Shown: positions 1 to 64,000 of the stretch, piece by piece
Position numbering within the stretch: the first letter of the stretch is position 1
How the letters are laid out: each line of letters begins with the position of its first letter
NCBI GenBank assembly: GCA_046562895.1
Contig: CM102171.1
Location: 24,215,509 to 24,279,508, forward strand
Direction of reading: 5' to 3'
DNA length: 64,000 bases
Source of the DNA: Trichechus inunguis
Taxonomy: Eukaryota
The notes under the pieces: model-generated
Databases searched by the model: none
Seen by the model: only the letters and a program-made list of their open reading frames with translations
What the model was told of the DNA's origin: nothing
Position numbers and translations under genes: made by a program

Positions 1-59
1 AGCAACATGTACTGAGTGGAGGTAGGGCCAAAGACCTACATCTGGCAGGACAATGAGAG
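1..59 (+). pseudogene. MVP: MVP exon fragment (window-truncated), ...[19 protein letters not shown], with in-frame TGA at 13-15
   Basis: Matches human [21 protein letters not shown] with the Arg codon replaced by TGA. Donor AG|gttagt is at 60. Confidence 0.6.
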
Positions 60-300
60 GTTAGTGTGGAGTGGGTTATGTGTGGAGCCCTTGGGGCTAT
101 AGAGGGCCCATTAGGCTGGCTGTCATGGTCACAGTCCGCAGTCCCTTTCTTCCTTCTTTTAGGCAGGAGTGGCCCTCCATCAGGTGATGGGGGAATTCCT
201 GGGGGAATAGGTGGGCAGATTTCTCTCCCATTCACTGCCTCCTTTGGGAGTTGGCGGAGGCCCTGCCTTGGTCTTCACCCCTCTTCTTACCCTCCAGTAG

Positions 301-495
301 GGTACTGTTTGCCCCCGTGCCGTGGTGACTGTCCCCCCACACCACTACTGCACAGTGGCCAATCCTGTGTCCCGGGATGCCCAGGGTTCAGTGCTGTTTG
401 ACGTCACAGGACAAGTACAGCTTTGCCTTGCTGACCTGGAGATCCAGCTGGCCCAGGACCCCTTCCCCTTATACCCAGGGGAGATGCTGGAAAAT
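301..495 (+). pseudogene. MVP: MVP exon homolog (human aa ~43-108) with a 1-bp deletion leading to TGA at 326-328
   Basis: Acceptor ccagtag|G, then RVLFAP, then a frameshift; the other frame reads [58 protein letters not shown]|gt. The exon is 195 nt against an expected 196. Confidence 0.65.
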
Positions 496-2861
496 GTACC
501 TGGCTGCCTCCTCTATGCCCACTCTTCCTGTCCTGCCACCCTGTCCTAGGGCACCACACTACCTTCTGAGGGAAAAACAACCTGGGATAGTGGGAGGAGC
601 TGCGAAGGGACAGGTGCTTACTCTCAGCAGCATGGAATTGACTTATCCCCCCTTCACCATCCTCCCTCAATCACCCCCTCCTCCTCACATGCCCACAACA
701 GATGACCCCTCCTTTGTGAACTGTTGGCCTATCTCATCACCTAGTCTACCAGGCTCAGAGGCTGCTGGAAGCTCCCAGCCAGTTCTGGCACTAAATGACT
801 TGTGCATTTCATTCACACAAAGAGTGCCAGACAGTGTTGGGCAGTGACAAAGCAAAAATGGACAAGTGAAGATCCAGGCTCAGATGGCCTGTTCCAAGGG
901 AAGGCATCAGAGGCCTGAATTCCACCAATGCCTTGTCCGTGCTGCCCTAAGGCCCTGGGCCAGGAGCAGGGGGACATCCCACCCCCATTTCCTTAACTGT
1001 TCCTGCCCCATTACCTTCTTACCATTTTATGCTTTTTCACTCTGGATTCCTCTGCTAACTTGTGGTGGTTATTGATCCTGGGTACATGATAGCATGACCT
1101 GGGGAACTTTCTAAAGCATTGCTGCCCACTTAGATGCAAACAGCTTGAGGGGAATAGTGTGTATGGAGAAGTAATGATGAAGAATGTGATTAAAATGTTA
1201 CCCCTTGGAGAATCTGGGTTGGAAGGGTATATAGGAATTCTTTGTACTATTCTTGCAACTTTTCTGTAAATTTGAAACTGTACAAATTAAAAGTTAAACA
1301 ATAAATTCATGTCCTGGCCCTACCCCATACCAATTAAGTCAATCTCTGGGTAGAGGTGGGGCTAGTTTACACATCAATATTTAAAAGCTTCCCTGGACTG
1401 AGAGTAAAAGCTTTCCTTATCCTTGCCTTGTTTTAGCCTCTGCCGCCTCAAGGATTTGGGCTTCCCCAGCAGCACCTGCCTGTGGTGGCAGCTCATTCTC
1501 TCAAGCCCCAGGTGCTCTAGACCAGGAGGGCAAAGCTTTTCCCTCCTCGGAGCCCAATGCCACTAGACGTTCTTTTTTCACCATTTAGTCAACACTCCTC
1601 CTTCAAGGCATTCACCTCTGGCAGCACCATCGCTTCCTTTCTCACCATCACTGGCTCCGTGGGCCCCTGGCTCAGACCTCCCGGCCACCCCTATCCATCC
1701 TTCTCTCCTGCTAGAACCCTCACTAATATCCTTGCAGATGGCCTTGCCAACAGCTTGGCCTTATTGACCTCAACTCTGAGGACTTTCACAAGTTCTGTTC
1801 TGCTTCAGCCCCTGCCCAACTCCGTGTCCACTTTGGACTGGGTTATTCTCCCACCTGCCCCAACTCTGAGATCTGAACTCCATCCTCTTCCTTCCCACCA
1901 GTTCCCCTCCTTCCTTATCGCTCCTCTGTTGTCTTCTCACCCATCTCTGGATTCTCTTCCTGGTCTTTTTTTAGCTATTCCAACAGGACCTTATCACTTC
2001 CACACTTCTCACAAATTCTATTCCTGTACACTTGACCCTCTGGGACAAAACTGATCCTGGATCAGTGTCACATGCCATCTATCCTTTCCATTATCACACT
2101 CAGGAGGAAGGTTTCTGTTAGAAAAGCTTAGCCATGTGGACAGATGCCACCATGATGACAGTATTATAAATAGCTTATGGATTAAGGGGTTCCTTCCGAT
2201 CTAAGCCCTGTTCACCAGTTCTCTTCCTTTCTAGCCACCTTTCTTCTCATTGTTCTCTGTATACTTCTAAATATTTACAGCTGTCAACTCTCTTCCTATT
2301 TTCTACACCCTCACTTTTGAAGAACTTGGTTACTTACTTAGTTAAAAATTGAGGCCATCAGGCAATATCTGGGTTTGTGTCCCCTCATCTCCCTGCTACC
2401 TGTTGGAGGAGGAGGAGGAGGTTCCCTTCCATCCAGGTGGACCGAGGCTTCTGACCTATCCCACCTATTATGGATTAAACTGTGTCCACCCAAATAATGT
2501 ATGTCAACTTGGCTAGTCCATGATTCCCAGTATTGTGTGATTGTCCGTCATTTTGTCATCTGATGTGATTTTCCTATGTGTTGTAAATCCTACCTCTATG
2601 ATGATAATGAGGTAAGATTAGTGGACGTTATGTTAATAAGGCAGGACTCAATCTACAAGATAGGTTGTGTCTTAAGTCAATCTCTTTTGAGATATAAAAC
2701 ACAGAAGTGAGCAGAACCTCATACCACCAAGAAAGCAGCTCTGGGAATGGAGCACATCCTTTGGACCCAGGGTTCCTGCACCTGAGAAGCTCCTAGACCA
2801 GGGAAAGATTGATGACAAGGACCTTCCTCCAGAGCTGAAAGAGAGAGAAAGCCTTCCCCTG

Positions 2862-3920
2862 GAGCTGGTGCCCTGAATTTGGACTTCTAGCCTCCTACAC
2901 TGTGAGAGAATAAATTTTTCTTTGTTAAACCATCCACTTGTGGTATTTCTGTTATAGCAGCACTAGATAACTAAGACAGAATTTGGTATCAGGAATGGTG
3001 CTGCTCTAACAGATACCTAAAATGTGGAGGCAGCTTTGAAACTGTGAATGGATAGAGGCTGGAAGAATTTTAAAATGCCTAACAGTAAAAGCCTAGACTG
3101 CCCTGAAGAGAGTGTTGGTAGAATTATGGACATCAAAGACAATTCTGGTGAGGGCTCAGAATGAAGTGAGGAGAGCCATTACACTGGGGACAGTACAAAT
3201 GGTGAGAAGCAGCAGCAGAGAAGCAGCGGCAGCAGAACCAGGAGACAAGTGCAAGATGGCACTGGAGCCAACCCATGGAGCAAGAGAGCTGAGTGCCTTT
3301 GGCAGGAGGCTTCCTGGCATGCCTCTAGGCACTTGTTGGTGGAGCTAGGCTTGCCAACCAACAGAGCGAGAGAGCTGAGTGTCTTCCAGCCAAAGTTTAC
3401 TGGTGGAATGGGGTGCTTCCAAGCACTTATTGGTGGAGCTAAAGAGCTTTGAACACTTGACCCTGCAGGGCAGATGCAGGCAGTCCGGCCCAAGGGGCCT
3501 AGAGGCCAAGGAACCAGGAAGCAGAAGCTGAAGAAACAAAGAACACAGGAAGCAGAGCTGCCTCAGTCTCAAAGGGTAGGGCCACGACCTCTGGGGTCTC
3601 AAACGATGGAGTCACCACTCAAATGGACTAGGAGAATGTGGCCACCCAAATTAAAGGGACCAGAGTTGCCGGTTCCAGTAGAAAATTTGTATTCTCAATT
3701 TCACAGATAAAGAGGAATTTTTAAATTTTGGATTTGGAGTTGATTTAAGAATTTTGCTATGATATGATGGGATGAATGTGTTTTAAATGTGGCAGGGACA
3801 CACGTTGTCTTAGTCATCTAGTGCTGCTATAACAGAAATACCACAAGTGGCTTTAACAAACAGAGATTTATTTTCTCACAGTTTAGGAGGCTAGAAGTCC
3901 GAATTCAGGGTGCAGGATCT
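2862..3920. mobile_element. Non-autonomous DNA transposon (MITE-like) with ~100-bp terminal inverted repeats and an internal ~100-bp tandem duplication
   Basis: The segment 2871-2978 is the near-perfect reverse complement of 3806-3910 (ccctgaattTggacttctagcctcctacactgtgag...ccacttgtggtatttctgttatagcagcactagat). Internally, units at about 3290-3380 and 3380-3470 repeat (gagagctgagtg...ttggtggagcta). Confidence 0.6.
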
Positions 3921-4234
3921 AAGGGAAGGCTTTCTTTCTCTGTCAGTTCTGGGGAAATGTCTTTGTCTCTTCAGCTTCTCTTTCCAGATTACTTGGATAT
4001 CTCCATGTGGTTTAGCATCTACCTTCCCCCATCTTTGGTTGCTTAATCTGCTCCTTTTATATTTTGTAAGAGATTGACTCACACACACCCTATGCTAATC
4101 CTGCCTCATTAACATAACAGAGACAACCAGTTCCCAACTGGGATTATAACCACAGGCATAGAGTTTAGGATTTATGACATATATTTTTGGGGGACACAAT
4201 TCAATCCATAACACTTGGTTTTCTCTTCTGCAGG

Positions 4235-4450
4235 ACAAAGGACAGTACCTACCTCAAAGGGTTGTTGTGAAGATTAAATAATACATGTTCACAGCATTCT
4301 CAAGGTACTTGGCACATAGAAAGCTCAGTATAAGTATGAGCAACAAGCTGTTTGAGGGTAGGAGGTGATCTGTCTGGTTTACCACTCTGTCTTCACTGAG
4401 CTTTGGTTTCCTTATCTGTGAACTACATGAGGCTATCATGTCTCTTATAG
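4235..4450 (+). repeat. MIR SINE fragments; the 4258-4306 core is an inverted near-identical duplicate of 5948-6020
   Basis: MIR 3' region (gggttgttgtgaagattaaataatacatgttcacagcattctcaaggt) and a MIR core (ctgagctttggtttccttatctgtgaactacatgagg). Confidence 0.55.
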
Positions 4451-4560
4451 ATTGTTGTGCATATTAATAAATACTGGTGAAGTATACCCAGTCAGCTCCT
4501 GGCACTAAGTGGGTGGGTACTCAGTAAACCTTCCCCTCCCACGGCCTCGCTTCCACTCAC

Positions 4561-4687
4561 CGTCTCAATGGCCAAAGCCTCCAGTTTCAGCTTGGCCTGC
4601 AGGACGAAGTCTTCTCCCTCAATTCGTGCCGCCTCTGCGCGGGACTCAGCCTCTGCCTTGGCTGTCCCGGTGCTCTCCACAGCCGTG
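4561..4687 (-). pseudogene. MVP: MVP internal exon ([42 protein letters not shown]), intact but inverted
   Basis: Minus-strand translation matches human [42 protein letters not shown]. Acceptor is ctag|C, donor ACG|gtgagt, length 127 nt as expected. Confidence 0.7.
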
Positions 4688-4858
4688 CTAGAGAAGGAGG
4701 CAGCCTGGTCAGGCAGGACCCAGGAGGAAGCCCTGTCCTCCTCCCTGGCCTTGATTTAGGCTGTAGTAGCTTTCACCTGCCCCCTTCTCCCTGAGTAGCT
4801 GCTTTTCCGAGACCCTCGGTACCCTACCAACCTCTTCCTCCTCTAGTTCTCAGTGTAC

Positions 4859-4975
4859 CTCAGAGCCTCCAGCTCCAAGAGTTCCCTGCGAGCTCTTTCA
4901 GCTTCTGATTGGTCCAAGATCTTCTGCCTCTCAAGCCGGCCTCGGGCTTCTTGCTCTAGTCTCTGAGCTTCGTGC
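4859..4975 (-). pseudogene. MVP: MVP internal exon ([39 protein letters not shown]), intact but in inverted orientation relative to the rest of the locus
   Basis: Minus-strand translation matches the human MVP coiled-coil region. Splice sites are canonical (ccag|G ... AG|gtacac) and the length is 117 nt, as expected. Confidence 0.7.
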
Positions 4976-5935
4976 CTGGACAGGAGAGGGGACAGGTAGG
5001 ATGCTGGCAGGGGGCCAGATCTGGCACGTGAGCTCTAATGAAGGGACCACCAACCTATCTGTTACCCAGGACAGAACCCCCGCCCATGAAAGGCCCTCAG
5101 GGTGCAAACAAGGGAGCAGTGTGGCTGTTCCCTGTCAGCCAGGTGCATTCTAGGCCCTGGGGGAACACAGCATGATTGATGCCCTGCTGTCACACAACTT
5201 ACCTTCCAGTGGGGGCAAGAATAAACAAAGATAATGTCAGACAGTGGGAAGTACCTTGAAGGTAGTAGAATGGGTGCTGTGAGAGCACATCTGGGCAAAG
5301 GGCACTGCTTCCCTTGGGGCAGAAAGAAAAAGGCTCTCCAAGGAGGTCATCTTTGGGCTGAGGCTGAAGAAGAAGCCAGCCTTGCAGAGTTCGGATTAGC
5401 ATTCTGGGCAGAGGAAGCAGCCAGTGCAAAAGGCCTTAGGGTGAGAACAAGCTTGCATTCAGGAGCAGAAAGACTGCAGCATGTGAGCGAGGGGAAAAGG
5501 CTGGAAGGCAGGTGGCAGGGCAGCAGGGCTGGACCTCAGAGGGCATGGAAGGTCACAGAAAGGAGCTTGGGTTTTATCATGAGCAATGTGGGAAGTCACA
5601 GGAGCAGGGGTGGTATCTGAATCACACTGAGTCTACTACCTGTTGAGTAGACAAAGGATCCTTGGGGGCCAGGATGGCAGTAGGCAGACCATTAAAGGTG
5701 CCATGCAATCCAGGTCCTGGTGGTGGAATGGTGATGGGGACCCCAGAGTGAAGGCCTGGTCTGCAGTTAATGTCACTGAACTGTACTAGTGAAGACTGTA
5801 GAAATGGCAAATGTTCTGCTACCTATATACTTAACCACAATAAAAACAAACAAAAACCCCATGGAGCACAGTTCCACTCTAACACACGTGGTTACCATGA
5901 GTCAGAGCTGATGCAGGAAAAAAAAAAAATAGAAG

Positions 5936-6200
5936 CTTACTCCTCATACTTATATTGAGCTTATAAGCACCTTGAGAATGCTGTGAACATGTATTATTTA
6001 ATCTTCACTACAACCCTATGAGGTAGGTACTGCCCTTTGCCGTGCAAAAGAGGAAACCCAAACTCACAGGTGAAATGACTTGCCCAAGGTCATACAACTA
6101 CTAAATGGATTTAAATTTGGAAAGTCTGGCTCCAGAGTCTTTGCTGTTGACCAGGGTCCTGTACCATTTCCATGTGCTGCTGGAATGAGCCAAGTCTGAA
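5936..6200 (-). repeat. MIR SINE, near complete; its 3' end shares derived substitutions with the 4258-4306 copy
   Basis: ccctatgaggtaggtactgccctttgccgtgcaaaagaggaaacccaaactcacaggtgaaatgacttgcccaaggtcatacaact matches the MIR consensus in reverse orientation. Confidence 0.55.
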
Positions 6201-6649
6201 TGAAGAGGCAGATGAACTTGAGGAGATAAATGCAGTGAAGGATGTAGGGTATGGTAGCTTATTGATGAAGATGGTCTGAAGTTTTTCTGAGCTGCTGACT
6301 TGAAAGATAAGTGTAAGTAAGAACTGAAAAGTGCTGGAGAATGTTGCCCAAGTTCACACACAGCTGAGAGGGAGTAAGGCTGTCGTGGGAACACCAGCCA
6401 GCCTGTAACCTTGACTTCATCCCTCATGTGAAGCTTGCTCTCCAACTTCCCTGACCCTTCTAGCCACAAAGTTTACCTCTGTCCAATGTTCGTACCCAGC
6501 CTGCAGGCCCAACATGGAATGCCTGCCTTCCCAGTCCTTGAAGGCCTTCCAAGGAGCTTCCAAGAATTCCAGCCCTTTGATCTTTTCCATCTTGGAATTA
6601 TTTCTGTCCTAGACAGTATTGTGTATTTTGGCACTCAGTTTACACACTC

Positions 6650-8450
6650 TGGCATTGTCTTGTCTTAATGTCTATTTTGTCTGATATTGATATAGCCACT
6701 CCTGCTCTCTTTTGGCTACTCTTAGTATGGAATATTTTTTCCATTCTTTCCCCTTCAACCTACCGGTAGGTCTACAGTGAGTCTTTTGTAAACAGCATGT
6801 AGTTGGAACATGTTTCTTTGTCCATTTTGCCTTTCATTGGAGAGCTTAATCTGTTTACATTAAAAGTAATTACCAATAAGGAAGGACTTACTTCTGGTAT
6901 TTTGCTATTTATTTTCTGTGTGTCTTCTACATTTTTCATCTCTAATTTCCTCCAATACTGCCTATTTTTGTGTTTAGTTGATTTACTGTAGTGAACGCTT
7001 TTGATTGTTTTTTCATTTTGTTTTGTGTATATTTTTTAAATATTTTCTTTGCAGTTACCAGGGTAATTACATTTAACATTCTAAATTTATAACAACCTAG
7101 TTTAAATAGAAAACAACTTCAAAAAACATACAAAAACTCTGCTCTTATTCTGTTCCTCCTCCCCTCTTTATGTTGTTGTTGCAAGTTACATCTTTGTATA
7201 TTGTGCCTCCAGTGACATAAATTTATCATTATTTTTATGCATTTGTCTTTTAAATCATGTAAGAAATAACAAGTAGCATTACAATACAAAATTACTAGAA
7301 ATATGACCTTTATACTTATTCATTAAATTACCTTTACTAAAGATCATTTTTTATTTCTTCATACATCTTTGAGTTACTGTCTAGTGTCCTTTCTTTTCAA
7401 TATGAAGTGCTCTCTTTAGCGTTTCTTATAGGGCAGGTCCTGTGGTAACAAACTCCCTCAGCTTTTGTTTATTTGGCAATGTCTTCATATCACCCTTATT
7501 TTTTAAGGACAGTTTTGCCAGATATAGAATTCCTGTCTGATAGTTTTTTTTTCTTTCAGTACTTTAAATATGTCATCCTACTGCCTTCTGCCCTCCAAGA
7601 TTTCTAAGGAGAAACCAGCACTTAATCTTATTGAGAATCCCTTGTTTGTGATGATTTGCTTCTGTCTTGCTAGTTTCAAGATTTTCTCTTTATGTTTGGT
7701 TTTTGAGAGTTTGATAATAATACATCTCACTGTGGCTCTCCTACTTGGAGCCCTATCCTACTTGGAGTTCGTTAAGCTCCTTGAATGTGTAGATTTATGT
7801 CTTTCCTCAGATTTGGGATGATTTTGACCACTTTTCTTCAAATAGTCTTTTTGTTTTTTCTCTCTCCTCCTTCTAGGACTCCAGTAGTGCGTATATTAGT
7901 CAGCTTGATAGCGTCCCACAAGTCCCTTAGGCTGTATTCATTTTTCTTCTTGTTCCTCAGTCTCAATAATCTCAATTGCCTTATCCTCAAGTTCATGAAT
8001 TCTTTCTTCTACCAGTTCAAATCTGCTGGTGAGTTCTTCCAGTGTCATTTTCATTTCTGTTATTATACTTTTAAACTCCAGTATTTCTGTGTGGCTCTTT
8101 TAAAAAAATTCTTATTGAAATTCTAGTTTTCTTCCTGTATCATTTTCCCAATTTCCTCTAGTTCTTTGTTCGTTTTTCTTTAGCTCTTTGAGCATATTTA
8201 GTACTGTTGTTTTAAAGTTTTTATCTAGTAAGAATTATCTGTCCTTCCTCAGGGATGATTTCTGTCACTTTATTGTGGTCTTTTGCATGGGCTAGTCTTT
8301 CTATTTCTTCATATATCTTGTTATTTTTTGTTGAAACCAGGACATTTGATGATTACACGGTGGTAACTCGGAATCAGCTTCTTCCCCTTCCCTAAGTTTG
8401 TTCTTCTTCTTCTATTGTTGTTATTGTTATTTTAATTGTTGAAGGATGTA
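6650..8450 (-). mobile_element. LINE-1 fragment in antisense orientation
   Basis: AT-rich sequence with motifs typical of L1 read in antisense (ttgccagatatagaattcctgtctgatagttttttttctttcagtactttaaatatgtcatcctactgccttctg...). Confidence 0.45.
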
Positions 8451-9514
8451 GTGATCTGCTCCAACACGAGGCCCTCACCTGAAGGCACCAACTGTTGCCA
8501 TTCCAACACCTGGCTCCCTGTCTGGGTGCACCAGTCACTGTAGCTACCCCAAGATGGCTGTGCCAAACTGGGGAGAAGGCGGGACACAGACAGGTGGAGA
8601 ACCAATGCTTTCTTACAGTTTATATGTAACCTTTTCTTCATTCAGCATTTGCTTAGATGCTCTAACTCTTTGACTAATTTCCACAGTTCCGAGACTATTG
8701 ATTCCGTTAATTTCTGCTTGTTATTTCAGATTTTGTTGTGGGGGAATCGGAGCATGCTGCTGCTTACACTGCCATCTTGCTCCACCCTCTGGCATTATCT
8801 TGTTTTCCAAACTCTTAGCTGTCTCCCCTATTTCCCTTTGAGGGTCCAGAGCATGCCTACTTCTTCAGACTCTTAGTTGTCCCCCTAGTAACTTTGAGGG
8901 GCCAGAATGTGTCTACTTCTCTATTCTGATCCATAGAGAATGTGTTTGGATCCTGGTAGAAATTTCAGGTTCCTATTTAAGTGGGGTGGTAGGCCTCTCT
9001 CCAACTCTGGTACTTTGTACTACCAGCTTCTCCCACCATAGCCAGTCCTGACTATTTTCACTATAGTCCCTGAAGCCAGGTAGGATACCAAATAGGTACT
9101 CTAATATAAAGCCCTATTCAAGTACTTTGTATTTTACAAAGTTCTTTGCCTATATAAATTCACCTTTCTTGAAGGTAAGGATTATTACACCTATTTTATA
9201 GAAAAGTACTCAAATATTAGCCAGCTTTATAACAGGTATTGCATATGTTTTACATGTATGATCTTTTTTAATGCTTGAAATCCCCTCAAGGTAAGCATTA
9301 TCTCCATTTTACAGGTAAGGGATCTGAGGCTCAGATTAAGGGGCTTCCCATGCACCAAATAAAAGGTGGCATAGCCAAGATTCATGCCTAACTGACTGCA
9401 GCTTTACAACTCCATCCCCTTCACCTTAGTTCCATTAGGCTTGTGGCTAGAACAACTTGCTGGATAATTCCAAGGGGCCAAAGCTAAAAGAATTCTGAAT
9501 TTTTTCTCTTCCAG

Positions 9515-9693
9515 GCTGAGCTCCAATGAGTACAGAAAGTGCAGGAGCTACAACTAGTCTATGCCCAAGCCCAGATGGAGCTGGAGGTGAGCAAGGCCCA
9601 GCAGCTGGGTGAGTTGGACGTAAAGAAGTTCAAATAGATGACAGAGGCCCCAGGACCATCAGGGACCTTGCTGTGGCTGGGCCAGAGATGCAG
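9515..9693 (+). pseudogene. MVP: MVP penultimate exon homolog with TGA (9527-9529), TAG (9635-9637), an internal frameshift and donor GT>AT
   Basis: Translation is [43 protein letters not shown], then a frame shift into TIRDLAVAGPEMQ. The exon is 179 nt against 189 expected, and the downstream dinucleotide is 'at' instead of 'gt'. Confidence 0.7.
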
Positions 9694-10412
9694 ATGAGAG
9701 TTGGGGAAGGCAGGAGAGGACGGGTATTTGTCTTGGGACCAGACTAGAACAAAGAAGGCAAGGCCAGGGAGGCAAATACATCTTTCTAGATGTCTAGAAA
9801 GTTGTTGAGGCAGAGGGATGAGGTCAGACAGCGACTGAACTGCCCCTGTATCATGTATCATGATTTCTGTATCATTTGAGCACAGTATCATGCTCAAATA
9901 CTGTGCTTCCCTTATGTGCCAGGCACTGTACTAGACCCAGTGGTGAGCTGAAGCTCATGGGGAGCTTCAAACAAATAGGACAGCATCAGTCTGTGACAAG
10001 TGCTTCAAAAGAAGTCAAACAGGGTGGTGAGATGATGAGGGGCTGTCTCTTCAGATTAGTCATTTTAAGTAAAGTCATTCTGAGCACTTGAGCCCTCCAT
10101 GGAGTTGAGAAGAGTTTCCTACCAGAGCGTCCAAGTGAAAAAACACAAAGAGGACAAACTTGGTACATTTAATGAACAGGAAAGACTCTGGCTGCAACAG
10201 AGCAAGCAAAGGTGTGAAATGCTGAGCTGTTGGGGAGGTAGTCCCTCAGGTTTCCCTTGTGCTGTTCATTTTTCACTGACTGATCCTTTGAGGATGGGGT
10301 GGCAGACAGCTACAGTGTCAGGCAAGAGTGGCTGGGGGCCTGTCCTAGAGAGGCAGTCATGGAGATAGGAGACGTGACCCCATCTTCTCACCCTCCTCCT
10401 CCCTCCCTCCAG

Positions 10413-10650
10413 GTAAAACTGCTCCAGAGCCTGGGCCTGAAATCAGCCCTCATCACTGACGGCTCCACTCCCATCAATCTCTTCAACACAGCCTTGGGTC
10501 TACTGGGGGCAGGATCTGAGGTTCAGTCCCCAGCCAGGAAGGTGGCTGGTGGGCCCAGTCCCCAAGAAGGCTTGCTTCTCAAGTGCCCCCCCGCTCTTCC
10601 AGCTGTTAGGAACACCCACATGGTGATGAGGAGTACCCCTGTAACCTTGA
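10413..10650 (+). pseudogene. MVP: MVP terminal exon homolog ([32 protein letters not shown]...); the conserved stop is lost and the ORF runs on to 10715
   Basis: A good acceptor (ctccctccag|GTAAAACTG) is followed by a C-terminal domain homologous to human MVP. No stop falls at the human position. Confidence 0.6.
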
Positions 10651-11134
10651 GACAGTTACTAGGGACTACTCTTGTTTGTAACGTGGAGAGGAAGCTGAGG
10701 CAGGGAGAAGACTAACCTGAAGTCACAGTGATAGGTAGTCAGCTTTCCTGGACCTCGGTTTGGGGAGATAAAGCCACAGGTGGGAGGACAAGGCCTGCCT
10801 GGCTAGCCCAGCCAACCCCTCTGGGATGGCTCCTACACTAGCAACATCTTTTCTCACTGCCAGTTCCTCCTGCTGCCCAGCCTGGCCAGGAAGCCCTCCC
10901 TGGAGGTCTAACCCTCCAGCTGTCAGTCATCCATCCCAGCCTCCCACCCCCCTATCCTTTGGGATGCTTCTTTTGGCGCCACCTACTGGTCAAATCGTGC
11001 ACCTGTAGGGCCTGTCAGTATGTCCCTCCTCAGATCAGGGAGGAGGATCTTGCCCAGGGGCAGTAGGAACTGGAGTAGGTCCCTGAGCTTCTGGTCTGGG
11101 CTCTTTGGAAGCATGGAGGGAGGGAGCTAACATA

Positions 11135-11340
11135 ATCAGTTGTTGTTAGCTGCCGTGGAGTCGACTTCCAACCCATGGTGACCCCATGTACAATGGAACA
11201 AAATTCTGTCCGTGCCATCCACGTAATAGGTGCGGATTGAATTGTTCTGATCCATATGGTTTTTATTGACTGATTTTCAGAAGTAGAATGCCAGGTCTTT
11301 CTTCAGAGTCTAAGTCTAGAAGCTCTGCTGAAAGGGGAAG
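11135..11340 (+). mobile_element. AfroSINE-family SINE
   Basis: tgttgttagctgccgtggagtcgacttccaacccatggtgaccccatgtacaa matches the afrotherian SINE head. Confidence 0.6.
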
Positions 11341-12299
11341 GAGCCAGGCGCAATCAGTCTGGTTGCACAAGTGGATGCTATAAGGTGCACCAGTCCCTTC
11401 CAGGTAGTAGAGCTATAGATGCTAGGCATGCCTGGTTGGTGCTCAGGGAATGAAAAGATCCCAGGGGAGGAGGGAAAAGCTTGGGCTTACTCACCATATG
11501 GCTACAGGAGGCAACTCAACCTCTCTGACCTCCTTTCCTTGTCTATGAGATGGGCCAGCAATTCCCCTACTGAATAGGGTTGGTGTGAAGGTGCAAATGT
11601 AATGGATGACTTCTTCTTAGGGTCTTATTCCTTTTCCCCTACTGGGGCCTAACACCATGGGCCTTCTATCTTTTTAAGCTGAGTTGCATTTGTGTGGCCA
11701 ATGGCTCCACTCAAGTATGAGTTTGTTGAGGCAAGGACTGTCTTTGTTTAGTCCATAGCACTCAGTGGTGCTGGCTCAATGTTGATGGAATAGGTAAGTG
11801 AGTCAGCCTCCCATCCTCCCAAAGCTCTCCTACCTTTTCCCTTAGGAGAGGCGATTAATTTAGAGCTCTGAATCTGGTTCCTGGTGCATATTAAGTGTTA
11901 AAAGTTAGCATTGTTTATTACTAAGGGCCTCTAGGGATGGGTGACAAGTAGGCAAGATTGGCCAAAGTGGATATGTGGTAGGTTCCTTCCCATCTCAGTC
12001 CCCGCTCCTATGGGCATCCTTTGACCTTGTCATTGCTAATAACCACATAGCCTCTAAAACCTCAACCTTGCTGCCCCATCCTCACCTTCCAAGCAGCCAT
12101 TTCTCTACCTCAAAGCTTCAGTGTTAACCTCAACAACTTTCTCATCATCCACAACCTCCTTTTCATTTTCATCTTTGTCCAGCTTAAAGGGTCTATCAGT
12201 GCAATCACTGACTTGAAACCTCCCTTAACTCCCTCGCCCCTCCCCCTCCCCATGACACTTAGTGGGAAAATCCCATCCCTTCTTCTACCAACCACCCCT

Positions 12300-12326
12300 T
12301 GCCGTGCCTGCCTGCCTGCCTGCCTG
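12300..12326. repeat. (CCTG)n microsatellite
   Basis: gcctgcctgcctgcctgcctgc. Confidence 0.8.
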
Positions 12327-13775
12327 CGCCTGACTAGCTGCATGCTGTTGGAAGAGAAATACCCCACCCTGCTGATAGAGCTCATTTGAAACTCATGGCA
12401 GCAAATTTCAAGGGATGCCTAATGGGCTCTGACTACCCTTCTCTATCTTGTGTGAGATTCCCCTTTCAAGACAACCATTCACACCTCCTCTCTTCTCAAC
12501 TACACCTCGGCCCACTTTCTCTCACCTCATTGAGAAAATAGAAGCAAATTGGGCAGGAAAGTCCGCCCCCTCCCAGCAGCAAATCTAACAAACCATTGGC
12601 ATCTGAACTCCCTGTCTTCCTTCCTGTTCCCACAGAGGACGTGCCCTAGCTCCTCACTGCCCACCCCACCCCCCACCCCTGCCCATAGATCTCACCCCAT
12701 CAAGGCCTCCAGGGCTGCACTCCATGGCATCTGCAGCCTAGCCTGACTGCTACATCTACCTCGCAGGATTGTAAGACCCAATTAGGTAACATGGGAAACC
12801 GCTCTTTAAATTGTATGCATGAGGATGGACCCAGCACTGACTGTAGAGTGGGACAGATACATCCCAGTGACAGGCAAATAGGCCTTGCTGGAAATAGTGG
12901 AGCTCAGTTTACATCAGAGCCAGATTCCAAGTCAATCCCTTCAGGGACAAACACTTGTTACCAAATTACTCTTGAAAGTCTCTTAAATTGCCCATAAAAT
13001 ACAGTACAGTATGATCTCCGATTAAATTCAACACAGCCCATCTGTTTTTCTCCAGCATTGGGCTTTTCTTTGGTTGAGTACCAGATGAAGTAACTGATTA
13101 GTTTAAGGACCCATTTTATAAGAATCTATGTCTTTAAACAGCAAAATCACATTCAGCATGGTCAGATGCTATTTATCAAACCTATTTCCTCTTCTTCCTA
13201 GGCCCACACACGAATCTATATTTCACAACCTCCTTGCACTTCGATGCATCCCTGTGACTGAGTTGTAACCAATGAAATGTGAATGGAAGTAACATGTGCT
13301 AATTCCATGCCTTCCCAAGCCTCATGCATGATGCAAACAGGCAGGGCAATCTTGGAAGCCATGTGTTAACAATAGCGGAACTCTAAGATGGGAGCAGCCT
13401 GAGTCCCTGAATCACTGCTTGCAGGAGAAGCTTCCCAGTCAGGAGCACCTGACAGGCCTTTACATGAGTTAGAAATCAACTTCCTTCGTGGTAGAGCCAC
13501 CACACATTTTGGGGTTTGTTACAATAGCTAGTGTTACTTTTGATCACACTTTGAGACCCAAGACCACCTGAGAGAACAGCAGTCTTGGTAAGATCTCATG
13601 CCCTCTCTGAGGCACAGGCTTATTGAGTGGAATGAGCAAATGCATTTTCTGCATGGTAGTTATTCCTTCTGTCCACAAGCATATAGTTGAATTCCAGAAA
13701 GTTATACTGCACATACAGTGTGACTCCACTAGATTCCGTAGATCAAATATAGTGACTCCAGGACCCAATTCAGAA

Positions 13776-13936
13776 ACCCTGGTGGTGTAGTGGTTAAGTG
13801 CTATGGCTGCTAACCAAAAGGCTGCTAACCAAAATCTACCAGGCGCTCCTTGGAAACTCTATGGGGCAGTTCCACTCTGTCCTATAGAGTCACTATGAGT
13901 CAGAATCAACTTGACGGCAACGGGTTTGGTTTTTTT
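13776..13936 (+). mobile_element. AfroSINE (tRNA-derived SINE)
   Basis: ggtggtgtagtggttaagtgctatggctgctaaccaaaaggct...tatagagtcactatgagtcagaatcaacttgacggcaacgggtttggtttttt. Confidence 0.8.
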
Positions 13937-14248
13937 GGGACCCAATTCAGCCCAGACTTCCCCTATTCCCCACTCCCTACCCTAAACCCCCAAGGGGTCA
14001 CAGGTCACAGGTTCCAGGCTATGAATGCAGGGTCTGTGCTCTGCAGGTTCTTCTTGAGTTCAGTCCAGCCACTGGACATGGGACAGAAGGTAGCAGACTG
14101 ACTTCCAGACCTCTCCCATGGGAGAGGGGCTAAAAAGCCCTTCCTGGGGTCCTCAGTGCTTCTACTTGAGTGGAAGGTGCTCACACTCTCCTCCCCAATT
14201 CGCCCTCCTTTTCTTAGCTCACACAGAGCTGGATAAGTTACAGACTTC

Positions 14249-14256
14249 TGACGTCA
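14249..14256. promoter_or_regulatory. Perfect CRE palindrome TGACGTCA in a small CpG-rich patch (14.25-14.76 kb) between the MVP remnant and CDIPT
   Basis: Exact 8-mer; the surrounding 500 bp is moderately CpG-rich. Confidence 0.25.
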
Positions 14257-16215
14257 CTGTAAGCACTAAGGAGCCAGTTGGGGCTGCGGGAACCGGCAGG
14301 GCAGAGGGTTCCCTGCTCTTAGGCCTGGGCGAGTGCTCAGAGGGCTCATTTGGCTGGAGAAGACAGCTGACTCGCAAAGGACAATGGGAAGGAAAAAGAG
14401 CTCCAGAGCAGAAGCTGGGAGGGCACCTTTCCTACCGCCCTCTCAGGGCGCAAGCTGCCCCTTATTCGTCCCCCACCTTGACTGGGAGCAGGAAGCCGGA
14501 CAGGGGCACACTGGAAGTTGGAGGGGCAACTCAGCTTTGTGCATTATCCTTCTCGAGCCAAAATCCTTCCTTGCCACTGCCCTGCTTAAAGCCTTTCAGT
14601 GTCCATCCCAACTGTCTCCAAAAGAGGTCCAAGACGGTCTGCTGCAGCGTAGCATTGTTCACAGTAGCCGGACCTGATTAAATAATTCACGGAATAGTGT
14701 GCAGCCATTATGAGGACTGCCGAAACGGCGGCGCTGAGTACCCTCAGTGTTAAGAGGGCAGGCTCTGGAGCCAAACTGGCCAGTTTGGGACCCTCTCAGG
14801 GACCTCAATTTCCTGTCTGTAGAATGAGCACAATAACAGGATTATCATATCGTATGTAACGGTTCTTAGATGAAATAACACAAAAAAGCACTTAGAACAG
14901 CGGTAACTTGTTAGCAGGGCAGCGAATATATAGAATGAATTTTAAAATATGGAAATCTCTATGTACAGATGTAAGGGATTTATTTAGACAAATACACAAG
15001 AAATTAGTAGTAGTGGTTGCCTCTAGGGAGAGCTGACAGCTTGAGGCGGGAAGAGACTATTTTGTCATCCTTCTACAGTGTTGGAAGTTTTATGTGAATA
15101 TTGTACCTATTTAAAACAAAAATCCCCTCAGCAGCTCCGTGTGGCCCTCAGGATAAAGTCTAAATGCCCTACAAGGCTCCTCAGGCCGTCCTGCTGGCTT
15201 CTTCTGCCTCATCTCTCATCAGCGCCCCACCTCACCCCCAGCACTTAAGTGTTTCAGCTGAATCGATCTACTTCCATTTCTGCAGTTTCCCAGGGTGCTC
15301 TCTGGCCTCCCTGCCGCTGTACTATTCCCTCCTCTGCTAGCCCTTCCCTCCTCAATCCCTATGCAGCTTGGGTTACCCACCCCCTTCACCAAACCTAAGC
15401 GAGGTTTCTACTCCCTAACCAATCTGTTTTTGCTCCTCTGTGACTGTGACCTCCAAGAGGGCTCGGAAGCCAGCCGCACAGCTCCCCACTGAGTCCCCTG
15501 TGCCTAGAACAAGAGTTGAAGCTCAATACACATCAGCTAAGTTTCAGCTCTTCTGGACACCAACTGCCTCTTGGGCCACTTGGCTGAGCTTTATGAGGAT
15601 TAAATGAGTAACATCTGCAAAGAACCCCCAGTACAGGGTCTGGCAGATGGCAGGCCCAATATAGTTTTCAAAAAGAAAGCAGGTGCCAGGCGGCAGAGAA
15701 AGCTCAAATAGTAGGAGTAGCTGTTAGGGACTGATGCCCAGAACAATGTCTAGTACATGCTAGGTGCTCAAAAACTGTTAAAATTGCAGACTTCTGGGCC
15801 CACTATCCCTAGAGTACACTTTGAGAACCCAACCGATCTGTTCACAAATATTTACTAAGTAGCTACTATACGGCACGTTAAGGTTAGTCTTCACTCCAGG
15901 GGCAGAGAAGGGAACAAGAAAAGTAGGTGCCCTCATGGAGTTTACATCCTAGTGGGGGTAGAAAATACCAAGTATACAAATAAATGTAGACAATGTTATA
16001 AATAACATTATAAAGCAGGTGGGTAGAGACAACATGGCATGTGCTTGGGTGGCAGAGAGGGCCTTTGAGGGTACCGTGGAACAGCAGAAAGGAGCCAGTC
16101 AGCAAACTAGGGACCCAGCTCCATTTTCCTTTTTTTCCCTAAGGCTCCCCTGGACCCAGGCCCTGGTCCAAGAGTTTCTCAAAGGAAACCAAGTCCAGAT
16201 AGTGAAGTTCCCACC

Positions 16216-16221
16216 TTTATT
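16216..16221 (-). promoter_or_regulatory. CDIPT: Candidate CDIPT polyadenylation signal (AATAAA on minus)
   Basis: A tttatt on the plus strand lies about 530 nt downstream of the stop. Confidence 0.3.
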
Positions 16222-16749
16222 ATCAAGGCTTCCAGGTCCAGGGTAGACAGGACAGAGGAAACTGCAACAGAGAAGGATCTAGAAGGTCCCTTCCCTCCTG
16301 GGTGTGGTGCCCCCAGGCTGCCTCTGCCCAGGGGTAGAAGCCTGACTCCCCTGCCTTTTGGGGACCCTGGCCCCTACATCATCTCCCTCACTCAAGTGTC
16401 CCTAAAATCTTGGCCAAGCCAGCCTCCAGGGCTGTGTCAGCAGGGCATGACAATGCCCAATCCTCAGGCCTCCTGGGGCCCCAGGGTATCATCACCTGTA
16501 TAGGTGGGGCCCTTGAGTATCCTTCCTCAACAGAAGCCCAGGTCCTTGGGGCTCACAGGGGTGGGACTAGTCCTCAGGAGTTTGGAGAACATGACATCAC
16601 CAAAGAGAGGCTGACCCCTATCCCAGTGGGCTGGACAACACATTAGGAAGATGTAAGACTGGGACCTCCTAGGAGGGGAAGGGGAGCCGTGTGGCACAGT
16701 GAGACTCCCAGGGCAAGTGGGTGCTGGGGGACTGGAGGTTCCAGGGTCA

Positions 16750-16892
16750 TTTCTTTTTGGCACGGTCTGCCGCGTCCAGGGCAGCCATGTTGCGGGCGGC
16801 TGTGATCAGGTGGATGACACTGATGACGGACTTCAGCAACGCAATGGGGGCAGTGATCCAGAGGCCCATGCGGAAAAGACCCACAGAGCCAA
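16750..16892 (-). CDS. CDIPT: CDIPT exon 6 (last): VGSVGLFRMGLWITAPIALLKSVISVIHLITAARNMAALDAADRAKKK*
   Basis: Close match to the human CDIPT C-terminus. The stop is RC(tca) at 16747-16749 and the acceptor is cccacag|TT. Confidence 0.9.
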
Positions 16893-17022
16893 CTGTGGGA
16901 AGGAAGCAGGGGAGAGACAAAGGAAATGAGATGCAGGGACCGGCCTAGGAGTCTGAGGCCTTCACCTCCCCTGGCAGGCCAGAAGCCCCTCCCACCCTCC
17001 TGTCCAGCCCCTCAGCTCCTAC

Positions 17023-17104
17023 CTAGTGGTCCCTCGGAGAAACTGAACAGATAGAGGAGGCAGTAGAAAAGCTCATTTCCAGCACACAGAACGAACAGAG
17101 CAGG
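17023..17104 (-). CDS. CDIPT: CDIPT exon 5: PALFVLCAGNELFYCLLYLFSFSEGPL
   Basis: Homology to human CDIPT; acceptor tgcag|CCT and donor G|gtagga. Confidence 0.85.
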
Positions 17105-17487
17105 CTGCACAAACAGAAAAAAGGCTGCTTAAGCAAGAGGGCAGGGCAGTATACCCCTTCCTGCCCGGCCCACTCACTCAGGGAAAGGGAGCCCAAACTC
17201 TCAGGCAGGTAGGTAGCAGGGAGGAACATATGGGGGGGGGAGGGGCGGGGGAAGGGGTGTCACAAGCACAAGGGCCTCATTTCCATTTGCTGCCTGGAAC
17301 AATTCATAGTCCTCCCCACCAATCCTGCTCTTTCGTGTCTCAGCTTACAGGCTCCTCCTTCCCTGGGAGACTGGGCTGGCTGTCCCTCTAGGCTGCCTCT
17401 CCTAACTTGGGACCAGGGCTCGGACCAGGGCGCAGCCTAAGATCTGGCATAAGCTAAGTGAATAAAGGGAGGGGTAGAAATACTCAC

Positions 17488-17569
17488 TCTGGAGGTATAG
17501 TAAATCCGAAGCACCGGATTCCCAGACAGGTCGATCATTTTGTGACTTTCACTGCCTCGGACCACAGAG
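17488..17569 (-). CDS. CDIPT: CDIPT exon 4: SVVRGSESHKMIDLSGNPVLRIYYTSR
   Basis: Homology to human CDIPT; acceptor ccaag|C and donor AGA|gtgagt. Confidence 0.85.
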
Positions 17570-18043
17570 CTTGGGGAGTAAGTAGGGGGTATCCATGAGT
17601 TTACATTACCACTAACATCCCTCTAAGTCTCACATCGACCCCATGTAGTAGGTACTGGGATTGCCTCTGTTGTACAGATGAACTGGGGCACAGATGAGGA
17701 CCAGAGTATCTTGTCCAAAGCCCCATGATTACCTAGTTAGGGGCAGAGTCAGGATTCAAATGCCACATTCGAAAGCTCTCACACCCCTTCTCACGAGCTA
17801 TTACCCATTTGAAATCCTGGAAAATCCAGCCAGAAAGGTCTTAAGAATTGCTTAATTCAACTGTAAATAGGACTGACACTGATTCAGAGAGGGTCAGGAC
17901 TTGGCATGGGCAAAGCAGAGGCTCAAAAATGAAGACCCCCCAAGAAGCCATCCCAGACACCCTCCCATTTAGTCTCACCCCTCCCACCGTAGTGTCTTCT
18001 TCAACCTGTCTACTCCTCCAGGCATCCCAGAATCGAACCAGAC

Positions 18044-18197
18044 CTGTGGAGGTGCAGCCAGTGGCTGGCCACGTCCAAGCTCATACTGAGCTGAAAGAGA
18101 AGGGTTGCTCGAGGGTACAGCAGGGCCAGGTTGACCAGCAGACACATGGTGGAGCAGCGGTCCGTCAGCATATCCAGCATGGCCCCAAACCGGGTCC
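18044..18197 (-). CDS. CDIPT: CDIPT exon 3: GTRFGAMLDMLTDRCSTMCLLVNLALLYPRATLLFQLSMSLDVASHWLHLH
   Basis: Homology to human CDIPT; acceptor tttttcag|GG and donor AG|gtctgg. Confidence 0.85.
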
Positions 18198-18929
18198 CTG
18201 AAAAATCAGGACTATTAGATGGGAAGGGGCTGTTAGGCGCAATGGACCCACGACACATGCCATAGTTGGTGTATCACTCTGATGCAGACTCTAGAAGATT
18301 GGAAGTGTTCACTATTCACTGCCTGGGGAGAACAGCAGGCTGATATCAGTGGGAGTGAGAGGTCAATGGGCAAGAGTCACCATGATATGAAATGAGAAGG
18401 CAAGGGCATGTAGAGGGAACAGTTTAGGATGGGGGTGGACAGCTATCTCTACAACTCATCAATCCCAGAGCCAAGGCTCCAGGTCAAGACAGAGAGACTT
18501 GAAGTCTCAGTGGAAGTCTCAGAAGTGCGTCTGGAGAACAGATTTAAAAAAATAAGTCAGTCTTCCAGAAGCCATGGTTTCCCTCTCCACTCTTCCTCTA
18601 AACATGCCTTCCAGAATCCCTATTGCTTGTGTCTGGCACACAGTAGGCCCTCAGAAAACACTTGTTGGATTCATATTCAAAGAGACCCTCAGCACTGCCA
18701 CAGCCGTTCAGTCTTGCTATCCGACATCCCTCACAATCAGTTAAGTGTTTTTCAAGAACTAGCTTAAATCTCTTCTGATACAAAACCGGGCCATTCTGTT
18801 TGCTTTCTATAGAGATGGGAATGACAGAGCCCTTCAGACTCCCCAGTTCCGGCCCACCCTGAGATCCTGACGAGGAAGGGGGCAGGGAGTTGTCGGGCCC
18901 CAAAGCTGGCTGGGAGAGGTGTCTGTCAC

Positions 18930-19064
18930 CTTGATTAAGGGCTCGAGCAGCGTGTCCATCGAAAGCATCCAGAAGTCCGCTGAGCAGGTAGAAGGACGAG
19001 GCCGTGAGGGGGCAGCAAGGCATGAAGTAGAAAGAAATGATAGCGAAGACGATCCGGGCATAAC
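18930..19064 (-). CDS. CDIPT: CDIPT exon 2: YARIVFAIISFYFMPCCPLTASSFYLLSGLLDAFDGHAARALNQ
   Basis: Homology to human CDIPT (CDP-alcohol phosphotransferase motif region); acceptor cccaag|GT and donor G|gtgaca. Confidence 0.85.
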
Positions 19065-19159
19065 CTTGGGATGGGGAGGGGGGAGACAGACGGTGGGGTT
19101 CACGGACTCGCCCAAGGTTCGTTGCCCCAGTTCGCCCTAGGGCCGCAGGCAATACTCAC

Positions 19160-19202
19160 CGATGAGGTTAGGCACGAACAGGAAGACATTTTCGCCTGGC
19201 AT
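19160..19202 (-). CDS. CDIPT: CDIPT exon 1 (start codon): MPGENVFLFVPNLIG
   Basis: ATG = RC of 19200-19202, matching human MPDENIFLFVPNLIG, with donor G|gtgagt. The six exon lengths sum to 639 nt (213 codons), as in human CDIPT. Confidence 0.85.
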
Positions 19203-19700
19203 CGCGGCAGCTCCTTTGCCGTCCCGGGCTCCTTCTGTAGGTGCCAGAGCTCTTCCAGCCCCGCCGCGCGACCTCACCCTCCGGTTCGGCGCATCGGCCG
19301 CGCCAACTGCGTACAGTATCCCGTTTCCCCGGCCCAGCCCCAGATGTGAAACCTCTCAGCCGGCCCGAGCATGGGCCGGCCCCGATGTGTACGGGGTGCA
19401 GGGGGCGCGCGCACCCCGCCAGTCCAATGGGCAGCTCCTAGCCGCTGCCCGCCCTGCAGGGGCCCCCGCTTCCAGCTGTGGTCCTAGCTGCTCCAGCTGT
19501 GCTCAGCTTCCGAGAACCCACCCCTCTGCGCTGGTAGTTGCAAAATTAAAGAAAAGAGCCTTAAAAAATGGCTGCGGCCCCTTTAAGATCTGCCCGCTTC
19601 CTTTTCCTTTTCTTCACTCCGCCTCTTGATGGCTCGTACCAAAATGCAGAAGGAGGAGGGGGAGAAAAGAACCGTCGACGCCGGGCAAAAGAAGGAACTG
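19203..19700. promoter_or_regulatory. CDIPT: CpG-island promoter of CDIPT, possibly bidirectional with the plus-strand candidate transcript
   Basis: Very CpG- and GC-rich (ccgccgcgcgacc..., ggcgcatcggccgcgcc) immediately upstream of the CDIPT ATG. Confidence 0.7.
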
Positions 19701-20633
19701 AAAAGGCGAGGGCAAAACACAAGGAAACCTAGGTAAATATCTCTACTTTTCTTTATACGGGGTAAGTGTTTTCCCGGAGACAAAGAGAAAGAGAAAAGAT
19801 TCCTCCCTTTTGAATCTTGACATCCCCAAGAGACGAGGTTATTTGGTACACTCCACATCTTTCCTTCCCTGCCCCCTAACTCTGGCCTCTTTTGCACTCT
19901 CCGGCTTCAGGTTACGAAAGGACGGCTAGAGAGTTTGGAAAGCGGTCTAGGGCGGGGTTGCTTCTTGCGCGCCCCTAGTGGTAGGAGGATTAGGTTCAAG
20001 GCTCCACTCTGTGGTATTTTCCATCTTCTCAAGCCTCTGGCACTTGGGTCGCCGCCCTCAAGAAGGGACCTAGAGGGTGGTGGAGGAGAGGCTGGAGGAG
20101 GGAACGCGGCATGCTGGGAAAATGACCCTAACCTTTGGTTCTAGAACCTTTAATACATCTCCTGGCAACGGGGCTGCGGAATCTCCGCAGACACCAAGGT
20201 TTTTATAGCAGCGGGTAGTGGTGTGGCCCTGGGTCCCTCTCTTTCCAACCTTCTTCCCCGTCTCCGCCTCCCTGTCTCCCCCCACCACCCCGCCAACAAG
20301 CCCTGTAGAAACAGCTGCCGCAGAGGCCCCATCTCCCTTTCTGCTGAGTAGCCCAAGATTTCAACCCATCTGCCAGGTCTGGGGAGGCAAGTCGGCTGCC
20401 TTGGCTTGAGAGGGAAGAAGAAAGGAGAGCCCCACCGGGTGAAATGGGGAGGGGGATTGTTGTGCCCCCTATCCCCCCCCCCCAGAAGAATCTGACACAG
20501 TGGGGACTGAGACAGCGGGGTGGTTCGTCTATAAGCCCTGTTTAAATCTGGGCAGGGCAATAGTGGTGGGATGGGTTTCTGGGGGGAAGTGGGCTAGTTT
20601 CTGTCTAAACAGGCTCCAACTGTTCCCAGAGGG

Positions 20634-21835
20634 ATGGCATCCACTCCTACCAAGAATGAGGAGAAAAAGGGCAACTGGCCGACCCAAGCTGCATCCTCCT
20701 TGGCTGGAGGTCAGGTGAGCGTGGAGGGGAGCACTAAAGGTGGAAGTGTAATGTAGTGGAGACCTCCTAGGTGGTGGCACCCAGCCCCAGGTCTGAGCCA
20801 CGAGCCCTCGGCCCTAAGATCTCACCTCACCCTCATCCCAGAGACTCCCCAGTCTTGAGACCTGCCCCCCCCCCCACCCTGAGATCCCCACCTCCAAAGA
20901 CCCCCAGTCCTGAGCCCTAGGCCCAGAGCCATAGCCCTCATCACTGACCCTGAGGTCCCCAAAGACTGCCCCCCAGGTCCAGGGCCTTCTAGGTTAAATA
21001 TGAAGGCCCAATTCTCCAGTACGAGACTCCTTAGACCCATATCCCCTAGCCTGCTAGCTCCCAGACCCAGAAGCCCCAGGTAGGAGCTCCCAGGCTGAGC
21101 CCCTCTGACTTCTTTTTTTCCCCAGAAGGCTTCCTTATCCCGTTCGGAGGAATTTCTGACCCGGATTAGCACAGAACTCACTGATGAAGCCTTGTTTATT
21201 GCTGGCTACCGCATGAACCGTGTGCCCACCAAGGAAAAGCAGACACAAGACCAAGGGACTCAGATATCTAAACACGGTGATTCCTGCCCCAGGACCACTG
21301 TGTCCAAAGACCCTTCCATACACCTAATTCCAGTCCCTGACCCCTCTCTAACCACAGTTGACCTCTCCAAGGATCCACGCCCATCTCCCCGATCTAGCAG
21401 CCAGCCCTAGGGCCTACGTAGTACCCTCCACCTACTAACCCAGTCCTCGTGCCTCACTGCCTGGCCAGGAATCCCCTAGCCCCTTCTGTCCTAGCCACAT
21501 CTCTTTCTGGCCATGAGGATAGTCATTTCTCTAACTGGGGCCTTTACTTCCAGTGTTCATCACCAAGACCCGAGGCACAGATACCCGGTGAGTGAGACTT
21601 GAAGGGAGATGTCCTTTGTCCTGGGAGAAGGATGAGAAGCCTGTAGGGGAGAGAGCGAGGGTTTGACAACATCCCAGCAGGGTAGGGGGATTTTGAACCA
21701 TGCAGTCCTATTCTATTCTGCCCTGACCCTTGAATTCAGAGTTCTCAGCTCTCTCCCTTCTCTTCTGCCATCTTTAGCTGTGACAGAAATCGTACCCGCA
21801 CCAAAGCACACCTCCTGCCATCCCCTCGTGAAAAG
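20634..21835 (+). other. Candidate spliced plus-strand ORF opposite CDIPT (CDIPTOSP-like): exons 20634-20714, 21126-21276, 21554-21587 and 21778-21835; a possible terminal exon at 22820 carries a stop at 22832
   Basis: Four exons with canonical AG/GT sites and compatible phases give one ORF: MASTPTKNEEKKGNWPTQAASSLAGGQ|KASLSRSEEFLTRISTELTDEALFIAGYRMNRVPTKEKQTQDQGTQISKH|VFITKTRGTDT|RCDRNRTRTKAHLLPSPREK. I do not recognise the protein. Confidence 0.3.
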
Positions 21836-22379
21836 GTATATATCTAAGGTCCATGGATGACAAGGCCATTCAGTTATTCACCAAATATTTAGAGCTCCCA
21901 CTATATGCTAGTCCCTGTTTTAGGAGCTTGAGACACAGAAATGAATGATACAGTCTCTGCCCTTGAGTAATTCACAGTTTAGTATGGGAACAGACAAGTA
22001 AATGGCCAACTATAATATAATAGAAATGAAAATGCCCATAATACAAATGGAAACAAAGAGAAGAGCACTTATCCCAGCCTCTCTTGGGACAGAAGGAAAG
22101 AGATCATGGAAAACTTCCTGGAGGAAGTGACACCTAAAGAATTTACTAAGAAAACAGAGTTGGTAGGGATATTCCAAACAATGAGAATTGTATGTGCAAA
22201 GGCACAAAGGTGAAACTCAGTAGAGTGAGTGTAAGTATATATGTGTGTAGTTTGGGGAGGAGGGACGGGGCATAGGTAAATGGGTAGATGGCTAAATTCA
22301 CTGAATGTTTATTAAACACTTTCACTATGTGTCAGCACTGCATTAGGGTCTCATGTACAGCAGTGAACAAAACAGACTT

Positions 22380-22790
22380 TCTGCTCTCATGGAGTTTAAA
22401 TGGGAGGTGGGCAATTAGATGAAAGAGATGAGTGGGTGGGTGGATGGATGAGGGATAGATGGATGGCTGGGTGGATAGATGAATGGGGAGTTGTAGGTGT
22501 GTGGACGGAGATGGGTGGGTAGATGGGAAGTGGATAGATGGGGAATGGTAAATGGATGGGTAAAAGGAGAATGGTGGGTGGATACGTGGCAGGCAAATGG
22601 TGAATGGAGGTAGAAGGAGAATGGTGAGTGAATGGGTAAATGGATAGATGAATGAGGAATGGATGAGTAGAAAGAGAATGGTGGGTAGAGGGATAGATGA
22701 GTGAATGGATAGAAAGGTGGATGGATGGAGCTGGATAGAGGTTGGCTGACTGGGTAAAGGATGAAGGATAGACATGAGCCTTGGGTCTAA
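22380..22790. repeat. GGAT/GGGT-rich minisatellite (TGGATGGATAGATGG-like units)
   Basis: About 400 bp of degenerate tandem ggatgg/gggtgg/gatagatgg units. The minus-strand 147-aa ORF here is an artefact of the repeat. Confidence 0.75.
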
Positions 22791-24562
22791 ATAGACGAAA
22801 GATTCTTATTCTTTTCTAGGGACCCCTGCCTAGCAACTTGACATCTGGAGGATGATCCCAAGTCTCTTTGGTGCTGCTCTTGGCCTCTCATTCTCCCCCA
22901 CCATTTTGTCCCTCTAGAAGATGTCTCAAAGCTCTTCTTTCACAACTCATTGAACACCTCAGTTTTGGGGGGACTCCTGGTTATGAGCAGCATCAACTCT
23001 GAAGCCTCCAAAGTGTTCCAGAACCATCACATGTCTCTTCACACTCAGCCAACAAGGACACCACCAGGGATCAAAGACTTTAATAAAGAGACAGGGATCT
23101 TCTCCTCCCCGCAACTCGGGCAGTACCCTGTGTGGCTTCTCTGGAAGGCAGCATTACCTGGGGTAGAAAGGCCCTTTTTTGCTGGGTATGGGCAGATTAT
23201 TGGAATAGTTTTAATTCAGGCAGTTATCTATCAGCCTGTTGGCAAAGGCAAGCTCCTGGATCCAAACCTAGCCTCCTAGCAAACTCCAGCACCTTAGGGT
23301 CTAGGCCGGTGGCATCTGGAGGGGTCCACCTTTTCTTCCAAGGGGCCACCACTGCCACCAACATCAGTGCTGAGGACCCTGCACCTCTAACCTCTGGGGC
23401 TTATGCTTATGGGAACACCTCATACCAGATTAAGTAAAGTTCAATTAATTTGAAGAAGAGTTCTTTAGAGAAACACTATGAAGTCCTTATCATGTTCAAA
23501 AGGACACCCACAAGGGCACAAAACAAGCCCATCGTTTATGAAATCCTGCAAATCTGCATAATACTTGGTAGAAATGTAACAGTAGATATGCTTAAAATGC
23601 CAAAAACATGAGAAAGAAAAAAAATGGTATACTTAAATTTTCAAAAGGGGGGGGTGTGTTTTAGGTGAACTGGTCAGAAGACACATTGAGAGCTTTTGCC
23701 TCCTGCCTAATAGTGAGGGAGGAACTACTGTCAGCTACCTTCCAGCTAGACAAGCTTAGTTCTAGCCCATCAAGTCCTGCTGAAGAGGGAGCCAAGGCCC
23801 AGAGAGCAGCTTGTCCCAGCCAGTCCCTCACAGAGGCTGAGCGGAAAGCCAGGCCAGCCTACTTGATACTACGCTGTGTCCAGTTTTAGATTTCCATCAT
23901 TTTTTCCAAATTGTTTTCCTTTCCCAGCCCTTCCTCCGAAGAGGCCACCATCACCATCCCCGACACTCTGTTATTTGCCTCCCCACACCCCACCAGCCCA
24001 GCTACCAATGGTGATTTTCTGTTTATTGCTCAAAAACAAAAATCCAGAAGCAAAGATGGGGAGTTTATGAGTTGGGGAGAGCGTAGGAAGGGGGCTGTGG
24101 CTTGTCCCAGCTTTCCCCTTCATCCCTGATCTTCTGACCCAACAGGCCCAGGAGTCAGGCCTGGGGCCAGGGCATCTGGGGGTGATATAGCCTCTGTGCT
24201 CGAGGGAACTTTGGTACTGTCAGGTGGTGGGGCAGTCCTTGTGGAATGCCCTGGGCTGGAGGGGCCCCAGGAGTTACAGGGGAGCTGAGTTCCCCTCCCA
24301 GGGTCCAAAAGCCAGTGATGGGCACGCAGGGTGGGGGCAGGCCGCTTGTTGGCAACTGAGAAGAGGAGGTTTTAGGCGGCAGGATGCTGGTTTATTTACT
24401 GTAGGGTCTCCAGGGCCATCAGAGCGCCCTCATGGGACTGGGAGACTATTTACACAGCAGGAAGGAGAGGAGCCAGGAGCCAGAGACCAGGTGCTGTACT
24501 CCCCCCTGCCCAGAATGAAGAGGGGAGGGACGTCCTGGGTCCTGCAGCCTCTATCTTGGGGT

Positions 24563-24592
24563 TCAGATGGAAACTTCATATTCCCGTGTATC
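24563..24592 (-). CDS. SEZ6L2: SEZ6L2 exon 18 (last coding): DTREYEVSI*
   Basis: Matches the human SEZ6L2 C-terminus. Acceptor is ctccag|GAT and the stop is RC(tca) at 24563-24565. Confidence 0.85.
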   Translation of the reverse strand, partial: DTREYEVSI

Positions 24593-25010
24593 CTGGAGAC
24601 AGAGAGATGGTATCAGTTGCTAGAGTAGGATGAGGGTGGAGGGGGCAGCAAAATGGAAAGAAGCATCCAAAAGAGTGAAAGACCCACCCAACGCTGATCA
24701 CTGCGGATTCAGAGTCATGGGGTGTGGAGGGGACTGAATCTGGCCGATGGATCTGTTTGGTTTGTTCTACAGTGTCTTAAAATCATAAAAATCTTAATTT
24801 CTGGACTATCTTAAACAGTTGGGAGATCTGGCAATTGGGCCTAAATTTCCAGTTGACAACAACGGGCTAGAGCTGCATCCTTTAGATGGGGCACAAGTTC
24901 TCCAATTAGCTACAGTACTCCCAACTCCCTATCATTCACACCTGACTCACTTTGCTCACAGACATGGCCTTTGTAGGCAGCTGAGTCTGAAATTCCCAAG
25001 TAAGAGATTA

Positions 25011-25575
<565 letters not shown>

Positions 25576-25583
25576 TCACTGAC

Positions 25584-25622
25584 CTTCCAGTTTTCGGTTG
25601 TCCAGGAGCTCCTCATAGGCCA
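25584..25622 (-). CDS. SEZ6L2: SEZ6L2 exon 15 (micro-exon): VAYEELLDNRKLE
   Basis: Homology; acceptor ctgcag|TG and donor G|gtcagt. Confidence 0.8.
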
Positions 25623-26068
25623 CTGCAGGGAAAGGAGGGAGGGGAGGGGGAGGGGGTCTGAGCCAGGGAGGGGAAGGAGGCTGGGTAGAGGGCCAGGAGC
25701 CCAGTGGGGCTGGGCTGGAGAACCTGGTTCTCTCTGCCCTCTGCTCAACCTAAACTTTCTCCTTCCCTTAGTGGGGAGAGAGAGGGGAGTGGTCAGAGCA
25801 GGGTCTTCTACCTCCTTCTCCAGACCCATAGAAGTTCTGGGGGTCCTGGACAGTCTCAGCTAGGTCTTCAGAATTTGTCAGATAGGGAAATAGGTTTACC
25901 CAGAGAGGGCAACGGACTTCCAAACCAAGGTTCCCTCTACTATGTCCCTTAGCATAATTCCATGACACTGAATTTCCCTAGGACTTCTGGATGCACCCGT
26001 GAGGATGACAACCCACAGGAGGTGAATGGGAAGCTCAGCAGAGTCACCCATTGGTCTCAAATCTGCTA

Positions 26069-26368
<300 letters not shown>

Positions 26369-26414
26369 CTATGAGCAGGTCCAGCGGGTGGCAGACAGGA
26401 TCTCCCCAAAGTCA

Positions 26415-26681
<267 letters not shown>

Positions 26682-28528
26682 TCAAAAGGTCTCAGAAGCT
26701 GAGAGCCTTGGGCCATCTCCCACCTTGCCCACCACTCCGCAGAATGAAGAGAGCAGGACTTGGAAAAACAAAATTCTGTACGTTTTATATTTCAGACTTC
26801 TTCCGCAAATAGCATGATTGGGGCAATCACAGGCTCCCACCCTAGGGTAATATATTCAAAATATTCAACCACTGTTCCAGAGCATTCCAGCTAAACACTA
26901 GCAGTGTCTGCCCTGCATGGCAGATGGTCCGGGGCAGAACAGCTGCTGGCCTCTTTAGAGGGGACACAGTGCTCCTGTTTCCCATCATTCCTACCATGGC
27001 CAGCCACCTTCGATCATTTTACTGCCTGTATGACCCCTGCAGGCATTTGAGTTTGCAACTCCTCTGTGGGAGAGTCAAAATCATAGCCATTTTTATATGT
27101 AACGTGTGCCAGGCACCCTGCTAAGCATTTTACAAACATGATACCATTTAACTCTCATGATCCCAAGAGGGCAATGTCACTGTCATCTCCCTCTAACAGA
27201 ACTCACAATGGTCAAATGACTGGCCCATGGTCACTCAGCCAGGGAGTGGCAGAGCTGGGCCCTGCTCAGGGTCAGGGCCATAGAACACTGGACTGAGATT
27301 CAGTAGAGTTGGGGCTGAGCTTAGCTTTGGGTTCAATGTGCCACCTTGGGCAGGCTCCCTCCTGAGCCTCAGCTTGCTTCCTCCTCTGGGCCAGCTGAAC
27401 TCTCATGAGCCCTGACATCCCGTGAATCCCTTTAGGGATGGGGAGCTCACTCTTTCCTCAGGTGTCACCTATACAGTTTTCCTTGTGTCCAGCCCAAATC
27501 CGGCTTCCTGAAACTTCTCCCCATTGGTCCCATAGGGCCACATGGAAGACTGACAGGGTTTCTGAAATTTGGAGAAAATGACAAGATGCCACCACTTTTT
27601 GCTCTTTTAAAAGATAAATGTTCCCAGTTCTTTCAAATGCCACCTCTTGTGAAATCTGCTGCCCCATACCTGAGAGAATGAATCCATCCCTCTTCCCACA
27701 CTCCTTCGTATGTATAGCAGCTATCACTTACTTGCTGTTCACCTGCACAAGGTACTGCATTAAAAAAATTTTATTTGCTTCTCACAACCCCCATTCCTAA
27801 TTCACCTATGAGGAAGCTGAGGTTCAGAGATGTTAAGTACCTTGCCGGAAGCCACTCATTGGTTACTTTTCTGTATTATCTGTAGGAATCTCTCCCTCTC
27901 ACAGACTGTGAGCTCCGTCAGGGTAGCTCACAGGGTAGAGGGGTCTGAACTCCACATAATCCCAACCTAGTACAAGGCTTCGATGACTGCCTTAAAATAA
28001 GGTAAGTTCTCACATTTTGATAAAAGATTCTATAGAAGAACCCTGGTCGAAAGGGAGAAAATGCAGAAAAGAATTTCAAATTCTCATGGAGTCCAGATTT
28101 GTTGGAGCCATGGAGGCTGAGTGAATCCCTGAAAGTATTGCCCTGAGATAATCTTAAACCAAAAATATCCCCTGAAGTCTTCTCAAAACCAAACAATAGT
28201 TAAGCTTAACTAGTAAAGAAAGTCTGCCTTGAGCGTTGTGCTCTTTTAAGATCTATCCATATGGGATCAATTTGACAACAGCAACTCGAAAGATTAGATG
28301 GGAAACCTAGGGGCAGTGAGTTTGTGTTAACGGAGGAGGAACAACTCGGAAAAGGAGGGTGAGAATGGTTGCAGAATTCAAAGAATGTAATCAACGTCAC
28401 TGAATTGTACATGTAGAAATTACTGAATTGATGTATGTTCACAACAACAAAAAGTAAAACAAACTATTTACAAAAATTAAAAAGGCAAGTTCTCTGAAGA
28501 AACTTGGCCTTAGCAAAGCGACTCCTCA

Positions 28529-29215
<687 letters not shown>

Positions 29216-29306
29216 TCAGGGCGCCCTTCCAGTCTCGCAGGCCTCGCCCCGGGGCGCCTTCCCGGGCTTGCTGGCCTGCTGGAGCTCTACCCATCTTGAG
29301 CGCCTA

Positions 29307-29546
<240 letters not shown>

Positions 29547-30310
29547 CTACAACCGGCCCCTCCCATTCAGTTCTGCCTAATCCCCAACTCTGTTCATTAG
29601 TAACTCTACCTACTCCCCAGCCCACCCCCATACATCACAGGTTTCTCCCCTTTGCTAGTCCCTTCACGTTCCACTAGTTCTGTGGCTCCTCCCAGTTCCT
29701 GCTGCCCAATCCCTAACCCCGCTCATTACTAATTCTTCCCCTCTCCAGTCTCTCCTCCATCCCCACAGATCCCAGCCTAGCCCAGCTCCAGCTCTGGCTA
29801 ATCACAGACAGTGCTCATGACCACCCTGCACAACTCCAGACCCTGTTGGAGTACCTGCTTTTTGGCTTGCCCACTCTGGTTCTGTCCAGTCACATGACCA
29901 CCTCATACTAAATCAGCTCAATGGATTCTCCCTATCCCCACCTTCACCCTGAGTGCTGGTGATGATGACACAGCTTGGGCCTGGGTCCCTGGAAATCACT
30001 CCAGGGGCAGCCTCAGAAATCAGCGAAGGCCAGAGCCCCTTTTTCACAAAAGCCCCTAAGGAAGGCTGCATTACCCCCACTTACTTGTCCAAGGTCACCT
30101 GGCTAATGAGTGATTTGAACCTAGGTCTACTGGCCACCCCTTCCCCCCATCATGAATCCTTTGCCCCACTTTTCTTGGACGATATATTCACTGAATCTCG
30201 TGTAGAAATAAAAGGGCCAGTCAGGCTTAGAATGCAAGCTGATCAGCCAACATAAGACACTTGACTGAGCCCACACCCACACTTGGCTGAGCCTACACTC
30301 ACACCCTCTA

Positions 30311-30544
<234 letters not shown>

Positions 30545-30859
30545 TCATTTGCACCAGTCTGCTTCAAACATTTCCCATTATCTATTATCCACTTGTTTCT
30601 TGCTACTTCTAGGTCCTGTTGCGCCCAATCCCTAACCCTGCTCTTAATGAACGACACCCGCTCCCCAGCTTGCCCATCACCACCATCCATGACTTAGCGC
30701 AATTCCAATTGTGGCTCTTGAAGGCGTTTGGGTTTGTGACGCCTGAATTCTATAACAAGTCTACCAATTATTCAGCTAAGAAAACTGCTGAGGCTCTGAC
30801 AGGAACAGGATTTACCCAAGGCTTCGATATGAAGGTCTCTCTCCTGAATGACCTTTCTA

Positions 30860-31153
<294 letters not shown>

Positions 31154-32797
31154 CTAGGACAGGTCCCAAGGGATCTCAAACTGGGGGCCTCGGGCTGAAC
31201 TCAGATGTGGTTTGGCACTCAGTGGGCTATTTAAAAGTTGATTGCCCTTGGACTTAACTTTCACTCTCCATTTTGCCAAGATCCCAAACACTCCTCATTC
31301 GCACATTTATGTTACCTCCTTGGTCTCTGGAGGGAAATCCCTAGGCTAGTCCAACCCCAGCCACCATTCTACAGATCAGGGAACAGAGGTCCACAGACAA
31401 AAAGCCACTTGGCCAAGGTCACATAGCTGGACAGTGGCAGAACCAGGCCTCCAACCCAGATCACTTGATTTCCAGTCACCACCATGTGGCTCTGGAAACT
31501 GCAAAGTGTGGGGAAGAGGTGCTTTTGGAGAACTGGCTTGTGTAGGTGTGTTCTCTTCTCAAAAATAGCAGTCAGATTCTGACCATCCCTGATTATCTAT
31601 GCTGTTGCTAGAATCCAAAATTGCAGTGAATTCAAAAGCTACTCAGTTTGGACTTTGGGCCAAGCCAACGAAAATGAACACTTGTCGAACACTTTCATTT
31701 TTGTCCACCTGATCACATCTTAGCTGCAAAACTACCTGAAACGTTTAGACTTAGGTTCCTGTGCTACAAATGAAGAATCTGAAACTGATGGAGATGCAAT
31801 GGCCCACAACTATGGGGCCAGGCTGCAAAGCCAGGAATTCTTATTAAAAGGCCAGCACTCGCTTTGCTTTAGCACTCTCAGAATCTATCAAACAATTTAT
31901 TTTTGCAGATCTACTGACCAATTTCACTGTTACATAACCTGATGAGGCGTCATGTTAAAATCCTACCCACCCATCAGGACCCAGTGCCATCCATTTCTCC
32001 CATAATTCATACCAGAAGCTAACCCTTCCCATTTCTGTTTTGCTTGCTTTGTCTCTTTCCTGCTACTGTTTGCACAAATCCTCTGCTCTAGCCACACTCA
32101 AATTGTTTCCCCAAATACCGGGACTTTCTATAGCTCCTCAATTTTGCTCACACTGTTCCTTCCACCTGGGATGCTCTTCCCCAATCTTCCTCTATTAAAA
32201 TATTCTCCATCCTTTAAGACTCGGCTCAAATGCTTCTTCTCCCATGATCACTGACCTCCGAGCAGGAAATGACTTTTACCTCCTCTGAATGAACACAGCT
32301 TTCTCCATCTTGTCCACAAGGTACCTTTATTGTAGCTCATAAATGTCTCCAGCACATGGCTACTGTTTCTATCTGCCTGGCATCTGTTTCCTCACCTTTT
32401 GGTCACACCTCTATTCTCCTTTGGGGAGACACATCAGAGATGACAATGTAATGTGGGTCTGCCAATTAGAACACCCCCCTAGCTACAGTAATTGCCTCAG
32501 GCATAGGCACATGACCCAAGCCAGACCAATGAGAGCCTTTCCTGGCATTTTCTGCTGATGCTCTCAGGAAAAAGATGCGCTTTCTCCTTCTCTCTCTGAG
32601 AACCTGCCTGAGAATGAACCCAACACAGAGGAAAAAAGAACTGAGAGATTGAGATAACTGGTCTCCTGACTGCACGCCTGGATCTAGCCATACCTGAAGC
32701 TTAACAGAAAAAGCCACCCGAGGGAATTAGAAGGCATCCGTATGAAGTGATCTTTGTAGTTTTAGGGTAAGGGTACAAGTCAGCTTTCAGAGATTCA

Positions 32798-33480
<683 letters not shown>

Positions 33481-33610
33481 GTTGTCCACTATACTGCCTA
33501 AGAAAGGGGAAGAATTAAACTGTGTTTGACCCCTAGCCCAATTGGGATCTAGTCCAGGTCTGTCTGACCCCCACTGTAACCTCCCTGCTGCCCTGAGGCC
33601 CAAATGCTTA

Positions 33611-33832
<222 letters not shown>

Positions 33833-34388
33833 CTAGGAGCCTCAGCCCTTCACAGTCCCATTGTCAGAAATGTCGCATCCACAACGTTGGCTGGGACCTG
33901 GCCCAGGGATGGCCTCTGCCCCACAGGCTTGCCCCAGAGGACAAGACCTTCTCCAGTTCACCACCCAGGAGGGGAATCAGCCCTGGAATAGAAAAGCCCC
34001 AGGATAGGCACCCCCTAGGATGGAGATTCCGCTAACATGAAGACTCCCTGGATAGGGACAGCCTGGGATGAAGACCCCCATGATTCAGACCCCATGATGG
34101 AGACCCCAGTTATAGGGATACCCAGAATTGAAACACTCAGGGGAAAACCTTCAAGATAGGGACTCCCAGAATAAAGGCTACAAAGGATGGGCTCCCCAGG
34201 ATGGAGACCTTCCAGATTATGGACCTGAGAATGGTTTCTCCTAGGATGAGGATGGCCCTAAGGAAGGGACCCCCCAAAATGGTGACTCTCAAAATGAAAA
34301 CTCTCTAGCTGGGACATCTTAGGAGACCCCCTGAGGATAGAGGCCCCCAGTATAGAGACATAAGAGACACCAGGACAGAGACTCTTCA

Positions 34389-34718
<330 letters not shown>

Positions 34719-35989
34719 TTATTTTCCCATGCCACTTTGTCACCCATCCCCTAGAGCTTGCTCCCCTCCTCCAGATTCCCGGAGGTTGAGGGGCACAAGC
34801 TAGCTCTACACTGGAGTCCACACTGACGAACAAAGGCCTCTCATACGGGCACACCTCCTCCCAAAGAGGTAATATCAACATCCCTTCTCTCTCCTAATCT
34901 TTGTCATCTACCCACTTTGGTCTCCATTTTATAGATGAGGAACTGAGACTCAGAGAAGTTATTCTGGATCCTGGCACTCATTTGCTTCATGACCTCAGGC
35001 AAATCAACTGATCACTGAATTCTGTCCAACTCTAATAATCACAAATAGTATTTGCAGGGCTTATTCAGCTTCCAAAGTGGGTTCACTGGGTACTTTTGAG
35101 GTAGGCAGAGAAAGACTCGGTGACCCATTTACCAAATGTGGAAACTGAGGCTATTAAGTAATTAAGCGCCTCATAGCATTTTCTCCCTTCCACACAAAGA
35201 CTTTTCCTCCGCTGAGGCACACTGTGGTATTGTGCCCTTATCTCTCATCTAGGGAAGCCAGATGAAACTACTTTAGGAACTTTGACTATTTTGTCTTTGA
35301 AGAGCTTATGGTAATACTCAGTGCCCTCAGTAAAAGTAAAGTGCTGGGAAAAGCTTTGTTTCCCTTGAGGAACTGGTGTGTCTTCTCCTTTCTTGCAGGG
35401 ACACATGTGTAGTCTCCCTTTTTGCACTGGATGCCAGGAAGCTCAGAACCAGGTTGAGGCTTGTTTCTAGCAGCAATGGTCTGTACAACCACTGGATGCC
35501 AACTTGTTTCTTATTGACTCTATATAATTGTATTGCTTGCATTATTTTTTGTAAGCCTCCTAAAATCCTTGTGTAATCAGATGGGATAAAACAAACAAAT
35601 AGAAAGTGACTTGGCAGTAAATGATGGACTCTAAACTTGATCCTACAGAGCTTTGTGTGTCTGTGTTTCAGAATCAGGCAGAACTCATCAAGAAGGGCTT
35701 TCTGGAGGAGGTGCAATAAAACTAGGACTTGAAGGAGAGGCAGACTTGGGTTAGCAGAGAACTTGGGAGATACCACCTTGCCTGGGCCTTTGCTTTCTCT
35801 GACTCTCCAACCCTGAGTGATTTTATGAGAGACCTAAGTCCCTCCCTACTTCATAATTCAACGAGCACTTCCTGGGTGGGCACTGAGGACACAGATGAAA
35901 AAGACCCAGGCTTTGACTTTCAGGAGCCTACAGTTTACTAAGGTAGTAGATACAAAACCAACCTTCTAGAACACAGTGATTTGCATAAT

Positions 35990-36142
35990 AAGCCCATTGC
36001 CCTCGAGTCAATTCTGACTCATAGCAACCCTATAGGATAGAGGAGAACTGTCCTATAGGGTTTCCAAGGAGCAGCTGGTGGATTCAAAGTGCCGACCTTT
36101 TGGTTAGCAGCCAAGCTCTTAACCACTGCGCCACCAGGGCTC
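35990..36142 (-). mobile_element. AfroSINE
   Basis: cccattgccctcgagtcaattctgactcatagcaaccctataggatagaggagaactgtcctatagggtttccaaggagcagctggtggattcaaagtgccgaccttttggttagcagccaagctcttaaccactgcgccaccagggctcc. Confidence 0.8.
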
Positions 36143-38721
36143 CAATTTGCATAATGTAGCCTCTGTAATGATTCTCAGTGGCCCACAGAATCAAGTCCAA
36201 ATGCTTTAGAATGACATTCAAGGCCCTCCGCAGCTGAGTCCAACCCAGCACCTCCAGCTTTGGTTCTCACCACTCACAACCCGTGTATCCTACACAAAAG
36301 TTTTGTGACTCCTTGAGGTCCCACCTTCATGCTTGTGCTCATACCATTGCCCCTACTTGAAAGGATCTCTCCTCTCACTTTCTCAGCTTTCAGAGAGTAT
36401 CTTAAATATGACCTCTTCCAGGAAGCCTTCCTGATGCCTCCCCTCCCCAACAGAGGTAGTTGCTCCCTTGTCTGTATACAGTCCTACGTGCATAATTCAG
36501 TCATCACATTAACCACCATCTATTGCTTTCCCCGTGAGATTGAACTAAGCCTTATTTAAAAATTTTTTTTAAATTAATTTTTGGTCTTCTAAAAATCTAG
36601 TCAACTGACAATTGATGCAGCCAAGAGGCAGTGTGGAATGGTACAAGAGCACTGGATTTGGAGACAAGCAACCTGAGTTCCAGTCCCAGCTCCGTGATTT
36701 ATTGCTGTATGACTTGGAGCAGGTGACTTCACCTCTAGGGGCCTCTCACCTGTAAATGGCAATAATAATTCCTACCACTGAGGATTGGCCTGAAAGTTAA
36801 ATTAAAAAAATACACAAAGCACCTGGCACAGAGAAGGTGCTCAGAAAATGTTAATCACCTACCTTTCAGCCTCAGTTCATGACTAACTGGGAGCCAGGGA
36901 CTCTGGGGTCTAACTCTGCAATGAATTTGCAGGTGGCTGAACAACCCACATAACTTTTGAGTGTTTTTGCACCTCTGAAAGATGGGGCTGACAACAGCCA
37001 TCTCCCAGGTTGCTGTGAGAAGCAAATGAACTCATGGTTGGTGAAAGGGCTTTGTAAATGGGAAAGTTTGCTGGACTTGGGGTAAAGGGTAATGGAGCCT
37101 TTGGCCTTTCAGAGAAAGTAATGGGCTGCTGTGGACCAGAGGCCCCAGTTTGTGCAAGTTGGAAAGGGCTTAAACAGGGCCTCGGTTCCAAGGGTGCCTG
37201 GAGCAGCTGCAAAGCAGGGAAGGCCAAGGCAGGTAATGAAGGCCAATTTATGTAATAGCCCTGCTTCCCCAAATGTTCCACTTAGCCTCCGAGTCCTATT
37301 TTAAATGCCCTGGGGAAATGGCTGCTGAGAGAAGACAGTGCGGATCCATTTTGTTAGGTATATCTGAAGTCCAGCCCTTGGCCCTGGGCCCCCACCAACC
37401 ATGTTCCCCACCAACCAGGCCCACTGCCACCAAGTACACGCGCCTAGCTCACTGGTCTCTTTAGGAATAGGCCGAGTGTTGGGTTCCTCTACCTTGCTCA
37501 CGTGAGCCCCTGGGGCAGGTTCTGAGCCTCAGGAGAAGCAGGAGAGAGAGGCTGGAGAGGATGTGAGGAAGAGACATAAGTTGTGTCTAGAGATGGTCCA
37601 CAAGGGACCTGGGGTCAGCAGAGCTCATGAGGGGCAGGGTACGTGGAGCCAGGAAAGGCTATGAGGTGACATGGCATTGACACCAACATGCAGGTCCTTC
37701 TCTGTTTCTGAGGAGCACAGGAAGAAGGGACCTTGGAGACTGGGGACAGTGGGCCAGGCCCCTTGCCTCATGCACACATGTATGCTAGAACACACACTAG
37801 CACTGTGGAATGTTCCTGTACACTTAGGTGGGTATGAGTGTAGTCACGTGTGTAGGTTGTCTGAGGGGTGAGTGCTTATGAATGCAGTCGTGCACGGATA
37901 TATCCCCACCCCACCCCTCTAGCTCCCAGAAGTGTCACTCTCTGAAGGCTTAAAACATTTCAAAATGCCTCCCCCTCACCCACAAGATGAAGTAGTTTGA
38001 ACTCATTATTGAAGCGGATAAGGCCCTCCATGATCTGAATCCAGCCTGCCTCCTAGCCTGGCCTCAGCCCACCTCTCTTCCACCACTGTCTGTGCTTTCA
38101 CTATGAGAGCAATAACTGACACCTTTTGAATTCTCACCATGTACCAGACATTGTTTTAAGCACTTGCCAAGCATTAACCCATTTGATCTTCCTAATAATA
38201 CCATGAGGTTGGTATTATGATCCCCATTTTTCAGATGAGACTGTGAGGCACAGAGAGGTAAGTAACTTGTCCAAGGTCACACAGCTAGGACAATTCTGTT
38301 TTTCATGCTGAATTACTTCAGTTCCTCAAGGGGTCACAATTTCTCACCTCTCTGGTCTTGGAATGTGCTTTTGCATCCATCTAGACACCTGCCTCCCTCC
38401 TTCCCTCCTTCCTTCCCTTCCCCTGACTAACTCATCCTTTAGAGCTCAACCTAGATATCACTTCCTCCAAGAAAGTGTCTCTATCTTCCTTAGTAGAAAC
38501 TTAGGTTCGTTTGATATTTGCTTCCCCTGCCTGTATTTCTTCCATCATAGTCCTTATCTCATTGAATTATAATCATCCTGATTACTTGTCTCTCTACCTA
38601 GATTCTGAGTCCCTTGAAACCAGATTTCTACCTGGTTGTTCATTCCTCTCCCCAAGGCTAACACAGGGCCTGGTCCAAAGTAGACACTCAATAAACCTTT
38701 GCTGAGTGAATGGATGAACTA

Positions 38722-39105
<384 letters not shown>

Positions 39106-39203
39106 CTAAAGAAACCAGCACGAGTCAGTCAGGGTGGGTGACTCCCTAAGACCCCCTGCCTTCCCTTTCCATTTGTAGTGGCCCAAACACCATGATGATA
39201 TTA

Positions 39204-39590
<387 letters not shown>

Positions 39591-39720
39591 TTAGATGTCT
39601 TCTCCCCAGCTCTCATTACCAACCTTATCCAGTGCCCTCGCTCCCACCTGGGCCCAGAACTCCCTTCCCCAACTGTAAAACAGATAAAACACATAGAAGG
39701 ATGCCTGGCACATAGTAACC

Positions 39721-40372
39721 AAACCAAACTTATTGCCATCGAGTCAATTCTGACTCCTGACAACCCCATGTGTTATGGAGTAGAACTGCTCAACGGGGTT
39801 TTCTTGCCTGTAATCTCTACAGAAGCAGATCACCAAGTCTTTCTTCCGTGGCACCTCTGGGTGGGTTCGAACCACCAACCTTTAGGTTTGTAGTTGAGTG
39901 CAAATCATTTTACGCCACCAGGGATCTTGGCACATAGTTTTTGTTGTTGTTGTGTGCCGTGGAGTCGATGCCAACTCATAGCAATCCTATACGACAGAGT
40001 AGAACTGCCCCACAGGGTTTCCTAGGCTATAATCTTTACTGAAGCAGATTGCCAGGTCTTTTCTTCTGAAGAGCAGCTGGTGGGTTCAAACTGTAGACCT
40101 TCTGGTTAGCAGCTGAGCTCTAAACCATTGCACCACCAGGACTCCTTTGGCACATTAACCAAAACAAACCAAGCCATTGCCATCAGTTGATTCCAACTCA
40201 CAGCGGTCCTACAGGACAGAGTAGAACTGCCCCATAGAGTTTCCAAGGCTGTAATCTTTATGGAAGCAGACTGCTACATCTATCTTCCTCGGAGCTGTTC
40301 GTGGGTTCTAACCACCAACCTTTGGGTTAGCAGCCCAGTGCTTTATCCACTCCGCCACCAGTGCGTCTTTGG
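39721..40372 (-). mobile_element. Three tandem AfroSINE copies (about 39721-39930, 39946-40150 and 40160-40372) in SEZ6L2 intron 3
   Basis: Each copy has the ...gagtcaattctgactc...ccaccaacctttaggtt...ccaccagggatct structure, head-to-tail in the same orientation. Confidence 0.8.
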
Positions 40373-40542
40373 CACATAGTAAGGGTAGATAAATGTTAGC
40401 CTGTATTATTATTATGCAGAAGTCTCTCTCCCATCTGTACTGTACTCAGAACCCCTTCTTCCACATATTCGCAGAAGCCCAGTCCCCCATCTAGACCTAG
40501 AATCCTCCTTTCCTACATGTGCACTCTTGGACACCACCTTCA

Positions 40543-40923
<381 letters not shown>

Positions 40924-41499
40924 TCAAGGCTGAGGGAGAGTGGGAGTCCATTACTGAACACAAAAGGCCTCCCCAAGGGTGTAGACTCCCCATCTTTCCC
41001 CTCCCTACCCAAGCTTCCACCTCCCCTCCTCCCAAGACTTCCACAGCCTGACCCTCACCCCTCTCTTCCCCTCCTAGGTCTCATCCCAGGCCCTTCCACC
41101 TTGACTGTCTCCTTGAGCTTCCCTCTCAGCCTCCCCATTCAGATCTGGCTCTCTTCTGGTTACCCCTTTCTTCTCTATGTCTCTCTTTTGCGCTCTCTGG
41201 AACTCTTTATTTCTCCATATAGTATTCTTATCTCTCTTGGATTTTGTGGCTGTACTAGTTTCTGGATCTCCCTCTCCCACCATTATATCTCTGAATCTGT
41301 GTGGTTCTGAGCTTCCATCTGTCTTTCTCTGTGTGTGTCTGTTCTTTTGCCTGTCTCTTGATCATCCTGTCTCTGTTTCTCTGGCTCTCTGACTGTCTAC
41401 GCCCAGTCTGACTCTCTCCAACTGTCTCTCTGTCTCCCTCTGAATTTCAATGGCCTTTCCGGGGAGTCTCATCCCCCTTTGCAGTCTCTCTCTCTCCTA

Positions 41500-41796
<297 letters not shown>

Positions 41797-55292: not shown

Positions 55293-56759
55293 GGGGAGCG
55301 TTAAACAAGGGCCTAAATACAGGAGGCAAGAATCACTGATGGCCACCTTAGACACTGACTACCACAGATTATTTAGTAGACGGCACCGGGAAAGCTAACT
55401 CACTCTCTACGGGGGACAAATAAAGTTAAATCCCTTTGCAATTCACATTTACAAAGTGAATTCCATTTAGATTAAAAGACCTACACGTGAAAGTAAAACT
55501 ATAAAGCTAACAGAAAATGCAGAACAGAAAAACAAAACTTCCTAAGTCAGACCCCAAAAGGATACACCATTAGGCAAAAAATATTGAGGGGTTTGACTAC
55601 TTTAAAATCAAGAACTTTTCCAGCTGATGACAGAAACTGTGATTTTACAAATACTCTCACATAATAACGTGAAAGAAATGATAGGACTGTAACAATTATT
55701 CTACAACCCTAGTGAAATTATTGATTTAGGCAAGGATAATCAATTGATGTGTGATTGATAGGTAATGGATATTCATATGGTGCCCAAATAAAACATGCAG
55801 ATTATAACTGGCAACAAGGAAACGTAACTACAAAGGAGGATCAAACCACCATCACCTGAACCCGGCAACCAAATCTGAGCAACACTAATGATGGCTCATA
55901 TTAGCAACATGAGAGGTCTCTCAATGTAACCACAATATGAAGTATCACCTAAAATGTATTCTAGTCAAAATGTTTAATATCAAACCTTTAAATCTAACTT
56001 CTACTTCTAGACATTCAGGGTAGGGCATAGTAACAAGCAAAAGGATACTGTGAGGAAACAAACTCAGAAGGTGGGTCATCATGTAGGAAAACTAGAGGTC
56101 TCTTTAATACGTCAGCATCATAAGAAAAAGGGACTGTTTTAGATTGTAAGAGACCTAAGGAACATAACAACCAGACCCAATGCGAGGACCTAGATTGGGA
56201 CCTGGTTTAGATAAACCAGCTATAAAAGACATTTATGGAACAACTGGAGAAATGTGAATATGGCCTGGATGTTAAATAAAACTTTATTGACATGGAAAGA
56301 CGGCAATCATTAACAGCGACAACAAAAATGGGCAGATTACAAAACAGCACATACAACGTTACCGTATTTTGGCAAAAATACACATACACACACAGAAAAG
56401 GACTTGGAAGATATATGGTGCTTTCATTTTATTTTTTATTGTCTGTGTTTTCTAAATTTCTACAATGCATATAATTCTCCTTTAAAAATAATGGTTATTT
56501 GTAATTGTTTAAAAATCAAGGATTTCTATTCAACAACAAATGTGATAGACAGGTGATATTCTAAGAGAAAATATTTGCAACATCTGACTAGAAATTATTA
56601 TCTAGAACAGCCTTTCTCAGCTGGGGTTCCTCATCTGAATCTTAAAACCCAGAAAACAATTTGTGTAACTATTTTCTCAACTCTCCCAAGGATAGTAGGT
56701 AAATAGTACTATTCTAGGTACACAGGAGAAAAGTTAATTATGTACAATGAACACCTTAG

Positions 56760-57470
56760 GGTAGTAGGCCTGAATTCTCTCTAGGAAACTGGGTTGCAAA
56801 AGACTGAGCTAAAATATGCACGAAACTCCCACAAAACAAAAAGAAAAAGGCAGGAAACTCAGTGGAAAATTTGGTAAAGAATATGAACAGGCAGTTCATA
56901 GAGGGGAAACTGAAAAAAAGCTGGTGAGTATATAAAAAGATGCTTGACCTCATTAGTTATCAGAGGCATGCAAATTAAAATGAGATCACTCTACACCCAT
57001 CAGATCGGCAAAATCAGAAAGCTGGGTGATGCCATGTGTTGTTGAGGATACGCAGAAATGGGATCCCTTGTGCACTGGTGACAATGAGTAAACTGCTATC
57101 ATCATTCTGGAGAGTAAACAGCTAACACTTAACGACATTCAGTATCCATGTGCCCTGCTGCACAGGAATTCCCCTCCCAGCTACAAACGTGAGAAACCCT
57201 GGCACAGCACCACAAGGGACATGTTCAAGGATGCTCAGTGTGGCACTGTGGGGACAGTAAGTGAGGGGAGACAGGAAGTGGGGAGAGACAGAAGTGGGAG
57301 GCAATCTAGGTCTCCATCCTCAGGGGAGTGTATAAATAAAATGTGGTGAATGTACACCATAGACTCCTGTACAGCAGTCAGAAGTGAAGAACTAGGTGTA
57401 CAAACAGCAGCATGAACGGATCTCAAAAAGAGTGCTGAGTGAAAAAAAAACTAAGAAACAGAATATGATC
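56760..57470 (+). mobile_element. LINE-1 3' end (ORF2 C-terminus and 3'UTR, sense)
   Basis: gcatgcaaattaaaatgagatcactctacacccatcagatcggcaaaatcagaaagctgggtgatgccatgtgttgttgaggatacgcagaaatgggatcccttgtgcactggtgacaatgagtaaactgc is characteristic of L1. Confidence 0.6.
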
Positions 57471-57894
57471 CATCGCTCAGTGCCATTTAGGAAAATTAAA
57501 AAGGTATACAAACACAAAGCAGTGCTTTAGCTTTTCAAGGGTACAGACATAATCCAAGAGTATGTATCAAAACATTAAAACTGGAATGGGTACTATGGAG
57601 AGGAGTGGAAATGAATAAAAAATATAAGAGAAAGGATTTGCATAGGCCAATGATTAAGTCCCATAAACTGAGGAGCATGATGAACTCAACTCACTGTACC
57701 TTCTTAAAAAAACAAACAAAAAAGAAAACCCCAAACAAGCAAACTCTAGACGTGCAGAGCAGGGATGGGAAGAGTCTCAAAGAAACCTGGAAAGGTGGTG
57801 GCTAGAGCATAGAAGAAAAAGCACTGTACCTGGGAGTTAGATAACCTGGAGATAAATCCGAGCTCTGCCATTTACTGGCTCTTTGACCCAGGTT

Positions 57895-58115
57895 CACTCT
57901 GGCTCAAACCCCTGCTGAGAATTTGCATTTCCACCCCAGATATACTGAATCAGAATCTACAGTTTAACAAGATCCCCCAGGTGATTCTTATGTATAATAA
58001 ATTTTGAGACCCATTCCACTAGGGGTTCTTAGAACTGGTCCCTGACCAGCAGCATTAACATCACCTGGGAACTTGTCAGAAATGCAAATTCTCTGCAGGG
58101 GTTTGAACAGGAACA
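57895..58115. mobile_element. MITE-like non-autonomous DNA transposon (~220 bp) with ~30-bp TIRs
   Basis: gctcaaacccctgctgagaatttgcatttc at 57898-57927 is the inverted complement of gaaatgcaaattctctgcaggggtttgaacag at 58081-58112. Confidence 0.45.
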
Positions 58116-58547
58116 AACTGGTTGGTTCCAAGCTTTGACCGTGGATGCATCACCGAACCTCCTTCGTGTTTCTTTTTATGTCAGACATGGGGAGAAGATG
58201 TGTGTTCAAGCAAAGCAGTGGGTGTGCAATAATGTGAGCTAAATTTAAAACGAGAGAGCAGAAATGCACTTCCAACATCATCTAGTTCAGTGTTTTTCAA
58301 ACTGCAAGCAGTGACTCATTAATGGGTCATGAAATCAGTTTAATGGGTCCCAATTAGCATTTTTAAAAAAAGGAAAAAAAAATACATCAGAGTATATTTC
58401 ACTAAAGGTATCATTTTAAAACTCTTATTTCGGTTATGTGTATGCGAGCATAAAATATATTTTTTTTTCCTCAGGTTGCAGTCAAAAAGCTTGAAAAACA
58501 TAGGATTTTTTTGAAAATCCTATGTTTTTAAGAGCCAATAAGTATTG

Positions 58548-58680
58548 TTTGTGGAAGAAAGACGTGGCAATCTGCTCCCGTAAAGATTACAGCCTTGGAA
58601 ACCCTCTGAGGCAGTTTTACTCTGTTCTATAGAGTCGCTACGAGTCAGAATCGACTCAACGGCCAACCAGTTTGGTTAAA
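58548..58680 (+). mobile_element. AfroSINE (5'-truncated)
   Basis: gtggcaatctgctcccgtaaagattacagccttggaaaccctctgaggcagttttactctgttctatagagtcgctacgagtcagaatcgactcaacgg. Confidence 0.7.
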
Positions 58681-59754
58681 TACTGTTCAGGGCGATGAAA
58701 GACTTGGAAATAGATCGTGGTGATGGCTGCACAACCTGTTGAGTGTAATTAACGTCACTGACTTTTACACTTAAAATTGGTTAAAACGGTAAATTTTTGT
58801 TATAATTGACCACCAAAAAAAAAAAGAACCAGTAAGTATCCCCCAAGACAACAGAGTGTTGTTCACAGTTGCCACTTTTTAATATATAAAGCAAGGGCAT
58901 TAAAAAGAAACTCATATTCATCTCTTACCACTGTATCATAAATGGCATGGTATCATAAATTGTATCAGAAAAGAAAAATGTTAACATTGTAAAGGTAGCA
59001 TAAAAGGCTTTCTGTAAAACTCACTACAGTGTACTTTTTCTATCTTTTGGAACATGAGGACACAATGCCAGAGATGGGAAGTGACTTACCCAAGGTCACT
59101 CAGTCAGCCGTGGGAGAGCTAACCCTGAACCCATATGTCTAGGCTGTGCTTTTCAAACTCTGCTCCTCAGAGCCTTATGGGATGCACAGAAGTGCCTCAA
59201 GAGCCGGTGTTAGGTAGAAATGGAGCCTAACAGCCGGGCCTGAAACCTCCAACCTTGTTGTATCAGGAGCTGCTTTGCTACTGTGAGATTTCATTTTATT
59301 TAAGGAAAGGCTTTTACTACTTTAAAAAGAAGAAAGAGAGAGAGAGAAAAAGAAAACCAGAGTAGTGTGGGGCAAGCTGCTTCCCAGGAAAGGATAAGAC
59401 CATGGAGATCATTATATTCCATTTTAAATTTAGATTTCTTTTCCTACTGGTACTAGGGAGCTAGTTAGGATTTCTAAGCAAGGGAGAGAATAGATTGGGC
59501 TTGTGCCTAAGGATAATTACGTAGGTGGTAGTGTAACAGCTGGACTGACTGGGTAAAAACAGCAAGATGCAGAGAGAGCAGTCATTTAACCACTGCAATA
59601 GTTTTGGCATGAGGTGGTGAGGAGGGCCCTGCCTGAGGCAGCCAGGGGAGAGGGAACAGGGCCCTCAAATTCCCTGGGGTCACAGCCAGTAACAGCCAGG
59701 CTAGAAGGTAGCCTCTCCAGGCAGTACCCTACGTCTCTTTTTTTCCTGTCCTAA

Positions 59755-59940
59755 TATTAAGCACTGGACTGCTAAACCAAAAGGTAAGTGGTTCGAACCC
59801 ACCAGCCACTCCAGGGGAGAAAGATGTGGCAGTCTGCTCCATGAAGATTACAGCCTTGGAAACTCTATGGGGCAGTACTACTGTCCTATAGGGTTGCTAT
59901 GAGTCAGGATCGACTCAACAGCAATGGGTTGTTTGGGTTT
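59755..59940 (+). mobile_element. AfroSINE
   Basis: agcactggactgctaaaccaaaaggtaagtggttcgaacccaccagccactccaggggagaaagatgtggcagtctgctccatgaagattacagccttggaaactctatggggcag... Confidence 0.8.
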
Positions 59941-60080
59941 AATATCTAACTAAGGAGACTTCGGGGTGCAGGGGTTACAGCGCTCAGCTATGAGTTGAAA
60001 CTGACTCAATGGCAGTGGGTAGCTCTCCCAGGGACATGGGCATAGGGGTGGCGTTCAGGAGGTAAGGAAGGGGCCCTCAC

Positions 60081-60250
60081 CTGCAGGGCCAGCTGGCAGT
60101 CCTCAATCAGGCCCTGTACCAGGTAGTAGCGTGCTTCGCCTAGTAGCTCCCCTAGTTCTCTGGTACTCTCAGGTAGTGGCACGGACCCGTCCCGCAGGTA
60201 GTTGAGGATTGTACCAAAGTGGCGGCCGCTCCGGTCAATCAGCACCCAAC
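60081..60250 (-). CDS. KCTD13: KCTD13 exon 2 (BTB domain, 3' part): WVLIDRSGRHFGTILNYLRDGSVPLPESTRELGELLGEARYYLVQGLIEDCQLALQ
   Basis: Matches the minus ORF 60006-60245; acceptor ctaccag|GT and donor CAG|gtgagg. Confidence 0.85.
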
Positions 60251-61542
60251 CTGGTAGGGTGGGAGGAGGCAGGAGGAAGGATGACTTTGCTGGGGGGCCT
60301 TGGAGCTACTATGTTTTTTATGAAAATGGATTCCAAGGTTATAAGGAAGTCTGAATTCTGATCTGCCCCAAACTTTTGCCATATCCAAGAAAATCCTTTA
60401 AAACATTTTCAGTCCCATAGGCCCTTTTTAACATTGCCAGCCACAGAGATCAACTACCTCCCAAGTCTATTCTGTGGTCAGAAGGTTCTCACCATGAGAA
60501 AACGGTTATAGAATTACCTTATCAATAAACCTCTAACCTGTCTTGTTAATTCTAACCACCCCATTTAAAATGTCTATCCCCACCCTCTAGGCCACTACCA
60601 TCTGAACCTTTATTTATAGTCTTCACAGAGTGTATTACTATCTGCAATTACATATATATTTTTTGTTTACTAGCTTATTGTCCCTTTCCCACCCCACCCC
60701 TGCCAAAATGTAAATTCCATGGGGTAACGGTCTTGTCAGACTCCTTTACCAACCCATCTCCAGCATCAACCGGCGCTTTACAAATACTTGTTAAATAAAT
60801 GAATTATTCACCTTCAGTTATCTGAAAACTGTGCGCCACCTCCCAAACTTTTTATTTTCCTGCTCTCACAATCCTTGTCAACCTCTTCTGAATCCCCACC
60901 CCCCAAATTTTAATGTCCCACTTGGGCAGTGGGGCCCAAATCTGAATGAATGGTAAGGTAACTGCCAAGAACTGTCCACCCTCACTCTAGTGTCCCTGGC
61001 AAACCCAAAGCGGCCTTCTTCTACAATCTGCATTTACAGGCAGATTCCTAAAGTGTATAGGAACCTGTGTTTCGAAAACATAGGGACAGACAAGATCTCC
61101 CAGTCCTCCAGGCTGGTGTTGGCGGTGCTGAGGCAGAGACGAACAAAAGGCTGCGGAGTTAGAAGAAACTGATGAAGGTGGCCTGGAGGGGGTGCTGCTG
61201 GCGGCAAGACTGGTTCCCAAGTCGTGAGAACCGAGCGGTGAAGGGTGGGAGAATTGGGGGCGGGGGTGGGGTGGGGTGGAATAAGGACTGAATCACTTAC
61301 CACAGCGCCTGGAGGGTTAGGGGCTCCATAAATGTTGGTTACTGCTGGGGGTATAGCAGAAGGTGGGAGATTATGAATGAGACAGGGAAGATGAGATGGG
61401 ATGCGGGGGCTGGAGAGAGATGAGAATGAGCTGCCTGGACGGCAGACAAGAGAAGGGGCGTAGGGAGACCGGGTGACGAAAAGAGCTGGGGGGAAGGAAC
61501 AGGGGGAATGGAGCGTCGCACAAGGAAGAGCGGCGTGCATAC

Positions 61543-61786
61543 CTCCGGCGTCTGTGAGCACCTCCACGCGGCCGCTAAACATGGCTTTAAGCATGGTGTC
61601 CTGTCCGGTGAGGGTGCGCAAAGTGGTGTAGTGCAGCGAGCCGCCCACGTTCAGCTTCACGTACTTGCTGTTCGGGGACAGCGGACTGAGACCGTAGGCG
61701 GCAGAGCCAGACTCGAGACCCGAGGGCTTCGGGACTTCCAGGGACGGGTCCGCGGCCGCCGCCGGGCCCGAGGCCTCGGCCGACAT
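61543..61786 (-). CDS. KCTD13: KCTD13 exon 1 (start codon, BTB domain 5' part): [82 protein letters not shown]
   Basis: Matches the minus ORF 61034-61786; ATG = RC of 61784-61786 and donor G|gtatgc. The six exon lengths sum to 987 nt (329 codons), as in human KCTD13. Confidence 0.9.
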
Positions 61787-62230
61787 GCCAGGTAGCGGCG
61801 GCAGGCGGCGATCCGAGGCTCTCTCTGCGCCCTGCGGCCCGCTCCCAAAGACCCCGTAATGCCGGCCCCTGAGCCACAGCGGTCAGCCCCCACGCTCACA
61901 CGCTGCCGCTACTCGGCGACACTGGCCCTTCGCCTCATAGCGTCCGCAGGGCCCGGAAACGGGAGCCTAGAAGCTGCGCAGGCGCGTCAAGGCCCCGCCC
62001 CTGCCCTCGGGGGGAGCCGAGTGAGGAGCATGCGTAGTGGTTTTGGAGGGCAGCGTGCCGGCGACGAGTGCGAGTGCGAGTGCGGGTGGCGGCGTTTACT
62101 GGTCAGACTGTGGGCACCCTGGCGAGTCCGGGAGACGAGAGAGAGGAGGCGCCCGGGACGATGCTCTTGCGTGACGTGGAATGTTACGTTCCCGCCCACG
62201 TTTGTGCCTCTGCTCTCAGACAGCTTTCCG
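61787..62230. promoter_or_regulatory. KCTD13: KCTD13 CpG-island promoter and 5'UTR
   Basis: Dense CpG (gcggccgccgccgggcccg, ggcgacgagtgcgagtgcgag) upstream of the KCTD13 ATG. Confidence 0.65.
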
Positions 62231-63094
62231 GGCTTGAAGGGAAAACTGATGCCCAGAAAGGGGAAGGGGATAGGGCAAGATTTCCTGCCTCCCAGCCTCA
62301 CGCACTTGGCAGGCTGCAATGAGAACTGCGGAACAAAGTACCAACGGCGGCTCTTAAAGTAGGTCAAAGGAGGGTGATCTCCTAGAGGAGGTGGCAGTGG
62401 TGCTACGGCCTGAAGCACGGACGGATTACCCAATAAACAAGCTACGCTCGGGCTTACTTGTGCTGACTAATCTGTAGTGCATGATTTCGCCTGGTGAAAT
62501 CGTGCACTACCCGTTAGTAGATAAACCCAAGTAACCCTGGGATTTCCTTGCTTACTGATTAATCCGCCCCTGGCCTGAAGGGTGTGAGTAGGTAGGACCC
62601 TTAGGGAAGGCCTCTGTGAGGAGGTGATACTGTGCTGGGACTGAGAAATGGAGATATGAGGGAAGAGAGAGGGACCGGCAAATAAAAAGGTACTCAAGCA
62701 GGCACCATCTTGGCATACAGTATTTAAGGAGCAGAAAGAATGGCAGGGTGGCTGAAGAAGCTAAGCAAGGATCTTAGAATCCCAGATAATGTCGTGAGAC
62801 CTAGTGGCTGTAAAAGATTACTCAATCACGAAAGAAAGAAGAAATCAGGAACAAGTGGTTGACAAAGTGTGGTGAGACGTATTTCTTTCAGACTTAATCA
62901 GCACCCAGTTTAGAGGATAACAATTACCTGAATATCTAGCAGGGGGATTTACTGGAGGGAAAACTAAAGAGAGAGTTCTAGTTTCAACCCTGCCATTGGT
63001 TAGTTCCTTTTCTGCTTAGTAAGGTGATGCAAATTTAAATGCCTGTACCGGACAGGCAGGAGTGTAAATGAGTGAAGTTAGCCAGTTATAAAAC

Positions 63095-63600
63095 CAAAAC
63101 AAAAAACCAAACCTGTTGCCTTCGAGGTGATTCGGACTCAACAGGGACCCTATAGGACAGAGCAGAACTGCCCCATAGGGTTTCCAAGGAGTGGCTGGTG
63201 GATTCGAACTGCTGATCTTTTGGTTAGCAGCTGAACTCTTAACCACTATGCCATAAGATACTAAGAAATAGTGGGGCTGTGGTGACTTGGAGAGCTCATG
63301 TTGTTCCAAACCAAACCCATTGCTGTCAAGTCGATTCTGACTTACAGCGACCCCACAGGACAAAGTAGAGCTGCCCCATACGGTTTCCAAGGAGTGGCTG
63401 GTGGATTCGAACTGCTGACCTTTTGGTTAACAGCCAAATGCTTAACCACTGTGTCACCAGGGCTCTCATTCTACCAAAAAAAAAAAAAAAGCTATTACCC
63501 ATACAGTTTCCAGGAGCTGCTGGTGGATTTGAACCACTGACCTTTTGGTTAGTAGCTAAGCTCTTAACCACTGCACCACCAGGGCCCTCTTGTACTAAAA
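63095..63600 (-). mobile_element. Cluster of three AfroSINE copies (about 63095-63255, 63300-63465 and 63490-63600)
   Basis: Repeated ...gtcgattctgact...agagctgccccata...ggtggattcgaactgctgaccttttggtta...cttaaccact units separated by poly-A/T tracts. Confidence 0.8.
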
Positions 63601-64000
63601 GGGGTTGCAAATTCAGGCTTTTCAAGTGTAGCTGATGAGAAAGAAAAAAAGCAGTTCCTGACAGCTGGTAGCTGGTTTGCACTCTCCAGAAACCTTCGTG
63701 TGGCTAGGAGCTGGCCTCGCACTCACAGCCAGGCTGTGGTGGTGTTCTGTTGAGCATAAACAATTTCACAGAACATCAACATCAGACAAAGCCACTCTCT
63801 GATGGATGGATCCAGAAAAAGACCATTCTGCAATCTTGTCTAAACACAAAAACGAGAACATTGTTCAAACCATGAGAATGACCAACAACTCCTTCCACCT
63901 GCAGTATGAATTATTGCTGCTGCTTTTGTTATTATTATTATTGTGGTAAAATAGAACGTAAAATTTACTGTTGTAATCATTTTTAAGTGTACAATTCAGT

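Follow-up and report, generated by a model that had tools for sequence, protein, structure and literature searches.

A probable decayed parental copy of MVP beside CDIPT in the manatee, partly overwritten by gene conversion from a relocated working gene

The first 11.3 kb of the window, a 64,000-nucleotide stretch of Trichechus inunguis contig CM102171.1, contain the broken remains of an MVP gene lying tail-to-tail with CDIPT. We consider it likely (probability about 0.8) that these remains are the decayed parental MVP gene, still at its ancestral locus, left behind when an afrotherian ancestor copied the gene beyond KCTD13, and that conversion by the daughter gene later overwrote parts of them. 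The product of MVP builds the vault particle and the gene is otherwise kept across mammals. Manatees appear to be no exception, as an intact MVP lies beyond KCTD13.

The intact manatee MVP gene (L002) served as the reference for delimiting the relic and for a base-by-base check of its lesions. The features recognized, in order along the window, are:

1-2464, plus strand: segment S1, homologous to L002 10067-12534 with 88.8% identity; a mosaic of old and sirenian-type sites
1-59, plus strand: relic of MVP coding exon 1, codons 23-42; in-frame TGA at 13-15, donor GT at 60-61 kept
301-495, plus strand: exon relic for residues 43-107; acceptor AG at 299-300 and donor GT at 496-497 kept
2465-4217, no strand assigned: 1.75 kb of unrelated, repeat-containing non-MVP DNA in place of exons 4-11
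4218-5767, minus strand: inverted segment S2, equivalent to L002 24532-22998, carrying both open exons
4687-4561, minus strand: inverted exon, residues 709-750, open
4625-5364, minus strand: putative gene-conversion tract from working MVP, 9 differences in 739 nt
4975-4859, minus strand: inverted exon, residues 670-708, open
5934-8570, plus strand: segment S3, homologue of intron 13, L002 24401-27009, about 78% identity
9515-9693, plus strand: relic of exon 14, residues 751-810, compared base by base with L002
10413-10715 (homology to about 10627), plus strand: relic of the last exon, without internal stop, 5-bp insertion near its end
10621-11330, plus strand: 3′ flank with homology to the working gene's 3′ flank (L002 29638-30433, 71%); the two copies resemble each other no further than this
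11331-16749, no strand assigned: ancestral MVP-CDIPT spacer, aligning collinearly with its counterparts in armadillo, bat and Echinops; no relation to the DNA flanking working afrotherian MVP
16750-19202, minus strand: CDIPT, intact, the synteny anchor; spliced product identical to XP_004386710.1 and KAM9584230.1

The MVP fragments beside CDIPT are a pseudogene. The exon 1 relic is truncated by the window edge, the ATG being expected 66 nt upstream, and its TGA stands at codon 27, which is CGC in intact MVP; the replacement of an arginine codon described in the first-pass annotation is thus real. The same holds for the second exon relic, where a 1-bp deletion at approximately position 320 brings the TGA at 326-328 into frame. 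Exon 14 had been credited with two stops, a frameshift and a dead splice donor, and all of them were recovered: CGG is changed to TGA at 9527-9529, CAG to TAG at 9635-9637, 7 bp are missing at about 9646, and the donor GT at 9694-9695 reads AT. The comparison with L002 revealed an additional 3-bp deletion at the acceptor of this exon. The largest lesion had escaped notice altogether: exons 4-11, which encode residues 108-669 and span 10.4 kb in intact MVP (L002 12535-22997), have no match anywhere in the window. The claim that every MVP block other than the two inverted exons is disabled was slightly overstated: it stands for most blocks, and the two inverted exons are indeed open, but so is the last exon, in which the 5-bp insertion abolishes the normal stop and lets the reading frame run to 10715. 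Presumably, the relic as a whole is non-functional.

In spite of this damage, the relic has preserved the architecture of a gene. Its intron sequence aligns with that of the working gene over positions 1-2464, 4218-8570 and 9161-10625, and most splice sites are retained. A kept exon-intron structure together with a functional paralogue in the genome identifies the relic as a non-processed, duplicated pseudogene. Within the DNA standing in for exons 4-11 there is an interspersed repeat whose inverted arms occupy 2814-2929 and 3852-3967. Further along, the first 100 nt or so of S3 (5965-6058) are an inverted copy of 4217-4310 with 91% identity, suggesting that the rearrangement was an inversion with a duplicated breakpoint. 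The genes that follow are undamaged where this could be read from their products: the spliced translations of CDIPT and KCTD13 match the annotated manatee proteins exactly, in agreement with the absence of lesions reported from first inspection. SEZ6L2 and ASPHD1 were identified through Pfam matches (Sushi and Asp_Arg_Hydrox) on two open reading frames, which speak to identity only.

Comparison of gene order across mammals indicated which MVP position is the older one. In armadillo, MVP on the plus strand is followed 7.7 kb further by CDIPT on the minus strand; in bat, the order is PAGR1, MVP, CDIPT. Both species thus have the ancestral-type arrangement, with PAGR1 followed by MVP facing CDIPT tail-to-tail. 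The 10-kb flanks of both MVP loci were covered in the comparison, and the two MVP-CDIPT spacers proved collinear with positions 10.7-16.75 kb of the window in an alignment that extends through the MVP 3′ end. This collinearity, and the tail-to-tail disposition with CDIPT, place the relic at the ancestral MVP position, bearing out the original view that the fragments mark the site of the true orthologue. A different order is found in manatee, Echinops and Tenrec, in which CDIPT is followed by SEZ6L2, ASPHD1, KCTD13 and then the working MVP. It lies head-to-head with KCTD13 in each of the three species, and the two start codons are about 31 kb apart in manatee and Tenrec. Elephant MVP has flanks in common with the manatee working copy, a resemblance that concerns flank homology only. 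Elephant, tenrec, armadillo and bat all possess an intact MVP. In this sample of manatee, Echinops, Tenrec and elephant against armadillo and bat, working MVP occupies a derived position in the afrotherians and the old position in the outgroups. No MVP remnants occur within 10 kb of CDIPT in Echinops, but this is no sign that a relic is lacking: the spacer is longer in this species, and the flank examined stops a little short of where remnants would be expected.

The limits of the copied unit can be read from the same alignments. Homology of the working afrotherian copies to the armadillo and bat loci is confined to a stretch that begins about 4.9 kb before the ATG and ends within 1 kb after the stop codon. 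A tblastn search of the afrotherian MVP flanks for PAGR1 gave no match, as would be expected if the copied unit stops short of PAGR1 as positioned at the bat locus. The events can be tentatively ordered as follows. A unit of about 25 kb, with the limits just given and without PAGR1, would have been copied past KCTD13 in an afrotherian ancestor. The daughter copy would then have taken over as the working gene, freeing the parental copy from selection. In the manatee lineage, the parental copy would have lost exons 4-11, suffered the inversion with duplicated breakpoint around exons 12-13, and acquired stops, frameshifts, a dead splice donor and the loss of its stop codon. Patches of it would have been overwritten from the working copy, the latest after manatees and dugong separated.

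Evidence for overwriting comes from the inverted segment. Over positions 4625-5027, the relic differs from working MVP at 2 of 403 nt, whereas both flanks differ by 12.5% (binomial P ~7×10⁻²¹). The two differences are counted against manatee MVP; seven are found against dugong MVP. The greater proximity to the manatee sequence suggests that conversion took place after the manatee-dugong split. Such recent overwriting would explain why the inverted exons are open. Moreover, sites of the sirenian type are interleaved with old-type sites in S1 and concentrated in the central tract in S2. A tract of near-identity combined with discordant phylogenetic signal thus points to a mosaic shaped by recent interlocus gene conversion.

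These very sites are also what would be seen if the relic were a young, partial MVP duplicate, specific to sirenians, that happened to land beside CDIPT, the afrotherian gene order being due to an unrelated rearrangement that left no relic. The distances (K2P) in S1 (0.105 to manatee, 0.16 to elephant) and S2 (0.075 and 0.13) favour this possibility, as do the sites common to the relic and the sirenians, 32 in S1 and 35 in S2. Their distribution, however, is the pattern expected of gene conversion, and S3 and S4 are equally distant from the sirenian and elephant genes. With armadillo as outgroup, 31 sites in S4 place the relic outside sirenians and elephant, while one alternative grouping is favoured by 8 sites and the other by 9; in S3, 21 sites place it outside both, versus 13. 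A neighbour-joining tree of S4 likewise groups sirenians and elephant to the exclusion of the relic with 80% support (a value of 3.7 given by Biopython for one clade is a rooting artefact and was left unused). Finally, collinearity with the armadillo and bat loci runs from the relic through the 3′ end of the gene into the spacer, and re-insertion at the old site in the old orientation is implausible. We regard a young duplicate as improbable, though it is the best placed of the alternatives. The site patterns argue that the relic predates the separation of sirenians from elephant.

Looking further back, the same present-day arrangement would result from a duplication pre-dating placentals followed by reciprocal loss, with Boreoeutheria and Xenarthra keeping the CDIPT-side copy and Afrotheria the KCTD13-side copy. 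The deep divergence of the oldest relic segments (S3 has a K2P of 0.20 to manatee) would be in keeping with such an origin. It requires extra independent losses, and the tree of S4 joins the relic to the afrotherian MVPs rather than placing it outside armadillo; on a comparison that took in 10-kb flanks of the armadillo and bat MVP loci, we hold it to be quite unlikely. Duplication on the afrotherian stem, to which we infer that the copying belongs, is itself in some tension with this tree: the relic branches after the tenrecs whereas a stem-afrotherian duplication predicts a branch before them, in a comparison confounded by conversion and long branches. We assume that early gene conversion, or long-branch effects in the tenrecs, accounts for this position. 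The relic has probably remained recognizable for more than 60 million years, apparently with the help of repeated conversion.

That manatees are devoid of MVP and of vault particles, with no working copy left, is what the initial interpretation of this locus as a unitary pseudogene would imply. The lesions are real, those of exon 14 being common to two assemblies, and the fragments do occupy the syntenic position. Nonetheless, this interpretation was overturned by a complete, 885-amino acid MVP on T. manatus latirostris scaffold JH594776.1 (TriManLat1.0), which shares 99.3% identity overall with the window. The gene spans 2,607,158-2,626,711, CDIPT on that scaffold being at 2,702,405-2,704,860; every exon was found and none contains stops. 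The distance from KCTD13 to its start codon is about 31 kb, which puts the gene outside the window, at the end opposite to the relic. The second copy that the first-pass annotation had proposed to look for thus exists in T. manatus, the one manatee in which its position was determined, and the annotations of T. manatus, T. inunguis and dugong each include an MVP of 885 residues. The T. inunguis protein differs from that of T. manatus by one residue and is annotated on the contig bearing the KCTD13 and CDIPT genes of the window. Manatee and dugong proteins are identical at 880 of 885 positions (99.4%) for an intron K2P of 0.026 (2.6%); against elephant the figures are 842 of 885 and 0.116. Such near-identity of the proteins relative to intron divergence suggests that the KCTD13-side gene is under strong purifying selection, its conservation being far above neutral expectation. 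Manatees thus appear to have kept MVP, and we give its loss hardly any credence. A homologue search with a 300-residue conceptual translation of the relic had returned only proteins of about 180-520 residues, none of them from manatee; apparently, the search returns only proteins about 0.6-1.75 times the length of the query. The gene-loss reading was dropped once a full-length query recovered manatee MVP. Logan contigs encoding 885-886 residues, considered as possible manatee transcripts, differ from the sirenian protein in a comparison made by eye, and so lend no support to expression.

Assembly error, by which mis-joining or collapse would have created a spurious second MVP, is scarcely credible either: although the part with the deletion and inversion (1-6807) is present in one assembly only, TriManLat1.0 covering the window from position 6808 onward, and although 403 nt of the relic nearly match the real gene, most of the relic is 12-20% different from it, far too much for haplotypes or a collapse, positions 6808-11330 are reproduced in TriManLat1.0, and the near-identical tract is inverted and grades into diverged flanks within DNA orthologous to the armadillo locus. 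The independent assembly is 100% identical to the window over 9440-9760, showing that the exon 14 lesions are not assembly errors and settling that doubt for this exon.

A mammal that had lost MVP would have been a striking find; the claim is false, since manatees have an intact and apparently constrained gene. The case cautions that a syntenic pseudogene is no proof of gene loss where the gene has moved. It also illustrates cleanly how conversion can renew parts of an old pseudogene, so that single exons look deceptively intact in gene-loss screens. A literature search found no published account of the MVP relocation, of the relic or of its conversion. The relocation is a candidate clade marker for Afrotheria. 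We lean slightly towards a broader proposal, in which the transfer from the CDIPT side to the KCTD13 side is a rare, shared-derived genomic change of all Afrotheria and recurrent conversion from the daughter has kept the parental relic recognizable for more than 60-90 million years. The inverted segment, with conversion continuing in it, would then be a live recombination substrate: exchange could flip the block from CDIPT to KCTD13, or the segment could act as a source of antisense MVP RNA.

Several duplicated pseudogenes are in gene-conversion contact with a working paralogue, among them CYP21A1P/CYP21A2, GBAP1/GBA1 and SBDSP1/SBDS. Like the dead members of these pairs, the MVP relic keeps introns and splice sites and carries multiple disabling lesions; its paralogue lies about 90 kb off on the same chromosome, and the tract of near-identity is sharply bounded. 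The MVP pair differs in that death would have struck the parental gene at the ancestral locus, while its daughter lives on elsewhere; furthermore, the converted segment is inverted, and the only direction seen is from working gene to pseudogene. The relic resembles a unitary pseudogene, such as GULO in primates, in being disabled at a position orthologous to a gene functional in other mammals, but a working MVP is present in the same genome. The locus also resembles cases of duplicative transposition or positional turnover, with a single-gene unit, promoter included, at a new site in one clade and a decaying remnant at the old one. It differs from them in that the move, of about 100 kb only, did not leave the conserved gene block, and in that the relic can still be recognized.

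A tblastn search with MVP across the window located the following remnants of the gene, with no match within the window for residues 108-669:

1-59: MVP residues 23-42
301-495: MVP residues 43-107
4975-4561, minus strand: MVP residues 670-750, two exons
9515-9693: MVP residues 751-810 (exon 14)
from 10413: MVP last exon

Base-level alignment of this relic with the intact manatee MVP gene reproduced every lesion listed in the first-pass annotation and added the final three entries below:

13-15: TGA
326-328: TGA following a 1-bp deletion
9527: TGA
9635: TAG
7-bp deletion
9694: donor GT to AT
exon-14 acceptor: 3-bp deletion
normal stop: abolished by a 5-bp insertion
exons 4-11: missing

The gap left by exons 4-11 is occupied by an interspersed repeat (within 2471-3967) with inverted 116-nt arms, 83% identical, at 2814-2929 and 3852-3967. 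The repeat is also present at elephant, manatee and dugong loci, for example at 1916-2430 of locus L003 and at 27679-28089 and 36163-36576 of the locus carrying the working T. manatus MVP (L002).

The T. manatus TriManLat1.0 scaffold aligns with window 6808-29221 at 99.3% identity and is identical throughout exon 14 of the relic; the window's first 6.8 kb is represented in one assembly only. Spliced CDIPT from the window yields the same protein as in both T. manatus and T. inunguis; spliced KCTD13 yields a protein identical to that of T. inunguis only. The window thus belongs to a different manatee assembly, and the exon-14 lesions, carried by both, are genuine and older than the split of the two manatee genomes. 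One tblastn alignment placed a stop codon in CDIPT (16922-17107, minus strand); because splicing gives precisely the manatee protein as annotated, the stop reflects reading through an intron, and CDIPT is free of lesions as originally described.

A search for homologues with full-length MVP retrieved an intact 885-aa protein in T. manatus (XP_004386701.1), T. inunguis (KAM9584228.1) and dugong. The T. inunguis gene shares a 51.36 Mb contig with the window's KCTD13 and CDIPT. In T. manatus it lies at JH594776.1:2,607,158-2,626,711, in the same orientation as the window fragments and past the window's far end, with all exons present and stop-free. Manatee MVP matches the dugong protein at 880 of 885 residues and the elephant protein at 842 of 885, an identity far above what intron divergence from manatee (2.6% and 11.6%, respectively) would lead one to expect; this indicates strong purifying selection on the working copy. 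Thus, MVP has not been lost, and the proposal of a unitary pseudogene is refuted by an intact gene in the same genome. T. inunguis accessions KAM9584227-KAM9584230 run KCTD13, MVP (two isoforms), CDIPT, without SEZ6L2 or ASPHD1 in between; this disagrees with the positional order in T. manatus and may merely reflect annotation numbering.

The other part of that proposal, a pseudogene at the orthologous position, held up. In armadillo, CDIPT follows MVP tail-to-tail at 7.7 kb, and the bat Myotis daubentonii has the order PAGR1, MVP, CDIPT; the MVP-CDIPT spacers of both are collinear with window 10.7-16.75 kb. This spacer contains a SINE-like element of ~160 nt (13773-13933), several copies of which, 81-84% identical, occur in manatee, dugong and elephant MVP loci. 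Record coordinates give the derived order CDIPT, SEZ6L2, ASPHD1, KCTD13, MVP for T. manatus, Echinops (L006, L007) and Tenrec ecaudatus (L005, L008), and MVP and KCTD13 stand head-to-head in T. manatus and Tenrec ecaudatus, with start codons ~31 kb apart. For the working genes of manatee, dugong, elephant and tenrec, similarity to armadillo and bat is confined to a stretch that begins ~4.9 kb 5' of the ATG and ends <1 kb beyond the stop codon. Together, these observations indicate that the window fragments occupy the ancestral MVP site and derive from the parental copy, and that the working afrotherian MVP is a relocated copy of ~25 kb lacking PAGR1. Echinops telfairi MVP (AAIY03000006.1) is annotated as two partials of 485 and 130 aa instead of one ~890-aa protein, and Tenrec ecaudatus has the full 890 aa; the split is probably an assembly or annotation fault rather than biology.

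The relic aligns with the working gene in four segments, for each of which the manatee-elephant working-gene distance is ~0.115. Informative sites were counted with armadillo as outgroup and classed as derived states common to relic and sirenians (A), sites placing the relic outside sirenians and elephant (B), and sites grouping relic with elephant (C), the last taken as noise level.

Relic segments: K2P distances to the working gene and informative sites
S1, 1-2464: 0.105 to manatee, 0.162 to elephant; A 32, B 31, C 5; both kinds interleaved
S2, 4218-5767, inverted: 0.075 to manatee, 0.130 to elephant; A 35, B 13, C 4; A mostly central, B at edges only
S3, 5934-8570: 0.20 to manatee, 0.21 to elephant; A 13, B 21, C 7
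S4, 9161-10625: 0.161 to manatee, 0.154 to elephant; A 8, B 31, C 9

These figures place the background before the sirenian-elephant split, with patches later taken over from the working gene. The clearest patch is 4625-5027, whose 403 nt differ from the working gene of manatee at 2 positions and from that of dugong at 7, against a difference of 12.5% in the flanks (P ~7e-21). This conversion is younger than the manatee-dugong split and accounts for the open state of both inverted exons. The inversion itself has a duplicated breakpoint, 4217-4310 being an inverted copy of 5965-6058 (91% identity). In the S4 tree the relic branches after the tenrecs, in conflict with an origin on the afrotherian stem; to reconcile the two, one must assume early conversion or long-branch effects. 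The Echinops flank examined ends just short of the expected relic site.

The position of working MVP beside KCTD13 instead of CDIPT could be a rare genomic change marking all Afrotheria. A literature search on MVP in Afrotheria or manatees found no paper. The relic is a duplicated, non-processed pseudogene, the parental remnant left behind when the gene relocated, and gene conversion has renewed parts of it. As such it belongs to a known kind of object and is of modest interest.

Follow-up and report, generated by a model that had tools for sequence, protein, structure and literature searches.

How two open exons of MVP came to lie on the minus strand, between other exons of the same gene on the plus strand, is the question raised by a stretch of 64,000 nucleotides from the manatee Trichechus inunguis (assembly GCA_046562895.1, contig CM102171.1, positions 24,215,509 to 24,279,508 of the forward strand), hereafter the window. 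Exons 12 and 13 are found there in reverse orientation, flanked by exons 2 and 3 on one side and exons 14 and 15 on the other. In our judgement, the account that probably holds is that of a relic MVP at its ancestral site, in which a staggered-break inversion linked to SINE retrotransposition was followed by gene conversion. The components of this account, and the alternatives to each of them, are taken up below in window coordinates unless another locus is named.

A relic MVP at its ancestral site

The MVP of the window is a pseudogene (psiMVP), which bears three premature stop codons, three frameshifting indels and one broken splice donor, lacks exons 4–11, and has exons 12 and 13 inverted. 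The window begins inside exon 2, whose remnant (1–59, plus strand; human MVP amino acids 23–46 by tblastn) contains an in-frame TGA; bases 1–44 are identical, TGA included, to a copy of MVP exon 2 located 9.9 kb downstream of PAGR1 in the dugong. The remnant of exon 3 (301–495, plus strand) carries a frameshifting 1-nt deletion, with 14 mismatches and 1 indel relative to the functional exon of the manatee. Both remnants belong to a plus-strand block extending from exon 2 to early intron 3 (1–2464), which is colinear with the functional MVP of the manatee (locus L003, 10067–12534) and with that of the armadillo (L008, 10067–13097). MVP homology ends at 2464, exons 4–11 (L003 12535–22997) being absent thereafter, and a block of interspersed repeats without MVP homology occupies 2465–4216, up to the inverted segment. 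The two ends of this repeat block, 2465–2978 and 3806–4213, are inverted copies of one repeat, which we take to be L1-3'-end-like, and similar copies are present in Elephas (L002 1916–2430) and in the manatee (L003 27609–28089 and 36093–36576).

Beyond the inverted segment, MVP sequence continues on the plus strand through intron 13, exon 14, intron 14, exon 15 and ~0.7 kb of 3' flank (5934–11330), and homology to the relocated functional copy runs out at ~11330. Exon 14 (9515–9693) has two stops, a 7-nt deletion and a donor changed from GT to AT at 9694–9695, and exon 15 (from 10413) has a 1-nt deletion and has lost its stop codon. An open reading frame at 10299–10715 returned no record on database look-up. 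A sequence-only reading of this DNA had assigned the flanking MVP blocks to the plus strand, and this is confirmed for exon 2 (1–59) as well as for exons 3, 14 and 15.

The window derives from a manatee (Trichechus) locus; 6808–29221 is 98.7–99.3% identical to the CDIPT locus of T. manatus. CDIPT, with six intact coding exons on the minus strand (16747–19202), stands tail-to-tail with psiMVP and serves as the positional anchor; when rebuilt from the window it yields the same protein as Trichechus CDIPT, and its locus is colinear with the CDIPT loci of armadillo and tenrec. The ancestral site of MVP is between PAGR1 and CDIPT, as in armadillo and human. Because window positions 1–19054 are colinear with the armadillo MVP–CDIPT region, the entire intergenic region included, and because the dugong pseudo-exon 2 comes right after PAGR1, the pseudogene is the parent in place. 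In other words, psiMVP is the decayed original copy of MVP, still at the ancestral PAGR1–CDIPT site.

The functional afrotherian MVP is a relocated, DNA-level duplicate situated beyond KCTD13, ~76–105 kb off, as seen in manatee, dugong and tenrec. In the dugong, PAGR1 and the pseudo-exon 2 are followed by the functional MVP 105 kb beyond, while in manatee and tenrec the functional gene is separated from CDIPT by 76–80 kb that include the SEZ6L2 block, in which the window also places ASPHD1 and KCTD13. T. manatus has an MVP of 885 amino acids on the same scaffold as CDIPT and 76 kb from it, and the dugong is arranged alike; the intact paralogue is demonstrated in congeners and relatives (T. manatus, dugong), not in the window's own assembly. 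A tblastn search with PAGR1, using a query that later proved good, gave no match in the 10 kb of sequence upstream of each functional MVP.

Other histories of the copy were considered and rejected. A unitary pseudogene, with MVP lost in the species, is incompatible with the intact MVPs annotated in elephants, manatees and dugong, the manatee copy sharing a scaffold with CDIPT. A partial daughter near CDIPT, 'born rearranged' by template switching, conflicts with the colinearity with armadillo and with the position of the dugong pseudo-exon 2. A simple tandem duplication, with the pseudogene directly downstream of the functional gene, fails since the CDIPT–KCTD13 block separates the two copies. 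The first of these had been suggested by the stops and missing exons, and the second by the downstream flank in tenrec, which matches that of the functional copy. Searches of the literature for a pseudogene or a loss of MVP in elephants, manatees or Afrotheria brought up no pertinent work. The inversion noticed in the sequence-only reading is real, but the MVP that contains it is dead and occupies the ancestral site, rather than being a working gene that was disrupted. That reading overlooked the stops and frameshifts of the neighbouring MVP exons as well as the absence of exons 4–11.

The inverted segment and its duplicated breakpoint

The whole inverted segment measures 1.55 kb (4217–5767, minus strand) and corresponds to L003 24536–22998 in the manatee, to L002 25632–24129 in Elephas and to L008 33787–32395 in the armadillo. 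On the parental sequence it starts 37 bp past the end of exon 11, includes exons 12 and 13, and reaches up to the MIR of intron 13. Exon 12 (4859–4975, minus strand; human MVP amino acids 673–712) and exon 13 (4561–4687, minus strand; amino acids 713–755) are both open, each with an AG acceptor and a GT donor. Relative to the manatee functional gene, exon 12 differs at 1 of its 117 positions, and exon 13 has eight differences, all of them 3' of window position 4633.

Exons 12 and 13, one MIR and exon 14 follow each other in line in armadillo, in tenrec and in the functional genes of elephant, manatee and dugong, the last three having one copy of the intron-13 MIR each. The true outgroups are armadillo and tenrec, the other three genes being afrotherian paralogues with the same parental arrangement. 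Comparison with the outgroups shows that the window carries the segment in the derived, inverted orientation.

The inverted segment is bounded by two copies of one part of this MIR. The left arm (4217–4349, minus strand; ~133 nt) is the inverted 3' part of the intron-13 MIR, equivalent to L003 24401–24536, and is contiguous with inverted intron-13 sequence. The right arm (5934–6061, plus strand; ~128 nt) is the same MIR segment in parental orientation, and it runs into the rest of the MIR (to ~6170) and then into intron 13. A repeat search paired 4217–4310 with 5965–6058 (94 nt, 91% complementary) and 4321–4349 with 5934–5962 (29 nt, 86%), and a gapped alignment of arm against arm gave 111 identical positions out of 126 (88%), with an 8-bp deletion in the right arm. 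On the parental sequence, the inverted block (L003 24536–22998) and the downstream block (L003 24401 onward) overlap by 136 bp, and comparisons with Elephas, tenrec and armadillo return the same pattern of inverted and downstream blocks. What was ancestrally a single-copy sequence now occupies both ends of the segment in inverted orientation.

The two arms and the single orthologous MIR of tenrec have private indels in common relative to a MIR consensus. The arms share no exclusive changes; the left arm has five private changes and the right arm seven, and at six sirenian-derived sites the two of them retain the ancestral state. The absence of exclusive shared changes, together with the similar private loads, is compatible with a duplication simultaneous with the inversion.

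Much of what the sequence-only reading proposed for this segment is borne out. Translation of the minus strand confirms its two open MVP exons with good splice sites; the common private indels and the single MIR in other loci agree with its claim that the arms are duplicates of each other and not independent MIR insertions; and its inversion with inverted duplication at the breakpoints is upheld by the single MIR and in-line exons elsewhere and by the 136-bp overlap. The arms it outlined at 4258–4306 and 5948–6020 do bracket the segment, but the true arms are larger. Its description of them as near-identical does not survive the measured identity and the deletion in the right arm, and the derived substitutions that it took to be shared between them do not go beyond those already in the parental MIR.

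With an identity of only 88–91% and no exclusive changes in common, the arms point to an event tens of millions of years in the past and argue against an assembly error. From an arm divergence of ~10%, the inversion would be roughly as old as the manatee–elephant split, an estimate that assumes clock-like rates and no conversion between the arms.

The junction SINE and the origin of the inversion

The junction insert between the inverted segment and the right arm (5768–5933, plus strand) is an AfroSINE-like element truncated at its 5' end; its A12 tail occupies 5918–5929, and the four bases TAGA (5930–5933) separate the tail from the arm. Aligned with an A-tailed SINE copy at 39925–40156, the insert covers the 3' two-thirds and the tail of that copy, a weak match of ~60–65% by eye over ~140 nt, and it has no homology to any of the MVP loci. 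No direct target-site duplication was found around it. A truncated, polyadenylated insert at a junction, with its tail toward the uninverted (primary RT) flank, is a feature of TPRT type. The parental site at the start of the right arm reads CTCAAAG/AGCTT, which is A-rich and a poor match to TT/AAAA, the junction bases having drifted, and the TAGA between the A-run and the arm is an inexact match to the parental AAAG.

These features suggest the following course of events. A 1.55-kb piece that runs from the end of intron 11 through exons 12 and 13 into intron 13, as far as the MIR, would have been excised and rejoined backwards inside the dead copy. One of the breaks would have been staggered over 136 bp of the MIR and filled in at both ends, which would leave an inverted repeat around the flipped piece. 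The position of the truncated A-tailed SINE, directly at the junction and with 4 nt between its tail and an arm that begins at an A-rich parental site, makes L1-endonuclease nicking in the course of SINE retrotransposition the likeliest origin of the staggered break; the 'reciprocal' DNA end would have been inverted before ligation. The loss of exons 4–11 may be related to the same inversion and, with the repeat block adjoining the left junction, may have preceded or followed it.

Both elements of this course have precedents. A staggered-break model was put forward by Ranz et al. 2007 (PLoS Biol 5:e152; PMC1885836) for inversions flanked by inverted duplications of their breakpoints, and the present case resembles theirs in that breakpoint sequence that was ancestrally single-copy is found, inverted, at both ends of the segment. 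Only one breakpoint is duplicated here, a case also described by these authors, and the 136 bp involved fall within their range of 46 bp–1.9 kb, while the identity of ~88% equals their average. Unlike the present one, their inversions are of chromosome scale, in Drosophila, and many contain genes, whereas here 1.55 kb of a mammalian pseudogene was inverted and part of an old MIR duplicated.

Retrotransposition insertions accompanied by inverted nearby genomic DNA and a duplicated overlap of the break ends have been reported from experiments and tumours (bioRxiv 10.1101/2024.12.14.628481). As in those insertions, the retro-insert is polyadenylated and 5'-truncated and separates an inverted stretch of adjacent genomic DNA from the uninverted flank, the break ends overlap, and the inverted piece is of about a kilobase, compared with an example of 917 bp there. 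The overlap differs, however, being 136 bp, which is not of target-site-duplication size (usually 7–20 bp, and 4–15 bp in that study), and the element is a SINE rather than an L1 or a cDNA. Moreover, the event here took place in the germline and would have become fixed tens of millions of years ago; its junctions have drifted, so that the link to retrotransposition is an inference. By analogy, the event appears to work like a TPRT-associated local inversion without being a typical member of that class.

The replication-based rearrangement that the sequence-only reading gave as an example draws on nothing specific to such a mechanism, and the truncated A-tailed SINE points instead to retrotransposition breaks. 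Worked out as template switching in place (of FoSTeS/MMBIR type), it would have a stalled fork copy exons 12 and 13 backwards and resume 136 bp upstream; staggered nicks would not be needed, and both the SINE and the repeat block would have arrived later or been copied in as templated filler. The overlap of the blocks on the parental sequence, the non-MVP sequence at both junctions and the large deletion adjoining the inversion all suit this course. However, a 5'-truncated element whose A-tail ends so close to the arm, and which has no target-site duplication of its own, is what a break made and patched during retrotransposition would look like, rather than an independent insertion at a later time, and no microhomology is demonstrable at the junctions, so we regard template switching as unlikely.

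Non-allelic homologous recombination (NAHR) between two pre-existing inverted MIR copies could also have flipped the segment between them, for the arms are long enough to support recombination and inversions of this kind can flip repeatedly. It would require a second MIR at a site where the MVP genes of armadillo, tenrec, elephant, manatee and dugong have one. The left arm, moreover, is truncated and has parental intron-13 sequence as its inner flank, as expected of a duplication made by the event itself, and independent MIR insertions would be ~70% alike and without shared private indels. This origin strikes us as extremely improbable. A misoriented contig or read block is hardly credible, even though the region is repeat-rich and the inversion is seen in one assembly (the T. 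manatus comparison locus covers the window from position 6808 on), since misorientation can neither yield two 136-bp copies that are ~10% divergent, one with an 8-bp deletion, nor put a SINE tail at the junction, and the window is without Ns and has old, independent divergence on both sides of each junction.

Gene conversion and the open exons

From 4633 to 5362 (minus strand, ~730 bp), the pseudogene is 98.8% identical to the functional gene of the manatee, compared with ~88% in the flanks: 9 of 729 positions differ within this tract and 99 of 802 outside it (Fisher p = 8e-20). The longest run identical between the two is 204 nt. Over the same tract manatee and elephant differ at 73 of 711 positions, so the region is not simply conserved, and a recent gene-conversion tract from functional MVP is indicated. 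The tract shares three Trichechus-specific states. Within it the pseudogene bears both sirenian-derived and Trichechus-derived states, and the functional gene shows no private excess (4 in T. manatus versus 9 in dugong), which identifies the functional gene as the donor and the pseudogene as the acceptor. The site patterns place the conversion in the Trichechus lineage, after the split from the dugong. Much later than the inversion, non-allelic gene conversion from the functional MVP, some 80–95 kb away, replaced ~730 bp of the flipped sequence, which accounts for the pristine look of exon 12 and of half of exon 13.

The intactness that the sequence-only reading saw in these exons is correct as to their open frames, but it appears to be due to this recent conversion rather than to preservation. 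At the rate of the other exons (~7 lesions in ~660 nt), ~2.6 lesions would be expected in 244 nt, and zero would be ~7% likely. Intactness is therefore weak evidence, and gene conversion explains the open exons better than chance does.

Selection might instead have kept the two exons intact for some use of the segment, for instance because the exons were exapted as a pair or because the segment supplies antisense RNA against MVP. Two open exons with consensus splice sites, one of them 99% identical to its functional counterpart, are what it would predict. Yet the high identity spans 730 bp that are mostly intronic, and its sharp edges cut through exon 13, as in a conversion tract and not as in exon-centred constraint. 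The unconverted half of exon 13 has radical replacements (G to D, S to F, A to L), and all other exons of the copy are disabled. Maintenance by selection is accordingly most implausible, and the inverted segment is without function. If psiMVP were transcribed from the old promoter by PAGR1, its RNA would carry ~240 nt antisense to MVP exons 12 and 13, part of which would be almost perfectly complementary as a result of the conversion. That the relic might in this way regulate vault-protein expression in sirenians, by natural antisense or siRNA, is a hypothetical and very improbable idea, the shape of the tract being that of plain conversion and not of selection.

In textbook disease cases of gene conversion, a pseudogene usually donates sequence to a gene. 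Here the direction is the opposite, the functional gene being the donor and an inverted segment the acceptor. As in other gene/pseudogene conversion systems, the identity between pseudogene and functional gene is a mosaic with sharp-edged tracts. For annotation, this is a caution that gene conversion can make lone exons of a pseudogene look fully functional.

Taken as a whole, the rearrangement is of a known kind and belongs to an ordinary, well-preserved pseudogene history. The inversion itself is of little import, lying as it does in a copy already dead or dying. It offers a clean mammalian case, polarised by outgroups, in which an inversion duplicated its own breakpoint and a retroelement was trapped at the junction, and it may connect a class of rearrangement known from tumours and L1-active cells with an old event in the germline. 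For the gene, the pattern is like that of relocation by duplication with parental decay, in which a functional daughter occupies a new site and the disabled parent stays among its ancestral neighbours. The history so recorded is apparently undescribed for Afrotheria: the working MVP is a relocated duplicate, and the original survives as a relic in sirenians.

A decayed MVP copy at the ancestral site

MVP blocks were located by reading the sequence and by tblastn with human MVP, a query 100% identical to the primate MVP cluster representative. Six blocks were found in the window: part of exon 2 (human amino acids 23-46) at 1-72, exon 3 (46-107) at 310-495, exon 14 (756-821) at 9512-9702 and exon 15 (817-889) at 10407-10625, all on the plus strand, and exon 12 (673-712) at 4980-4861 and exon 13 (713-755) at 4689-4561 on the minus strand. 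With the same query, exons 4-11 (108-672) had no match anywhere in the window. Exon 2 contains an in-frame TGA, exon 3 a 1-nt deletion, exon 14 two stop codons, a 7-nt deletion and a donor reading AT, not GT, and exon 15 a 1-nt deletion together with loss of the stop codon. Judged by its sequence, this copy (psiMVP, 1-11330) is dead.

Downstream of the remnant, CDIPT is intact on the minus strand (16747-19202; six coding exons), its reconstructed protein being identical to CDIPT of Trichechus manatus latirostris and T. inunguis, and across 6808-29221 identity with the CDIPT locus of T. manatus is 98.7-99.3%. The window thus comes from a manatee genome, though from a different assembly than this T. 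manatus one. CDIPT is followed by Sushi ORFs of the SEZ6L2 type, an Asp/Asn beta-hydroxylase ORF of the ASPHD1 type and a BTB ORF of the KCTD13 type. The exons of these four (16747-19202, 28526-39105, 44453-45583 and 61034-61786) match the order of human 16p11.2, which is PAGR1-MVP-CDIPT-SEZ6L2-ASPHD1-KCTD13.

An annotated intact MVP of 885-891 amino acids is present in elephants, manatees and the dugong. On T. manatus scaffold JH594776.1, this working gene (coding range 2,607,158-2,626,711) lies ~76 kb from CDIPT (2,702,405-2,704,860) on the SEZ6L2 side, while psiMVP lies on the opposite side, 6 kb from CDIPT and tail-to-tail with it. The tenrec has the same layout, with functional MVP ~80 kb from CDIPT, beyond SEZ6L2. 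The dugong order runs through a MAZ-like gene, a PRRT2-like gene and PAGR1 to an MVP exon-2 copy 9.9 kb past the PAGR1 stop codon; the 44 nt of this copy that overlap the window are identical to 1-44, TGA included, and functional MVP follows 105 kb beyond. In tenrec, manatee and dugong, functional MVP is 76-105 kb off the ancestral PAGR1-CDIPT site, beyond KCTD13, and sirenians keep the decayed original at the old site. In the armadillo, CDIPT comes 7.7 kb after MVP, tail-to-tail, and human MVP likewise adjoins CDIPT; window 1-19054 is colinear with the whole armadillo MVP-CDIPT interval, intergenic part included, the sole exception being the inverted block. Because of the layouts in manatee, tenrec and dugong and the colinearity with the armadillo, gene order identifies psiMVP as the original gene at its ancestral site and the afrotherian working MVP as a relocated duplicate. 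Homology of the relocated gene to the parental locus stops ~0.7-0.9 kb beyond the stop codon. The literature searched contains no account of an MVP pseudogene or of MVP relocation in these animals.

Protein searches returned extra MVP copies or fragments in other mammals as well, including an 'MVP-like' protein alongside MVPs on two contigs in ground squirrels (P0124, P0198, P0211) and two short MVP C-terminal ORFs on different chromosomes in the tamarin Saguinus oedipus (P0017, P0025).

Structure of the inversion and its junction

Aligned with the functional manatee MVP locus (L003), psiMVP consists of block A in direct orientation (1-2464; L003 10067-12534), a repeat block with neither MVP homology nor L003 counterpart (2465-4216), the inverted block B with exons 12 and 13 (4217-5767; L003 24536-22998), a non-MVP insert likewise absent from L003 (5768-5933), and blocks C to E, again direct (5934-11330; L003 24401-30433). 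Blocks B and C share 136 bp of L003 (24401-24536), and this shared stretch is the pair of inverted arms, copies of part of one intron-13 MIR (left 4217-4349, right 5934-6061). An inverted-repeat search of the window paired 4217-4310 with 5965-6058 (94 nt, 91% complementary) and 4321-4349 with 5934-5962. The sequence-only reading had placed the exons between near-identical MIR-derived duplicates; such arms do bracket them, but they extend further and are less alike than it stated: aligned with gaps, they agree at 111 of 126 positions (88%), and the right arm has lost 8 bp.

The right arm continues into the remaining MIR and then intron 13, and the left arm into the parental sequence preceding the MIR. 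Since the tenrec, elephant, manatee, dugong and armadillo genes have a single MIR here and their exons in line, the structural interpretation put forward earlier, an inversion with inverted duplication at the breakpoints, is essentially right. A parental arrangement L-M'-a'-R would have been broken at the L/M' boundary and, in a staggered manner, across a', and the M'a' fragment would have been rejoined backwards to yield L-a-M-a'-R; the observed arm layout is what such a break and rejoining would give.

The junction insert 5768-5933 has no counterpart in any MVP locus compared. Its alignment with an A-tailed AfroSINE-like element at 39925-40156 (reverse strand) covers the last two-thirds of that element (3' side), tail included. 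The insert, plus-oriented and truncated at its 5' end, has an A12 run (5918-5929) 4 nt from the right arm and lacks flanking direct repeats. At the right-arm start, the parental sequence (CTCAAAG/AGCTT) is A-rich but matches the L1 endonuclease consensus weakly. A study of L1-driven rearrangements has described polyadenylated insertions with inversion of ~1 kb of adjacent genomic DNA, in which the two break ends overlap in the duplicated stretch (10.1101/2024.12.14.628481), and a general model in which staggered breaks produce inversions with inverted duplications includes cases with only one breakpoint duplicated (Ranz et al. 2007, PMC1885836). Because of the insert features and these precedents, we favour a break made during SINE retrotransposition, although the 136-bp overlap is atypically long for such a break.

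AfroSINE-like elements with two types of tail coexist in the window: the one at 13761-13951 is (GGTTT)n/T-rich at its 3' end and shows a clear 13-bp target-site duplication (GGACCCAATTCAG), and A-rich tails occur on other copies, for example 39925-40156. The repeat block 2465-4216 (1.75 kb) separates intron 3 from the left arm, and both its outer ends coincide with edges of MVP homology. One L1-3'-end-like repeat occurs at both ends of the block (2465-2978 and 3806-4213) in opposite orientations, the two copies being 83% complementary over 116 nt and 98% over 45 nt; the block may be either a second inverted duplication or one composite element.

Gene conversion by the working gene

Exons 12 and 13 (4859-4975 and 4561-4687) are on the minus strand, open and flanked by AG acceptors and GT donors, as had been claimed, but their intactness is an effect of gene conversion. 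Identity of block B to the manatee functional gene is ~0.83-0.88 at both ends and 0.95-1.00 in the middle. Within the tract 4633-5362, psiMVP differs from the manatee functional gene at 9 of 729 sites (manatee versus elephant, 73/711), compared with 99 of 802 in the flanks (manatee versus elephant, 94/791; Fisher p = 8e-20 for tract against flank), and the longest run identical to the functional gene is 204 nt. The remaining 1.2% is probably due in part to the ~0.4-0.7% by which the window genome differs from the T. manatus assembly. At 3 tract sites psiMVP and manatee agree against dugong and elephant; private sites number 9 in dugong, 4 in manatee and 2 in psiMVP, which keeps the elephant state at only one. 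These patterns group the tract with Trichechus after its split from the dugong. Exon 12, inside the tract, has 1 difference in 117, while exon 13 is cut by the tract edge and has all 8 of its differences outside, three of them radical amino-acid changes. The tract edges thus disregard exon boundaries, and the exons owe their intactness not to selection but to non-allelic gene conversion, in which the working gene was the donor and the inverted relic the acceptor.

An older layer was polarised with the armadillo as outgroup. The functional genes of manatee and elephant group with psiMVP, tenrec excluded, at 53 sites, and with each other, psiMVP excluded, at 24; all three functional genes group without psiMVP at 23, against a noise level of 7-9. 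These conflicting sites fit an old duplication, as the relocated gene is already present in tenrec, and later conversion of psiMVP on the paenungulate stem, with the functional gene as donor. Identity between the two copies is a mosaic by block (A 0.90, B 0.93, C 0.81, D 0.86, E 0.81).

Intron 13 of the manatee functional MVP contains a ~480-bp L1-like piece (L003 27609-28089) absent from the elephant gene and psiMVP, and 6.5 kb downstream of this MVP there is a copy of the piece with 91% identity (L003 36093-36575), a pair that suggests further sequence exchange within this locus. Downstream of Asian elephant MVP, L002 36439-37755 is a ~70%-identical second copy of the region 1.3-2.8 kb past the manatee stop codon (L003 30890-32311), either a repeat or an old local duplication.

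Age and meaning of the inversion

Over the 136-bp overlap, the arms have no change in common that the functional genes lack; private changes number 5 in the left arm and 7 in the right, which also has its 8-bp deletion, and both arms hold the ancestral base at 6 sites changed on the sirenian functional lineage. The arms are 92.5% and 89.7% identical to the elephant MIR, slightly more than to each other. As their divergence compares with a manatee-elephant identity of 0.89-0.90 across the MVP locus, the arms would have parted at about the manatee-elephant split or earlier, barring later conversion between them. A mis-oriented contig would not produce such arm divergence in a window in which no gaps were found. 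From the age of the arms, the inversion is predicted to occur in other sirenians.

The inversion is old and neutral, lies within a pseudogene and belongs to a known kind of rearrangement; the more useful results are its by-products, namely the relocation of MVP in afrotherians, the relic left where the gene originally stood and the SINE found at the junction of an inversion.
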